A DNA stretch of 64,000 nucleotides, taken from the NCBI RefSeq assembly GCF_036507355.1, contig NZ_AP027877.1; one strand, 5' to 3'. Position numbers and translations under genes: made by a program. Origin of the DNA: Escherichia coli (GTDB lineage Bacteria > Pseudomonadota > Gammaproteobacteria > Enterobacterales > Enterobacteriaceae). Positions 1 to 64,000 of the stretch are shown in pieces; within the stretch, counting starts at the first letter, position 1; each line of letters begins with the position of its first letter. The notes below the pieces were generated by a model. It was given only the letters and a program-made list of their open reading frames with translations. It had not been told where the DNA came from and searched no databases.

Positions 1-61
1 TGGTTGCTGGAAAGAGAAAACCCCCGCACGTTGAGAGGTACAATGAATCGCCACGGATAAT

Positions 62-874
62 CTAGACACTTCCGAGCCGTTGATAATACTGGTTTTCATA
101 TTCTGTCGGTGACATCTGATCGCTGGAACCATGCCGACGCTTACTGTTATAAAACATTTCGATGTAATCAAAAATATCGCTGCGGGCTTCTTCCCGCGTT
201 CCGTAGATCTTTTTCTTTATCCGTTCGCGTTTCAACAACTGGAAAAAGCTTTCTGCAACCGCATTATCATGGCAGTTACCGCGACGGCTCATGCTGCCAT
301 CCAGGCCGTGTGATTTCAGGAACGACTGCCACTCATGGCTTGTGTACTGACTGCCCTGATCCGAATGAACCAGCACCTGTTTTTGGGGATTACGGCGCCA
401 TACAGCCATCAGCAGTGCGTTCAGGACAATGTCCTTTGTCATCCGGGATTGCATGGACCAGCCGATAATTTTGCGTGAGAACAGATCAACAACCACGGCA
501 AGATACAGCCAGCCTTCGTGGGTCCTGATGTAGGTTATGTCCGTTACCCAACGCTTATCCGGAGCATCCGGATTGAACTGTCGCTGGAGCCTGTTGGGCG
601 ACACGATACTGGCCTCGCCTTTACGTGCCCGCGGGCTCCGGTATCCGACCTGAGCCTTTATCCCGACACGTTTCATCAGTCGCCAGACTCTGTTCACTCC
701 GCACTGTTGCCCGCTGTCCCGCAGATCCAGATGGATTTTGCGATAACCATAGACGCATCCCGATTCCAGCCAGAACTGTTTAATCTGCCCTGTCAGCCTC
801 AGGTCTGCCTGATGGCGTTGTGAATGCGGCTGCTGAAGCCAGGCGTAAAAACCACTGGGATGAACATCCAGCAC
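62..874 (-). CDS. IS3-family transposase OrfB (DDE catalytic domain)
   Basis: 270-aa ORF with IS3-type DDE region (HSDQGSQYTS ... DNAVAESFF); normally made as OrfAB by -1 frameshift. Confidence 0.85.
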   Translation of the reverse strand: MLDVHPSGFYAWLQQPHSQRHQADLRLTGQIKQFWLESGCVYGYRKIHLDLRDSGQQCGVNRVWRLMKRVGIKAQVGYRSPRARKGEASIVSPNRLQRQFNPDAPDKRWVTDITYIRTHEGWLYLAVVVDLFSRKIIGWSMQSRMTKDIVLNALLMAVWRRNPQKQVLVHSDQGSQYTSHEWQSFLKSHGLDGSMSRRGNCHDNAVAESFFQLLKRERIKKKIYGTREEARSDIFDYIEMFYNSKRRHGSSDQMSPTEYENQYYQRLGSV

Positions 875-930
875 CCGACAGAGCAGGCGAACAGGCCAGC
901 AACAGGTGTTGTCACGGATAAAGGCGTACC

Positions 931-1215
931 TCAGTCGGACAGCTTTGCGAAGTACGCCGCGGCTTTTTTTAATATGTCCCGTTCGTCGGTAACCCGCTTC
1001 AGCTCTTTCTGGAGACGGCGGATCTCGGCCTGAGCATCTGACTGTTCTTTATTAGCGGAAGAATCCGGACCGTACTTCTTTATCCAGGCGTAAAGGCTGT
1101 GGGTGGTGATATCGAGACGTGTTGCAACGCTGGCAACAGAATAACCGCGATCAACAACCTGTTTGACTGCTTCAATTTTAAACTCTTCGGGATAACGCTT
1201 ACCGCTCATGGGCAC
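931..1215 (-). CDS. IS3-family transposase OrfA (HTH and leucine-zipper part)
   Basis: 94-aa ORF directly upstream of OrfB, ending in the typical ILKKAAAYFA motif. Confidence 0.8.
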   Translation of the reverse strand: MPMSGKRYPEEFKIEAVKQVVDRGYSVASVATRLDITTHSLYAWIKKYGPDSSANKEQSDAQAEIRRLQKELKRVTDERDILKKAAAYFAKLSD

Positions 1216-1357
1216 CTCTCTTTAAGCCATCTTAAATGACTCTGAGGTGTCTGTTAAACCCGTGGCGATTCAACCTGACAACAGAACGGGGGCTAATCTT
1301 GAACCAGAACAATTCAAGAATAGCCGCAAAATGTTGTCATTACAACAAGGCGGCTAT

Positions 1358-1465
1358 ATGACGCTCGCGCAGTTTGCCATGACTTTCTGGCACGACCTGG
1401 CAGCACCGATCCTGGCGGGGATTATTACCGCAGCGATTGTCGGCTGGTGGCGTAACCGGAAGTAA
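1358..1465 (+). CDS. ldr: Ldr-family small toxic peptide (type I toxin)
   Basis: 35-aa peptide MTLAQFAMTFWHDLAAPILAGIITAAIVGWWRNRK matches the Ldr family; located next to kdsA as in K-12. Confidence 0.8.
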   Translation: MTLAQFAMTFWHDLAAPILAGIITAAIVGWWRNRK

Positions 1466-1514
1466 GGTGAAAACGGGCGTCAGGCTGCCGTGATGGCAAT
1501 ATGCGCCCGAAACC

Positions 1515-1546
1515 GGCCGCAGGGGTAACAGCCTGCGGCCTTTTTT
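1515..1546 (+). terminator. Rho-independent terminator downstream of ldr
   Basis: GC-rich hairpin GGCCGCAGG-loop-CCTGCGGCC followed by a T6 run. Confidence 0.6.
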
Positions 1547-1560
1547 GTATCCGGCACCCA

Positions 1561-1600
1561 TAAAAAAAGTCTTAACGCAGAACGCTAAGACTTTATTTTT
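1561..1600 (-). terminator. Rho-independent terminator downstream of kdsA (hairpin flanked by A and T runs)
   Basis: Stem AGTCTTA / TAAGACT flanked by A7 and T-rich runs just 3' of the kdsA stop. Confidence 0.55.
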
Positions 1601-1612
1601 CAAACAAAAAGA

Positions 1613-2476
<864 letters not shown>

Positions 2477-2502
2477 TTAATCTTGAGTAAAATGTCGATT
2501 AA

Positions 2503-3312
2503 TTAATGCAGCACAATATGTTTATGCGCGATGTTATTTATTTGCGCACGGATCATTTCGCTGATCGGGTCTTCCGGACATTGTTCAACGAAATAACTTA
2601 AATCGTTCAACGCAACGTGTTCGCAATCCAGTTGCGCATAAATCAACCCGCGATCGCGAATTTCATAGGGATCTTCAGGGTTGAATTGTAATAAAGCTTC
2701 GCTGGTGCGTAACGCCAGCTCCATCTGATTTTCTTCCATCAACGAGGCTTTGAGTGTATCCAGCAATTTGCGGATTACCTCAATGTTATCAGCTTCATCA
2801 AGGTCTTCATAAAACAGTTCCGCCGACGGGCTGATATTTCCCTTTAACCATACGTCCAGCATATGTTCGCTTAACGATTCACCGTTAAAAGGATTAATCA
2901 GCCAAATTTCGCCATCCGGACATTCAATGCGCAATATCAGCTGCGTAGGGAAAATCACCGGCAGCAGCGGCAAATCGAGACGATTCGCGACCCATAATAA
3001 AACCGCACCTAATGATACCGCACTGCCCTGTCGATTCTTTAACACCTGGTCCAGCCATAATGCATCGGAAAGACGATAAACGCCGCGTGAGGCTTTAAAT
3101 CCCCAGTCGCCGTAAAACAGCGCGATCAGTTTTTCCAGCTGCTCTTCTAAAGGCAGAAGCTGGCTGATTTCTTCCTTCGCCAGACTAACGAGACGCTCCA
3201 GTTCGTCGTAAACATCTTGCGAGGGAAAATCGCGGCGGATTGCTTCGCAAGCCAGGATCATGCCTTCGCACAATGGCGCTTTATTAAATTCGAAATCAGC
3301 TAACGATCTCAT
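2503..3312 (-). CDS. sirB1: SirB1/YchA family protein
   Basis: 269-aa ORF recognised as YchA; conserved position between kdsA and sirB2. Confidence 0.9.
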   Translation of the reverse strand: MRSLADFEFNKAPLCEGMILACEAIRRDFPSQDVYDELERLVSLAKEEISQLLPLEEQLEKLIALFYGDWGFKASRGVYRLSDALWLDQVLKNRQGSAVSLGAVLLWVANRLDLPLLPVIFPTQLILRIECPDGEIWLINPFNGESLSEHMLDVWLKGNISPSAELFYEDLDEADNIEVIRKLLDTLKASLMEENQMELALRTSEALLQFNPEDPYEIRDRGLIYAQLDCEHVALNDLSYFVEQCPEDPISEMIRAQINNIAHKHIVLH

Positions 3313-3315
3313 GAC

Positions 3316-3708
3316 TTACCCCAGTAACGGTACTTTTGTGGTGGCGAGTTTAATGATGATGTACAGCACCACCAACGCCAGCGGGAAGGCAATAATGCGC
3401 GCCTGCTGACTGTGCATACGACGATAATCGAGTGCAATAAAACCCAAAACGATATAAATGATAACTCCAAACAGCTTTTCAGTCAGCCACTGTGCCTGCC
3501 CAGAAAATGGCAGGATGTGCGCTTTAGCCATCAACGCAATGCCGCTTAACAATAACACCGTATCGACAACCGGCGGCACAATGCGCGTCCAGCGAGCAAA
3601 TGCCTGTGGATGCTTCTGATAACGTAGCCAGAAACGTAAGGTTAATAGCCCAACAGAAAGCGCGATACTAATGAGATGAACGCTAAGCAGTGTAGAAAAA
3701 CTTGTCAT
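3316..3708 (-). CDS. sirB2: SirB2/YchQ inner-membrane protein
   Basis: 130-aa hydrophobic ORF recognised as YchQ; conserved synteny. Confidence 0.9.
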   Translation of the reverse strand: MTSFSTLLSVHLISIALSVGLLTLRFWLRYQKHPQAFARWTRIVPPVVDTVLLLSGIALMAKAHILPFSGQAQWLTEKLFGVIIYIVLGFIALDYRRMHSQQARIIAFPLALVVLYIIIKLATTKVPLLG

Positions 3709-4538
3709 TGATAATAGCGGCCGAGCGTTACGCGCTCATTATCACCATAGTCACGGCAGGTTTCGACGTCATGATACCCCGCAAGGATAAATGCTTGTCG
3801 CACCGCTTCGCCCTGCTGCCAGCCATGTTCCAGAAGCAGAAAGCCGCCGGATACCAGCGCGTTACGCGACTGTTCGATGATATGCACGATGTCTGCCATT
3901 CCACTGTCTGCCGCAACCAGCGCAGTGAGCGGCTCAAAGCGGACATCGCCTTGTTGAAGATGAGGGTCCTGCTCGTCAATATACGGCGGATTGCTGACAA
4001 TCATCGCAAACTGCTGCCCGGCTAGCGCGCTAAACCAGTCGCTTTGCAGAATGTGGATATTTTTGATCGCCAGATGCTGGGCATTACGTTGTGCCAGGGC
4101 GACAGCATCGGGCATACGATCTACAGCGGTAATTTCGCAGTCCGGGCGCTCGCGAGCCAGCGCAAGCGCAATCGCCCCGGTACCCGTCCCGAGATCGAGA
4201 ATACGGCAAGGTTGTTCAGGCAACCGCGCCAGTGCCTGCTCCACCAGACACTCCGTATCCGGGCGCGGAATTAAGGTCGCTGGCGAAACAAATAACGGCA
4301 ACGACCAGAATTCTCGCACCCCGGTTAAATGAGCAATGGGTTCACCATCGCGACGACGTGTCAGTAGCGCATCAAGTTGCTGACATTGTTCGTCAGTCAG
4401 CTGCGTTTCACCAAAGGCGAGAATAAAAGTACGCCCTCTGCCGGTAACATGCTCCAGCAGGATTTCAGCATCACGCCGCGGGCTTTCGCTCGCCTGAAGT
4501 TGGCTTATTGCTTCACGTAACCAGTATTGATATTCCAT
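3705..4538 (-). CDS. prmC: Release-factor glutamine N5-methyltransferase (HemK)
   Basis: 277-aa ORF with NPPY methyltransferase motif (VSNPPYI); overlaps prfA stop as in K-12. Confidence 0.95.
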   Translation of the reverse strand: MEYQYWLREAISQLQASESPRRDAEILLEHVTGRGRTFILAFGETQLTDEQCQQLDALLTRRRDGEPIAHLTGVREFWSLPLFVSPATLIPRPDTECLVEQALARLPEQPCRILDLGTGTGAIALALARERPDCEITAVDRMPDAVALAQRNAQHLAIKNIHILQSDWFSALAGQQFAMIVSNPPYIDEQDPHLQQGDVRFEPLTALVAADSGMADIVHIIEQSRNALVSGGFLLLEHGWQQGEAVRQAFILAGYHDVETCRDYGDNERVTLGRYYQ

Positions 4539-5620
4539 TATTCCTGCTCGGACAACGCCGCCAGTTGGTCGGCCTGATGTTCCTGGATAATCGGTTCAAT
4601 CAGCATATCCAGCTTACCTTCCATCACTTCATCCAGGCGGTAGAGCGTCAGGTTGATGCGGTGATCGGTAACGCGCCCCTGCGGGAAGTTGTAAGTACGG
4701 TTACGGTCGCTGCGATCGCCACTCCCCAGCAGGTTACGACGGGTAGACGCTTCGGCCTGTTGCCGTTTTGCCATTTCAGCAGCGTGGATGCGAGCACCGA
4801 GAACAGAAAGTGCTTTAGCTTTGTTTTTATGTTGTGAACGTTCGTCCTGACATTCAACAACAATCCCGGTCGGCAAGTGAGTAATACGAATTGCCGAATC
4901 GGTGGTGTTAACGTGCTGACCACCCGCCCCTGACGAGCGGAAAGTATCAATGCGTAAATCTGCTGGGTTGATGTCCGGCAGTTCTGCGTCAGGCAGTTCT
5001 GGCATTACCGCAACGGTACAAGCAGAAGTATGAATACGACCCTGCGATTCCGTAGCAGGAACACGCTGCACGCGATGACCGCCGGATTCAAATTTCAGAC
5101 GACCATACACACCATCACCGCTAATTTTGGCGATGATCTCTTTATAACCACCATGTTCACCCTCGCTGGCGCTCATGATTTCTACCCGCCAGCGGCGGGC
5201 TTCGGCATAACGGCTGTACATACGGAACAGATCACCCGCGAACAGCGCCGCTTCGTCGCCGCCGGTTCCGGCTCGGACTTCGAGGAAGGCGTTACGTTCG
5301 TCATCAGGATCTTTTGGCAGTAACAGAACCTGTAATTGCTGTTCCAGTTGCTCGCTTTTTTCTTTAGCTTCGCGCAGTTCATCCTGCGCCATCTCACGCA
5401 TTTCAGGATCATCGAGCATCATCTGTGCGGTTTCGATATCTTCCTGAACCTGTTGCCAGTCGGTAAAACAGCGCGAAACATCACTTAACTGCGCATATTC
5501 GCGTGATAATGCGCGAAAACGTTCCTGGTCGGCGATAGTTTGCGCGTCACCCAGCAACGCCTGAACTTCTTCATGGCGTTCATGCAGGGCTTCCAGTTTG
5601 GCAACGATAGAAGGCTTCAT
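4538..5620 (-). CDS. prfA: Peptide chain release factor 1
   Basis: 360-aa ORF with GGQ motif ([11 protein letters not shown]) and PxT-type RF1 region. Confidence 0.95.
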
Positions 5621-5661
5621 AGGCGTAAATGCACCCTGTAAAAAAAGAAAATGATGTACTG

Positions 5662-6918
5662 CTACTCCAGCCCGAGGCTGTCGCGCAGAATATTCAGGCG
5701 TTCGTTATCCCCGTCACGGGCGGCCTGTTGAAGTGATTTCGTTGGCGCATGGATCAAGCGGTTAGTCAGTTTCCATGCCAGATCCTGCATAATGGCTTGC
5801 GCGTCGCCGCCCTGCTCAAGGGCCGCTAACGCTTTGGCGGTTAACTCATCGCGAACTTGCTCTGCCTGGCTGCGATACTCGCGAATGGTTTCGCTGGCGC
5901 TTTGTGCTCGCAGCCACGCCATAAATTCGCTGGTTTCCTGAGCGACAATAGTTTCCGCCTCAACCGCTGCGGCTTTACGCTGCGCCAGGTTGTGCGAAAT
6001 GATGCTTTGCAGATCATCAACGCTATAAAGATAAGCATTCGCCAGTTTGCCAACTTCCGGCTCAACATCGCGCGGAACGGCAATATCCACCAACAGCATT
6101 GGTTGGTTGCGACGGCTTTTTAATGCGCGCTCCACCATGCCTTTCCCGATAATCGGTAACGGGCTGGCGGTGGAACTGATGATGATATCGGCTTCGCGCA
6201 GACGTTCGTCGATATCACTCAGGGCAATCACTTCCGCGCCGACTTCATCTGCCAGAATTTGGGCACGTTCGCGAGTGCGGTTGGCGATAATCATCTTCTG
6301 TACTTTATGTTCGCGCAGATGACGCGCTACCAGCTCGATGGTTTCGCCCGCGCCTACCAGCAACACTGTGACCGTAGAGAGCGATTCAAAGATCTGCCGC
6401 GCCAGCGTACAAGCCGCAAAAGCGACAGACACAGCGCTGGCACCGATATCTGTTTCAGTGCGAACGCGTTTCGCTACAGAGAAAGATTTCTGGAACATGC
6501 GTTCCAGTTCGCTGGCCTTCATATGGCCTTTTTGCGAATCGGCAAACGCTTTTTTAACCTGACCGAGGATCTGCGGCTCCCCAAGAACCAGTGAATCCAG
6601 GCCGCTGGCAACACGCATTAAATGGCTAACCGCGTCGTTATCCTGATGCCAGTAGAGGCTTTTACGCAGATCTTCTTCATTAAGATTGTGATAATCGCAA
6701 AGCCAGCGGATTAACGCCTCTTGCAGGTTATCCTGCTCTTCAACGCTAAGATAAAGTTCCGTGCGGTTGCACGTCGACAGCACCACGCCGCCCTGCACCA
6801 TCGGCTGCGCAAGCAGGCTGTCAAGCGCCTGATCGAGCTTATCCGGCGAAAACGATACACGTTCTCGCAGCGATACAGGTGCCGTTTTATGGTTGATACC
6901 GAGTGCTAAAAGGGTCAT
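5662..6918 (-). CDS. hemA: Glutamyl-tRNA reductase
   Basis: Recognised as HemA; true start taken at the ATG giving [15 protein letters not shown] (ORF-track N-terminal extension rejected); 418 aa. Confidence 0.93.
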
Positions 6919-7062
6919 GTCTGCGGGAAATAATACCAACGTTGATAGGGTTAGTCTGCTTGCATCATACAGGATGCGTAAGATCAATAAAAGAGAGCGC
7001 CCCCTTTTGGAGTAATTGCCGAAAGCCGTTAGATTCTGGCAATTAAGACAACTTGAACATAG

Positions 7063-7754
<692 letters not shown>

Positions 7755-7755
<1 letters not shown>

Positions 7756-8606
7756 TGCGGACACAGTGGCCCTCTCCGGCAAAACTTAATCTGTTTTTAT
7801 ACATTACCGGTCAGCGTGCGGATGGTTACCACACGCTGCAAACGCTGTTTCAGTTTCTTGATTACGGCGACACCATCAGCATTGAGCTTCGTGACGATGG
7901 GGATATTCGTCTGTTAACGCCCGTTGAAGGCGTGGAACATGAAGATAACCTGATCGTTCGCGCAGCGCGGTTGTTGATGAAAACTGCGGCAGACAGCGGG
8001 CGTCTTCCGACGGGAAGCGGTGCGAATATCAGCATTGACAAGCGTTTGCCGATGGGCGGCGGTCTCGGCGGTGGTTCATCCAATGCCGCGACGGTCCTGG
8101 TGGCATTAAATCATCTCTGGCAATGCGGGCTAAGCATGGATGAGCTGGCGGAAATGGGGCTGACGCTGGGCGCAGATGTTCCTGTCTTTGTTCGGGGGCA
8201 TGCCGCGTTTGCCGAAGGCGTTGGTGAAATACTAACGCCGGTGGATCCGCCAGAGAAGTGGTATCTGGTGGCGCACCCTGGTGTAAGTATTCCGACTCCG
8301 GTGATTTTTAAAGATCCTGAACTCCCGCGCAATACGCCAAAAAGGTCAATAGAAACGTTGCTAAAATGTGAATTCAGCAATGATTGCGAGGTTATCGCAA
8401 GAAAACGTTTTCGCGAGGTTGATGCGGTGCTTTCCTGGCTGTTAGAATACGCCCCGTCGCGCCTGACTGGGACAGGGGCCTGTGTCTTTGCTGAATTTGA
8501 TACAGAGTCTGAAGCCCGCCAGGTGCTAGAGCAAGCCCCGGAATGGCTCAATGGCTTTGTGGCGAAAGGCGCTAATCTTTCCCCATTGCACAGAGCCATG
8601 CTTTAA
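7755..8606 (+). CDS. ispE: 4-diphosphocytidyl-2-C-methyl-D-erythritol kinase
   Basis: 283-aa GHMP-kinase ORF ([14 protein letters not shown]) recognised as IspE; start overlaps lolB stop. Confidence 0.95.
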
Positions 8607-8630
8607 GCCGGGCAAGCTGAGTTTCGGTGA

Positions 8631-9704
<1,074 letters not shown>

Positions 9705-9720
9705 TCGAACCCGGCTCAAA

Positions 9721-9744
9721 GACCCGCTGCGGCGGGTTTTTTTT
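9721..9744 (+). terminator. Rho-independent terminator of prs
   Basis: Hairpin CCCGC-TGCG-GCGGG followed by T8. Confidence 0.75.
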
Positions 9745-9829
9745 GTCTGTAATATCCATTTGTATGACCTATGCCTCCTTCACCTGCCATTTAGTTGACA
9801 GATGATGCGCTCACGGATGAAACATTATT

Positions 9830-11509
9830 GTGAACAAAATATTTTCCTCACATGTGATGCCTTTCCGCGCTCTGATCGACGCTTGCTGGAAAGAAAAATA
9901 TACTGCCGCACGGTTTACCCGTGACCTGATTGCCGGGATAACCGTCGGGATTATTGCTATCCCGCTGGCGATGGCGTTGGCTATTGGTAGTGGTGTGGCA
10001 CCCCAGTACGGTTTATATACCGCAGCTGTTGCGGGGATTGTCATTGCTCTGACGGGTGGGTCACGCTTTAGCGTTTCCGGTCCGACTGCGGCATTTGTGG
10101 TAATTCTCTATCCCGTGTCGCAACAGTTTGGACTGGCAGGACTGCTGGTTGCGACCTTGCTGTCGGGGATCTTTTTGATTCTGATGGGTCTGGCACGCTT
10201 TGGTCGCCTGATTGAGTATATTCCGGTTTCCGTCACCTTAGGTTTCACCTCGGGTATCGGGATCACCATCGGTACCATGCAGATTAAAGATTTTCTCGGT
10301 CTGCAAATGGCCCATGTTCCGGAACATTATCTACAAAAAGTCGGCGCATTATTTATGGCGCTGCCGACCATTAATGTGGGTGATGCTGCCATTGGCATTG
10401 TGACGCTAGGTATTCTTGTTTTCTGGCCGCGTCTGGGCATTCGTTTACCCGGTCACCTTCCGGCCTTGCTGGCTGGTTGCGCGGTGATGGGGATTGTTAA
10501 CCTGCTCGGCGGACATGTTGCTACCATCGGTTCGCAATTCCACTACGTCCTGGCCGATGGTTCTCAGGGTAACGGTATTCCGCAACTGCTGCCGCAACTG
10601 GTGCTGCCGTGGGATCTGCCTAATTCAGAATTCACGCTAACCTGGGATTCTATTCGCACACTGCTGCCTGCGGCATTCTCAATGGCAATGCTCGGCGCAA
10701 TCGAATCTCTGCTCTGCGCCGTGGTGCTGGATGGTATGACCGGGACGAAACACAAGGCGAACAGCGAACTGGTTGGCCAGGGACTGGGGAATATTATCGC
10801 TCCGTTCTTTGGTGGTATTACCGCTACAGCTGCCATCGCGCGTTCTGCCGCTAACGTCCGTGCCGGGGCAACTTCCCCTATCTCGGCGGTTATCCACTCT
10901 ATTCTGGTTATTCTTGCCCTGCTGGTACTGGCACCGCTGCTCTCCTGGCTGCCGCTTTCCGCTATGGCAGCCCTGCTGTTGATGGTGGCGTGGAACATGA
11001 GTGAAGCGCATAAAGTGGTCGACTTGCTGCGTCATGCACCGAAAGATGACATCATTGTCATGCTGCTGTGCATGTCGCTGACCGTGCTGTTTGATATGGT
11101 TATTGCCATCAGCGTGGGGATCGTGCTGGCATCGCTGCTGTTTATGCGTCGTATCGCACGTATGACTCGCCTGGCACCGGTAGTCGTAGATGTTCCAGAC
11201 GATGTCCTGGTTCTGCGCGTTATTGGCCCGCTGTTTTTTGCTGCTGCTGAAGGCTTATTCACGGACCTGGAGTCACGTCTTGAAGGCAAACGGATTGTGA
11301 TTCTGAAGTGGGATGCCGTTCCGGTACTTGATGCTGGTGGTCTTGATGCGTTCCAGCGTTTTGTGAAGCGTCTGCCCGAAGGATGTGAACTGCGCGTGTG
11401 CAACGTGGAATTCCAGCCTCTGCGCACTATGGCTCGCGCAGGCATTCAACCGATCCCGGGACGCCTCGCGTTCTTCCCGAATCGTCGCGCGGCGATGGCG
11501 GATTTATAA
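9830..11509 (+). CDS. dauA: SulP-family C4-dicarboxylate transporter DauA (YchM)
   Basis: 559-aa polytopic membrane protein with C-terminal STAS-like domain, GTG start; recognised as DauA. Confidence 0.92.
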
Positions 11510-11563
11510 GTACGAGATTGACCAGTCAGCGCAAACTGACTGGTCAGCAAACTGCATTATTTG

Positions 11564-11842
11564 TTAGCTATGACGGCGATTATCGCTACGGCGGCAACGT
11601 TTGTCATAGTGGCGAACCCACCAGTAACGGTCGCACACCTGTTCATGCCCGCCAACACGGGCACCCGCCAGCCAGAGAATGGCACCGACGAAAATACTTA
11701 GCACTGCACCATGTGCGAAATACTGGGGCATATTAAACTGTGGTAACTGGTTGAGGATTGAATACCCCACACCGACCACCATTACCACCAGACCCAACCC
11801 CATGAGCACGTTACCGAGTAACGAAGCGTTTTTGCGTTTCAT
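11564..11842 (-). CDS. ychH: Stress-induced small membrane protein YchH
   Basis: 92-aa ORF recognised as YchH; conserved position. Confidence 0.88.
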   Translation of the reverse strand: MKRKNASLLGNVLMGLGLVVMVVGVGYSILNQLPQFNMPQYFAHGAVLSIFVGAILWLAGARVGGHEQVCDRYWWVRHYDKRCRRSDNRRHS

Positions 11843-12119
11843 ATGTCACCTCCGGAACTTTCTGGGTTGTAACAGGGAATACCCCTCTTCCTTATGTGTA
11901 AAGTATAGACAACACCCTGTGGGTTATGTGCGGGCGTGATCACAATTACAACCCTTATTTCAACAAAACTTTACAAATAAACGCCTGAACACCTTGACTT
12001 TCTAATAGTCCACTCAGGCAATTATTACGTTATCTGCATTTGATACGCAGTTTTTTGTCAAGCGGGGCCGCAACCAGTAAACTACGCGCCAGTTATGTAC
12101 ACACTCAGGACAAAAAAAC

Positions 12120-12704
12120 GTGACGATTAAATTGATTGTCGGCCTGGCGAACCCCGGTGCTGAATACGCCGCAACGCGACATAATGCTGGTGCCTGGTTC
12201 GTTGACTTACTGGCAGAGCGTTTGCGCGCTCCGCTGCGCGAAGAGGCTAAATTCTTTGGTTATACTTCGCGAGTCACCCTTGGAGGCGAAGATGTCCGCC
12301 TGTTAGTCCCGACTACATTTATGAATCTCAGCGGCAAAGCCGTTGCGGCGATGGCCAGTTTTTTCCGCATTAATCCGGACGAAATTCTGGTGGCCCACGA
12401 CGAACTGGATCTGCCTCCTGGCGTCGCCAAATTTAAGTTGGGCGGTGGCCATGGTGGTCACAATGGACTGAAAGACATCATCAGTAAATTGGGTAATAAC
12501 CCTAACTTTCACCGTTTACGCATCGGAATCGGTCATCCGGGCGATAAAAATAAAGTTGTCGGTTTTGTGTTAGGCAAACCGCCTGTTAGTGAACAGAAGT
12601 TAATTGATGAAGCCATCGACGAAGCGGCGCGTTGTACTGAAATGTGGTTTACAGATGGCTTGACCAAAGCAACGAACCGATTGCACGCCTTTAAAGCGCA
12701 ATAA
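12120..12704 (+). CDS. pth: Peptidyl-tRNA hydrolase
   Basis: 194-aa ORF, GTG start, recognised as Pth. Confidence 0.95.
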
Positions 12705-12820
12705 GTCGTTGTCTGCGGCATTTTTGTCGAGTGCCGTGTATAATAGGCAAAGTTATTTCCATTTTTGCAATCTGTTAGCAATAACAGGTTGATTATTAAG
12801 ATATTAAGGTGATTTAAATC

Positions 12821-13912
12821 ATGGGATTCAAATGCGGTATCGTCGGTTTGCCCAACGTCGGGAAATCTACCCTGTTCAACGCGCTGACCAAAGCCGGTAT
12901 TGAAGCGGCCAACTTTCCATTCTGCACCATTGAGCCGAACACAGGCGTCGTACCAATGCCTGACCCTCGCCTGGATCAACTGGCTGAAATCGTAAAACCG
13001 CAACGTACGCTTCCCACGACCATGGAATTTGTCGATATCGCCGGTCTGGTAAAAGGCGCATCGAAAGGCGAAGGTCTGGGTAACCAGTTCCTGACCAACA
13101 TCCGTGAAACCGAAGCGATCGGTCACGTTGTTCGCTGCTTTGAAAATGACAACATCATTCACGTTTCCGGCAAAGTTAACCCGGCTGACGATATTGAAGT
13201 TATCAACACCGAACTGGCGCTGGCAGACCTCGACACCTGCGAACGTGCGATTCATCGCGTACAGAAGAAAGCCAAAGGTGGCGATAAAGACGCGAAAGCT
13301 GAGCTGGCGGTCCTGGAAAAATGCCTGCCCCAGCTGGAAAACGCAGGTATGCTGCGCGCGCTGGATTTAAGCGCTGAAGAGAAAGCGGCTATTCGTTACC
13401 TGAGCTTCCTGACGCTGAAACCAACAATGTACATCGCCAACGTCAACGAAGACGGTTTTGAAAACAACCCATATCTTGACCAGGTGCGTGAAATCGCGGC
13501 GAAAGAAGGTTCTGTTGTGGTTCCGGTTTGTGCTGCTGTTGAAGCAGACATTGCCGAACTGGACGACGAAGAACGTGACGAGTTTATGCAGGAGCTTGGG
13601 CTGGAAGAGCCGGGCCTGAACCGTGTGATCCGTGCCGGTTATAAGCTGCTGAACCTGCAAACTTACTTCACCGCTGGGGTGAAAGAAGTGCGTGCATGGA
13701 CCATTCCGGTTGGAGCAACCGCGCCGCAGGCAGCGGGCAAAATCCATACTGATTTTGAAAAAGGCTTTATCCGTGCACAAACCATCTCGTTTGAAGATTT
13801 CATCACTTACAAAGGTGAACAAGGCGCGAAAGAAGCAGGCAAAATGCGTGCAGAAGGTAAAGATTACATCGTGAAAGATGGCGATGTGATGAACTTCCTT
13901 TTCAACGTCTAA
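12821..13912 (+). CDS. ychF: Ribosome-binding ATPase YchF (Obg-family)
   Basis: 363-aa ORF with P-loop GLPNVGKST; recognised as YchF. Confidence 0.95.
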
Positions 13913-13923
13913 ATAAAATTTGA

Positions 13924-14004
13924 TGTCTCATGAGGTTTCACTGAATCTCAGAACAACGGTAAAACTCTATAAAATCCACGCAATTGCGTGGATTTTTCAT
14001 TTCA
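13924..14004. repeat. Left copy of 81-bp imperfect direct repeat bounding the island (putative attL)
   Basis: 70 of 81 positions match 61769-61849; the last 37 bp are identical and include the palindrome AAAATCCACGCAATTGCGTGGATTTT. Confidence 0.8.
13971..13998 (+). terminator. Putative ychF rho-independent terminator (inside the repeat)
   Basis: Perfect palindrome followed by a T5 run, 60 bp after the ychF stop. Confidence 0.6.
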
Positions 14005-14041
14005 TGATGTCTCAAATCATCCCGTAAGAGCGCTGTCAAAA

Positions 14042-14095
14042 ATGAGTACATGAATGAGTACAACATTCTTCCATCTTCATTTTAAGTGAGTACAA
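14042..14095 (+). promoter_or_regulatory. Three (A/G)TGAGTACA repeats upstream of the integrase; candidate arm-type binding sites
   Basis: ATGAGTACA at 14042 and 14054, GTGAGTACA at 14087; similar pair ATGAGTATA / ATGAGTACA at 61669-61689. Confidence 0.4.
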
Positions 14096-14126
14096 TAACG
14101 GTATAATAAATAAACAAGGCCCCGTT

Positions 14127-15320
14127 ATGCTCACTGATACACAATGCCGCACTGCCAAACCGAAAGAAAAACTCTATCGACTCAATGATTTCAACGGTCT
14201 CTACCTCGAAGTGAAACCCAATGGTAAAAAGGCTTGGCGTTATCGGTTTAAGCTCAACGGTAAATCCAGCATGTTTGCGCTAGGTGAGTACCCGACGGTC
14301 AAGCTTGCCGAGGCTCGAGAAAAATGCGAGCAAGCGCGAAAGCAGGTTGCGGAAGGAGTCAACCCAGCGCAAGCTCGTCAGTTAGATAAGATTCGTAAGG
14401 TTAACGACGCATCCAACACCTTTGAGCTGATCGCCAAAGAGTGGCTGCAGATGAAAGACTGGGCCGAAATTACCAAAACACGCCGACTGGATATGCTTGA
14501 ACGTGTGGTTTTCCCCTCAATCGGTAAGCTTCCAGTCAGAGAGATCACCCCACACCATATCCTTAAAATTCTTCAGGAAACTGCCAAACGAGGAGCACCG
14601 ACAGTTGCCGCAGAAGCCCGTCGCACCATTTCATCAGTTTTCGAGTTGGCTGTGGCAACGCTTAGAGCTGATAGCGATCCTGTCTGGCCTGTACGCAAGG
14701 CACTTCCGGCGAATAAGACACAGCACAAACAGGCATTGAATCCACAGCAAATCGGGAAGCTATTAAGCTGTTTTGATAACAGTCGCGGCTCATATCAGGT
14801 TAACTATTGCATGTGGCTAATGTGGTGGACGCTGGCGCGACCAGCCGAAGTCACCGAGGCAGAGTGGGCAGAGTTCGATCTTGGTAACGCACTGTGGACC
14901 ATTCCGGCAAGGCGTATGAAAGCTCGTAGGGAACATGTTATTCCCCTTCCTTCCCAAGCCGTCAACATGCTCAAAACACTACAAGGATTAACCGGGCATA
15001 GGCAGCATCTTTTTCCGGGCAGGGATAATCCGCTAGGCCCAATGACATCGCACTCTCTGCGTCAACTACTTAAAAGCCTCGGATGGAATGGCACTTATAG
15101 CCCCCATGCTACCAGAACTACAGGAAGTACGCGTTTAAACGAAATGGGCTATCGACCTGATGCTATTGAGGCCCAACTTGCGCACGCTGATACCAACAAT
15201 GTTCGTCGCACATACAACCATGCAACTTATCTTGATGAGCGAAAGGTTATGATGCAAGACTGGGCAGATAAACTTGAAGGATGGGTAGGAAGCACACACA
15301 GCAATATTGATGTTTCGTAA
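14127..15320 (+). CDS. int: P4-type tyrosine integrase (island left end)
   Basis: 397-aa ORF with phage-integrase boxes (catalytic R in ARPAEV, H-x-x-R in PHATRTT, Tyr in RTYNHATY). Confidence 0.9.
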   Translation: MLTDTQCRTAKPKEKLYRLNDFNGLYLEVKPNGKKAWRYRFKLNGKSSMFALGEYPTVKLAEAREKCEQARKQVAEGVNPAQARQLDKIRKVNDASNTFELIAKEWLQMKDWAEITKTRRLDMLERVVFPSIGKLPVREITPHHILKILQETAKRGAPTVAAEARRTISSVFELAVATLRADSDPVWPVRKALPANKTQHKQALNPQQIGKLLSCFDNSRGSYQVNYCMWLMWWTLARPAEVTEAEWAEFDLGNALWTIPARRMKARREHVIPLPSQAVNMLKTLQGLTGHRQHLFPGRDNPLGPMTSHSLRQLLKSLGWNGTYSPHATRTTGSTRLNEMGYRPDAIEAQLAHADTNNVRRTYNHATYLDERKVMMQDWADKLEGWVGSTHSNIDVS

Positions 15321-15719
15321 GTCATGATACATTGGTGTGTTCATACTGATTATTAAAGATTATTTTCCACCACAATATAAAAACCACGCTTTAGCCTATA
15401 TATTAGTAACCATCTGATTTAACTAATAATGTTTGCTATACTGATCCTGCATTATACTCCCTCTGTTTTTCCATCCCTCTAATAACATAGGACATATCCA
15501 TGCGCTGATATCATGTATCCAGCAGTGAAGCCAGTATGAGAAAGACTCTGGCGAACGAGTTTTGGCTGATAAGCTGGGGATCGCTAGTTCTGATAAGATG
15601 GATGAAGCTGAACTTGTCCTGTTAGAACAACTCTACCAGTCCGTTTTTGAAGAACAGTTCCCGTAAAGACAGCTCAGCATAGCCATGCTAAAAAGCTGGC
15701 ATCCCCGCAGGGGTGGTAA

Positions 15720-17888
<2,169 letters not shown>

Positions 17889-17989
17889 CTAAGCATCACA
17901 GTGGCAGGTCGACAGGGACAAACCTGTGAGTCTGCAGGCTCGACGTTGTGACAGAAACAATCGCATCACACATCAACACCACAGCTTCC

Positions 17990-18270
17990 CGCTTCTGGTC
18001 TGTCGTCAATACTTTCGCCCAAGAACCACCTGAAGCGCCTGAAGCGCCTCCTTATCCGGCATGGCTTCAGCAAGCAGCTTCTTTGAGTCTGGCGTTCTCT
18101 TCCTCAAGCGACTCCAGGTGCTTAACCTCAAGCACCGCCATACTTCTTATGCTATGTGTAAAGAGTGGCATCGGAAATAGCGTGCTTGCAGCAGAGCTCA
18201 CGGGCAGAAACTCCAGCTTCTGCTTCACGGAGAACGCTGATTATCTGTTCGTCGGAAAAACGCTTCTTCA
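17990..18270 (-). mobile_element. Remnant of an IS3-family orfA (IS407/IS2-group-like), disrupted
   Basis: Minus-strand translation gives MKKRFSDEQIISVLREAEAGVSARELC... then ...KKYGGMEVPEVKRLKSLEEENARLKKLLAEAMLDKEAL, broken by a stop/frameshift; approximate boundaries. Confidence 0.45.
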
Positions 18271-18450
18271 TGGGAATCATATTCGGCGTCAGGGTCAATA
18301 TAAAGGCATTACTAGCATCGGGATGTACTAATCAACGGAGAGCAAGATCACATCCCTAACAGTATGACCAGATAAGCTATTCATAGTAAAAAAATATATC
18401 CACTAACCATCTAGAAGATAAGTCATGATTTTCACGGTAATGACTCCAAC

Positions 18451-18954
18451 TTATTGATAGTGTTTTATGTTCAGATAATGCCCGATGACTTTGTCATGCA
18501 GCTCCACCGATTTTGAGAACGACAGCGACTTCCGTCCCAGCCGTGCCAGGTGCTGCCTCAGATTCAGGTTATGCCGCTCAATTCGCTGCGTATATCGCTT
18601 GCTGATTACGTGCAGCTTTCCCTTCAGGCGGGATTCATACAGCGGCCAGCCATCCGTCATCCATATCACCACGTCAAAGGGTGACAGCAGGCTCATAAGA
18701 CGCCCCAGCGTCGCCATAGTGCGTTCACCGAATACGTGCGCAACAACCGTCTTCCGGAGCCTGTCATACGCGTAAAACAGCCAGCGCTGGCGCGATTTAG
18801 CCCCGACGTATCCCCACTGTTCGTCCATTTCCGCGCAGACGATGACGTCACTGCCCGGCTGTATGCGCGAGGTTACCGACTGCGGCCTGAGTTTTTTAAA
18901 TGGCGGAAAATCGTGTTGAGGCCAACGCCAATAATGCGTGCACTGGCGCGACAT
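18451..18954 (-). CDS. insB: IS1 InsB (expressed as InsAB' by frameshift)
   Basis: 167-aa ORF recognised as IS1 InsB. Confidence 0.93.
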
Positions 18955-19148
18955 CCGACGCCATTCATGGCCATATCAATGATTTTCTGGTGCGTACCGG
19001 GTTGAGAAGCGGTGTAAGTGAACTGCAGTTGCCATGTTTTACGGCAGTGAGAGCAGAGATAGCGCTGATGTCCGGCAGTGCTTTTGCCGTTACGCACCAC
19101 CCCGTCAGTAGCTGAACAGGTGGGACAGCTGATAGAAACAGAAGCCAC
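18873..19148 (-). CDS. insA: IS1 InsA
   Basis: 91-aa [43 protein letters not shown]... Confidence 0.93.
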
Positions 19149-19504
19149 TGGAGCACCTCAAAAACACCATCATACACTAAATCAGTAAGTTGGCAGCATC
19201 ACCTAAGTCTTGAGCCATTATTTCTATAAAATACATGTTAAATCATATTAGAATAGTTTATACGATAATTCGCTTGAAGAAGAAAAACACTATTCTAATT
19301 CAAACATTTTATATTATCAAGAACCATGGTAATTACAGTTAATTTACAGTATCAGTGATGTGGTTTCCAAAAAAGTATGCCCAAACATTTAAATATATGC
19401 CTTCGATAAATGAACTTTAACTCATCAGAATGACTACCCATCAATACTATTGAGTATATGAAGACAATTCACAGTCCCATCTGGCGAATTTTTCAGATGG
19501 CGAG

Positions 19505-22500
19505 TTAAATATCTTCTGGTGATTCCCCCAGATACATCTTACGGTAATGATACACTTCAAAGAATTTCCCCTTGTCTTTGTAACTACTGATAAAGTAGCA
19601 ATGTGTTAAATACTTTAGCAGGATCTCATTACCTTCAGTTTTGTGAACTTTTGCTCGTTTGGTTTTATCCGCAATCAAATTATATTCTTCCGACACGAAG
19701 GCCATAAGCGCACGATTGATGTATTCAAAAGGCAGTTCTTCACACTCTAAAAGATGATTCAAAAACACAAGTCGAGTGTCATCTTCCGAAACATTAAGAA
19801 GGAGTGCTATACTGACTTTACTATTTAGGCTTATATGGTCGAAGAAACTATTGGTATAGTGCGGCCAGAGAACATTGATGATTGAAACTTTAGTCGTCAA
19901 CTCTATATCGTCATCATTGAGCACAAGCTCAATAAGTTCATTATCGAAATCTTCGTCATCTTGCAGATAAAACTCAATATTATTTTCAAAAACAGCAAGG
20001 TTGTTTCTAATCATAAGCGACAGACACTCATTGAGGCCCTTGCGACGTTGTCCCTCATAAATGCTGAGTACGTCTTCATAGAGCGCTTCTGACAGCAAAA
20101 CTCTGTTGCTCTCACAAAGTGCTTTAAATTTTGTCAGTGGCAGGTCACTGATTACCTTGTCGATACTTACAGGCAGCACGCTGATCAACTGTGCATATAA
20201 CGCGTCTGGCTTATCCGCTGCTGAAATGATGTGATTCACAACATTATCAATAGACTCCTCAGGAACACTGACCTTATGGCCTGAAAGCACCTCTGGATGG
20301 TGAGCAAAAAACGCCCACAATATCTCATCGTCGACATCGGTATACATGTAGTTAAATATGTTATCCCAGTTGGCAGCGACACGCCCATGTTTAAACAAGA
20401 GGTCATAAACAGTGAATGACGCACCCTCAACTACCGATAGCCTGATATTTTCAACTGTCGACAACTGCTGAACTTCAAAATCCATGTTTTCAATTATAAT
20501 TTCTTTGGAACGCTCAGTAGCGTCTGAATTAATTAGTGAAATAACGGATCCAACGCTTTCCTCAGAATGAATGAAATATTCCACAATAAACATCTCAAGG
20601 TTTGTATTTACAGCCTCAATTAAGCATGGGACTTTTTCACTCATAATTAAGGTATATGGATTGCGCGATAGTTCCTCAACATTCTTTCTGTTATTAGAGT
20701 ACGCATTAAACAGTGCAGTGAGGTTATTAATATTAAATACATACAGAAAATTCTCTGCGATAAACTTCACCAACGTACGTTCACTTTCATCGTTAGCTTC
20801 ATTGACGCTATCGAATACAATATTGAGCTCTTTTAATTTTATGCTGAATGACGCAATCTCATCGGGTCGTATGTATGTAAACAACGTAGTGTCTGTTTTT
20901 AATTCATGCAGATAATCCTGAACAGCACTTTGTCGGGTAATGTTTTCTATCAGACCAAAACGAAGTAATGACACAAATAACTGCTGATAAAAATCATCAT
21001 CAGAGTCAATGTCACGGTAAGTACTCATCGCCGCCATCAATTTACCCAATGTCTTTTCATCGCTTAAAATTAAATTAATTAAGTCATGATAGTCATCATT
21101 ACTAAATTCATAAAAATACGTCCGCATAGTGCGAATGATTAAGCCATGTGAGCAATAATTAAATAAATGAATAAAAACATCACGGGCAAAACCAGCTCGG
21201 CAGTTGATCAAAAAGCTAATTATATGCGGATGAAAAATCCCCTCGTAATATTTAAATGATAGCGACTCCATTTTATCTACAACATTGGAAACGTTATTCA
21301 GATGAATATCTTTTAACTCCTCAAAATTCACCTTAGCAGCGACCTTCTGGATATAAACATTATCTGATTTACTTAATGCACCTGCATGGAAGATAGAGCG
21401 ATATTGCATGTAATCCTGCTCAATATATCCATTTGACAACATGAAAAACAACAATTCCATATTGAAATTAATCGCTGAAGGCTTGGATGCATTTTTATTT
21501 CCCTTATCGTCAGTTGATGCAACATTAAGCAACCACTCACTCAATTTCGCTAAGGTTATTTTTTCACATAATTCATGAAGTGATAGGCCATTTCGTTGAT
21601 TAAGAACACGCTGTGTGTTTAAAATATTTTTAGATAATTGCTCAACGGTTTTTTGGTTCTTATCTAAAATAACTGGTGAGCGTTTGTTATATTCACGTAA
21701 ACTCTCAGCTCGCTTATTATGTGGAATTTGGAAGGTATCTTGATATTCATACCCGTTTCTTGAATATGTGATAGCTATTCCGGATGGAAGCTCTCTGTTC
21801 AGAAAATCACAAAACAATGATTCATCCCCACAAAGTTCAACAAAGCTCCAGCTACTCCCAACTTGCCCATACTTATTATGGCTTATATAAAACACTGTAT
21901 TCGATTCAATTTGTTCAGGAAGATAACGCCTTAGAATTTCAACCCTCAGATTTAAACTGGATGTTTGCAATTCCTTTTGTACTTTCACCAACTTTTCTTT
22001 CTGCTGAGAAATCTTTATTTCCAAATCTTTAAAATACACGTCATGTAGCGTTCTCTTAGAGTAAGCATTAACTATTCTGTATAAAAAACCATCCTGATTA
22101 TCAAGCAGAGTGAAATCTTTGGTACATAAATTTTTATACATTATCAAAGAAAATAACTTCACATCAGAAATCTCACCCGTAATTAATTTTTTAAAAATAT
22201 TAAATTCATTTATAACATTATTCATCACCCGCATATCAGTCAGGTAAAGGGATACTTTCTTGAAAAACTGCTCTTTATCTACCGAATTAAAGTTTATAAC
22301 TTTACTACTTAATATGTCATACGCATTCTCACTATCTACTGCAGGTATAATCGGCACAATAAAATCAAAAAATTTTGTTTGTGATTCAGCATCCTTTAAT
22401 AAATCCTCCCTGACTGCAAAAATAAATTTAATCGGTTTCTTTTCCAATAGTCTGGAATTGTTTATCACTTGATTTATTTCACGGAGCTTAATAAAAATAT

Positions 22501-23407
22501 GACCATTGTTTAAACGGTCTAAATCTTCAAATACGACAACTCTATACTTTGTTTTAAGGAAGAAGTAAACAATCTCATCAATATACAAATTTAGCAGAGA
22601 AGCTGTATTCTGTTTTTCCGCCGCAATTTCTGCCTTTAAGAGATTTACTTTATCAAGAGCAATTTTTCTGTCAAAAAATCCTATCCGATAAAAACGAGAC
22701 AGCAGATACCAACAAATGATAAATGATAGCGAACCGATACATCCCCAACGCCATACCGGATGTATCGCAATGAAATGACTCACCGCTGACGGTAATGAAA
22801 ACGTGTTGATAATTTTTTGAGGAAACAACAATGTAGTGACAACGATTGTCAGTATGAGAACAAAAAACAGCAAACAGGATGTTATTAGTATTTGCCCAAC
22901 ACTTCGGGTGTGAATGCGCTCTACCCGCGAATCTGGCAGCGTACCTTTATCCACTTTGTATAAAATCTGCTGTAATATGCTGTATTCAATGCTTTGTTCT
23001 TTTGATAAAGACTCGGAACTTTTTAGTGTCTCATCCGTTTCAAAGTTTGCCAGTGAGATAATCACGTGCTCATCCGCTGGTTTTAAACTTGTAAACCTGA
23101 GCCAATATTTCAGGCGGTGCCACAACCGCTTTCGCCCTTCAATTTTTTTAAGGTATGAGAGAATAACCGAGCTTTTACCCGCGCCATAGGACCCCGTGAT
23201 GGCGATGTTCTTCACATCATCCCGGCTGAGGGCATAATCCAACGCCTTAAAATAGGGTTGATATCCCTCTTTATCAGGATCGACAATCGGTGTTAGCGTT
23301 TGGAATTCCCTTTCCGTTCCTGAATTGTTTTCTGAAGTAACCTGAAGCCTTGCGACTGTTTTATGCAACCAGTCTGCGATCGTTTTCAACCCGAAAGACA
23401 GCGCCAT
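19505..23407 (-). CDS. KAP-family P-loop NTPase with large C-terminal extension (1300 aa)
   Basis: Walker A GSYGAGKSS, two hydrophobic helices inserted before Walker B VVVFEDLDRL (KAP hallmark), then about 900 aa with no recognisable motif; gene visibly AT-rich. Confidence 0.75.
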   Translation of the reverse strand: MALSFGLKTIADWLHKTVARLQVTSENNSGTEREFQTLTPIVDPDKEGYQPYFKALDYALSRDDVKNIAITGSYGAGKSSVILSYLKKIEGRKRLWHRLKYWLRFTSLKPADEHVIISLANFETDETLKSSESLSKEQSIEYSILQQILYKVDKGTLPDSRVERIHTRSVGQILITSCLLFFVLILTIVVTTLLFPQKIINTFSLPSAVSHFIAIHPVWRWGCIGSLSFIICWYLLSRFYRIGFFDRKIALDKVNLLKAEIAAEKQNTASLLNLYIDEIVYFFLKTKYRVVVFEDLDRLNNGHIFIKLREINQVINNSRLLEKKPIKFIFAVREDLLKDAESQTKFFDFIVPIIPAVDSENAYDILSSKVINFNSVDKEQFFKKVSLYLTDMRVMNNVINEFNIFKKLITGEISDVKLFSLIMYKNLCTKDFTLLDNQDGFLYRIVNAYSKRTLHDVYFKDLEIKISQQKEKLVKVQKELQTSSLNLRVEILRRYLPEQIESNTVFYISHNKYGQVGSSWSFVELCGDESLFCDFLNRELPSGIAITYSRNGYEYQDTFQIPHNKRAESLREYNKRSPVILDKNQKTVEQLSKNILNTQRVLNQRNGLSLHELCEKITLAKLSEWLLNVASTDDKGNKNASKPSAINFNMELLFFMLSNGYIEQDYMQYRSIFHAGALSKSDNVYIQKVAAKVNFEELKDIHLNNVSNVVDKMESLSFKYYEGIFHPHIISFLINCRAGFARDVFIHLFNYCSHGLIIRTMRTYFYEFSNDDYHDLINLILSDEKTLGKLMAAMSTYRDIDSDDDFYQQLFVSLLRFGLIENITRQSAVQDYLHELKTDTTLFTYIRPDEIASFSIKLKELNIVFDSVNEANDESERTLVKFIAENFLYVFNINNLTALFNAYSNNRKNVEELSRNPYTLIMSEKVPCLIEAVNTNLEMFIVEYFIHSEESVGSVISLINSDATERSKEIIIENMDFEVQQLSTVENIRLSVVEGASFTVYDLLFKHGRVAANWDNIFNYMYTDVDDEILWAFFAHHPEVLSGHKVSVPEESIDNVVNHIISAADKPDALYAQLISVLPVSIDKVISDLPLTKFKALCESNRVLLSEALYEDVLSIYEGQRRKGLNECLSLMIRNNLAVFENNIEFYLQDDEDFDNELIELVLNDDDIELTTKVSIINVLWPHYTNSFFDHISLNSKVSIALLLNVSEDDTRLVFLNHLLECEELPFEYINRALMAFVSEEYNLIADKTKRAKVHKTEGNEILLKYLTHCYFISSYKDKGKFFEVYHYRKMYLGESPEDI

Positions 23408-23668
23408 TGAGTGTCCTCACAATCACGAATATTAAATTCATAAATTGGAGACAATCCTAACATGAATCAAAAGAATCATCACACAATCATGTAGTTAAAA
23501 GAACAAGCTGGAACCTGATTTTTTATAGCATTTTCACGCAGCACAGTTTTTGCCCACGATAGTATCACCGGATTACGCTCACTCAAGATCAAGCTTATCG
23601 TACACCCGCACTACATATCAGCTACACCCATCACCGTAACCGAGTCCCATCGATATTCACTGACTAGT

Positions 23669-23713
23669 GTTGATACACCCATATAGATATATATACCCAT
23701 TGAGTGTATCAAC
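23669..23713. repeat. Inverted repeat (10-bp arms GTTGATACAC / GTGTATCAAC around an AT-rich TATATATA core) between the 290-aa gene and the KAP NTPase gene
   Basis: Perfect 10-bp arms separated by 25 bp; candidate operator or attenuator. Confidence 0.4.
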
Positions 23714-23765
23714 TGATGGATTACATGCGTCTAAACGCTTATAGACATCCTGTCTTATGGACAAA

Positions 23766-24638
23766 CTACTTACGGGTTCTCACCCCAGAGGTAAATGTCA
23801 GTCCAGTAAACCCCATCTCATCCTGCTTACATAACGCCCGTGCCAACAGAACAGGCGGCAGCCTGTGTTTGGGGGTACGGCGTTTTCCTGCCTCATCAGG
23901 ATAAGGTCTTACTTCCAGCCACATCCCCTTGAAGCAGTATGTTACCTGCTCGTCAAAATCCTTCAGCTTCTGGCTTTTCATCGGCCGACTGATTATCCCC
24001 GCTCTGGCCCGCATATTTTTATCCCTCTTCATCGCCTTTCTTAGCGTTTTGAGCGCCCCCGGCTCTCTCGGCATCAGTAGATGCAGGTGAGGCATCCAGC
24101 GCTGGATATCGGTGTGAAAATCCAACTCGTAGTCACCCACTATTTTGCCCGTAAATCCGGCTCTTTTTATCATCTTGTAGACCCGCTCCCGGAACTTCTT
24201 ATGATCCCAGCGGCTGATCTCGTCTTCTTTCAGCATGGCATCGTAATAAACCAGCGTAACCACTCTGTACGCGCCCTTAGAGGCCCTCAGTGGGAGCAAT
24301 TCAGTCAGCTTACGTAACCTGTGCAGGCGGAAACACTGTGGGCAGGCCGCGCTACCACATTGATGTTCTGGCATACAGCCCTCCAGTTTTCTCTTTAACC
24401 GAAACATCCGCCCTCGCCACTTTTTGTGTGCTTTTCTGACTTCTTTGCTCTCATCCTGATTATCATTCCTGTTCTGCCGCACAGCCTTTCGTATTGCTTT
24501 TATGCGGTACAGGCGTTCCTTCTCCATTTGCTCCCGGGTTTCAAAACCCGGAATGGTAAGAGCTAACTTTTCCAGTTGGCGCTCTTCTTCTGTCAGTGAT
24601 GCATACACTGCTCGCGCAATACGGTTTGTACCAAACAT
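23766..24638 (-). CDS. Hypothetical protein with Cys-rich zinc-finger-like motif, immediately downstream of alpA
   Basis: ORF 23766-24689; start placed at the ATG at 24638 adjacent to the alpA stop; contains CMPEHQCGSAACPQC; no confident family. Confidence 0.6.
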   Translation of the reverse strand: MFGTNRIARAVYASLTEEERQLEKLALTIPGFETREQMEKERLYRIKAIRKAVRQNRNDNQDESKEVRKAHKKWRGRMFRLKRKLEGCMPEHQCGSAACPQCFRLHRLRKLTELLPLRASKGAYRVVTLVYYDAMLKEDEISRWDHKKFRERVYKMIKRAGFTGKIVGDYELDFHTDIQRWMPHLHLLMPREPGALKTLRKAMKRDKNMRARAGIISRPMKSQKLKDFDEQVTYCFKGMWLEVRPYPDEAGKRRTPKHRLPPVLLARALCKQDEMGFTGLTFTSGVRTRK

Positions 24639-24639
24639 A

Positions 24640-24834
24640 TCAGCAACCTCCTCTGGTCCCACGGGAAGCAATCCACTCATTGACTTCACTTTCCAGCCAG
24701 GCCACCGCTCGTCCTCCTGTCAGGGATTTTTGGCGTGGGAAAGTCCCTTTTTCAATCATCCGGTACAGTGTGGCGCGGCTCACCGCACAGCGTTCCAGCA
24801 CAGCCTGAATTTTGACCAGTTTCATATCATTCAT
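24640..24834 (-). CDS. alpA: AlpA-family phage transcriptional regulator / excisionase-like protein
   Basis: 64-aa ORF with AlpA-type HTH (RCAVSRATLYRMIEKGTFP). Confidence 0.85.
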   Translation of the reverse strand: MNDMKLVKIQAVLERCAVSRATLYRMIEKGTFPRQKSLTGGRAVAWLESEVNEWIASRGTRGGC

Positions 24835-24941
24835 GTTTCAACGTTCCTCAACAAGGAAAGGGAACGCGCTATTAACAAGATCCAAAATCGGGGCTCTGTG
24901 AGGGGGGGGTTGGGACGTCTACTGGCTCGTTTCATACCTAT

Positions 24942-25547
24942 TTGTCGGGCCGACACTTTATGTCCATTGTCGGTCCGACAAAAGAGTCGTTAGAATGCTC
25001 AAAAATGAATGCATCAACGGGAGTTCGCGTGACAGGAAAAAGGCAGACCAGCCGCCAGAAACGGTCAGATAAAATGAGGAAAAATGCAGGATTGACTCAA
25101 GTGAAGGTTTACCTGGATGAAACCACTCTGCAGTTACTGGGGTTACTTCAGGAAAATATGTCAGAAGGTGATATGAAGGGTGATGAGGTCAATATGTTCC
25201 GTAGCATGGCTATAACGGCCAGTATCCACACCCTGGCAAAAGAACGACTGGGGGAACAAGAAGTATCGCATATGGTGATCAAGAACCTCGGTGCTGACTG
25301 CCCATCCGACGAAGCGACAGAAAACCCACGTAAGTTTCTTCTCCGGACGATGATTAACCACCTGTATGATAATGGCACACACAATCCGCACCGCCGTCGA
25401 TTGTCAGAAGTGGCTGGAATTATGAATGAAAGCAGTTTCAGGAACCCGAAGAACAAAAAAGGGGGATGGAGTGAAAATGATATCAGTCACTATGTCAGCA
25501 ATGACATAAAACTGGAAAATGATACCTCGGTTGATGTACCGGGCTAA
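24942..25547 (+). CDS. Hypothetical protein, divergent from alpA
   Basis: 201-aa ORF; true start uncertain; no recognisable motif. Confidence 0.45.
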   Translation: MSGRHFMSIVGPTKESLECSKMNASTGVRVTGKRQTSRQKRSDKMRKNAGLTQVKVYLDETTLQLLGLLQENMSEGDMKGDEVNMFRSMAITASIHTLAKERLGEQEVSHMVIKNLGADCPSDEATENPRKFLLRTMINHLYDNGTHNPHRRRLSEVAGIMNESSFRNPKNKKGGWSENDISHYVSNDIKLENDTSVDVPG

Positions 25548-25760
25548 GCAAATCTATACACCAATATATTTATCTCTGGAATACCCTGGTCGGGGAGCAC
25601 GAATTAGTTATTCATCAGGGGTGGTGAGTTGGTCGTGCTTTCCCGGAAGGCAGGTGCGCCAACGCCAGTACTTGGTATACCTGTGGGCTATCAAAAATAG
25701 TCTCTGGCCCCGTTTGATGGTTTTAACCAACAGGCTGCGGTGGTCATCCCCCATGAAAGC

Positions 25761-26708
25761 TTACCAGCAACATAGCGCCCTGGAGGCTCTGTCTACAGCC
25801 TGCCTGCCCCTACAGTCATAGCGTGTGGTCGTGGATATATCCGCATGTCCTGCCAACTGGCGCACCACATTAATGTCCACTCCCTGCTCCAGCAGGCGGG
25901 TGATGAATGTCCGTCGCAGGTCGTGGGGGGTGAAGTAATCCACTTCTGCAGCTTCGCGTAACTGCGCCAACAGCCCTGTAAGACCCGTGGTGGTAAGCCG
26001 TTGTCGTCCTGGCTGCCCCGCACGACTGATGCGACTGAACAGCGGCCCGGCATGATACCCCCGGAGCTTCAGCCATCGCCGCAGTTGCATGCAGACTTTT
26101 CCGGAAAGGTGGATTTCCCGGATTTTGCGCCCCTTTCCCTGCCTGACAATCACGATCCCCGTGGCTACATCTATATCTCCCACGTCCAGGGCTACCAGTT
26201 CGGCGGCACGCAGACCTGCGCCACACAGAAGCAGCAAAATAGCCCGATTACGCTGGCAACGTACAGCGTCAGCCTTTCCGGCCGCCGCCAGCATGGCCCG
26301 AATTTCGGTCCTGTCCAACGCCCTGCCCAAGCGGGTGGCACTGCCAGTGACACGCCTGACTGAACGTATGCGCGTCAGTCTGTCAGCATCCAGAATCCCC
26401 ATACTGAAAGCCGCTCCGGCAACCGATTTCAGCGCCGACAGCGCCATGTTCACCGTGGCAACAGCATAGCCCTCATCCAGCAGCACCGAGCGTACCCGCA
26501 TCACGCTCGTGTAGTCCAACGTATGCCAGGGGTAGGTGTCGGGCTTCGCCCCCGGACGGAGGATACCGGCACATCGTCGGAGTAAGCTTTGCATCCCCCT
26601 GCGCCCGGCTGGCGTCAGGCTTGCCAGCCACAGCAATGCTGGGTTGATGGAGAGGGCATTTTGCGGGTGGACAGATGCCGCGCGTTTACCATTGCGGCTC
26701 GTGGTCAT
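25761..26708 (-). CDS. Tyrosine-type site-specific recombinase (XerC/XerD-like, about 315 aa)
   Basis: Catalytic-box residues (R in LRAAEL, HDLRRTF, ISTTTRY); visibly GC-rich relative to neighbours. Confidence 0.8.
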   Translation of the reverse strand: MTTSRNGKRAASVHPQNALSINPALLWLASLTPAGRRGMQSLLRRCAGILRPGAKPDTYPWHTLDYTSVMRVRSVLLDEGYAVATVNMALSALKSVAGAAFSMGILDADRLTRIRSVRRVTGSATRLGRALDRTEIRAMLAAAGKADAVRCQRNRAILLLLCGAGLRAAELVALDVGDIDVATGIVIVRQGKGRKIREIHLSGKVCMQLRRWLKLRGYHAGPLFSRISRAGQPGRQRLTTTGLTGLLAQLREAAEVDYFTPHDLRRTFITRLLEQGVDINVVRQLAGHADISTTTRYDCRGRQAVDRASRALCCW

Positions 26709-26784
26709 AATATCATCCTTATTATTGATAGTGGGATATCCCGGTCAGGTCTGACCGGGAGTGAGGGTTAATATGTCTTCGTAG

Positions 26785-27405
26785 TCAGCGTTTTTTCACA
26801 CCATAATGCTGAAGGTAGCGATTCAGGCTCCGACCAGCGCCAGTCTCAAAATTCCATGTCCGCCAGATAAGCTGCCCCACTGTGTCGCGTATCACCAACC
26901 GGAAGTGGGTATGCAGGTCATCCTCAATGGCGACATTTTTATACGTCGCAACCACAGCCTCTGCTTCCAAACGAGTAAACGAATCTGGGGGCAGTTGTGG
27001 CGTCTGTATTGTGGGCTCTGGTGCTGCGCGGTCAGGACGTGAATGCCGTCCCTGTGTGATGTGACTGACGGCTTGGTAACTGCTCTGCCTCAGAAGTCCG
27101 GTGGTCTTCCTTGCCCGGAGAATATCAATGGAGGTAATGTGCGGAGACTGGGGGATAAAGCTGACATTACCCTGGTCTGTACGTACCAGGTCGTACTTTT
27201 CAACAATAGAATTCAGGGCCTCCGTCAGTGATATCTCTGCATCAATGTATGCCTGAATGGCACCTTTCCCGCTAAACGGCGTGTCGCTGAGAGTGAGTCC
27301 GTAGTGCTTCTCCAGCAAGTAAGCCAGCAGAGTGTGCCAGACATCAGCAGGGGACAGGCAACACGATAGTGTCCGATTTGGTGAGACCGGTTGTTTTTTC
27401 ATCAC
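26785..27405 (-). CDS. CbtA/YpjF/YkfI-family toxin (type IV TA), C-terminally extended
   Basis: N-terminal ~120 aa match the CbtA family ([11 protein letters not shown] ... [13 protein letters not shown]); about 80 extra C-terminal residues. Confidence 0.75.
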
Positions 27406-27511
27406 TGTATTCTCGCGGATAACATTGAAAAAGACGCGCGAACGTGAACATCAATTGAACGTCCGCACTTATTGGAATCCGTCGGCCAGACGGGCAAAAA
27501 GTGACTTCCAT

Positions 27512-27871
27512 CTACTGTCCCGAAGACCGGGAAGCCATGGGATAAATGGCGATATATACGTAGCCACAGGAGCCGAGCGTGTTAGCCTCGCAGATCAGCC
27601 CTTCTACCTGTAGCGTGATCCCCTTCGCCCTGCGCGGGTCCAGTTCACCGGACAGCAGAATGCTTTCCATCTGCCTCATGAGCAGCGGAAATATCTGGTC
27701 CAGATGGCGTGCGTCTCTGTCGCTGAACGTACCGGTGAATTCAGCCCGGTCAGCCAGAAAATGCAGGCAGCCGCCCTCCTGCACCAGACGCGCCCCGAAG
27801 CATGGCGTCACGTTGCACTGTAGCCCCCACAGATCTGTGGGTGGCGTATCGTAGTCTTTCAGATCTGTCAT
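27512..27871 (-). CDS. CbeA/YfjZ/YafW-family antitoxin
   Basis: WGLQCNVTPCFGARLVQEG motif; ATG at 27871 preceded by a GAGGA ribosome-binding site. Confidence 0.8.
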   Translation of the reverse strand: MTDLKDYDTPPTDLWGLQCNVTPCFGARLVQEGGCLHFLADRAEFTGTFSDRDARHLDQIFPLLMRQMESILLSGELDPRRAKGITLQVEGLICEANTLGSCGYVYIAIYPMASRSSGQ

Positions 27872-27931
27872 GTCAGGTGTCCTCAAAAGTCGCACTGCCA
27901 GTGCATCAATCTGGCAATGCTGGGTAGTTCT

Positions 27932-28369
27932 TCAGCTTTCCCACAGCACGCGCGTGGTGTAGACCCCGCTGGCGTAGTAGCTCAGGAAGTTACGCTCCCA
28001 CAGGCTGTAAAGCGCCCTTACTTCCGTTAGAGGCAAATCCCCCGTACAGTAGTGCCAGACATAGCCCTGCGACCAACTGATATCGATGATTTTCTCCAGC
28101 TCCGGGTAGACCGTGCCGACATAGCCAAAATCGGTGGCGTAGTCCAGGCACCACTCATCGCCCTGATGAATTAGCCGGATCTCCACCGGGTGATAACCCC
28201 CCCGCTCCACACTGTAGTCCGGGTCCCGGAAGTTGAATGTCACGGCGGTGATCCGATGTTTATGGGCGGGTATTTCGCCCGCCTCTGCCATCAGCAGTTC
28301 GTACAGTTGCAGACTGACAGGCAGCATAAAGCCTGCCGGCTGAATAACGGCATTGATGTTCAAGAGCAA
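27932..28369 (-). CDS. Hypothetical protein between the RadC-like and antitoxin genes
   Basis: 145-aa ORF in the position occupied by small DUF proteins in CP4-type cryptic prophages; no motif recognised. Confidence 0.55.
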   Translation of the reverse strand: MLLNINAVIQPAGFMLPVSLQLYELLMAEAGEIPAHKHRITAVTFNFRDPDYSVERGGYHPVEIRLIHQGDEWCLDYATDFGYVGTVYPELEKIIDISWSQGYVWHYCTGDLPLTEVRALYSLWERNFLSYYASGVYTTRVLWES

Positions 28370-28454
28370 AACCTCAGTGTTTACAGTTTAAAAAAACGTG
28401 AAGGGATAAAGCGGACGTGTCTTAGCGTGGATAATGTGTATTAAACCAGGTAAC

Positions 28455-28943
28455 TCACAGTAGCCCGTGTTCAGCGAAAGACCAGGCTTTGTCGCCTCCC
28501 ACAATGAGATGGTCGGTCACGCGGATATCCAGCAACGCCAGTGCGTCTGTAATTTTTTGGGTAATGAGTTTATCGGCCTGGCTCGGTTCAGGCTCACCAC
28601 TGGGATGGTTATGCACCAGTATCACAGCAGCAGCGTTGTGCGTCAGTGCCAAGCTGACTATTTCGCGGGGATAAACCATCGTCTGGCTCAGCGTACCGAT
28701 AAACAATGTCTGGTAGCCGAGAATATGATGTTGCTGTGAAAGCATTATCACACCAAAAGATTCACGGTTTTCAAGCGCCAGCTTCATCACCAGCCACTGA
28801 CGTACATCTTCAGATGAGGTGATTTTTCGGCGATTGCGAAACTGGCGGGTCAGCAATGAATGGGCAAACCGGATAATCTGTTCGCGGGTAACCGGCTCCA
28901 GCGTCTGATAATGACCGCTACGATCACTTGCGATAAACGTCAT
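28455..28943 (-). CDS. RadC-like JAB-domain protein (YeeS/YfjY/YkfG family)
   Basis: JAMM-like motif HNHPSGEPEPS; start at the ATG at 28943 with GGAG ribosome-binding site. Confidence 0.85.
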   Translation of the reverse strand: MTFIASDRSGHYQTLEPVTREQIIRFAHSLLTRQFRNRRKITSSEDVRQWLVMKLALENRESFGVIMLSQQHHILGYQTLFIGTLSQTMVYPREIVSLALTHNAAAVILVHNHPSGEPEPSQADKLITQKITDALALLDIRVTDHLIVGGDKAWSFAEHGLL

Positions 28944-28965
28944 GATGTACTCCTTACCTTTTAGT

Positions 28966-29589
28966 TCAGAATTCACGTTCAACAAAGTAAATGGCATCCG
29001 GCAGCAACGTATGGCGCTTCAGCTCAGGTTGTACTGAAAACGTGTCCTTTCGCTGGCTGCGTATCCCCAGGCTATCAAACAAAAACAACCGGGTAGCATC
29101 GGTACGAACCACCACTGACCAGTGCCATGTGGTCCCCATAATCACCACGCGCTGCGCCTGATTCTCCGGTGAAGCCAGCCAGTCGCTGATATCATGAAAT
29201 ATTCGGTGAGTTCTCAAGGTTCGATAACGGAAGGGAGTATGAAAATAGAGGGGATAATGTTGGGCGTAATGCCCTCTCAGCAGAACATCTGCTATCAGGT
29301 GGTCCATCTGCTCTTCATCCAGGCCAAGCGTCAGGAGATCAAATAAGTCCCATCGTCGCTTATAGCTGCTTAGCAGGCGGTACATTAATTTTTCCCGCCT
29401 TACCCTGCCGTCATAGAGGTAACTCAGGGTATTAATCAGGCTGTAGATGCCACACAAATAGTCATGCTGTCCCTGGCGGGACGCATGAACGTCTCGAGGA
29501 AGTGTCATTGTAAATTTCCGGGATAAGTGATGGCTGTGAACCAGCCGGAATGGTGGTGATACAGTGGCTGAGCGCATGATGGCAGCCAC
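28966..29589 (-). CDS. Hypothetical protein
   Basis: 207-aa ORF in the same operon-like array; start uncertain. Confidence 0.5.
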   Translation of the reverse strand: MAAIMRSATVSPPFRLVHSHHLSRKFTMTLPRDVHASRQGQHDYLCGIYSLINTLSYLYDGRVRREKLMYRLLSSYKRRWDLFDLLTLGLDEEQMDHLIADVLLRGHYAQHYPLYFHTPFRYRTLRTHRIFHDISDWLASPENQAQRVVIMGTTWHWSVVVRTDATRLFLFDSLGIRSQRKDTFSVQPELKRHTLLPDAIYFVEREF

Positions 29590-29665
29590 TGTATAAATTA
29601 TAACAAAATCAATACATTAATGCAAGTGATTCTTGTTATCACTTATCCAGCGACTCCTTCACTTG

Positions 29666-30046
29666 TTACTGGTTAACGTCTCCTTCAGACAGGTCCCTTG
29701 CAACCTGAGCCAGAGCCTGCTGCAAAAGTTTATCCCTAGAGGCCGGTTTCATGGTACGGAACAACTGTATCCACAGGTTAAGCTGCTCGTCTGCTGAAGT
29801 ATCTGCCGCATCCCGCTCACTTTTCAACGCCATCCCTGCCGCGCTGATATGGTACAGAAACCCCTTCCCACTGGTGCGTTTGCGGCGGATTTCCGGATGT
29901 AGGGCTGTGAGCTTTTCCAGACGTAGCCGCGCCCATTTCGCTGTGCCCGGCATTCCTTCCATTCCGGCAAACTGCTCTGCTGTAAGCCACTCCCCACTGT
30001 CCGTCATTCCGGCATCACAGGGCTCAGTCATCTGTTCACTGCTCAT
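29666..30046 (-). CDS. Hypothetical protein, possibly DNA-binding
   Basis: 126-aa ORF; IS5 inserted about 30 bp upstream of its start codon. Confidence 0.5.
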   Translation of the reverse strand: MSSEQMTEPCDAGMTDSGEWLTAEQFAGMEGMPGTAKWARLRLEKLTALHPEIRRKRTSGKGFLYHISAAGMALKSERDAADTSADEQLNLWIQLFRTMKPASRDKLLQQALAQVARDLSEGDVNQ

Positions 30047-30078
30047 AAAATTTCACCTCTTATCAAAGCGTTAGTTAA

Positions 30079-31272
<1,194 letters not shown>

Positions 31273-31368
31273 CTAAATGAGCGCAAATAACCACAAAAGG
31301 AACTTGATAACTTCCCTTTGTTTGCTTTTAATATCTCCGGTACTAACAACCCGGAGTGAATACATTGA

Positions 31369-31635
31369 GTAACTCAACAGATTCGCAAAAAAAAGCGAAG
31401 TAAGGGAAGTGCTGTTAACTGGCACCGGGCAGATATTGTCGCCGCCCTGCATAAGCGGGGACTTTCCCTGTCAGCTCTCTCCCGGCAACACGGGCTGGCT
31501 TCCAGGACGCTGAATAACGCTTTTGAGCGCCACTATCCGCGGGCGGAAAAGATTATTGCGGAGGCACTGAACACTACGCCCGAAACCATCTGGCCTGAGC
31601 GCTATGCAGGTAGGTCTGTCAAAAACGAAAGCTGA
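31369..31635 (+). CDS. Ner/Nlp-like small DNA-binding protein; no canonical start codon in frame (possible pseudogene)
   Basis: Open frame encodes ...VNWHRADIVAALHKRGLSLSALSRQHGLASRTLNNAFERHYPRAEKIIAEALNTTPETIWPERYAG; no in-frame ATG/GTG/TTG after the stop at 31366. Confidence 0.45.
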   Translation, partial: VTQQIRKKKRSKGSAVNWHRADIVAALHKRGLSLSALSRQHGLASRTLNNAFERHYPRAEKIIAEALNTTPETIWPERYAGRSVKNES

Positions 31636-31647
31636 AGAAAGCATGTT

Positions 31648-32175
31648 ATGTCGACCACCATTACTGAAGTAACGGAATGCTTTGAGTACCTTTTTAGTTC
31701 CCTTTACCGGAAAGCATTTGTCAAAACCCTGCGCCTTAACGAATGCAGTGAACGGGAGTTGCTACCGCTGGTACGCTGCTACCTGCTGGGTTGGTTTGCC
31801 GACAGCGTCTCACCGGAAGTCCGGGGGAAACTGCCCGGCAGTATCTCCGGGCATGGCTATATTGATTTCGTCATTGACGATGTGGCAGTGGAGTTCGCCG
31901 TCCGTAAGCCAGGAGCCGCCCGTTCTGCACTGTCAGCCTCAGTCAACAGCACGGAGGTAAAGAAACTGATGAAGTATGACGGCAAAGCCCTGCTGGTACT
32001 GTTCGATTTTTCTGACACGCCCTATACCGAAGAACAGATTGAATCCTTCAGAAACTGGCCCTCCCTGGGCCGAGGCAACCATCGTAAATCCGCGTTCAAT
32101 GTTGCGTATTTCTTTGTGGAAAAACGCAGCCCGCTGACACCCAGGAAAATCACCAGAAATATCCGCATCCGTTAA
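31648..32175 (+). CDS. Hypothetical protein
   Basis: 175-aa ORF; start 13 nt after the Ner-like stop; no confident family. Confidence 0.55.
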   Translation: MSTTITEVTECFEYLFSSLYRKAFVKTLRLNECSERELLPLVRCYLLGWFADSVSPEVRGKLPGSISGHGYIDFVIDDVAVEFAVRKPGAARSALSASVNSTEVKKLMKYDGKALLVLFDFSDTPYTEEQIESFRNWPSLGRGNHRKSAFNVAYFFVEKRSPLTPRKITRNIRIR

Positions 32176-32228
32176 CGGTAGCGCGCATAACGGATAATGA
32201 AAACGTCAATGAAAGGAGATCACCGAAG

Positions 32229-32747
32229 ATGAGGAAAACCGCTGCCATGTTGCTTCTGGCATTTTCAGGTTGTGCCGGGGCAAAAACACTCCCCGCAGAA
32301 AATTTGCAGGGGCTGTATGAGGCTTATGCCACCCTGAATACCTGCCACCAGTATGGTTACACTGGCGATGAGGCCTTAACTGCACTGGACAAACTTATCC
32401 GCAGCAATCGCTATCAGGATAATAGCGGCAACATCATGACATTAATGAAGGACAATATTAACTATTACCATTCCCTTCAGGACCGCTTTATTCTTGAGCA
32501 GCAATTCAAAAGCGAAGGAATAAACCAGAGCGGTATCCGGCTCCAGATAAAAACCCTCTGCGACCAGATGAACGCCGCTGTTGGTGGGAAGTTGGGTGTG
32601 AAAACCCGTGTTATTTCACCGGATGACCTTCCCACCAGCGCAAAACCTGTTTTTGACAAACCGGTCACTAACAGTGCCCCGGCAATTCCGGAAGACCGAC
32701 CGATGACATGGGACAACAGTCCGGTCCAGGGTATTCCGGTTCAGTGA
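32229..32747 (+). CDS. Putative lipoprotein
   Basis: N-terminal signal peptide with lipobox-like LLLAFSGCAG. Confidence 0.6.
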   Translation: MRKTAAMLLLAFSGCAGAKTLPAENLQGLYEAYATLNTCHQYGYTGDEALTALDKLIRSNRYQDNSGNIMTLMKDNINYYHSLQDRFILEQQFKSEGINQSGIRLQIKTLCDQMNAAVGGKLGVKTRVISPDDLPTSAKPVFDKPVTNSAPAIPEDRPMTWDNSPVQGIPVQ

Positions 32748-32758
32748 GGGGTAACACC

Positions 32759-33073
32759 ATGAAGAAGCATATTATTACCGCACTGCTCATCACAACAGTA
32801 TCCGCTCCGGCGCTGGCAGCGTACCCGGTAAGCCAGCCTGCTCAGGCCGCAGAAGTGATGGTCAGTATATGCCAGCAGCAGCGTTCGGGTATGGACAAGA
32901 ACCAGGCCATCCGTAAAGTCTATGGCACCGTAAGCGACTGGCCCATAGCTTCAACAACTGAAGTTGCTGCTGCGATGGATGAAGGATGGAATTTTGCTGT
33001 ACAAAATCCAGAGATAAGTTGCGACAGAATTTATCTCATGATGATTGACATGCTGGATGGGAAAAAGGATTGA
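32759..33073 (+). CDS. Small secreted protein
   Basis: Start at ATG 32759 with GAGGGG ribosome-binding site; signal peptide MKKHIITALLITTVSAPALAA. Confidence 0.6.
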   Translation: MKKHIITALLITTVSAPALAAYPVSQPAQAAEVMVSICQQQRSGMDKNQAIRKVYGTVSDWPIASTTEVAAAMDEGWNFAVQNPEISCDRIYLMMIDMLDGKKD

Positions 33074-33379
33074 GAAACCAAGCTTAACTTAAGTTGGCAA
33101 AACTAATCTGCATCAATTAAAATTTTACATAGCAATGTGCCCTCCAGCAGGGCACAATTATTATAAACCGTCTGCTATGAGCTGTGAGTTCAATGGGTCG
33201 ATGCAACGCTATTCTTAAATGAGAAGGACATTGACCGACTACGGTCAATAAAACAGTTTGAAGCAAAATCAGATTGCCTCAGCCCCTATCGTTCAGCATG
33301 ATTTTCCTGGAGAAAAGCGGTTTTGTGGCGGACCTGAACGGGCCGCCAGGTAAAACTCTGCTGCGAGAAAGAGGCCACA

Positions 33380-34146
33380 TCAGGCGGTGTGGTTGCTATC
33401 ATCTTGCATGAGATGGTTGGCTCGAAAGACCATCATCCCTTTTTGTCGAATAGCGTCAATCCACAAATCTGCCATCCACGAGTTGATGCCATAATGCTGG
33501 ATACAACATTCACGTATCAGCCGGTGTTCGTTCGCAATGGTAGTTGGCATCAAGGCGCTGTCATCCGTATTTAAACACACCGCCAGCGGCCCGCTGCGCA
33601 GGCCGTATTGGTTAAATTTTCCGCCGGTCGCCAACCATTCTGGATTAGGTGGATTCCAGCGAAAAAGCGGGTGTTCGTGATATTTCTCAAACCGACCAAT
33701 ATAAATATTTGAGGTTGGGCAGGCTTCAAACACTAAACCAAGACGGCTGTATTTTTCGGTTAGGTAATCCTGAATGGCTTCATACAGCTTAAGCTCCCCC
33801 TGAGAAATGAAATCCTCATCTTCAGACAGGGGCGACAAATAGCTATCAGTATCGTTAGGACAACAGTTAATGCAAATAATCCGGTTGGCGGGCTCCTTTT
33901 CATGCAAACCGCTGTTGAGATAGCGTTGCCATAAACGATAAGCAGTGACATTTTTCACTGACGGCGTATGATCTTCTTGCAACGCATCCCAGTCAGGGGC
34001 CCATTCCAGCCTATTCGCGCTGACGGACTCCAAGTTAGCATAATCAGGCCAATTGCGGCGCAGCAGCCACGCCTGATAAAGTAAGTTAGGCGTATAGATA
34101 TCTTTAAATATCCGCTGCGACCAGTGATGAATTTTATCGCGCAATT
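33380..34146 (-). pseudogene. Adenosine/AMP-deaminase-like metal-dependent hydrolase, C-terminal fragment truncated by IS1
   Basis: Contains deaminase-like motif region HEHPLFRW ... LAVCLNTDDSALMPTTIANEH; frame stays open up to the IS1 terminus at 34147, no genuine start. Confidence 0.5.
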
Positions 34147-34201
34147 GGTGATGCTGCCAACTTACTGATTTAGTGTATGATGGTGTTTTTGAGGTGCTCC
34201 A

Positions 34202-34477
34202 GTGGCTTCTGTTTCTATCAGCTGTCCCTCCTGTTCAGCTACTGACGGGGTGGTGCGTAACGGCAAAAGCACCGCCGGACATCAGCGCTATCTCTGCTCT
34301 CACTGCCGTAAAACATGGCAACTGCAGTTCACTTACACCGCTTCTCAACCCGGTACGCACCAGAAAATCATTGATATGGCCATGAATGGCGTTGGATGCC
34401 GGGCAACTGCCCGCATTATGGGCGTTGGCCTCAACACGGTTTTACGTCACTTAAAAAACTCAGGCCGCAGTCGGTAA
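34202..34477 (+). CDS. insA: IS1 InsA
   Basis: 91-aa ORF near-identical to the insA of copy 1. Confidence 0.93.
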
Positions 34478-34899
34478 CCTCGCGCATACAACCGGGCAGT
34501 GATGTGATTGTCTGCGCTGAAATGGACGAACAGTGGGGCTACGTCGGTGCTAAATCACGTCAGCGCTGGCTGTTTTACGCGTATGACAGGATACGGAGGA
34601 CAGTTGTGGCGCACGTTTTCGGTGAACGCACTCTGGCCACACTGGAGCGTCTTCTGAGCCTGCTGTCGGCCTTTGAGGTCGTGGTATGGATGACGGATGG
34701 CTGGCCGCTGTATGAATCACGCCTGAAGGGAAAGCTGCACGTTATCAGCAAGCGTTACACTCAGCGCATTGAGCGACATAATCTGAATCTGAGACAACAT
34801 CTGGCAAGGCTGGGACGGAAGTCACTGTCGTTCTCAAAATCGGTGGAGCTGCATGACAAGGTCATCGGGCATTATCTGAACATAAAACACTATCAGTAA
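34396..34899 (+). CDS. insB: IS1 InsB
   Basis: 167-aa ORF near-identical to the insB of copy 1. Confidence 0.93.
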
Positions 34900-35069
34900 G
34901 TTGGAGTCACTACCGTAGAAGTTAAATCAGGAAAATCGAAAAAAATGAAACGTTCGGCATTGTCGTCGAGTTCCGCTTAATGACGTATCCATCCCGTTTT
35001 CCCCTTCACGTTTTCATGTTTGATAGAGGGCAAAATTGAGCCCTCTCAATCAAGATAATGAGTGAAAAC

Positions 35070-38000
35070 CTATACCGTCCAGCTGTTCGACACCACTTCA
35101 GCCTGCTTCAGTATCAGTTCAACTGCATAAGGTGTTTTATCTGGCGGATACTTGTACTTACGCAGCGTCTGACGCACCAGAATACGTAACCGCGCACGCA
35201 CGCTTTCTCGCACCTGCCAGTCTACGGTTGTGGACTGGCGCAATTTTAACGTGACTTCGATAGCCAGTTTCTTAAGGACGTCATCACCCAGCTCCCGTAC
35301 CGCACTTTCGTTTTCTGCCAGCGCATCGTAGAACGCGATTTCGTCCGGGTTTAGCCCCAGCGCTTCATCACGCGCCATCGCTTCCTGAAACTCTTTTGCC
35401 ATCTGGATCAGTTCTTCAATCACCTGCGCAGTTTCAATGGCGCGGTTATTGTATTTGAGAAGCACGGCTTTCAGGCGATCTGAGTATTTCTTCTCCTGCA
35501 CCACGTTGTTTTTGGTGCGGGCATGAATGCCGTCGTTCAGCAGTTTCTCCAGCAACTCGACTGCCAGATTACGCTGCGGCAATTCGCGCACTTCTTCCAG
35601 AAACTCGTCTGACAACAATCCAATATTCGGCTTATCCAGACCCGCCAGCGCAAACACATCATCCACGCCCGTCGCAATAATGGCGTTATCGAGGATTTTA
35701 CCGAGTAGCGTATTTTTCTCTGACTGACTGAATTTTTTGTCGGTTGTCGTCAGCTTGATAATCGCCACTTTCACCGCCGACAAAAACGCGATCTCTTTTT
35801 GCAAGGGTTTAGCTTCATCTAACGTACTGCACAGCGACCAGGCTTTGTTCATCGCCAGCACGACATCGAAAAAGCGCTTCTTACCGTCATCAAGGCCCAG
35901 CACATAATCTGCGGCTTTGAGTAAAAACCGTTGGGGCACCTCTGCAAAACCGGTGTAATCAAACCCGGCGGCGGTTGGTGTTTTGGCAAACATTCCATGA
36001 ATCACATCCAGCTTTTCAAGCAGGATGGAGAACGCTTCATGAGCATCGACTGTCGTCTGTCCTTTACCTTTTGAATCGGTATAAGTTTTCAGCGCCTGTT
36101 TCAGTTCATTGGCGATACCGATGTAATCCACCACTAAACCGCCCGGTTTATCTTTGAAGACGCGGTTGACGCGCGCAATGGCCTGCATCAGATTATGCCC
36201 GCGCATCGGTTTGTCGATATACATGGTATGACAACATGGCGCATCAAACCCGGTAAGCCACATATCGCGCACAATCACCAGTTTCAACGGGTCGTTGAGA
36301 TCTTTAAAGCGCGCTTCAAGGCGTTTTTTGGTTTGCTTATTGTAGATGTGCGGCTGAAGGAATTTATTATCGGAGGCTGAGCCGGTCATGATGATTTTGA
36401 TTTCACCTTTCTCGACGTCATCACTGTGCCATTCCGGGCGTAGAGCCACCAGCGCATCATACAGCTTCACGCAGATCTCACGGCTCATGGCAACAATCAT
36501 TGCTTTGCCATTCATTGTGGCGTTACGTGCCTCAAAATGCTGAACCAGATCGGCGGCCACCTCATTGATACGAGGTTCAGAACCAACCAGTTTTTCCAGA
36601 CGGCTCCAGTCACTTTTGGTTTTCTCTTTCTGATCGGTCTCTTCATCTTCGACCAGCTCATCCACCTGATTAGACAGCGTTTCCAGCTCTTCGTGGTTGA
36701 GGTCGAGTTTTGCCAGGCGCGATTCATAGTAGATAGGCACGGTTGCGCCATCTTCCACCGCATCCTGTATATCGTAGATAGAGACGTAATCACCAAACAC
36801 CGCGCGGGTGTCTTTATCTTCGGAAGAAACCGGTGTTCCGGTAAAGCCCATAAACGACGCATTGGGTAACGCATCGCGCATATGTTTGGCGTAACCGTAT
36901 TTATAAGCGCCAGTCTCCCGGTTCAGCGTGGCGCTAAGACCATACTGGCTGCGGTGCGCTTCATCGGAAATGACGACGATATTGCTGCGCAGGTTTAGCG
37001 CCGGGTGAGTCTGTTCGCCATCAAGCGGGGCAAATTTTTGTACGGTGGTAAAAATAATCCCGCCTGATTCACGGACATTGAGCATCTCGCGGAGCTGGTC
37101 GCGATCGTTTGCCTGTAACGGTTCCTGCTTAAGCAAATCCTGTGCCTGGCAGAAGGTGGCATACAGTTGGCCGTCGAGATCGTTACGGTCGGTCACCACC
37201 ACGATGGTCGGGTTGTTCATTTCCGCTTGTTGTAGCAGTTTTCCGGCGTAACAACACATCGAGATACTCTTACCGGAACCCTGCGTATGCCACACCACAC
37301 CGGCTTTTTTACTGCCTGGCGTGATGTTGCTGCGCAGCGGCAAGTGTTTACCGGTAGAGGCCACAATCGTCGCCGTCACCGCTTCACGTACTGCGTGGAA
37401 TTGGTGGTAAGCGGCAATCTTTTTAATCAGTCGTTTGCCGTCGCTTTCAAACAGGATGAAGTAACGAATGTAGTCGAGCAGCAGTTCGCGGTTAAAGAAC
37501 CCTTTTACTACCGTTTCAAGCTGCCATTCAAACAGCGGTTTGTCGTCTTCATTAGACAGCGTTTTCCACGGCAAGAAGCGCTCTTCGTTCGCGGTGAGAG
37601 AGCCAATACGGGCGTTGTAGCCATCGCTGACCACCAGCGCTTCGTTGCAGATGAACAGATCGCTGAGTTCGTTTTTATAGGTCTGCAACTGATTAAATGC
37701 CGCCCAGATATCGGCATTAGCATCAATCGGGCTTTTCAGCTCAATCACTACTACTGGCAATCCGTTGATATAGCAGATAACGTCCGGGCGACGTACCTGC
37801 TTCGTTCCCTGGATGGCCACCTGATTCACCACCGTAAAGTGGTTATTATTTGGGTGGTTAAAATCCATCAGTAGCGCTTTGTCGTGGATAACTTTGTCAT
37901 CCTGCTTGTACTGCACCGGCACGCCGTCGAGCAGCAGGTGATGGAAGGCTTTGTTACTGACGACCAGATCCGGGCTTTGCGCATGGGCGATACGCAGTAT

Positions 38001-38204
38001 CACCTCATCCAGCACGGCAACCGGGAGATGTGGGTTAATCTTTTGCAACTGCTCCAGTAGCACCGGGCGCAAAAACACATCGTGGAACGACGCACGCAGC
38101 GGATTGTTGCCATCTGGCGCAATATCCGGCCCGTGCAATACTTCCCAGCCCAGTTCAGCAAACCATTGCAGGCTTTGCTGTTCTAAATCGTCTTCGCTCA
38201 GCAT
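35070..38204 (-). CDS. hsdR: Type I restriction enzyme R subunit (HsdR)
   Basis: 1044-aa ORF with helicase motifs (Walker [13 protein letters not shown] box [10 protein letters not shown]). Confidence 0.9.
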
Positions 38205-39391
38205 CAGGTTTCCTCTGTCTCGGTTTCTTCCATTTCTTCGGGCACGTTTGAAATCTCTTTGAGCGCCATATTCAGTGGGGCAATAAAGGGATCTAACGCT
38301 TTTTCAAATGCCGTCAGGTTTACCAGTAGCCAGTCGATCATTTCAGGCCAGTTGGCTTCATCAAGGCTGATGGCCGGGCTGGCATAGGAAATTCGACACG
38401 ATTTTTTACCCGGCAGAGGTTCCCACTTAAGCGCATGGCCAAACGCGTTTTCAATTGCCTCTTTGCGTTCATGTAGCCAGTTAAAAGCAAAGGTATTGCT
38501 CTCTGCGGAAGCTTTGGCAATCCACAGCTCAACCCGAATCTCTTTTTTACTGAAAATCAGGTTATACGACACCGCGCTAATACCAGAGCCCGCACTGATC
38601 CAGTGATCGGTAGAGGGGCTGATATTGTTATATAAGTGGCAGGAGCTGGCTTTGAGGCGCTCCAGCATCTTTGTCCAGAAAGCTTTACGCATTAATTGGA
38701 CTGGCTTTACTCCGCCGCTGACGGATTGTTCTTCCGCCTCTTTTTGCGCCATACCGATCATGTAAGATTCTGCTTCCGGTGTGGGGATAACCTGACGGAT
38801 ATCAACGAATACATCGTCGTTGAACTTATAGGGTTTAACCTTAAAGCACTGTACCCGCAGACCAAATTGCATGAGCCACAGGGCAGTGTTGGTCACCTCT
38901 TTGCGAAAGTTGGCTGCGACCATGATGATTCGCTGTGTACGGCTCTGGTTGATTAAGGCTTCATCCAGCGTTTCATATTCGAGGAATTCAGCAAGCACCT
39001 CTGCCGCCGGGCGATTTTCCTCTGGGTCGTATTTATCCAGATAAAGCTGGAAGATCTGCAGAATTTGCTCTTTACGCAGGTTGGCGCAATACCCGGCATA
39101 TTTGAGCGCTTGCCAGACGACGTCGCGACCTGAATCATCGAGCTTATTCTCGATGATCACCAGATTGCCTTTTTTATCGATAGCCAGCAGGTCAAGGCGC
39201 TCTTTGGTGTCGTCAAAACCGGCGAACTCTTTCTGTATAATCAGTAGTTCATCGTCATTATCGCGAGTTAACGCTTGGGGATTCTGCGCCAGCCATTCCT
39301 GCAGATTGCCACGTTCGGTAAAACCAAGACTACTGAAAGAGACTTCCTGTAGGGAGTGTAAGCTGTTAGTCGGCGTATCAACTTTATACAT
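38204..39391 (-). CDS. PD-(D/E)xK nuclease-like protein embedded between hsdS and hsdR
   Basis: N-terminal D...ExK-like motif ([18 protein letters not shown]); ATG at 39391 overlaps the hsdS stop, and its stop overlaps the hsdR start. Confidence 0.6.
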
Positions 39392-40769
39392 TTTCCACCT
39401 CACTGACTGCCTGTTCTGCTTCCTGCAGGGTAATTTCACCCGAGAGAAGTTTGGGGAGAAGGGTGTCGCGGAGTTGGGTTAGTGATTCAGTTTGTACACT
39501 GAGCGATTTAATCTCATTAAATAAATGTGTACATTTGGCATGAAATAACTCCAATACTTTAGCATCAGGCTGAGCGATTTTAATTCCTGAGAAAGTAGAC
39601 GTATTGACATTTAAAGTTGCACTACCTGCGCTACCTAAAATGTGAAGATGATCTTTCAATCCCAACATACAAAAATAAAGATAATAGAGTAAGGAACTCT
39701 TATGAGGTGTAACAGAATTTATTTGCTGATTGGTATGAGATGGTTCATTGGTGATAGAAACAACACCAATAGTAGCTATACAACTAACACAGATAGAATT
39801 TGCGGGTACAAGTTTTTTTAGTTGCGACTTTGAACCGGCTTCGCTTAAATATTCATTAGTTTTAAGCACAAAAAGTTGCCCATGCATATCTGGTATCTTT
39901 ATGAATGGAACATCACTACCGTAATACTCTGGTTCTTTTTTTGACGGAGTTTTGCCACAAGTAACCTTCCCCATCTCACTAATTGACGCCACCCCCCATC
40001 CTTTAGGAATCGCCCCTAACTCACTGTCCTGCATCGCTGCCGGAAACAGTTCTGCCGTGGCTTTTAACTCGGCATATTGCTCAGGGTGTTCACGCTCAAA
40101 AACCGCCAGCGCATCCGCATCTTTCCCAGAAATGGCGGTCATGGCGGCAAGTGTTGCGTCTGCCTGCGAACCGCCCGCATCCAGTACTGCCATTTTGGCT
40201 TTTACGGGGTCAAAATCAACAAACCAACTTTTGAACAGGGCTTGTGCCATTTGTTCGAGGGTTTGGTTGATGCGATTATTACTATCAATTTTTTTACTTA
40301 ACGTAAAAATTAGCTTTGTACATCTTTTTTGATATTTTAAAGAAGGAATCTTTATTTTGTAGCTCAGCATGGCCCCTTTATCACCTCGAGGCATTTTTGC
40401 GCCCTTGGATGTAAGATGGCTATAATTAATAAAATCATCACTGCTTAAAATCAAATGTAAATATTCACTTGTGAGTTTTTCATGTGTAGTCCTAAATACT
40501 AGCACATCAGGAGAAACACCTCCGTAAAATGTGGCAAACCATACTTTTTTAAAGTACGTTCGAATATTAGAAAATAAAGTATCACCTATTTCAAAAGAAT
40601 TAAATTTGTTGACATCAGGGATGCCTGATGAAATAGTTACACCCTGACGGTCAGGCAACATATTTTCCGTGGAAATATAATTAGTAACATCTATAATAGA
40701 TGCATCACATTTTTTTGTGACTATCTCTACAAAGTTACCTAACTCAGTTTCGATGAACTCAAAACTCAT
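39384..40769 (-). CDS. hsdS: Type I restriction-modification specificity subunit (HsdS)
   Basis: Two target-recognition-domain architecture, AT-rich; start at 40769 overlapping the hsdM 3' end. Confidence 0.88.
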   Translation of the reverse strand: MSFEFIETELGNFVEIVTKKCDASIIDVTNYISTENMLPDRQGVTISSGIPDVNKFNSFEIGDTLFSNIRTYFKKVWFATFYGGVSPDVLVFRTTHEKLTSEYLHLILSSDDFINYSHLTSKGAKMPRGDKGAMLSYKIKIPSLKYQKRCTKLIFTLSKKIDSNNRINQTLEQMAQALFKSWFVDFDPVKAKMAVLDAGGSQADATLAAMTAISGKDADALAVFEREHPEQYAELKATAELFPAAMQDSELGAIPKGWGVASISEMGKVTCGKTPSKKEPEYYGSDVPFIKIPDMHGQLFVLKTNEYLSEAGSKSQLKKLVPANSICVSCIATIGVVSITNEPSHTNQQINSVTPHKSSLLYYLYFCMLGLKDHLHILGSAGSATLNVNTSTFSGIKIAQPDAKVLELFHAKCTHLFNEIKSLSVQTESLTQLRDTLLPKLLSGEITLQEAEQAVSEVENV

Positions 40770-42468
40770 AACCCAGCCCCCCCAGATTCGCCTTAATCTG
40801 CGCTTCCAACTTCGCGCTCTCTTCAAGCTGATCTTTAAGCTGCGCCGTCAGGCGCGCCATCTTCTCGGCAAACGGTTCATCATCTTCAGCTTGCTCGGCG
40901 GCACCAACGTAGCGCCCAGGGGTCAGCACAAAGTCGTTTTTCTGGATATCCTCCAGCGTTGCTGAGAAGCAGAATCCGGCTTCGTCTTCGTAGTCTTTAT
41001 CCGTCTGCCAGGCGTGGAAGGTATCGGCAATTCTGGCGATATCTTCGCGGGTAAAGTCGCGCAACACGCGATCTTTCATATAACCAATCTGGCGCGCGTC
41101 GATAAACAGCACTTCACCTTTACGGTGCGCTTTGCCGTTGCCACCGGATTTATCTTTGGTCAGGAACCAGATACAGGCTGGGATTTGGGTGTTGGTAAAC
41201 AGTTGCCCTGGCAGCGCCACCATACATTCCACCAGATCCGCTTCAATCAGGTTGCGGCGGATCTCGCCTTCATTGTTAGTGTTGGAACTCATCGAACCGT
41301 TCGCCAGCAGCAGCGCCATCGAACCTTTTGGCGCGAGGTGGTGGATCATGTGCTGCATCCACGCAAAGTTGGCGTTGCCCTGCGGCGGTGTGCCGTATTT
41401 CCAGCGCACGTCGTTTTCCAGCTTCGCGTTCCACCACTCCTTCATGTTGAACGGCGGGTTTGCCATCACGAAGTCAGCGCGCAGATCCGGGTGCTGGTCG
41501 TCTAGCAGGGTGTCGGCGTTTTTGGCACCAAAGTTAAAGTCGATACCGCGGATCGCCATGTTCATCGCCGCCAGCTTCCAGGTGGTCGGATTCGACTCCT
41601 GGCCGTAAACGGAAATATTGCGCTTCTGCTCAGCGGCGTTGTAATTCTTTTCGCCCGCGTGCTCTTCAATGAAACGGTCGCTGGAAACGAAGAACCCGCC
41701 GGAACCCATTGCCGGGTCATACACCCGCCCGTTGTACGGTTGCAGCATTTCGACAATCAGGGTCACGATGCTTTTTGGCGTGTAGTACTGACCTCCCTGT
41801 TTACCTTCCGCCAGCGCGAATTGCCCCAGGAAATATTCGTAAACGTGGCCGAGAATATCTTTGCTCTTTAAGCTGAGTTTCTCGCCGTTATATTCCGGGT
41901 TGCTGAAGTTTGCGTCAGAGAAGGTATTAATCAGCCCGGTCAGCACCTCGTTACTCAGTTGATACTGGCTGATGCGATTCAGAATACCTTTCAGTTTCGG
42001 GTTGGTTTTTTCGATTTCATCCAGCGCGTTATCCACCAGCCAGGAGACAGAGCGCAGCGTCACATCCTTGCCGGTGGTTTCATCCACCCACAGCACGGTG
42101 CCGGTCGGCAACATGGCTTTGTTTTTCAGCGTGTCCCAGCGCGCGGCTTTTGGCACCCAGAAGATGTTCTTTTCGGTGTAGTAATCTTCAACTTCCAGCT
42201 CTTCCTGGATAGCCTGAGCGTATTCTTCGTCGGAACCGTAATCATCGCGCGACATGGCGTAGATGTTGTCGGGATTACCGACATCGCGGAACAGGGTCGT
42301 CAGCTCCTGCTGACGCGCCTCGAAGGCATCAGAAACATACTTCAGGAAGATTAGCCCCAGCACCACATGCTTGTAGTTGGCGGCATCCATATTGGCGCGC
42401 AGTTTGTCGGCGGCCTTCCAGAATTTGTTATCCAGCTCGTTCAGAAATAGCTGTTCAGCGTTGTTCAT
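40759..42468 (-). CDS. hsdM: Type I restriction-modification DNA methyltransferase (HsdM)
   Basis: N6-adenine methyltransferase motif NPPF (VMANPPFNMKEW); start at ATG 42468 with GAGGA ribosome-binding site. Confidence 0.92.
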   Translation of the reverse strand: MNNAEQLFLNELDNKFWKAADKLRANMDAANYKHVVLGLIFLKYVSDAFEARQQELTTLFRDVGNPDNIYAMSRDDYGSDEEYAQAIQEELEVEDYYTEKNIFWVPKAARWDTLKNKAMLPTGTVLWVDETTGKDVTLRSVSWLVDNALDEIEKTNPKLKGILNRISQYQLSNEVLTGLINTFSDANFSNPEYNGEKLSLKSKDILGHVYEYFLGQFALAEGKQGGQYYTPKSIVTLIVEMLQPYNGRVYDPAMGSGGFFVSSDRFIEEHAGEKNYNAAEQKRNISVYGQESNPTTWKLAAMNMAIRGIDFNFGAKNADTLLDDQHPDLRADFVMANPPFNMKEWWNAKLENDVRWKYGTPPQGNANFAWMQHMIHHLAPKGSMALLLANGSMSSNTNNEGEIRRNLIEADLVECMVALPGQLFTNTQIPACIWFLTKDKSGGNGKAHRKGEVLFIDARQIGYMKDRVLRDFTREDIARIADTFHAWQTDKDYEDEAGFCFSATLEDIQKNDFVLTPGRYVGAAEQAEDDEPFAEKMARLTAQLKDQLEESAKLEAQIKANLGGLGYEF

Positions 42469-42830
42469 GTAAATCCTCGGGGTAGATCGCAGCGAAAGAG
42501 CAACCATGCCTTATCGCAAATTCAGTTTTGGAATGCAGTTCGCAAAATGATACCCGGTACACTTACGATTACAAATGCGCGGTATAAAGAAGTTTGCATT
42601 TGATCGGTGAATAATAGGAAACTCAGTCACTGTTTCGTCTGCAAAATCAGCCATTTCGCCTTCATACGTAGTTCTTCGGTTGAATAGTAAGGTCTATCAT
42701 GCTGCATCGAACGGTGATTTTGATGGATGTTGGAAGTGAGTAGCTGTACGTAATTTTTGATTAAAAGTAATCAAAATGTTGCCAATGGTTATGCTATCGT
42801 GTGTTTTTTGAATATATAACAGGTAAAACT

Positions 42831-43724
42831 ATGTCCTGGCTTAATTCTGTCTTATTGGCGCTTACCTCGGTGCAACCTTATATGGTACCGGCAACCGTTA
42901 TCGGCCTCGTCAGTTTTGCATTCCTCTGTTTTATTTTCTTTTATTTTTTTAGAGCAGTTAAAATTATTAACGGCCTGAAAAAATATACTCAGTCAATTAA
43001 TGGCATCGAAAATAATGAGCCTGGTAATCAGCTTCAGCATCTGCAAAGTTTGTTTGTACAGCCTGAGTTAAAGCACGCCTGGAATGAATTCGAAGAATCG
43101 TTGCACTCACAATATGAACTGGAGGACGGGGAAGAGAAAATCGTCCGTATTAGGGCTACTGCACCGAGCGCCAGTTTCTTCTCGGAGCAACAACTGGTCG
43201 ATATTCCGCTGAACACCGAATTTTTCAAACACCTGCCCGGTATTCTGACCGGTGTGGGGATTATCGGTACCTTCTACGGTCTGATGATTGGTCTCAACCA
43301 CTTCGACCCCAGCACACCAGAGCAGGTCTCCAGCAGCGTCAATAATCTGCTTCGCGATGTGCTGTACGCCTTCCTCGGTTCAGCATTTGCGATTACGTTC
43401 TCTATCCTTATCACCTGGCTGGAGAAATTCTGTCTGGCGAAATGCTACAAATATCTGGAAAAATTCACCGCAGCTCTCGACGCCCTCTATGACAGCGGTG
43501 TTGGCGAGGAGTACCTTGCCTCACTGGTAAAATCCAGTAATGAAAGCGCGACCCAGGCACGCCATCTGAAAGAGAGCCTGGTTACCGATTTACGCGATAT
43601 GCTGCTGCATCTGGCCAACAGCCAGAAAGTGGAAAACGAGCGGCTAGCGACCACCCTCAGCACCACCTATCGCGAAACAGGACAACAGTTTGCCGAGCAA
43701 GTCAGCGGTGCGATTGAAAACTGA
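42831..43724 (+). CDS. MotA/TolQ/ExbB-like membrane protein, 3' end interrupted by IS629-like element
   Basis: Three predicted TM helices; motif LPGILTGVGIIGTFYGLMIGL resembles MotA/ExbB proton-channel proteins; the stop codon TGA is the first 3 nt of the IS. Confidence 0.55.
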   Translation: MSWLNSVLLALTSVQPYMVPATVIGLVSFAFLCFIFFYFFRAVKIINGLKKYTQSINGIENNEPGNQLQHLQSLFVQPELKHAWNEFEESLHSQYELEDGEEKIVRIRATAPSASFFSEQQLVDIPLNTEFFKHLPGILTGVGIIGTFYGLMIGLNHFDPSTPEQVSSSVNNLLRDVLYAFLGSAFAITFSILITWLEKFCLAKCYKYLEKFTAALDALYDSGVGEEYLASLVKSSNESATQARHLKESLVTDLRDMLLHLANSQKVENERLATTLSTTYRETGQQFAEQVSGAIEN

Positions 43725-43775
43725 ACCGCCCCGGGAATCCTGGAGACTAAACTTCCTGAGAAAGAGGTAAACAGG

Positions 43776-44102
43776 ATGACTAAAAATACTCGTTTTTCCC
43801 CCGAAGTCCGTCAACGGGCAGTCCGTATGGTTCTGGAAAGTCAGAGCGAATATGACTCACAATGGGCGACAATTTGTTCCATTGCTCCAAAGATTGGCTG
43901 TACGCCGGAGACTCTGCGTGTCTGGGTTCGCCAGCATGAGCGGGATACCGGGGGCGGTGATGGAGGGCTCACCACCGCTGAACGTCAGCGTCTGAAAGAG
44001 CTGGAACGTGAAAATCGTGAACTGCGCCGCAGTAACGATATCCTTCGCCAGGCTTCCGCTTATTTTGCGAAGGCGGAGTTCGACCGCCTCTGGAAAAAAT
44101 GA
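43776..44102 (+). CDS. IS3-family transposase OrfA (IS629-like)
   Basis: 108-aa [31 protein letters not shown]... Confidence 0.9.
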
Positions 44103-44989
44103 TGCCACTGCTGGATAAGCTGCGTGAGCAGTACGGGGTCGGACCGCTATGCAGCGAACTGCATATTGCCCCGTCAACGTATTACCACTGTCAGCAACAG
44201 CGACATCATCCGGATAAACGCAGTGCCCGTGCGCAGCGCGATGACTGGCTGAAGAAAGAGATACAGCGCGTATACGATGAAAATCACAAGGTATACGGTG
44301 TGCGTAAAGTCTGGCGTCAGTTGTTACGGGAAGGTATCAGAGTGGCCAGATGCACTGTGGCACGTCTCATGGCGGTTATGGGACTTGCCGGTGTTCTCCG
44401 GGGTAAAAAGGTCCGTACGACCATCAGCCGGAAAGCCGTTGCCGCAGGCGACCGCGTAAACCGTCAGTTCGTGGCAGAACGACCTGACCAGCTGTGGGTG
44501 GCTGATTTTACTTACGCCAGCACATGGCGGGGCTTCGTCTATGTGGCGTTCATCATTGATGTGTTTGCCGGATACATCGTGGGGTGGCGGGTCTCATCGT
44601 CCATGGAAACGACATTCGTGCTGGATGCACTGGAGCAGGCGTTATGGGCCCGTCGACCGTCCGGCACGGTCCATCACAGTGATAAAGGTTCTCAGTATGT
44701 ATCGCTGGCCTACACACAGCGGCTTAAGGAAGCCGGATTACTGGCATCAACAGGAAGTACAGGCGACTCGTATGACAACGCGATGGCGGAGAGCATCAAT
44801 GGTCTTTACAAAGCGGAGGTAATACACCGTAAGAGCTGGAAAAACCGTGCAGAAGTGGAACTGGCCACACTCACGTGGGTGGACTGGTATAACAATCGAC
44901 GATTGCTGGAAAGGCTGGGCCATACTCCTCCGGCAGAAGCAGAAAAAGCTTATTATGCTTCCATCGGAAACGATGATCTGGCAGCCTGA
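44099..44989 (+). CDS. IS3-family transposase OrfB (IS629-like, DDE domain)
   Basis: 296-aa ORF overlapping the orfA stop. Confidence 0.9.
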
Positions 44990-45153
44990 GTTCACAGATA
45001 AAACACTCTCCAGGAAACCCGGGGCGGTTCACACTATTATTTCTCCGGTTAGCCTACAACAACGTTTTTATCAGAAGCTCAACCAGCAGATAATAGAAAT
45101 GAAAAACCCATTGCAGTGAAATTATTTTTGACAACATACAGCAGGAGTAAAAA

Positions 45154-45999
45154 ATGTTACGTGGTTCAGAAAGAAAAGAAGCATTAGCCAGTCTCAAAAG
45201 TGCAACTAACCGTTATGAAGTACAGGCTAAAGACACCCAGGATGAGATCACTGCCCTCTTTCTGTTACGCCAGAAATGCAGTAAGGACCTGATTGCCCGT
45301 GGTGAAAATTTTGTTAATCGACTGGCGAATACACCGAAAGAGTTTGATAAATCCTGGAGCGAATTGAAAGCGGAAATCGCTGAATTTGATAACGTGGTGG
45401 AAAAACTGGAAGAAGAATACCGCGCATCACATATTGGTAAAGGAACGGCTGCTGCGGGGGTTGCCGTTGGGGCGGGGGTCGCCGCATTTGCCCCTACGGC
45501 TGCGCTGGCGGTCGCAACAACTTTTGGTACAGCATCCACGGGTACCGCTATTGCTACGTTAAGCGGAGCTGCCGCAACAAATGCAGCCCTGGCATGGCTC
45601 GGCGGCGGCGCACTGGCTGCGGGTGGCGGTGGCATGTCAGCAGGAAGCGCACTACTGGCTCTGGCGGGTCCAATAGGCTGGGGGATTGGTGCTGTAGGCA
45701 TCGCTGGCGGAACCTTACTAGCCCGTCGCAAAAACGGTAAAATCATTGATGAAGCACAACAGGAAGAGCGCCAGGTTCGCGCAAAAACCAGCGAACTTCG
45801 CGTGATGGAACGTGGTGCGCAAGAACTCAAGATGCTCACATCCGAGCACTATCATGGTACTGAAAGCATTATTGATGTGCTGGAAAAGGCTGCGCCTCAA
45901 GACTATTGCCAGTTTAATACCCATCAGAAAGATCAATTAGGGGCATTGATTAACCATATCAATGCATTATCAAAACTGATCAACAAGAAAATCCAGTAA
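45154..45999 (+). CDS. Hypothetical coiled-coil protein with central Gly/Ala-rich transmembrane segment
   Basis: AGGAG ribosome-binding site; about 100-aa Gly/Ala-rich glycine-zipper-like hydrophobic region flanked by coiled-coil-like sequence. Confidence 0.6.
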   Translation: MLRGSERKEALASLKSATNRYEVQAKDTQDEITALFLLRQKCSKDLIARGENFVNRLANTPKEFDKSWSELKAEIAEFDNVVEKLEEEYRASHIGKGTAAAGVAVGAGVAAFAPTAALAVATTFGTASTGTAIATLSGAAATNAALAWLGGGALAAGGGGMSAGSALLALAGPIGWGIGAVGIAGGTLLARRKNGKIIDEAQQEERQVRAKTSELRVMERGAQELKMLTSEHYHGTESIIDVLEKAAPQDYCQFNTHQKDQLGALINHINALSKLINKKIQ

Positions 46000-47444
46000 T
46001 GAGCATTAACCATAATACAGTTGGCGACCAGCTTATCGGCAGCGCGGTTAACGCCATTAATCAGACCCGCATTGATAATGAACTGTTAAAACTATCGCAG
46101 CAGGATCGTGCATTTGAGTTGGCTGGCGAACAAATGCAAAAGGTGCGTGATTTCATCGCGTCACCGGGTAACATCCTGGGCTCAATGAGCACCAAACACG
46201 GTGAAATTGCTGAGCAGGTAGAAGTTGGCGTGCGCAATGCTCGCCAGGCAATAGAAGAAAGGGTTCAGGATGCCTCTGATCTTAGCGCCACGTTTGACGG
46301 AGTGGGTCGAACCGCTCCGGCGGATTATATGATAGATGGCGTTGACGTGCAGTCAAAGTTTATCAACGGAGTTAATAATAACCTGAACCATGTCCTTCAG
46401 CACATGGAAACCTATCCCAATTTCACCCGGGGAGAATCCTTTTACCATATCCCCAAAGACTCCTGGCAAACGATTCAGGATGTTATTGATGGGAAGCCGG
46501 TGGAGGGCTTGAGCGAAAAAACAATACAGGCTATCAGGGATAAAGTTGCAGAAATTGAAAGTACAACGGGAAGATCCTTTAATGATGTCGTGCGTCCTGG
46601 AGTTTCTGATTACAAAGATGTTCAGTGGGGAAAAATTGACGAAACTCTTGATAAACATGATCAGGAATTAGCGGAACAGAACGAGGCAAAAAAAGCAGAA
46701 ATTATTGACGATCACCAACCCTCCCTAAGTGAAGGCATGCGTGCAACCGCAATGGGAGCCGCTTTCGGTGGAACCTTTGCTCTTGTAACAGGTATATATA
46801 GCAAATACCGTGACGGTAAAAATATATTTCGTGGAGATTTCAACAGACAGGACTGGCAGGATGTCGGCTTAGATACATTGAAAGGTGCCGCTATTGGCGG
46901 TGTATCCGCCGGAGCAATTTATACCCTGACCAATTATGCCTCTCTGGGAGCACCGTTCGCCAGCGCGCTGGTCACTGCCGCTAAAGGTGTAAGCAATCTT
47001 GCTCTCTCCTATCAGCGCGGTGAGATTAATGCTGATGAATTTACCGATCTTGGCCTTATCATCTGCGCGGAATCGGCCATCGTTGGCGCAATGTCTGTCG
47101 CAGGTCAGGCAATCATCCCTGTGCCTGTTTTGGGGGCATTGGTTGGTTCTATCTCAGGGAAGTTTATGGTTACCGTAGCTAAAAATCTGGACAGTAAAGC
47201 ACGCCAATTGCTGGCGAAAAAAATGGAGCAATTTACATGTCGCTTAAGTGAGATTGAGCAGAAAGCACTCAACCGAATTTTGAACGAGTTCGCGGCGCTG
47301 GGTGAGCTTACCGCAGCTGCATTTAGCGTGGAAAACAATCGCCGGTTGCTGGAAGCAAGCATCACGCTTGCCCAAGCCCACGGTGTTGAAGAGGCGAAGA
47401 TAATCAAAAATGCGGATGATCTTGACACATTTATGATGGCGTAG
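45999..47444 (+). CDS. Hypothetical membrane protein (N-terminal soluble domain, C-terminal Gly-zipper TM bundle)
   Basis: Start overlaps upstream stop (TAATG); C-terminal GxxxG/A-rich hydrophobic helices. Confidence 0.6.
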   Translation: MSINHNTVGDQLIGSAVNAINQTRIDNELLKLSQQDRAFELAGEQMQKVRDFIASPGNILGSMSTKHGEIAEQVEVGVRNARQAIEERVQDASDLSATFDGVGRTAPADYMIDGVDVQSKFINGVNNNLNHVLQHMETYPNFTRGESFYHIPKDSWQTIQDVIDGKPVEGLSEKTIQAIRDKVAEIESTTGRSFNDVVRPGVSDYKDVQWGKIDETLDKHDQELAEQNEAKKAEIIDDHQPSLSEGMRATAMGAAFGGTFALVTGIYSKYRDGKNIFRGDFNRQDWQDVGLDTLKGAAIGGVSAGAIYTLTNYASLGAPFASALVTAAKGVSNLALSYQRGEINADEFTDLGLIICAESAIVGAMSVAGQAIIPVPVLGALVGSISGKFMVTVAKNLDSKARQLLAKKMEQFTCRLSEIEQKALNRILNEFAALGELTAAAFSVENNRRLLEASITLAQAHGVEEAKIIKNADDLDTFMMA

Positions 47445-47480
47445 CACTCGAATAAAAATTACAGCAAGGATAAAACCACA

Positions 47481-50003
47481 ATGCTACAGATAATTGGTGC
47501 GTTAATTTTACTGGTAATCGGTTTTGTTATTATAAAAGCGTTGTTTAAGGCATCTCTCAATATTCTAGGTGTGATATTAGGATTGGGTGCATTGATTGTT
47601 GCAGGCCCACCTTTATTGGCGGGCTATATTGTAGAGCGCGTAACCTATGCGCTTCACTCACGTTGGCTGCTGGGTGTACCTCTTGCCATAGCAGGAATGG
47701 TGATTAGCTTTATGTGGGGACTTGATGGTAAACATATTGCCTACGAAGCCTATTCATTTGATTCAATGAAGTTTATTTTAACCGCTGCATTTGCCAGTGG
47801 CCTGCTTGCAGTACCTGTACAAACCAAGGCTATTCTACAAAACGGGCTTATACCAGCCGATATCAATGCCAAACTTAAAGAGTATTATTGCTGTTTTTAT
47901 ACGTCTTACTTTTTGATGGCCTGCTCTGCGGCTACACCGTTTATAGCCTGGCAATATAATATCTCATCTTCACTGATGTGGTGGACAGGATTGCTATACT
48001 GGATAGCAGCCTTACTGACACAGTTCTATGCGGCAAACCAAATTCAGGAACTCAAGAAGTTAACTAATGCCATCAATACAGGGTTAAATGAGCAAAAAGC
48101 GATCAATAACCAACTTTGGCTGACGGAACTAAAAGAAGGAAGTAACCTCTCAGCAGAATTCGTAGAGACTATCTATCTTAAGTTGGTCTCACAGCATATT
48201 TTTCAGGGCGATACTCGAGAGCAGGATCTGGCTGGTGAAAACTGGCTTTTAAATGATGCCTGGTATGAAAGAAAGATGGCTGAATTTAATGAGCAGTTAA
48301 ACAGTAAAATTGTACACTCATCAGATGAGCTAAGAAGCCTTTTTGGTAATAGGCTGAATTTACCCTCTGCTGCGAATGATGATCTCCTGAACCGTTATCT
48401 TGATGGTGGGAACTATTATTCTTTTTCGGATGGTCGAAAATTTGTCTCGTTTCACTATGTCGACGAGCTTTGTACCTGCACTTCATGCGGTTTGAGCGAG
48501 ATTAAAAACGCAAAACACCAGGACGGTTGTGGGAGCCAGGAATGGTATTGCTCTGATATTTGCCGGGAAACGGAAAAACTCTGCATTGAAATTCACAAGC
48601 GACCACAGGCTGAATTTATTTCCAGTGCAGCAACAAACGGTCTGATTCTCATGACGCTCCCGGAGGCCTGGAATACTAACGAAAAAATGTTTGCAGTGGG
48701 AGGACAAGGACATGGTTTTGCAGCCGAACGGGGAAATCATCTTACTGACAAAATCCAACTAAAAGATGCACATATTCTCGGTGATGATAATGCGAAAAAT
48801 GGTGCAGACAGGCTGGTTAACGGTTCAGAGATTCAGACCAAATACTGTGCAACCGCTGCACGTAGCGTCGGTGCTGGTTTTGACGGACAAAACGGTAATT
48901 ATCGCTATTATGACAGTAACGGAACCCCAATGCAGTTAGAGGTTCCGAAAGACCAGTATTCGAAAGCGCTTGAAACGATGGAGAACAAAATTCGCGATGG
49001 CAAAGTCCCCGGCGTTACCGATCCTGCAGAAGCCACAAAACTTGTACGTCAGGGACACCTGACTTATAGCCAGGCACAAAACATTACTAAGTTTGGCACG
49101 TTCGAATCTATCACTTACGACATTGCGGAAGGATCTATCATCAGCCTCGCAGCTGGAGGTATCAGCTTCGGTCTGACAGCTTCTATTTTCTACCTCAATA
49201 CCGGCGATCGTAAGGCTGCGTTGCAAACGGCAGCAATACAGGCAGGTAAAACATTTACCCGCACACTGACAGTTTATGTGACGGTACAGCAATTACACCG
49301 TATCAGTGCCGTTCAGGGGTTACTTAAAAATATTGATTTTGCCGCTGCCAGCCCGACAGTTCGTAATGCGCTTCAACAGGGAGTCGGAGCTAACAATCTC
49401 AACTCCCTTAACAAGATGATGCGTGGCACACTGGTTACCTCTTTCGCACTGGTCGCCGTGACCACTGGTCCGGATATGATCAAAATGGTGCGAGGTCGTA
49501 TTTCTGGGGCACAGTTTATAAAAAATCTGGCAGTTACTTCATCTGGTGTGGCTGGGGGGGCAATTGGTTCTATTGCTGGCGGAATGATGCTTAGTCCATT
49601 AGGTCCTTTCGGTGCTTTAGCAGGACGCGCAGCTGGTGGCTTGTTAGGCGGTATGATTGCCACAGCGATTTCCAAAAAAATAGCGGGTGCACTGGTTGAA
49701 GACGACCGAGTAAAAGTGCTGGCTCTCATCCAGGAACAGGTTACATGGCTTGCAACAAGTTTCATGCTTACAGCACACGAACTTGAAAACCTGAACGCGA
49801 ATCTGGCAACAGTAATTGACCAAAAAACCCTGGAGGTTATCTTCGCCGCAAAAGAGCAAGACCGAGCAACGGCCAATATGCTGATTAAACCACTTGTAGT
49901 AAGTGTGGTTAAGCAACGACCGGTCCTGAGCTATGAACAATCGCAAATCTGCGAAATGGTCGATCAGCTTGATACATCGGTTTCATTATCTGCTGTTGCA
50001 TAA
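47481..50003 (+). CDS. Hypothetical large membrane protein (N-terminal TM helices, Cys-rich central region, C-terminal Gly-rich TM region)
   Basis: 840-aa ORF with AAGGA ribosome-binding site; Cys cluster CTCTSCG...CGSQEWYCSDIC; Gly-rich C-terminus. Confidence 0.6.
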   Translation: MLQIIGALILLVIGFVIIKALFKASLNILGVILGLGALIVAGPPLLAGYIVERVTYALHSRWLLGVPLAIAGMVISFMWGLDGKHIAYEAYSFDSMKFILTAAFASGLLAVPVQTKAILQNGLIPADINAKLKEYYCCFYTSYFLMACSAATPFIAWQYNISSSLMWWTGLLYWIAALLTQFYAANQIQELKKLTNAINTGLNEQKAINNQLWLTELKEGSNLSAEFVETIYLKLVSQHIFQGDTREQDLAGENWLLNDAWYERKMAEFNEQLNSKIVHSSDELRSLFGNRLNLPSAANDDLLNRYLDGGNYYSFSDGRKFVSFHYVDELCTCTSCGLSEIKNAKHQDGCGSQEWYCSDICRETEKLCIEIHKRPQAEFISSAATNGLILMTLPEAWNTNEKMFAVGGQGHGFAAERGNHLTDKIQLKDAHILGDDNAKNGADRLVNGSEIQTKYCATAARSVGAGFDGQNGNYRYYDSNGTPMQLEVPKDQYSKALETMENKIRDGKVPGVTDPAEATKLVRQGHLTYSQAQNITKFGTFESITYDIAEGSIISLAAGGISFGLTASIFYLNTGDRKAALQTAAIQAGKTFTRTLTVYVTVQQLHRISAVQGLLKNIDFAAASPTVRNALQQGVGANNLNSLNKMMRGTLVTSFALVAVTTGPDMIKMVRGRISGAQFIKNLAVTSSGVAGGAIGSIAGGMMLSPLGPFGALAGRAAGGLLGGMIATAISKKIAGALVEDDRVKVLALIQEQVTWLATSFMLTAHELENLNANLATVIDQKTLEVIFAAKEQDRATANMLIKPLVVSVVKQRPVLSYEQSQICEMVDQLDTSVSLSAVA

Positions 50004-50192
50004 TGAAAGGTATAAATTCATTACCATCGTGATATGGTGCTTCAGACGAAGCAAACTTAAATACCATTAACCCCATGATACTATTGTAAAATCCAAAAAA
50101 AATAATAGTAATCATCATAATGAACTGGTTCGAACAGACTGCGGAAGAGTATGGAGAATTAACAAATAAGGGGGCATTTGCCCCCTTCATCA

Positions 50193-50618
50193 TTATTTCA
50201 GTCGTTTACCTGCATCATCAACGACTTTCTCGCCGTCTTCCTTAGCAAATGCGCCTTTTTGCGCATCCGGAAGAATATCCAGTACCACTTCGGAAGGACG
50301 GCACAGACGCGTTCCCAATGGTGTCGCCACAATCGGGCGATTAATCAGGATCGGATACTGAAGCATAAAATCGACTAACTGATCGTCAGTAAACTTATCT
50401 TCCGCAAGCCCCAGTTCTTCATAAGGTTCAACATTTTTACGCAATAGTGCCCGTACCGTTATCCCCATATCTGCGATGAGTTTGAGCACCTCATCGCGTG
50501 AAGGTGGATTTTCAAGGTAAAGAATAACGTTCGGTTCAGTACCGCTGTTGCGGATCATCTCCAGCGTATTACGCGACGTGCCGCAGGCTGGGTTGTGATA
50601 AATAGTGATGTTGCTCAT
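50193..50618 (-). CDS. arsC: Arsenate reductase (glutaredoxin-type)
   Basis: 141-aa ORF MSNITIYHNPACGTSRNTLEMI... recognised as ArsC. Confidence 0.92.
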   Translation of the reverse strand: MSNITIYHNPACGTSRNTLEMIRNSGTEPNVILYLENPPSRDEVLKLIADMGITVRALLRKNVEPYEELGLAEDKFTDDQLVDFMLQYPILINRPIVATPLGTRLCRPSEVVLDILPDAQKGAFAKEDGEKVVDDAGKRLK

Positions 50619-50630
50619 ATCAATATCTCA

Positions 50631-50840
50631 TTACAAAGTGAAAGAGAGACGTAGCGCCAGCGCGGCCAGCGTTACAAACAGCACAGGCAGAGTCATGATG
50701 ATCCCGGTGCGGAAATAGTATCCCCAGGTGATGGTCATGCTCTTCTGTGAAAAGACATGCAGCCAGAGTAGCGTTGCCAGGCTACCAATAGGTGTAATTT
50801 TCGGCCCCAGATCGCAGCCAATCACGTTGGCATAAATCAT
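50631..50840 (-). pseudogene. arsB: Arsenite efflux pump ArsB, C-terminal fragment only
   Basis: 69-aa ORF matches only the C-terminus of ArsB; no upstream arsB or arsR sequence. Confidence 0.8.
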
Positions 50841-51072
50841 CGCCTCTTTGATAACGCATCATACTGCCAGCGGAATAACTCTCTTCGTCAATACGGCTCT
50901 CGCTGTACGCTTACCCATCTAGAGAGGTTTCAGGTGATTATCGATGTCAGAAGACTGAATGATTCAGTCGTTTACTTTGAGATAGATCAGAGGTTTTTCA
51001 CTACCTGTGTTCATCACATGGCTACGAATAGTAGAATCCAAGCATAAATTAACGCTTAGAAAAGTTGAGCTC

Positions 51073-52272
51073 ATGAGATTCCACCCTGAAGGGCCTTCCA
51101 TACCCGATATCCTCTTAGAACGCTGTGATACAGGTCGAGTTGTATTTCTCTGTGGCGCTGGGGTTTCATTACCTTCAGGGATGCCAAGCTTTGTAGAGCT
51201 TACCCAGCATGTAATTGAATACTTTGACCCACCACACGATTCAGAAATCATGGCAGCATTTCGCCCATGGCTTCACGACCAATCTTCAGCTAATGTCCCT
51301 CTCGACCAAATTTTCAACCTCCTACATCTGGAATATGGCAAGGATGAGGTGAATGCTTTGGTATCAAAGCGTCTGGGGACTGCAAGAACTGATATAGAGA
51401 TTGGACGTGAGCATGCCCTGATTAAAAGAATTTCCTCAAATCAGAGTGGTGTCCCACAGATTGTCACAACGAACTTTGACCGACTGTTCGAGGATAACCA
51501 AGCGCAAGATAATCTAACTCGATATGTGCCGCCAGCTTTCCCAAATCTGAATTTCGGTTCGACAATTGAGGGAATAACATATCTTCACGGCCGCCTGGTC
51601 GACGAAAATGCTGTAAACCATCCTTATGTGCTGAGCAGTGCAGACTTTGGAAGAGCATATCTTTCAGAAGGATGGGCGACCAATTTTATTAAGCTTCTTC
51701 TGGAACGATACATCGTTGTTTTGGTCGGTTATCAGGCAGAAGACCCACCAGTTAAATACCTCCTTCAGGGTCTCAATCATGATGGCCAGTATGATCGTTC
51801 CAGACTTTATGCATTTGATCGCGGCCTTGCCGAGGATATCGAAGCCAAATGGCGTGACAGAGGAGTTACAGCCATAGCCTATTCCGATCATCCAGCTCTT
51901 TGGAAGACTTTGGAAGCATGGGCTGAGCGAGTAGATGATCCACGTCGATGGCGAGCTTCTATTATCGCTAAAAGCCAGCAAGATCCGAAAGTTCTAGCAC
52001 CGTATGAACGTGGTCAACTTGCCCATATACTTCGCACTACACAAGGTGCGAAATTGTTCTCTGAAGCTGTTCCTCTTCCCCATCCAGAGTGGCTTTGTGT
52101 GATGGATGCAAATATTCGGTCAGCCAAACAGAAGAAAAGATACTACGAACTTGATGACAATGATGCAGAGACCTTCGATCCACAAGAAGCTTATGGGCTT
52201 GATGACGATCTGCAAGATATCGCTGATGATGAACGTAAACGTGGAGTGAGTAACGATAATCTCCTTGAATAG
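51073..52272 (+). CDS. SIR2-like (sirtuin-family) domain protein; first segment of a larger interrupted reading frame
   Basis: SIR2-type motifs VVFLCGAGVSLPSGMPSF and VTTNFDRLFE; ends at an in-frame TAG (52270). Confidence 0.7.
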   Translation: MRFHPEGPSIPDILLERCDTGRVVFLCGAGVSLPSGMPSFVELTQHVIEYFDPPHDSEIMAAFRPWLHDQSSANVPLDQIFNLLHLEYGKDEVNALVSKRLGTARTDIEIGREHALIKRISSNQSGVPQIVTTNFDRLFEDNQAQDNLTRYVPPAFPNLNFGSTIEGITYLHGRLVDENAVNHPYVLSSADFGRAYLSEGWATNFIKLLLERYIVVLVGYQAEDPPVKYLLQGLNHDGQYDRSRLYAFDRGLAEDIEAKWRDRGVTAIAYSDHPALWKTLEAWAERVDDPRRWRASIIAKSQQDPKVLAPYERGQLAHILRTTQGAKLFSEAVPLPHPEWLCVMDANIRSAKQKKRYYELDDNDAETFDPQEAYGLDDDLQDIADDERKRGVSNDNLLE

Positions 52273-52308
52273 CGCGACGAAGATGATAACCCGTCAGATT
52301 ACCATCGC

Positions 52309-52998
52309 TTGGCTGGATGTTTGGAGACAATGCCGAAACGATTGAGCCATCTCATGGTCTGGTTCTGCAAATCTCTTGATAGCCCCGTGATGGCTTGGTG
52401 GGCTATCCGAAAAATCAGTATTCATCCTCTACTACTACAAAATATTGAACGCAATATTGAGCATTCAACATCAATCCACAAACGCGCTCGTCAACTGTGG
52501 GGCTTAATTCTTGAACATCATAAAGATCCCCGCAATCGTCGTTATGACGTCGATTGGTACGACTTAAAAGCTCGAATTACAAAACAAGGCTGGACAGCTG
52601 GTGTCTTACGAGAATTTCGTAGGGTAATGACACCCCGATTGGAAAAGAAGTTGCCGTATGGATTGGGTGAAGTCAGACCGCCAAGCGGCTCCTGGGAGGA
52701 AATTCAGTTCAGCGAATTTGGCCAATTTGAAGTTGTGTTCACCGAAAGACATGATGACGATTTAGACGTACCTGACAATGTATTACTACAAGTATTTAAT
52801 GCCTTAGAAGCGCAAATAATAATTGCCTCCGGAATGTTAGAGGATATTGATACGCACTACTTTCCAAGCCCAAGTTGTTATCCAGAACGTGCGGTTGAAG
52901 GAGAAGAACATTTCGCGAAAGGTGCGGAGGTATTAACTTGGTTTGTCCAACTTTTAGACCGAGTTGTTATGAAGTGGCCAGAATTGGCTAAGGCATAA
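52309..52998 (+). CDS. Hypothetical protein; same frame as the upstream SIR2 ORF, likely central part of one disrupted gene
   Basis: Frame open from 52273 with no stop; ends at an in-frame TAA (52996). Confidence 0.5.
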   Translation: MAGCLETMPKRLSHLMVWFCKSLDSPVMAWWAIRKISIHPLLLQNIERNIEHSTSIHKRARQLWGLILEHHKDPRNRRYDVDWYDLKARITKQGWTAGVLREFRRVMTPRLEKKLPYGLGEVRPPSGSWEEIQFSEFGQFEVVFTERHDDDLDVPDNVLLQVFNALEAQIIIASGMLEDIDTHYFPSPSCYPERAVEGEEHFAKGAEVLTWFVQLLDRVVMKWPELAKA

Positions 52999-53103
52999 GT
53001 AACAACTTGGCCAGTTAAGGAGCCATTTTTCTTCCGAAAGCTTAGACTTTATGCATTCAGTAAAAAAGGCGTCTTTGAGGCTGACCGTGTTGCCGAAGAG
53101 CTT

Positions 53104-54882
53104 TTGTCTTTGGATCAAAGTGGATTTTGGGACACAAATATTACCCGCGAACTTCTTTTTCTGCTCACTGATCGTTGGGAAGAATTCTCGCAAGAAAATC
53201 AGAATCGAATTATAGAGCATATATTAACCGGCCCGAACCATTTACTTTATTTGTCTGAGGAAGACATTCCAAAAGAAAGAGAGATATTAGCAGCTAGATA
53301 CGCTCGTTATCTCGAACTAAACGGCTGTAAAGTAACCACTATTCATCGTGACCAACTAACTGCGATGATTAAAAGAATTCCTGACTGGAATGATGGCTGG
53401 GCTACATCTGTTGTCATCAATTGGGGTTCACGGACAGGTTGGGTTCGTACAGACGAAAAGCCAGATATAATCTTAGATCTTCCAGCAAACGAAATAATCC
53501 CAAAAGTAAAAGAGATACTTAAACGAGAGGATGATAGCTTTACTAGTAGGCAACCCTTTGTCGGATTGATAAAAGAAAATCCGCGTAAAGCTTTGTCTGC
53601 ACTCGCTATTGCAGGGAGAGGCGGTGATTACCCTAAGGAATTTTGGTCGCCAATGATAAGTGAGTTACCTATAGATCTTAAACCAAGGGTGAGACGAGTA
53701 TTCCTGAACCGAATTGTGCGATTGCCAGTTACAGCTTTGGTCGAGTTACGACATACATTAAGTAACTGGCTTGAACAAAATTTAGCTGCGACTCTTGAAT
53801 TTGATGAGGATCTCGGGTGGGCAGTTTACGATCATGTCATAGCAGGCATACTGAGTGGTGGCGCCAGTGCAATACGGAGTAGTTTCGGAGAAGTTATCCG
53901 GAATGGAGAAGTTGTAATACAGTCTCGCCGCACGTTCAGTCATGCAATCAATGGTCCTGTCGGTAAATGTACTCAAGCGCTTTTTCAAGCAATGCCAAGT
54001 GAAGAGAAAAAAGCTGGTTCGCTTATTCCTTACTCTATTAAGTCTCGTATTGAACATCTTTTTACTGCACCAGGAGAAGGAGCGGACCACGCTATAGCTA
54101 TAACGTCTCGCAATCTAAATTGGCTAATGTTTGTTGATCCTGCATGGGTAAAGGAATGGCTTATACCCCTTTTGGATTTAAAACATCCTGCAGCAGAACC
54201 AGCATGGAATGGTTATCTTCAGTGCAATGCTATGCCTTCAATTGCAGTAGCTGAACTTATTAAACCAGCTTTTCTTAACCTTATCCCTTGGATCGAATCT
54301 CTTTCTTGGGAAAAAGATTATTCAGTTCGAGCTTCGCAATGGCTTGGCTTAATGAGAATGTTTCACCCTGATGAGCCCTCCAGTCCTTCCAGGAATGAAA
54401 TGCGCTCCATATTACGAGCATTATCTGACGAGGCTCGAAATCGTTTTATTTCCTGGTTAGGATTGGTCGGGCAGAAAAACGAGAGTGGCTGGGTTAAGTA
54501 TGTGATCCCATTAATCAGAGAGGACTGGCCCAAAGAACGCCAATATAGAACCACGAGCTCTGTAAAAGCATGGATTGGTTTACTTGACGATACTGGCGAT
54601 AAGTTTCCGGAGGTTTACGATTCAGTAAAAACATACTTAGTACCAATCGAGACAATTGATCATTTGTTCTACAGATTCACTCGGGAGCTCGGTGGTAAAG
54701 GAGCAATTGCGGCTATTTTTCCAGAAACCACGCTTGATTTAATGGACAAAATAACACCACTGATATTCACGCGTACATCAGGAGAGCTGCAGAAGATTCT
54801 TGAGCTAATTGAAGATACAGATACAAGTCTGATCAAGGATTCTCGGTACTTACGGCTTATTGCACTGGTTGAGAAAAATTAG
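53104..54882 (+). CDS. Hypothetical protein; same frame as the two upstream ORFs, likely C-terminal part of the SIR2-containing gene
   Basis: Frame open from 52999 with no stop; 592-aa helical protein, no motif recognised. Confidence 0.5.
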   Translation: MSLDQSGFWDTNITRELLFLLTDRWEEFSQENQNRIIEHILTGPNHLLYLSEEDIPKEREILAARYARYLELNGCKVTTIHRDQLTAMIKRIPDWNDGWATSVVINWGSRTGWVRTDEKPDIILDLPANEIIPKVKEILKREDDSFTSRQPFVGLIKENPRKALSALAIAGRGGDYPKEFWSPMISELPIDLKPRVRRVFLNRIVRLPVTALVELRHTLSNWLEQNLAATLEFDEDLGWAVYDHVIAGILSGGASAIRSSFGEVIRNGEVVIQSRRTFSHAINGPVGKCTQALFQAMPSEEKKAGSLIPYSIKSRIEHLFTAPGEGADHAIAITSRNLNWLMFVDPAWVKEWLIPLLDLKHPAAEPAWNGYLQCNAMPSIAVAELIKPAFLNLIPWIESLSWEKDYSVRASQWLGLMRMFHPDEPSSPSRNEMRSILRALSDEARNRFISWLGLVGQKNESGWVKYVIPLIREDWPKERQYRTTSSVKAWIGLLDDTGDKFPEVYDSVKTYLVPIETIDHLFYRFTRELGGKGAIAAIFPETTLDLMDKITPLIFTRTSGELQKILELIEDTDTSLIKDSRYLRLIALVEKN

Positions 54883-55040
54883 CATTTATGGTTTTTTACC
54901 GTTGTTGATTACTCAGCAACACTTTTCGACATGCCGTAGCGCTTATCGCCTGTTCTTGACTAAGATGAGAAGCAGGCGTTAAAGTTTGGTTAAAGGAGAA
55001 CCTCTAACCATTCCTTCTGGAAGAAATAATCTTTGGAGTA

Positions 55041-55769
55041 TTATTGAAATTGCTCAAATATACCATGCAACCCAATAAATTTTATTTTTAGTGCAGGATC
55101 ATGCCTTAGAACAGTCTCAAGTGAGTTCCGCTCATAAATTATTGATTGTGCTTGTATTGAGCCGTTCCATGAAGGCAAAAGCAGTAAAGCAGATGTTTCC
55201 AAATCAATACCCCACCAATCGTTAACATAGCAATTTAAAAAATCAACAAGAGCCTTAATCGCAATAAAAGCATCTTTTTCGGTATATGTTTCAGGATCGA
55301 GGGATATACCTGATATATTACTTTTAGCTTGCTCGGAATTAATATTAGACTGGTGTTGATAAGCAATTTTTCCTTCACCCGGTTTAGTTTCTATTGTATC
55401 AGTGAAAATTTTAATCTTAGGATGCACCAATGCATTTCGTTGTGCTATTAATTCTTTTATTATTTGTGTTTGAGTGGTTCCACGAGGTAAAGACATGTCT
55501 TTATGCCATTGAAGAGTATAGTCAAATTTATCAAGTGAAGAGAACCTGTCAATTTGATCTTTTAACTTTTGCGTTATTTCTATAGAAGATAAAAATGAGT
55601 TAGCTGCAGCCTCAATAGCGTAGTTAATTGAAAGTACACTTGATTTGGCAAGTGTTTTTTTGATGTGTGATTTTTTTGTTGCAGCTGATAATTCATAAAG
55701 AGTTATTGCATCAGAAAAAAGCTCAAAAAAGCTGTTCTTGGTTATTTCAACTTTTCTTTTCACACGCAA
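55041..55769 (-). CDS. Hypothetical protein (third gene of AT-rich operon)
   Basis: 242-aa ORF, visibly AT-rich; no motif recognised. Confidence 0.6.
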   Translation of the reverse strand: MRVKRKVEITKNSFFELFSDAITLYELSAATKKSHIKKTLAKSSVLSINYAIEAAANSFLSSIEITQKLKDQIDRFSSLDKFDYTLQWHKDMSLPRGTTQTQIIKELIAQRNALVHPKIKIFTDTIETKPGEGKIAYQHQSNINSEQAKSNISGISLDPETYTEKDAFIAIKALVDFLNCYVNDWWGIDLETSALLLLPSWNGSIQAQSIIYERNSLETVLRHDPALKIKFIGLHGIFEQFQ

Positions 55770-55852
55770 CCCTCTGCATAAAAAATAAAATCATATAGAC
55801 AGAATACAATTTCCTATAATCTTTACATTCTACTAATTGTGGATATAAATGG

Positions 55853-57325
55853 CTATCGAGAATAAGAACTGGGTTTAGGAAAACCACCTCTGACGACGAC
55901 AACAACAATTGCAACTTGAGATTGACCTGTTGGATGAGTGAATACTTCAATATCATCCTCTATTACTCCCACCGGCGCTGATTTTGACGTTGATTCCAGA
56001 ACAACCAAAATACCGATACGCTTACCTAATCCAATGGCATAAGCTGCTGTTTGATCGAAATATTTTTGAAAATCCTTGGGAAAAAGAACCTTATTATTTT
56101 CAACTTTTAGTTCTATCGGAATGTCTTCAAATGTGAGATCCGTTATCCCGCCAGCAGCCTCTGGATGGCCTTGTAATTTCTCGCCAATCTCATTCCTACT
56201 TCTAAGCATTTCGGCTATTTTACGCTGAAATTTTTGCTCTGATGTGCCAGCAATAAATAAACTAGCTTTAAGAGCTTGTGCTGCAACATTTCCTAAGCCG
56301 CCAAGTATAACCATTGTATTAGCAATGTCATCTGAGTGTAATCCAGGGAAAGCTCGTAATATGTTACGAATTTTTATAAGATGCCTATCGACGTTTGAAA
56401 ATCCAGTTAATGGAGCTTGAGCGGAATCACTCCCTTCAAGTAGTAAGCGCCTATGTCCTACGATAGCAATATTTTGGCAATTACTTAAATTGTCAAACTC
56501 GGCAGCATATAGGAATTCGTAAGGTCTCGAGCCAAATGAATTTGCCACTTCCAAGACGACACGACCGATCCCCTTCAGTGTGAAGGGGCCTTCCCCCTCT
56601 GGTTTCTCAAATCTAAAATCAGGCAACCAGTCTCGCTCACGAGCATCAATTGTCACTGGCTTTAATGAGAGGAAATTTGCACTTTTTGGCCAATTTGAAA
56701 CCCTGACCTCTATGTTAAGGTCATAAGCCGTACCCGGCTTAAGATAATTCCATTGCTGAGCTGGTTCCCCATCAATATCAAACTTTAGAAATGCAACTGT
56801 CGATTCTTGTGTTTTATTCTCTTTTGTCTCTTTACTAGATATTCCTTGCCTAATCTCCTCAATATTTTTATCGCGAAGATTTGCGAATAAGAGTAGTGGC
56901 AATGACCAGCTTGTTAACTGGTCTTGTATTTGTTTTAATGAATCTAATTTACTGATTGAACGGACTTGCTCTATAAATTCATTAAATTGTTTGTTCTCCG
57001 AGAGACTCGTCGTCATGTCGATCTCTGATGCTTTTAATTGTGCTGAATTTAAAAACCTTTGAGCATCAGTCTCAGCATTACGTATAGCATGTTTCCACTC
57101 AGCTAGAGTTACAAATATAGTCATTGCTATATAATATGCACGATATTGATCTTCAACATATCCCTGACCGAGCTCATCGAGCGTTTCATTGAGCTTTTGA
57201 CACGCTTCTTTAAGTTTCACCAAGTCATTCGGAATGGACTTGAGTGCACCATCCAACGCTGCTGCAATCTCAACCCTCGGAGAAAAAGCTTGGCGGAAAA
57301 TCTCGAAATTTGGCTCGTTCTTCAT
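55853..57325 (-). CDS. Hypothetical protein (second gene of AT-rich operon)
   Basis: ORF 55853-57367; start placed at ATG 57325; overlaps the 3' end of the upstream gene. Confidence 0.6.
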   Translation of the reverse strand: MKNEPNFEIFRQAFSPRVEIAAALDGALKSIPNDLVKLKEACQKLNETLDELGQGYVEDQYRAYYIAMTIFVTLAEWKHAIRNAETDAQRFLNSAQLKASEIDMTTSLSENKQFNEFIEQVRSISKLDSLKQIQDQLTSWSLPLLLFANLRDKNIEEIRQGISSKETKENKTQESTVAFLKFDIDGEPAQQWNYLKPGTAYDLNIEVRVSNWPKSANFLSLKPVTIDARERDWLPDFRFEKPEGEGPFTLKGIGRVVLEVANSFGSRPYEFLYAAEFDNLSNCQNIAIVGHRRLLLEGSDSAQAPLTGFSNVDRHLIKIRNILRAFPGLHSDDIANTMVILGGLGNVAAQALKASLFIAGTSEQKFQRKIAEMLRSRNEIGEKLQGHPEAAGGITDLTFEDIPIELKVENNKVLFPKDFQKYFDQTAAYAIGLGKRIGILVVLESTSKSAPVGVIEDDIEVFTHPTGQSQVAIVVVVVRGGFPKPSSYSR

Positions 57326-59843
57326 ATTCTTTCTCCAACTCAGCCGTAAGACCATTCCATTTTTCAATTAAGTCATTATAGGGTTCGCAAACACTTATGG
57401 CATGTTCAATGCTAGCTGCTTCTGTAACTAAAGCAGCCTTAAGTTTCCATTGTGTATTTCTTTCATCATTTGGAATTTCTTCCAGTAGTTCCTTTAAACA
57501 AACATTTGCAGTTACGTTATCACCACACTTGCTTAACGCAGCCACGTACACTAATGCTTCAATAAATTGTTGAGGTTTAAATGGTTTCAGAGCATTGAAT
57601 GCTTTTTGGAGATCGTCTTTACAATTTCGAAGCTCATTATGTGGCGCTCTTAATATCACTGAGATGCAGTCATCAATAGAAATACTGCGAGTATACTCAT
57701 CCTGAATTGCTTTGAGTGCGACTTTGACAAAACCGGGAATATCATCAAAATGAAAACGCAATCGATTGATAGCATCATAAAGTGCACTTCCTTCTAAAAT
57801 TAATAATATATTAGAAAGAAGCAATCCAATTTTCCCCTTTCTCTCTTCATCTGATAAGCAAAGAGAAGAAAAAACGTCAATGCATTCTACAATGAAATTA
57901 TCTTTTTTATCTTGTTGAATATAATAGCAAATTAGATTCCATAGCCGGGATCTCACAAGTCCCCGTTTCTCCTCAGGAAAAGATCTACGGCTCAAAGCGC
58001 GAACAGCATACTGATGCACCATAACATATTGATCTAATAGCAAGACTGAATATGCTTCGAAGAATAAATCTGGGAAATTCTTCACTAAATCATAGGGAAC
58101 ATTTTCCCACGCTTGTACGGCACGTGCTCGAATCAATGTACTCTCATCCATAAGAGCACGATACCAATCGGAGAGCACTAGTGTTAGGCTGTCAATACCA
58201 GTTAATAACTTAGAAACATGGGCAATCATGTTCCCACGCATTTGAGTTTGTTCTTCTGGTAAGCTTCTATAGAGATGAAGAAAATCATCGATTCCTTCAC
58301 TCCCTCTAGATTTAGCTCCAATCGCAGCCCATTCAATCAATGCACCCTGTAAGCCATCAATAGCATTACGCTTATTACTTTTATCTAAATGATCTAGAAA
58401 ACTCTCATTTATTTCTATGATTTTTTCTTTATTCAACGCCTCAAATTTCTCGCTTAGCGTTGCAGCCGCTCCGATCAAATCGTCAAAATTATCAACTGCA
58501 AGCTCAGCAAATTCGTCCCAAGAGTGTCTAAAGAATTGTCCTGCATCATCCATGCTATCCTCTGGATTTTCCACAGCAGCCCAGAGCAAACGCCTAAAAG
58601 CTATTTTTTGTGTCTTTCCTGTTTTACTTTTTTTTCTATAGTTATTTCGCAGTACAGATCTGTAAGCTCTATTGGCCTCATGTCTCCCAATATCATCTTT
58701 GTCAGCAAGATAGGATTGAATAACTTTATCGCTTTCATCGGGAAATCTATCTAAGTATTTCGTAGCAGCCTCCCGAAGAAAGAAAAGAATGCTGCTATCT
58801 CTCCGCTCCTCCGGGAGTAGAGTCCGTCGACGCATCAGCTTAGCAAATATACTTCTAATATGTCTTAGAAGCAGCTCATCATCATCCGATGCAATAATTA
58901 TCTCAATAGCAAATTGAAATTTTCCCCGGTGAGTATCTTTTATGTATTCATCAACAACATCACAGATATCAGCTTGTCTTTTTTTAAAAAGTGACTGAAT
59001 GGGGCCTTTATTAAGTACTTTTCGCTCAAATGTGCCAATCATCATTCCAGGAGGAGATTCAACAGCCATTCTAACAAAGTGGTAAAGGACTTTTAAGAAA
59101 TCATCTTCAGATAGATTCTCTGCTTCCAAGAGGATTGCTTCTATAGCTGGTGGACAATATTCGAAGTTGTTTATTAAATATACTGAAATTGCCAGTTTTT
59201 CCGCTTGTGATAATTCAGTTCTTATTAAAGCTTTTGCTGCTGGCATTGAATATGGTAATTTCTCATGTAACACTGCAGGCAACAAGTGTTCAATTATTTT
59301 ACTTGTAAATGTCTCAGGTGCCAGATTAGCAAGTTGTTCCAAACGGGGATCGTTGTTCTCTATATCCTCTTGATCGAGTTCATCAAGCAAATCAAGCACA
59401 AACGTTTCTTCTAGAGTAAGTGAAAGACGTAATACTGCTCGTTCTTGTTGTCTATTGAGCTGCTTCTGCTTTCTCTGCCTTTCTTCTTCTTTGCGAGCCA
59501 AATTTCGTTCTTCGGCAGATTTTTCTCTTGGGCCTACAAACTCTAAAATATTGGGAAATCCCACCGGAACCCGTTGATTACAATGTTTACAGTTCTGTTT
59601 ATAGAAGCTGTAAACCGAGTCTTCCAGCAGCCAGCTAAGCATTGAACTTTGCTTAACAAATTTGCATTGAACTCCCATGTGACCAATGGGTAACCCTGTT
59701 TCAGCCTCAATCATGCCTCTCCCCTCTGATCGAATGAATTCAGAGTGAGAACACCAGTTACTAAGTAGGTGTACAGCACGGAGATTTCGTTGACCAGCTT
59801 CGATTGCCTCTTCAAATCTTTTTTTATCTTCAAAATCATCCAT
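57270..59843 (-). CDS. Hypothetical large protein (first gene of AT-rich operon), N-terminal Cys/His cluster
   Basis: 857 aa; N-terminal C/H-rich segment (CSHSEF...C...CKHCNQ), then charged coiled region and helical repeats; no NTPase motif. Confidence 0.6.
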   Translation of the reverse strand: MDDFEDKKRFEEAIEAGQRNLRAVHLLSNWCSHSEFIRSEGRGMIEAETGLPIGHMGVQCKFVKQSSMLSWLLEDSVYSFYKQNCKHCNQRVPVGFPNILEFVGPREKSAEERNLARKEEERQRKQKQLNRQQERAVLRLSLTLEETFVLDLLDELDQEDIENNDPRLEQLANLAPETFTSKIIEHLLPAVLHEKLPYSMPAAKALIRTELSQAEKLAISVYLINNFEYCPPAIEAILLEAENLSEDDFLKVLYHFVRMAVESPPGMMIGTFERKVLNKGPIQSLFKKRQADICDVVDEYIKDTHRGKFQFAIEIIIASDDDELLLRHIRSIFAKLMRRRTLLPEERRDSSILFFLREAATKYLDRFPDESDKVIQSYLADKDDIGRHEANRAYRSVLRNNYRKKSKTGKTQKIAFRRLLWAAVENPEDSMDDAGQFFRHSWDEFAELAVDNFDDLIGAAATLSEKFEALNKEKIIEINESFLDHLDKSNKRNAIDGLQGALIEWAAIGAKSRGSEGIDDFLHLYRSLPEEQTQMRGNMIAHVSKLLTGIDSLTLVLSDWYRALMDESTLIRARAVQAWENVPYDLVKNFPDLFFEAYSVLLLDQYVMVHQYAVRALSRRSFPEEKRGLVRSRLWNLICYYIQQDKKDNFIVECIDVFSSLCLSDEERKGKIGLLLSNILLILEGSALYDAINRLRFHFDDIPGFVKVALKAIQDEYTRSISIDDCISVILRAPHNELRNCKDDLQKAFNALKPFKPQQFIEALVYVAALSKCGDNVTANVCLKELLEEIPNDERNTQWKLKAALVTEAASIEHAISVCEPYNDLIEKWNGLTAELEKEYEERAKFRDFPPSFFSEG

Positions 59844-60246
59844 TTAGATAACACCCTTATAAGGAACATGTACTCATCTAAAATGCTGTTACCGGATTAT
59901 TATACCTAAAACAATGAATGCTGTGTATTATGAAATGTGATATAAGTCAATTAGTTACATATAAAAACCAACTCACATCCAAAAGGATAGTATTTCGAGG
60001 TTTGTAGCATCATTAAATGTGAACTTATTTATCGCCCCCTCAAGTTAACTAATAAATAAGTTATAATTTACATATACTTCTGGAATTTAGAAACCTTATA
60101 TCTAATAGTTGAGTAAGTTAATAATCAACTTGAGTGTGATTCATAAAAAAAATAATTATTATTTTCAGCCCCTCCATTATGGAGGAGCAATAATAGTATA
60201 GTTTTCCTGTATTCCTAACGATCCAGTTAGGCTTAGAGAAATCTAA

Positions 60247-61443
60247 TTATGAAGCACTCCTGAGAGCAACCCTTCCAACTTTATCAATATAATCCGCATA
60301 CCACTGCATCATCTCTCTCCTGCCTTCCAAATACAGCGCATGGTTGTACGTCCCGCGAATCGCATTCTTATCGACATGCGCAAGCTGGGTTTCAATCCAT
60401 GCGGTATTGAACCCTTCCTCATGCAAAATCGTACTCATCGTGTGGCGGAAACCATGCCCCGTTACCTTCCCCGTGTACCCAATCCGCTTAAACACCTGAT
60501 TAATACTCGCTTCGCTCATTGTTTTGCGGGGATCATTCCTCCCAGGAAACACCAGAGGATATTGCCCAGACATCACTTTGAGCTGCTGTACGATCTCCAG
60601 CGCTTGGGTAGAGAGGGGCACCAGGTGAGGCCGTTTCATCTTCATGCGCTCTGCAGGTATTTCCCACACCGCTTTTTCAAGATCAAACTCACTCCAGAAA
60701 GCACCTCGAAGCTCACCGGTGCGAACCCCCGTAAGGATCAGCAAACGTGCGGCAAGAACAACCAGCGGGCTGCCTGTATAGCCAGAAAGAGCTTTAAAGA
60801 AATCTGGTAACTCCTCAACGGTAAGGAAGGGATAATGCTTCGATTCATGCCCTGACATCGCGCTGGTTAGATCCGCAGCCGGATTGTATTCCGCACGACC
60901 GGTAACTATGGCGTAGCGAAAGACTTCGCTGCAGCGCTGGCGAACTTTCTTGGCCTTCTCTGTCGCACCACGGCTTTCCATTCGACGCAGTACATTCAAC
61001 AGAACAAGAGGCTTAATTTCATTGACTGGCTGCTGACCGATATAGGGAAAAATATCTTTATTTAAAGCTTCGATAATGTCCGATGCATACCCTTCTGACC
61101 ATCTGCTCACCTTCGTACCGTGCCACTCAAGCGCCACAGACTGGAACGTATTATTGAGCTGCACATCACGAACCAGCTTTTCTTCTTTCTTGGCAAACGA
61201 TGGATCGATACCCTCGGCCAGCTTTTTCTTGGCTTCATCGCGTAGTGCCCTCGCTTGAGCAAGGGACACTGCCGGATAAACGCCAAAAGCCATACGCTTC
61301 TCTTTTCCATTGAAGCGATATTTCATTCGCCAGTATCGAGAACCAGAGGGAACGACTTCAAGATACAAACCAGCACCATCTGCCAGCTTATAGGCTTTCT
61401 CTCTGGGTTTAGCTGCATCTACCTGTCGCGCATTTAGCTTCAT
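60247..61443 (-). CDS. int: P4-type tyrosine integrase (island right end)
   Basis: Start taken at MKLNARQVDAAKP (ATG 61443); boxes VRTGELR, GHGFRHT, RGTYNHALY; paralogous to the integrase at 14127. Confidence 0.9.
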   Translation of the reverse strand: MKLNARQVDAAKPREKAYKLADGAGLYLEVVPSGSRYWRMKYRFNGKEKRMAFGVYPAVSLAQARALRDEAKKKLAEGIDPSFAKKEEKLVRDVQLNNTFQSVALEWHGTKVSRWSEGYASDIIEALNKDIFPYIGQQPVNEIKPLVLLNVLRRMESRGATEKAKKVRQRCSEVFRYAIVTGRAEYNPAADLTSAMSGHESKHYPFLTVEELPDFFKALSGYTGSPLVVLAARLLILTGVRTGELRGAFWSEFDLEKAVWEIPAERMKMKRPHLVPLSTQALEIVQQLKVMSGQYPLVFPGRNDPRKTMSEASINQVFKRIGYTGKVTGHGFRHTMSTILHEEGFNTAWIETQLAHVDKNAIRGTYNHALYLEGRREMMQWYADYIDKVGRVALRSAS

Positions 61444-61606
61444 TGGGGGCATCTCCCTGGACCGAACACAGAATGCCCCCACTTATGCCCCCAACTGTAA
61501 CTTGATTCCGGTTGAGTCCAGTTGATAACAGGAGATAAAATACGGGCTAGAAACCGCAGTATACGGGCTTTTAGTTGATTTCGGTAGACTTGGGAAGAGT
61601 TTGAAA

Positions 61607-61655
61607 TGGTGCCGATAATAGGAGTCGAACCTACGACCTTCGCATTACGAATGCG
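61607..61655 (-). other. thrW: tRNA-Thr(CGU) 3' fragment, 49 nt (anticodon arm to CCA); att-core remnant, not a complete tRNA
   Basis: Reverse complement CGCATTCGTAATGCGAAGGTCGTAGGTTCGACTCCTATTATCGGCACCA folds as anticodon stem-loop (anticodon CGT), T-arm and acceptor 3' strand; 5' half absent. Confidence 0.8.
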
Positions 61656-61768
61656 AGCCAGTTCGAAAATGAGTATAACTATGAGTACATAAAAAACAAA
61701 TAATTAATAAAAATATATTAATCAATATGATATCACATAAGTTACGGTTCAACGTCTAATTAATTTAT

Positions 61769-61849
61769 TGTCTCATGAGGTTTCGCTAAATCTCATGAAG
61801 AGCGCAAAAGTATATAAAATCCACGCAATTGCGTGGATTTTTCATTTCA
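61769..61849. repeat. Right copy of 81-bp imperfect direct repeat bounding the island (putative attR)
   Basis: Matches 13924-14004, with the last 37 bp identical including the palindrome. Confidence 0.8.
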
Positions 61850-62603
61850 CCGAGTCCTAATCATTCTTGTAACATCCTACACTTTTGTGCTTATTGCCTA
61901 CAGTGAACCACGAGAATAATTAAAGACATAAGTGTTCAGATGACGGATATCTCATTAGCAGTGATATAACGTCAGTTTTTGTTCCACTACACATCAGCCC
62001 CCTTCACAGCTGATCAATATTGATCACGCTCCAATATACTGGCGAGAAAAGGACTTACCTGAAGGGTAATATCCCGCAGATAAAGTCCCCGAATAACGTG
62101 ATTACGTGCGATCCTGGCAAGATGAAAATGATAACCAATAGCACGATAATAACGATATGCCAGAACATCCATTGATCAAAAATGAATATCGATGTTTTTT
62201 GCTTTTTCTTATTAGTAATGCAAAAATGGCGCATATTGTTTTTGTTATGCAGATACATCAAGCGAAAATCCCATAACTAATTAGGATTATTACCAAAAAA
62301 TATTCACCAAATTATTTAACCGCTGTTTGTTGTAATGTTTTTGTCATATTCATAGTAACGAATTGGAATAAGTAACGACAACTTAGGGAATAACTCGATC
62401 TAAACTTACCTTTGTAATGGGGATGTTAAATATATATTAATTCCTGTGTTTCTGATTTTACCCGGTAATAGAGAATTATTCTCATAGCAGCTCATCATGA
62501 TTGCACCATACAAATATCATGATGATAAGAGGATATTATTCATTGACTTAAACAAAATGACAAAATTCATAGACCCATAGCCTGGGTACTATATAGGAGT
62601 GGT

Positions 62604-63127
62604 ATGGGCATCAAACAACACAATGGGAATACCAAAGCCGATCGTCTCGCTGAATTAAAAATCCGTTCGCCCTCAATTCAACTGATAAAATTTGGCGCTA
62701 TTGGTTTGAATGCAATTATCTTTTCCCCCCTGCTGATAGCTGCTGATACAGGAAGTCAATATGGCACCAATATTACTATTAATGATGGTGACAGAATTAC
62801 AGGAGATACCGCCGATCCATCAGGAAACCTCTATGGTGTAATGACCCCAGCAGGAAACACGCCTGGCAATATCAACCTGGGTAATGATGTCACCGTCAAT
62901 GTCAACGACGCCTCTGGATATGCAAAAGGAATCATTATTCAGGGCAAAAACAGCTCCCTGACAGCTAACCGACTCACAGTAGATGTTGTTGGTCAAACCT
63001 CTGCCATCGGCATTAATTTAATTGGTGACTATACCCATGCTGACTTAGGCACAGGCAGCACCATTAAGAGTAACGATGACGGCATCATTATTGGGCATAG
63101 CTCAACACTAACAGCCACTCAATTAAC
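62604..63127 (+). pseudogene. Autotransporter/adhesin-like gene, N-terminal 174 codons, truncated by the IS3-family copy at 63128
   Basis: ATG with AGGAG ribosome-binding site; hydrophobic signal-like segment then G/N/T-rich beta-helix-like repeats; reading frame runs into the IS terminus. Confidence 0.5.
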
Positions 63128-64000
63128 TGAATCGCCACGGATAATCTAGACACTTCCGAGCCGTTGATAATACTGGTTTTCATATTCTGTCGGTGACATC
63201 TGATCGCTGGAACCATGCCGACGCTTACTGTTATAAAACATTTCGATGTAATCAAAAATATCGCTGCGGGCTTCTTCCCGCGTTCCGTAGATCTTTTTCT
63301 TTATCCGTTCGCGTTTCAACAACTGGAAAAAGCTTTCTGCAACCGCATTATCATGGCAGTTACCGCGACGGCTCATGCTGCCATCCAGGCCGTGTGATTT
63401 CAGGAACGACTGCCACTCATGGCTTGTGTACTGACTGCCCTGATCCGAATGAACCAGCACCTGTTTTTGGGGATTACGGCGCCATACAGCCATCAGCAGT
63501 GCGTTCAGGACAATGTCCTTTGTCATCCGGGATTGCATGGACCAGCCGATAATTTTGCGTGAGAACAGATCAACAACCACGGCAAGATACAGCCAGCCTT
63601 CGTGGGTCCTGATGTAGGTTATGTCCGTTACCCAACGCTTATCCGGAGCATCCGGATTGAACTGTCGCTGGAGCCTGTTGGGCGACACGATACTGGCCTC
63701 GCCTTTACGTGCCCGCGGGCTCCGGTATCCGACCTGAGCCTTTATCCCGACACGTTTCATCAGTCGCCAGACTCTGTTCACTCCGCACTGTTGCCCGCTG
63801 TCCCGCAGATCCAGATGGATTTTGCGATAACCATAGACGCATCCCGATTCCAGCCAGAACTGTTTAATCTGCCCTGTCAGCCTCAGGTCTGCCTGATGGC
63901 GTTGTGAATGCGGCTGCTGAAGCCAGGCGTAAAAACCACTGGGATGAACATCCAGCACCCGACAGAGCAGGCGAACAGGCCAGCAACAGGTGTTGTCACG
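63128..64000 (-). mobile_element. IS3-family insertion sequence, second copy (partial in window), direct orientation relative to copy at 44-1272
   Basis: Identical to copy 1 from its terminus TGAATCGCCACGG onward; the two flanks differ, so these are separate insertions. Confidence 0.85.
63146..63958 (-). CDS. IS3-family transposase OrfB (copy 2)
   Basis: 270-aa ORF identical to the one at 62-874. Confidence 0.85.
   Translation of the reverse strand: MLDVHPSGFYAWLQQPHSQRHQADLRLTGQIKQFWLESGCVYGYRKIHLDLRDSGQQCGVNRVWRLMKRVGIKAQVGYRSPRARKGEASIVSPNRLQRQFNPDAPDKRWVTDITYIRTHEGWLYLAVVVDLFSRKIIGWSMQSRMTKDIVLNALLMAVWRRNPQKQVLVHSDQGSQYTSHEWQSFLKSHGLDGSMSRRGNCHDNAVAESFFQLLKRERIKKKIYGTREEARSDIFDYIEMFYNSKRRHGSSDQMSPTEYENQYYQRLGSV

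What the first reader, a model, noticed from the sequence alone, without database searches (positions are those of the whole stretch)
61607..61655. Orphan 3' fragment of tRNA-Thr(CGU) beside the right-end integrase, far from any complete tRNA gene
The 49-nt segment folds as anticodon stem-loop (anticodon CGT), T-arm and acceptor 3' strand with CCA, but the 5' half of the tRNA is missing. This is the classic signature of a tRNA-targeting integrative element (attP carrying the tRNA 3' end), yet here the element sits downstream of ychF, not at a tRNA gene. It suggests a thrW-type island that integrated at a secondary site, or was relocated together with its att remnant.
Basis: partly seen in the sequence, partly recalled or inferred. 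Interest (0 to 1): 0.55.

Follow-up and report, generated by a model that had tools for sequence, protein, structure and literature searches.

The report
Half-tRNA scar inside nested genomic islands
The half tRNA-Thr gene is real, and it marks where a piece of a thrW-targeting defence island is joined to the inner end of a larger island that is itself inserted at the 3' end of the ychF gene, so this is a composite of known kinds of mobile element rather than a new mechanism.

Summary
Observation confirmed. Window 61607-61655 (minus strand) matches E. coli thrW positions 28-76 exactly (49/49), and the window holds no complete tRNA.

The 47.7-kb insertion is bounded by a 105-bp imperfect direct repeat of the ychF 3' end plus terminator (13901-14005 and 61748-61850; perfect core TTCAACGTCTAA). 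K-12 has the empty site. The insertion belongs to a second P4-type integrase, intA (14127-15320). Its homologues lie about 215 bp downstream of ychF in Pseudomonas, Morganellaceae and Bordetella.

The fragment lies 92 bp inside the right repeat, next to integrase intB. intB plus 16.6 kb (45032-61606) differ by 6 substitutions from an island at genuine thrW in other strains. An IS629-like element truncates this segment.

A thrW-like piece starting at position 28 sits at this spot in every ychF-island variant examined, including ones without intB; intA occurs in 629 of 5,426 complete E. coli genomes.

Best reading: the ychF islands carry a thrW-like att site and a thrW-type island was joined there. 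Site-specific docking is favoured, but homologous exchange is not excluded. ychF-ycgV is already a listed defence hotspot. Modest interest.

The parts
12821..13912 (+). ychF, the target gene of the outer island (island A). Its last 12 nt, TTCAACGTCTAA, form the perfect core of the direct repeat.
   Evidence: ORF list; annotated as ychF in ET826, AR_0128 and K-12; core located.
13901..14005 (+). attL of island A: the ychF 3' end followed by an island-supplied, diverged copy of the ychF terminator hairpin.
   Evidence: 105-bp repeat, 86.7% identical to 61748-61850. The left copy differs from K-12, while the right copy closely matches it (97% over the 300-bp K-12 match). The same layout is seen in Pseudomonas, Morganellaceae and Bordetella.
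14041..14097 (+). Three TGAGTAC repeats (starting at 14043, 14055, 14087) between attL and intA; probable intA arm-type binding sites.
   Evidence: ATGAGTAYA occurs 6 times in the window against 0.7 expected, and 4 of the 6 lie in the two att arms. Coordinates. The triple repeat is conserved upstream of intA homologues in three other genera.
14127..15320 (+). intA, a 397-aa P4-type tyrosine integrase specific for the ychF 3' end.
   Evidence: NCBIfam NF007246, 266 bits. Found in 629 of 5,426 E. coli genomes. Homologues of 67-86% identity; the three contexts checked lie ~215 bp downstream of ychF.
43722..45031 (+). IS629-like IS3-family element (1310 bp, ALIL pseudoknot) that truncates island B on its distal side. 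No target-site duplication.
   Evidence: Rfam ALIL hit; ends and flanks AAC/CAC; Z226-5 has uninterrupted sequence across this point.
45032..61606 (-). Integrase-proximal 16.6 kb of thrW-type island B: PDC-M09, an arsC remnant, Dsr1 (two nonsense mutations), Olokun OloA/OloB, intB and its arm.
   Evidence: 99.96% identical to Z226-5 thrW island L005 31544-48170, with 6 real substitutions. Defence-system hits. GC 34-46% between 51 and 61 kb against ~50-55% in the flanking core genes.
60247..61443 (-). intB, a 398-aa P4-type tyrosine integrase whose usual site appears to be thrW.
   Evidence: 38% identical to intA; NF007246, 302 bits. 100% identical DNA lies next to the complete tRNA-Thr in Z226-5, Z226-6, PSJ-29 and EC2641. 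About 200 genomes carry 90-95% variants.
61607..61655 (-). The finding: an exact copy of thrW positions 28-76, a thrW-type att junction nested inside island A.
61656..61747 (+). 92-bp distal arm of island A's att region, with two ATGAGTAYA repeats (61669-61677 and 61681-61689).
   Evidence: Identical in AR_0128, which lacks intB. About 77% identical, with the motifs conserved, in the 4/1-1 (ST131-type) and 201609 variants.
61748..61850 (+). attR of island A: the original ychF 3' end (12 nt) plus the native terminator, continuing into the native ychF-ycgV spacer.
   Evidence: K-12 positions 168-467 of the oriented spacer match window 61748-62047 at 97%; alignments A1 and A2; repeat statistics.

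Best explanation
SHOWN. The window is an E. coli chromosome segment in which a 47.7-kb composite defence island lies between ychF and ycgV. The outer element (island A) is integrated at the 3' end of ychF and carries its own P4-type integrase, intA. It supplies a replacement terminator for ychF, and it is bounded by a 105-bp imperfect direct repeat with the perfect core TTCAACGTCTAA. The distal arm of this island family carries a thrW-like piece that always starts at tRNA position 28, directly after a ~92-bp arm bearing intA-type repeat motifs. Position 28 is also the boundary of the thrW repeat that flanks the K-12 cryptic prophage CP4-6. In the window this piece is a perfect 28-76 copy, and it continues into the arm, integrase (intB) and first 16.6 kb of an island that normally sits at the genuine thrW.

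INFERRED. An excised thrW-type island B recombined, through intB, with the island-borne thrW copy as if it were thrW. The crossover lay in the last ~16 nt, as at genuine thrW. This produced a 'thrW 3' part -> intB' junction without the tRNA 5' half. An IS629-like element later removed the distal half of island B together with its far junction. The remaining segment has only one att site and has lost its AlpA-type regulator. It can therefore no longer excise by itself and can only travel as cargo of island A through intA recombination at the ychF repeats.
For: - Exact 49/49 match to thrW 28-76, with no complete tRNA in the window.
- Empty site in K-12 and duplication of the ychF 3' end plus terminator at 13901-14005 and 61748-61850.
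- intA homologues sit ~215 bp downstream of ychF in three other genera, with the same terminator-plus-three-repeat arm.
- The repeat motif is enriched (6 observed, 0.7 expected) and concentrated in both arms, including the 92 bp next to the fragment.
- intB plus 16.6 kb differ by 6 substitutions from the thrW-resident island, and the identity ends exactly at tRNA position 28.
- At genuine thrW, island B's far junction keeps only TCCTATTATCG-CACCA in two different chromosomal contexts, which defines a 3'-terminal crossover core.
- The thrW-like piece plus arm is present without intB in AR_0128-type genomes (positions 28-66) and in 511 ST131-type genomes (positions 28-63, 2 mismatches). It is present with a decayed intB homologue in the 201609-type lineage.
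- K-12 CP4-6 has the same 28-76 block as its att repeat.
- The IS629-like element abuts island B without a target-site duplication, while Z226-5 is uninterrupted there.
- Capture of one island inside another through a short att site has an experimental precedent, CGI48/GI21 (PMC8978831).
Against: - The far junction expected from a site-specific insertion is absent from the window and from all three sister genomes, so the integration event itself is not documented.
- The perfect ATCGGCACCA at the junction requires a target with an intact thrW 3' end. No such unoccupied target was found: AR_0128 has a degenerate end and the ST131-type is truncated.
- In all three 'occupied' variants only the junction next to the 92-bp arm survives, a pattern that homologous replacement would also give.
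- The 201609-type lineage shows that the intB-type/thrW-piece/arm arrangement is old: its remnant is only 83-85% identical to extant intB genes. The association could therefore be ancestral rather than a recent docking.
- The origin of the thrW-like piece in island A is unexplained.
Confidence: 0.55

Rival explanations
1. Homologous replacement. The island-borne thrW piece (39-49 nt), together with a second shared sequence such as an IS copy or a conserved island backbone gene, served as homology for a double crossover or gene conversion. The donor was a thrW::island B locus in the same cell or in incoming DNA. This copied 'thrW 28-76 - intB - 16.6 kb' into the distal end of island A, with no integrase action.
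For: Only the junction beside the 92-bp arm exists in every occupied variant, and no far junction is ever seen. The IS629-like element at the other end of the segment lacks a target-site duplication, as expected if an IS copy was the second crossover point. The perfect thrW 3' end is explained directly by copying from the real gene. Island A and thrW islands share CP4-type backbone modules such as radC, yeeU and cbtA.
Against: The homology on the tRNA side is only 39-49 bp, which by general knowledge is near the lower limit for RecA-dependent exchange. None of the examined thrW-resident copies of island B carries the IS629-like element at that position. The IS3-family copy near the AR_0128 arm is a different element.
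Confidence: 0.22
2. Ancestral bipartite integration module. The arrangement 'intB <- arm - thrW 28-76 - 92-bp arm - ychF core - arm -> intA' is a single two-integrase, two-attP region of one element. That element could enter either thrW or ychF, and the window shows it in the ychF state.
For: The two att regions are only 92 bp apart and are flanked by divergent intact integrase genes. The same arrangement recurs in a lineage whose arms are only ~77% identical (201609-type), with a co-diverged, now decayed, intB homologue.
Against: No complete E. coli genome contains an uninterrupted attP_A, meaning the element inserted anywhere other than ychF: 0 of 5,426 genomes cover at least 80% of a chimeric attP query. 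Island B at genuine thrW ends with its own far arm and a 16-nt repeat, with no intA module, in two strains. Most ychF islands lack intB. The island B segment differs by only 6 substitutions from thrW-resident copies, whereas the island A backbone differs by 0.3-0.4% between AR_0128 and the window.
Confidence: 0.13
3. The whole insertion downstream of ychF is a thrW-type island that used a chromosomal secondary site, or that was moved there by a chromosomal rearrangement together with its att remnant.
For: The fragment is a genuine thrW att remnant next to a thrW-type integrase.
Against: The insertion is bounded by ychF 3'-end repeats and has a ychF-specific integrase at the other end. The fragment is separated from chromosomal DNA by an island A arm. 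The thrW-like piece is present in ychF islands that have no intB. The flanking synteny is native.
Confidence: 0.03
4. Assembly artefact or chance resemblance. On this view the real genome has a complete tRNA here, or the match is fortuitous.
For: None found.
Against: The match is an exact 49-mer. The identical junction is present in three independently assembled complete genomes. Related junctions occur in more than 600 genomes.
Confidence: 0.01

Closest known systems
Orphan thrW 28-76 repeat at the intF end of cryptic prophage CP4-6 in E. coli K-12
   Same: It is exactly the same 49-nt block (thrW 28-76) with the same 5' boundary, lying about 110 bp from an integrase gene and far from the 5' half of any tRNA. 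The arm beyond the thrW piece in the AR_0128-type ychF island is homologous (76% over 150 bp) to the CP4-6 arm next to thrW.
   Different: In K-12 the orphan copy is a true island boundary at the thrW locus itself, paired with the complete thrW 34 kb away. IntF is only ~20% identical to intA or intB, and it diverges from the position-28 side, whereas intB follows the CCA side. Here the copy is about 1 Mb from thrW and sits inside another island.
thrW-resident island B of strains Z226-5 and PSJ-29 (a GI-thrW-type defence island with a P4-type integrase)
   Same: The integrase, arm and 16.6 kb of cargo (Olokun, Dsr1, PDC-M09) differ by 6 substitutions. The orientation is the same tRNA 3' end -> integrase.
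   Different: There the integrase follows a complete thrW, and the island ends with a CbtA/YeeU module and a 16-nt thrW repeat. Here the tRNA 5' half is replaced by an island A arm, the distal ~11 kb and the far repeat are missing, and Dsr1 carries two nonsense mutations.
Composite genomic island CGI48 carrying GI21 in Shewanella putrefaciens CN-32 (PMC8978831)
   Same: An island with its own integrase is captured inside another island through a short att sequence. The composite sits at the outer island's site.
   Different: In CGI48 both att sites of the inner island are present and excision of both elements was shown experimentally. Here only one inner junction remains, nothing has been tested, and the inner site mimics a tRNA gene 3' part.
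E. coli defence-island hotspot #22, ychF-ycgV (Hochhauser et al. 2023, PMC10121019, S1 Table)
   Same: It is the same chromosomal interval, and the cargo is anti-phage systems on integrase-bearing islands. The S1 Table row carries the values 1231, 99 and 0.08.
   Different: The paper lists the hotspot only by its flanking genes. Its main text does not mention the ychF 3'-end repeat, the integrase specificity or the internal thrW-like piece.
Tandem or nested accretion of integrative elements at tRNA genes, with integrase subfamilies that prefer the anticodon loop, the T loop or the 3' end (Williams 2002, recalled from memory; cited as reference 26 in PMC10121019)
   Same: A block starting at the 5' side of the anticodon stem (position 28) is the signature of anticodon-loop integrators. 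A ~16-nt 3'-terminal repeat is the signature of 3'-end or T-loop integrators. Both signatures are visible at this one site.
   Different: The recipient sequence is not a tRNA gene but a 5'-truncated copy carried on a mobile island that targets a protein-coding gene.

Membership tests
Functional tRNA-Thr(CGU) gene (thrW) | Complete cloverleaf detected by a tRNA finder | tested here: not met
   ARAGORN finds 0 genes in the window. The 27 nt of the 5' half are absent.
Functional tRNA-Thr(CGU) gene (thrW) | Reaches the Rfam tRNA gathering score | tested here: not met
   RF00005 scores 24.2 bits against a gathering score of 29.
att junction of a tRNA-targeting integrative element | Exact identity to the 3' part of the target tRNA gene | tested here: met
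   49/49 match to thrW 28-76.
att junction of a tRNA-targeting integrative element | Adjacent tyrosine integrase that sits next to the complete tRNA gene in other genomes | tested here: met
   intB is 100% identical to the integrase beside thrW in Z226-5, Z226-6, PSJ-29 and EC2641.
att junction of a tRNA-targeting integrative element | A second direct repeat of the tRNA 3' end at the other end of the element | tested here: not met
   No other thrW 12-mer and no blastn-short hit in the window or in ET826. Island B is cut by an IS629-like element.
att junction of a tRNA-targeting integrative element | The outer flank is the chromosomal neighbourhood of the tRNA gene | tested here: not met
   The outer flank is the 92-bp arm of island A followed by the ychF attR. 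The genuine thrW neighbours proA.
ychF-3'-end-targeting P4-type integrase islands (island A) | Integrase about 215 bp downstream of ychF in the same orientation, with an island-supplied terminator | tested here: met
   Window gap of 214 bp. The spacing is 215 bp, with the same architecture, in Pseudomonas, Morganellaceae and Bordetella.
ychF-3'-end-targeting P4-type integrase islands (island A) | Direct repeats of the target 3' end at both ends, and an empty site in related genomes | tested here: met
   105-bp repeat at 86.7% identity with a perfect 12-bp core. K-12 has ychF, a 768-bp spacer and ycgV with a single copy.
ychF-3'-end-targeting P4-type integrase islands (island A) | Arm-type repeat motifs on both sides of the core | tested here: met
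   ATGAGTAYA occurs 6 times against 0.7 expected, with sites in both arms, and is conserved across genera. Binding was not tested.
ychF-3'-end-targeting P4-type integrase islands (island A) | Excision to a circular form with attP, and restoration of attB | not testable with these tools
   No uninterrupted attP_A is present in the 5,426 genomes. This needs PCR or sequencing of induced cultures.
Composite (nested) genomic island of the CGI48/GI21 type | An inner element with its own integrase and att sequence lies inside an outer element bounded by a different att pair | tested here: met
   The intB/thrW junction lies 92 bp inside the ychF attR of the intA island.
Composite (nested) genomic island of the CGI48/GI21 type | Both att sites of the inner element are present, and it can excise independently | tested here: not met
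   Only one thrW-derived site is present. Excision is not testable here.
CP4-6 / IntF-type thrW elements | An IntF-like integrase | tested here: not met
   IntF is ~20-22% identical to intA and intB. tblastn finds no IntF-like sequence in the AR_0128, 4/1-1 or 201609 islands.
CP4-6 / IntF-type thrW elements | An att identity block equal to thrW 28-76 | tested here: met
   The K-12 orphan copy at L008 36707-36755 is the same block with the same 5' boundary.

The most novel reading that the evidence does not exclude
The ychF-targeting island family carries a portable mimic of the thrW attachment site (thrW 28-76) in its distal arm. This mimic would work as a landing pad for thrW-specific elements of two different integrase classes: intB-type islands with a 3'-terminal core, and CP4-6-type elements with an anticodon-loop block. 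Those elements could then accrete onto, and hitch-hike with, an island that inserts at a protein-coding gene. That would explain three different 'occupants' at the same nucleotide position in three ychF-island lineages, and it would make hotspot #22 a two-tier integration platform.
Probability: 0.35. Interest if true: 0.6.

Novelty: new variant of a known kind. Interest (0 to 1): 0.35.

Why it matters
The result explains an apparently misplaced tRNA fragment without invoking a chromosomal secondary site.

It also gives nucleotide-level att anatomy for a defence-island hotspot (ychF-ycgV, #22) that has so far been listed only by its flanking genes. That anatomy comprises the ychF 3'-end core, an island-supplied terminator and arm repeats. 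The associated integrase family has kept this target from Pseudomonas and Bordetella to E. coli, and it is present in about 12% of complete E. coli genomes, including ST131.

If the island-borne thrW copy really acts as a landing pad, mobile islands can carry attachment sites for other islands. That would be a simple route to the mosaic, multi-integrase 'integrase-only' defence islands whose mobilisation is described as unclear in PMC10121019.

There is a practical consequence too. att-based island callers that take a tRNA fragment beside an integrase as an island boundary would mis-delimit this element by 92 bp on one side and 47 kb on the other.

Tried and rejected
1. **A 63,084-bp end repeat suggesting a circular molecule.** Rejected. 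It is two copies of a 1.23-kb IS3-family element (44-1272 and 63128 onward), and the sequence between them is ordinary chromosome.

2. **The 92 bp as the far-end arm of island B, i.e. an intact attP_B.** Rejected. At genuine thrW, island B's far arm is ...GGTGTGTTATGT and its repeat is only 16 nt. The 92 bp recurs without intB and carries intA-type motifs.

3. **AR_0128-type site as the direct target of island B.** Rejected. Its thrW 3' end is degenerate (TT-GTC-CCA), while the window junction has the perfect ATCGGCACCA that must come from the target side of the crossover.

4. **Dual-attP element caught in the thrW state.** A chimeric attP_A query found no uninterrupted copy in 5,426 genomes.

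5. **Megablast with the 92-mer alone.** It gave nothing, probably because of low-complexity masking, so longer queries were used.

6. **Scan of 100,044 species-representative genomes with the arm motif AAAATGAGTAYNNNNNATGAGTACA.** It gave one hit in an unrelated MAG, about what I estimated by chance. Far ends of the family outside E. coli therefore remain unseen. The 9-kb loci from other genera contained no second ychF core and no thrW-like piece.

7. **The flank beyond the piece in the ST131-type variant.** It has no similarity to any fetched thrW-island arm.

8. **Literature searches.** Searches for a described E. coli ychF island, a thrW pseudo-site or CP4-6 excision data found only the hotspot table entry. 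Williams 2002 is not held in the library.

9. **A sub-threshold Rfam Leu_leader hit at 61774-61844.** It is just the ychF terminator hairpin.

Full report
**Observation**

Read on the minus strand, window 61607-61655 is CGCATTCGTAATGCGAAGGTCGTAGGTTCGACTCCTATTATCGGCACCA. This matches positions 28-76 of E. coli thrW, tRNA-Thr(CGU), at 49 of 49 bases. The preceding bases (...TTTTCGAACTGGCT) are unrelated to the tRNA 5' half. ARAGORN finds no tRNA in the whole window. No other 12-mer of thrW occurs in the window. The Rfam tRNA model reaches only 24.2 bits against a gathering score of 29. An intact 398-aa tyrosine integrase (intB, 60247-61443, minus strand) follows the CCA end after 163 bp. Three independently assembled complete genomes (ET826, ET881, ET729) have the same junction, so it is not an assembly artefact.

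**What surrounds it**

The window is E. coli chromosome. The genes from kdsA through pth to ychF (ychF at 12821-13912) are followed by a 47.7-kb insertion. After the insertion come the native ychF-ycgV spacer and the 5' part of ycgV. K-12 has ychF and ycgV separated by 768 bp, which is an empty site.

Aligning that spacer to the window shows that one stretch is present twice. It comprises the last 12 nt of ychF (TTCAACGTCTAA) plus the terminator hairpin, about 102 bp in all. One copy is at 13901-14005, in a diverged, island-derived version. The other is at 61748-61850 and closely matches K-12 (97% over the 300-bp K-12 match). The two window copies are 86.7% identical to each other over 105 bp. 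A 397-aa P4-type integrase, intA (14127-15320), lies 214 bp after ychF.

Homologues of intA at 67-86% identity occur across gamma- and beta-proteobacteria. In the three genera examined (Pseudomonas, Morganellaceae, Bordetella) the homologue starts 215 bp downstream of ychF. Each is preceded by an element-supplied terminator and three TGAGTAY repeats. In the window the motif ATGAGTAYA occurs 6 times against 0.7 expected. Two copies lie upstream of intA and two lie in the 92 bp between the tRNA fragment and attR. One search places a third TGAGTAC repeat upstream of intA. So the real boundaries of the insertion are the ychF repeats, the responsible integrase is intA, and the 92-bp segment 61656-61747 is the distal arm of that element (island A). 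The tRNA fragment lies inside island A.

**What the fragment belongs to**

Window 45032-61655 differs by 6 substitutions from a segment of an island that sits at the genuine thrW (proB-proA-thrW-intB...) in strain Z226-5. The same island is present in PSJ-29. The identity stops exactly at window 61655, which is tRNA position 28.

intB at >=99% identity occurs in seven complete genomes, four next to tRNA-Thr and three (the ET strains) at the ychF island. About 200 further genomes carry 90-95% variants. At genuine thrW this island (island B) ends with a CbtA/YeeU module. In both Z226-5 and PSJ-29, which have different downstream contexts, the far junction reads ...GTTATGT|TCCTATTATCG-CACCA|flank. 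IntB's repeat is therefore only the last ~16 nt of thrW.

In the window, island B is cut at 45031/45032 by a 1310-bp IS629-like element (43722-45031). This element has no target-site duplication, and Z226-5 is uninterrupted at that point. The distal ~11 kb of island B, its AlpA-type regulator and its far junction are absent.

**The thrW-like piece is a family trait of ychF islands**

- **AR_0128-type islands.** The intA gene and the 92-bp arm are identical to the window's, but there is no intB. They carry thrW 28-66 followed by a degenerate end. Beyond it lies an arm 76% identical to the K-12 thrW-to-ykfI spacer of CP4-6, and then a cbtA remnant.
- **ST131-type islands (strain 4/1-1).** These have different cargo, and 511 genomes carry this far end. 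They have thrW 28-63 with two mismatches, then a 77%-identical arm with the same motifs, then TTCAACGTCTAA.
- **201609-type islands.** The integrase remnant is >=99% identical in 82 genomes. They carry a decayed intB homologue, a homologous intB-side arm and a diverged full-length 28-76 piece, followed by the arm and the core.

In all of them the piece starts at position 28. That is also the boundary of the exact 49-nt orphan thrW copy beside intF at the end of K-12 CP4-6, and of the annotated CP4-6 interval. intA-type integrases occur in 629 of 5,426 complete E. coli genomes. Only 18 genomes have the window-type arm, and only three have intB there.

**Mechanism**

Shown: the element is a composite. 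A thrW-type integrase-plus-att module is nested 92 bp inside the attR of a ychF-targeting island. The nested module has a single att site.

Inferred as most likely (about 0.55): excised island B recombined through IntB with a perfect island-borne thrW 28-76 copy, as it does with thrW. This gave the junction 'arm - thrW 28-76 - intB'. The IS629-like element then deleted the distal half. The junction has the perfect ATCGGCACCA, whereas island B's own core copy has a single G. The target must therefore have had an intact thrW 3' end, so AR_0128-type sites cannot be the direct target, and the predicted unoccupied target has not been observed.

A serious rival (about 0.2) is homologous replacement, using the 39-49-nt piece and a second shared sequence. 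It would explain why only the arm-proximal junction is ever seen. An ancestral two-integrase module (about 0.13) is suggested by the old 201609-type arrangement. It is not supported by any genome with an uninterrupted attP_A, nor by the structure of island B at thrW.

A single homologous crossover with the real thrW is unlikely. The two copies are in direct orientation in the K-12 frame, and local synteny is native. Whatever the route, the island B segment can now move only as cargo of island A.

The ultimate origin of the thrW-like piece in island A is unresolved. The position-28 boundary and the CP4-6-like arm in AR_0128 suggest a vestigial or captured att core of an anticodon-loop-type thrW element. 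This is an inference and from recalled knowledge of tRNA sublocation classes (Williams 2002).

**Comparison with what is known**

thrW is a classical island hotspot (PMC7545054). Orphan thrW 28-76 copies beside integrases are already annotated in K-12. Capture of one island in another through short att sites has been shown experimentally for CGI48/GI21 (PMC8978831). The ychF-ycgV interval is hotspot #22 of the E. coli defence-island survey (PMC10121019, S1 Table).

I found no description of the ychF 3'-end att structure, of the cross-genus conservation of the integrase's target, or of the internal thrW-like piece. The fragment is thus an ordinary kind of object, an att remnant, in an unusual place: a tRNA-mimicking site carried by an island that targets a protein-coding gene. 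I rate it a new variant of a known kind, of modest interest.

**Limits**

No experiment was possible. Far ends of the intA family outside E. coli were not reached. The counts come from complete RefSeq E. coli genomes only. The integration event itself is inferred, because the distal junction is missing in all four available copies.

Noticed in passing
window 44-1272 and 63128-64000: Two direct copies of a ~1.23-kb IS3-family element, with ends TGAATCGCCACGG...CCGTGGCGATTCA and partly 97% identical to the K-12 ISX remnant. They bracket the whole 62-kb kdsA-ychF-island-ycgV' segment. The right copy interrupts ycgV (5' part at 62604-63127). The pair could mediate deletion or duplication of the entire region.
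   Followed up: partly
window 51250-54882: The Dsr1 (SIR2) defence gene of island B carries two nonsense substitutions (window 52271 and 52998; codons 341 and 583) relative to the intact 1210-aa gene in Z226-5. These are 2 of only 6 differences in 16.6 kb, so the system was inactivated recently.
   Followed up: yes
window 19505-23407, 35070-42507, 42801-43724, 45154-50003, 55853-59843: The composite is a dense defence island. It holds Tmn (KAP NTPase), a type I R-M system with a DUF4268 gene, a zorA truncated by the IS629-like element (ET826 has the full zorABCD), PDC-M09A/B plus an 840-aa partner, and Olokun OloA/OloB. The sister island in AR_0128 carries DarTG and RADAR instead.
   Followed up: partly
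window 25761-26708 (minus strand): A third tyrosine recombinase, XerC/XerD-like and 315 aa, sits next to a radC/DUF2787/YeeU/CbtA module. It is conserved (57-99% identity) in all three ychF-island lineages examined, so it looks like part of the island A backbone. Its role is unknown.
   Followed up: partly
loci L013-L018 (Pseudomonas, Morganellaceae, Bordetella): The intA integrase family is unusually conserved (67-86% identity across beta- and gamma-proteobacteria). In the three genera examined it lies 215 bp after ychF, with an element-supplied rho-independent terminator and three TGAGTAY repeats. I found no description of this conserved protein-gene-targeting att design in the searchable literature.
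   Followed up: partly
window 15299-18435 and 34145-34920: Island A is riddled with IS elements: IS100 (istA/istB), an IS1222-type frameshift element at 17921-18039, and an IS1 copy. These separate the blocks that differ between the window, ET826 and AR_0128.
   Followed up: no
window 43717-43721 versus ET826 L007 34221-34225: The window and ET826 have different sequence to the left of the IS629-like element (inside zorA versus the end of zorD), but both read AAAAC immediately before the IS end. This suggests a microhomology-associated deletion of zorA'-zorD in the window lineage rather than a clean IS-adjacent deletion.
   Followed up: no
window 61774-61844: A sub-threshold Rfam Leu_leader hit (31 bits against a gathering score of 50) coincides with the ychF terminator hairpin AAAATCCACGCAATTGCGTGGATTTTT. 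It is a terminator look-alike, not a leader.
   Followed up: yes

What the first reader, a model, noticed from the sequence alone, without database searches (positions are those of the whole stretch)
62604..63127. Autotransporter-like adhesin gene truncated after 174 codons by the IS3-family copy
The ORF has a strong ribosome-binding site, a signal-like hydrophobic segment and G/N/T-rich beta-helix-type repeats, then runs straight into the IS terminus at 63128. Its position after ychF matches where K-12 carries the ycgV autotransporter gene, so the island and the IS have both hit this locus.
Basis: partly seen in the sequence, partly recalled or inferred. Interest (0 to 1): 0.3.

Follow-up and report, generated by a model that had tools for sequence, protein, structure and literature searches.

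The report
IS-truncated ycgV adhesin pseudogene
This is the first 174 codons of the well-known E. coli autotransporter adhesin gene ycgV, cut off by a 1,229-bp IS3-family insertion sequence, which is an ordinary inactivated gene of a kind common in E. coli.

Summary
ORF 62604-63149 (+, 181 aa) is the 5' end of ycgV itself, not merely an autotransporter-like gene. Residues 1-173 are identical to K-12 YcgV (b1202, 955 aa). The flanking DNA is syntenic with prs-dauA-ychH-pth-ychF-ycgV. Homology stops at 63127. From 63128 the sequence is the terminal inverted repeat (TGAATCGCCACGG...) of a 1,229-bp IS3-family element, whose transposase reads on the minus strand. The ORF runs seven codons into the IS and stops at TAG.

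The fragment keeps the ribosome-binding site, the long signal peptide and about two and a half passenger repeats. It lacks the pertactin-like domain and the beta-barrel translocator, so it cannot work as an autotransporter.

The same junction occurs in at least five draft E. coli assemblies and one GenBank chromosome, where it is annotated as a hypothetical protein. It occurs in none of 5,426 complete RefSeq genomes. The 47.8-kb island sits at the ychF stop codon, 857 bp upstream of ycgV, and is an independent event.

Whether codons 175-955 lie just beyond the IS could not be determined. The IS would end at 64356, outside the window. ycgV is often inactivated in other ways. Novelty and interest are low.

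The parts
61865..62603 (+). Intact ycgV upstream (promoter/regulatory) region between the chromosomal att repeat and the start codon
   Evidence: 100% identical to the island-free relative L002 and 97-99% identical to other E. coli. It contains the region used as the ycgV promoter probe in PMC11681634; the reverse primer of that probe matches 62584-62603.
62595..62599 (+). Shine-Dalgarno AGGAG, four bases before the ATG
   Evidence: Read directly from the sequence. The same start is annotated for ycgV in A30, CE0026f, ET881 and K-12.
62604..63127 (+). 5' fragment of ycgV (codons 1-174 plus 2 nt)
   Evidence: 98.7% identical to the A30 ychF-ycgV region. It differs from K-12 ycgV at 3 of 524 nt, and residues 1-173 are identical.
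62691..62744 (+). Hydrophobic core of the long N-terminal signal peptide (residues 30-47)
   Evidence: Hydropathy scan. The cleavage site was not predicted with a dedicated tool.
63125..63125 (+). C-to-A change three bases from the IS end (codon 174, Phe to Leu)
   Evidence: None of 4,110 ycgV-bearing records has A at this position. The A is present in independent assemblies L002 and L014/L015.
62604..63149 (+). Chimeric ORF: 174 ycgV codons plus 7 IS-encoded codons plus TAG
   Evidence: The exact protein is GenBank BED22764.1, 'hypothetical protein VEE46_25320 [Escherichia coli]'.
63128..64000 (-). IS3-family insertion sequence, copy B (first 873 of 1,229 bp; it would end at 64356), with its right inverted repeat abutting ycgV
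   Evidence: 100% identical to copy A at 44-916. The terminus was defined from five copies.
63146..63958 (-). orfB (DDE transposase part) of IS copy B
   Evidence: Pfam rve 2.2e-33, HTH_21 and rve_2. NCBIfam NF033516 IS3 family transposase, 337.8 bits against a cutoff of 160.
44..1272 (-). Complete second copy (A) of the same IS, in the same orientation, inserted in the ldr/rdl region next to kdsA
   Evidence: orfA, orfB, the A7G slippery site at IS position 303 and the TG...CA inverted repeats are shown.
13901..61747 (.). 47.8-kb island inserted at the ychF stop codon/terminator (context, not part of the truncation)
   Evidence: Absent from the near-identical relative L002. Flanked by repeats of about 105-120 bp that are 84% identical to each other. 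Integrases lie at 14127-15320 and 60247-61482.

Best explanation
The ORF is a null allele (pseudogene) of the chromosomal autotransporter adhesin gene ycgV. A 1,229-bp IS3-family insertion sequence entered the gene between codons 174 and 175, with its right inverted repeat facing the 5' part of ycgV and its transposase genes converging on it. Members of this family move by copy-out/paste-in through a circular intermediate. Transcription and translation from the intact ycgV promoter, ribosome-binding site and start can still occur. They would yield a 181-residue product: the signal peptide, about 125 residues of beta-helical passenger, and seven IS-encoded residues. That product lacks the pertactin-like/autochaperone region, the linker and the C-terminal 12-stranded beta-barrel that inserts in the outer membrane and exports the passenger. 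At best it reaches the periplasm and is degraded, and no adhesin is displayed. Shown: the gene identity, the break point, the IS identity and orientation, and the loss of all C-terminal domains from this ORF. Inferred: the fate of the fragment, and that the insertion is selectively neutral. ycgV is convergent with dhaR, so no polar effect is expected.
For: Identity and synteny with ycgV are shown. In intact YcgV, the Pertactin domain (residues 494-615) and the Autotransporter beta-domain (694-935; TIGR01414 513-955) all lie beyond residue 174. PDB matches to Vag8, BrkA, EspP, Hbp and pertactin fall only in residues 452-955. The IS terminus was defined from five copies, and copy B is 100% identical to a full copy in the window. 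IS3-family hallmarks are shown and in the PGAP 'programmed frameshift' annotation. The same junction is found in independent assemblies: L002, L014, L015 and BED22764.1. So it is real and inherited, not an assembly error. The literature places YcgV among AIDA-I/Ag43-type adhesins linked to biofilm formation (PMC9289746). ycgV is dispensable. A +1 T frameshift allele at nt 553 is listed in 3,232 blocks of the assembly collection, and 24% of complete genomes lack the 5' region. K-12 gene order shows that dhaR is convergent with ycgV.
Against: Nothing contradicts the identification. Some points remain open. The 3' 2.3 kb of ycgV is not in the window and the far side of the IS is outside it, so a simple insertion cannot be distinguished from insertion plus deletion or rearrangement. 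The base three positions from the IS end differs from every known ycgV allele. The one copy with both flanks visible shows only a 1-bp duplication rather than the family's usual 3-4 bp. The 174-residue fragment on its own has no Pfam, NCBIfam or PDB sequence match, but the same N-terminal stretch of intact YcgV is also uncovered by those models. Expression and fate of the fragment were not tested.
Confidence: 0.96

Rival explanations
1. Simple insertion: the rest of ycgV (codons 175-955) lies immediately after the IS at about 64357, followed by dhaR, with nothing lost except gene continuity.
For: Copy A of the same IS in this window is a clean insertion with collinear flanks. The window is otherwise collinear with the standard chaA-ldr-kdsA...ychF-ycgV order. 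IS3-family elements normally insert without deleting target DNA (established knowledge).
Against: Not observable, because the IS runs off the window. Searches for the predicted right junction in GTDB representative genomes and JGI metagenome contigs found nothing. A peptide search for an IS/ycgV fusion ORF found none.
Confidence: 0.6
2. Insertion followed by an IS-adjacent deletion or an IS-IS recombination, so that the ycgV 3' part (and perhaps dhaR or the dha genes) is missing or relocated.
For: Two of the three other complete copies of this IS that I examined sit beside deletions. fliC-H21 in strain E41 lacks 158 bp at the IS. The yaiT-locus autotransporter in NCTC11023 is annotated as missing its C-terminus, with only about 114 bp between the IS and iprA. 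The flank base at 63125 is altered relative to all known alleles. Genomes with this IS carry up to 16 matching places, which gives substrates for recombination.
Against: There is no direct evidence in the window. Contigs in the related drafts simply stop at the IS, as expected for any repeat.
Confidence: 0.35
3. The 181-codon ORF is a genuine short gene, or an assembly or sequencing artefact, rather than a truncated ycgV.
For: GenBank annotates it only as a 'hypothetical protein'. It has no Pfam or NCBIfam hit of its own.
Against: Residues 1-173 are identical to the N-terminus of a 955-aa protein, in the same genomic position. The last seven codons are IS sequence. The junction recurs in at least five independently assembled genomes.
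Confidence: 0.01

Closest known systems
ycgV (b1202) of E. coli K-12, putative autotransporter adhesin YcgV, 955 aa
   Same: Same locus between ychF and dhaR, same start codon and ribosome-binding site. Residues 1-173 are identical and 521 of 524 nt match.
   Different: The window allele stops after codon 174 plus seven IS codons. The Pertactin domain, the Pro/Thr-rich linker and the beta-barrel (residues 494-955) are not part of the ORF.
Common ycgV frameshift pseudogene allele (187-aa plus 716-aa ORFs; e.g. AP027206.1, CP073360.1)
   Same: It inactivates the same gene within 29 nt of the same position (the +1 T is at nt 553, codon 185). It leaves an N-terminal ORF that falls in the same 90%-identity protein cluster.
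   Different: The cause is a single-base insertion, not an IS. The whole gene length is retained. That allele is very widespread (3,232 blocks), whereas the IS allele was seen in about six assemblies.
Autotransporter gene next to hemB (yaiT locus) cut by the same IS in E. coli NCTC11023; K-12 yaiT is likewise an IS-interrupted autotransporter pseudogene (the K-12 part is from my own knowledge)
   Same: The same 1,229-bp IS (97-98% identical), in the same orientation relative to the gene, truncates an autotransporter after its N-terminal part.
   Different: It is a different autotransporter gene and locus. There the 3' part is apparently deleted.
IS3 family insertion sequences; possibly ISEhe3
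   Same: The rve DDE transposase, orfA/orfB with an A7G -1 frameshift site, TG...CA inverted repeats and a size of about 1.2 kb all fit. The 1,229-bp length equals the length listed for ISEhe3 in a MobileElementFinder table (PMC11756799). ISEhe3 is reported in E. coli and Shigella.
   Different: No reference ISEhe3 sequence was available, so the name is only a lead. From my memory, the terminal repeats differ from classical IS3. The single clean copy shows a 1-bp rather than a 3-bp target duplication.

Membership tests
ycgV orthologue (E. coli K-12 b1202) | High sequence identity to ycgV and position between ychF and dhaR | tested here: met
   521 of 524 nt and 173 of 173 residues match K-12. 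prs-dauA-ychH-pth-ychF lies upstream. The dhaR side is outside the window.
Classical (type Va) autotransporter | N-terminal Sec signal peptide | tested here: met
   A basic N-region is followed by an 18-residue hydrophobic core at residues 30-47. No dedicated signal-peptide predictor was available, so the cleavage site is not determined.
Classical (type Va) autotransporter | Repetitive beta-helical passenger domain | tested here: inconclusive
   Repeat units of 47-56 aa were detected, z = 3.0-6.4 against shuffles, with G/N/T-rich composition. A beta-helix is predicted for the YcgV passenger in PMC9289746. No fold was computed here, and only about 125 passenger residues remain.
Classical (type Va) autotransporter | C-terminal outer-membrane beta-barrel translocator (PF03797 / TIGR01414) | tested here: not met
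   Absent from the 181-aa ORF. Present at residues 694-935 (Pfam) and 513-955 (TIGR01414) of intact YcgV. The window ORF is therefore a gene fragment, not a functional family member.
Classical (type Va) autotransporter | Pertactin-like / autochaperone region preceding the barrel | tested here: not met
   PF03212 lies at residues 494-615 of intact YcgV and is absent from the fragment.
IS3 family insertion sequence | DDE (rve) transposase matching the IS3 family model | tested here: met
   rve 2.2e-33. NF033516 scores 337.8 bits against a cutoff of 160.
IS3 family insertion sequence | orfA and orfB joined by a -1 programmed frameshift at an A-rich slippery site | tested here: met
   In the full copy at 44-1272, orfA ends shortly after an AAAAAAAG site at IS position 303, and orfB is in the -1 frame. 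PGAP annotates a 'programmed frameshift' in 98-100% identical copies.
IS3 family insertion sequence | Imperfect terminal inverted repeats ending 5'-TG...CA-3' | tested here: met
   TGAATCGCCACGG at both ends (13 of 13 identical), with further matches up to about position 33.
IS3 family insertion sequence | 3-4 bp target-site duplication | tested here: inconclusive
   For copy A the flanks are GGTACAA|IS|ACCTGAC, against an uninterrupted GGTACAACCTGAC. That gives a 1-bp duplication, or CAA if the terminal CA is shared. The far end of copy B is outside the window. The other copies examined sit beside deletions.
ISEhe3 (named element) | At least 95% nucleotide identity to the ISfinder reference | not testable with these tools
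   Only the length (1,229 bp) agrees. No reference sequence was held, and a literature search for the terminal repeat sequence found nothing.

The most novel reading that the evidence does not exclude
The two 100%-identical, directly oriented IS copies (44-1272 and 63128 onward) bracket 61.9 kb that includes the 47.8-kb island. This could form a composite unit that is duplicated, amplified or moved by IS-IS recombination. In that case the ycgV break would be one end of a larger IS-driven rearrangement rather than a simple gene knockout. The altered flank base at 63125 and this IS's association with adjacent deletions elsewhere leave that possibility open.
Probability: 0.07. Interest if true: 0.3.

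Novelty: already known. Interest (0 to 1): 0.07.

Why it matters
It matters little beyond annotation. The ORF should be labelled as an IS-disrupted ycgV pseudogene rather than 'hypothetical protein'. The strain should be scored as lacking this biofilm-associated adhesin. It adds one more independent inactivation of ycgV to a gene already commonly frameshifted or absent, consistent with weak selection on it. The exact junction (…CAATTAAC|TGAATCGCC…) is a convenient clonal marker for a small E. coli lineage. It also shows that the neighbouring island was gained or lost after the IS insertion.

Tried and rejected
1. I looked for the ycgV/IS junction in 5,426 complete RefSeq E. coli genomes. No place covered at least 80% of a 301-bp junction query.

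2. I made exact-pattern scans for the left junction (GTDB representative genomes) and for the predicted right junction with a 0-8 bp gap (GTDB representatives; JGI metagenome contigs). All found nothing.

3. An exact-protein look-up found only 10-20 kb draft contigs that end in the IS. The 4.64-Mb chromosome holding BED22764.1 is not in the gene-position index. A look-up through the neighbouring integrase did not return it either.

4. A homology search with a hypothetical IS/ycgV fusion peptide returned only short, unrelated fragments. Exact-match guessing of the C-terminal ORF was abandoned because ycgV alleles differ by 14-18 residues or more in that part.

5. I tested whether the A at 63125 is a natural ycgV polymorphism. 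It is not, with 0 of 4,110 records carrying it. The apparently matching odd base beside IS copy A turned out to be a common natural variant, so the idea of a base 'swap' between the two copies was dropped.

6. I tried to derive the IS target duplication from other copies. The fliC and yaiT-locus copies are deletion-associated and uninformative.

7. I tried to name the IS. A literature search for its terminal sequence gave nothing. A look at one K-12 region for the ISX/ISEhe3 remnant was in the wrong place. Only the length agrees with ISEhe3.

8. My initial guess that the window was from Shigella was dropped. GenBank names E. coli as the source of the exact protein.

Full report
**Observation**

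The ORF list gives one ORF at 62604..63149 on the + strand, with an ATG start and 181 aa. AGGAG lies four bases upstream of the ATG.

The N-terminus has a basic region followed by an 18-residue hydrophobic core at residues 30-47. The remainder is 67% G/N/T/D/S/I. It is built of units of about 47-56 residues that align with each other, and with the next units of intact YcgV, at z = 3.0-6.4 against composition-preserving shuffles.

The sequence from 63128 to the window end is 100% identical to a complete 1,229-bp element at window 44-1272. So the description and the coordinates are correct.

**What the ORF is**

A megablast of 61900-63127 against 5,426 complete E. coli genomes matched 4,122 genomes. 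Of these, 4,083 covered at least 80% of the query at 95-99% identity, always under a gene annotated ycgV, 'autotransporter outer membrane beta-barrel domain-containing protein'.

In strains A30, CE0026f and ET881, and in K-12 MG1655, ycgV (955-961 aa) lies between ychF and the convergent dhaR. The window carries prs-dauA-ychH-pth-ychF at 9052-14004, at 99.2% identity to A30.

Against K-12 b1202, the 524-nt fragment differs at three positions, and residues 1-173 are identical. Intact YcgV carries a Pertactin domain (residues 494-615), an Autotransporter beta-domain (694-935) and TIGR01414 (513-955). Its matches to solved structures (Vag8, BrkA, EspP, Hbp, pertactin) all fall within residues 452-955. 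None of that is in the window ORF, which has no family or PDB match of its own.

No other piece of ycgV is anywhere in the window.

**The break point**

Alignment to A30 ycgV runs through ...CACTCAATT. The window then reads AAC TGAATCGCC, where ycgV reads CAC CATTG.

The base at 63125 (A instead of C; Phe174Leu) is found in none of 4,110 ycgV-bearing records. It is present in independent assemblies with the same junction. So it is a real, junction-associated change of unknown origin.

The ORF reads seven IS codons (TESPRII) to TAG at 63147-63149.

**The interrupter**

The element is 1,229 bp long. Its termini are TGAATCGCCACGG...CCGTGGCGATTCA. It has an orfA of about 90 codons, an AAAAAAAG slippery site at position 303, and an orfB in the -1 frame.

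- orfB hits rve (2.2e-33), HTH_21 and rve_2, and the NCBIfam IS3-family model at 338 bits.
- PGAP annotates 98-100% identical copies as 'IS3 family transposase, programmed frameshift'.
- In the window both copies have the transposase on the minus strand, so the right inverted repeat abuts ycgV.
- The length equals that listed for ISEhe3 (PMC11756799), an element reported in E. coli and Shigella. I could not compare sequences, so the name is only a lead.

**Distribution and order of events**

The exact 181-aa protein is GenBank BED22764.1, 'hypothetical protein VEE46_25320 [Escherichia coli]', on a 4,643,937-bp contig. It also lies on three draft contigs of 10-20 kb. Partial versions ending ...TATQL occur in two more assemblies. 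No complete RefSeq genome has the junction.

The draft contig L002 is essentially identical to the window outside the island. It has 1,454 of 1,454 bases matching on the ycgV side, and it differs on the ychF side almost only within the att repeat. Its length fits a contig running from IS copy A to IS copy B. However, it has no island between ychF and ycgV, and the same holds for L014.

Conversely, the same island with its integrase sits beside an intact ycgV in ET881 and in L018, L024 and L026. ET826 and ET729 share the same island/ycgV-upstream junction. The IS insertion and the island are therefore independent. In this lineage the island was gained after the IS hit, or was lost in the relatives.

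The island is inserted exactly at the ychF stop codon/terminator. It is flanked by an island-borne copy of that roughly 105-120-bp segment that is only 84% identical to the chromosomal one. The 857 bp upstream of ycgV are untouched.

**Mechanism and consequence**

Shown: a mobile element separates the first 174 codons from everything an autotransporter needs for outer-membrane insertion and passenger export.

Inferred from the established type Va pathway: the promoter region, ribosome-binding site and signal peptide are intact, so a 181-aa product may be made and exported by Sec. Without the beta-barrel and autochaperone it cannot reach the surface and is probably degraded. The allele is therefore a null for this adhesin.

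The literature groups YcgV with the Ag43/AIDA-I adhesins and links it to biofilm formation (PMC9289746). ycgV is reported to be under YbdO control in an avian pathogenic strain (PMC11681634). Because dhaR is convergent, no polar effect is expected.

Loss of ycgV is commonplace. A +1 T frameshift at nt 553, only 29 nt from this IS site, splits the gene into 187-aa and 716-aa ORFs and is listed in 3,232 blocks of the assembly collection. A quarter of complete genomes lack the 5' region altogether.

**What remains open**

The IS would end at 64356, outside the window, so I could not see whether codons 175-955 follow.

- Pattern scans for the left and right junctions in GTDB representatives and for the right junction in JGI metagenomes found nothing.
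- A fusion-peptide search and a look-up through the neighbouring integrase did not reach the source chromosome.
- Copy A in the same window is a clean insertion, which favours a simple insertion.
- Two other copies of this IS elsewhere are associated with adjacent deletions: 158 bp of fliC in E41 and the 3' part of the yaiT-locus autotransporter in NCTC11023. A deletion is therefore a real alternative.
- I put these at roughly 60:35.

**Verdict**

This is an ordinary IS-disrupted pseudogene of a known, frequently inactivated adhesin gene. It is already present in public records, annotated only as 'hypothetical protein'. Novelty: already known. Interest is low.

Noticed in passing
window 13901-61747 (integrases at 14127-15320 + and 60247-61482 -; tRNA-like fragment 61610-61660): The 47.8-kb insert at the ychF stop codon carries two P4-type tyrosine integrases, one at each end. 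The right-hand one sits next to a 51-nt copy of the 3' end of tRNA-Thr(CGU) thrW. ARAGORN finds no full tRNA in the window. The exact 398-aa integrase occurs in other genomes mostly beside proA (the thrW site) and only occasionally beside ycgV. This suggests a composite or secondary-site island.
   Followed up: partly
window 13901-14020 versus 61748-61864: The direct repeats flanking the island are only 84% identical. The ychF-proximal copy is the divergent, island-borne version of the ychF terminator region, and the ycgV-proximal copy is 100% the chromosomal one. So the crossover was at or near TTCAACGTCTAA, the last 12 nt of ychF.
   Followed up: partly
window 44-1272 and 63128-64000: Two copies of the same 1,229-bp IS, in direct orientation and 100% identical over the 873 bp visible for both, bracket 61.9 kb. 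That interval contains genes known to be essential (own knowledge: kdsA, prfA, hemA, lolB, ispE, prs, pth) plus the island. Recombination between the copies could duplicate the interval but not viably delete it.
   Followed up: no
window 41-43 / 1273-1275: IS copy A in the ldr/rdl toxin-antitoxin region shows flanks GGTACAA|IS|ACCTGAC. The uninterrupted sequence GGTACAACCTGAC has 100% matches in 1,963 records. This is only a 1-bp duplication, or a 3-bp CAA if the IS terminal CA is shared, which is unusual for an IS3-family element.
   Followed up: partly
L005 (E. coli E41 fliC) and L004 (E. coli NCTC11023, hemB-iprA): Other copies of this IS are associated with adjacent deletions. 158 bp of fliC-H21 is missing at the IS in E41. 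The autotransporter next to hemB in NCTC11023 lacks its 3' part.
   Followed up: partly
L011-L013 (AP027206.1, CP073360.1, OX442407.1), ycgV nt 553: A very widespread ycgV pseudogene allele carries a +1 T insertion in codon 185. It gives 187-aa and 716-aa ORFs and is listed in 3,232 blocks of the assembly collection.
   Followed up: yes
window 55853-59843 and neighbours; L017-L025: Next to the right-hand integrase the island carries large proteins (857 aa and about 490 aa) for which no Pfam family is on record. In related islands a 1,210-1,291-aa SIR2_2-domain protein follows them. This looks like an anti-phage defence-type cargo and was not examined.
   Followed up: no
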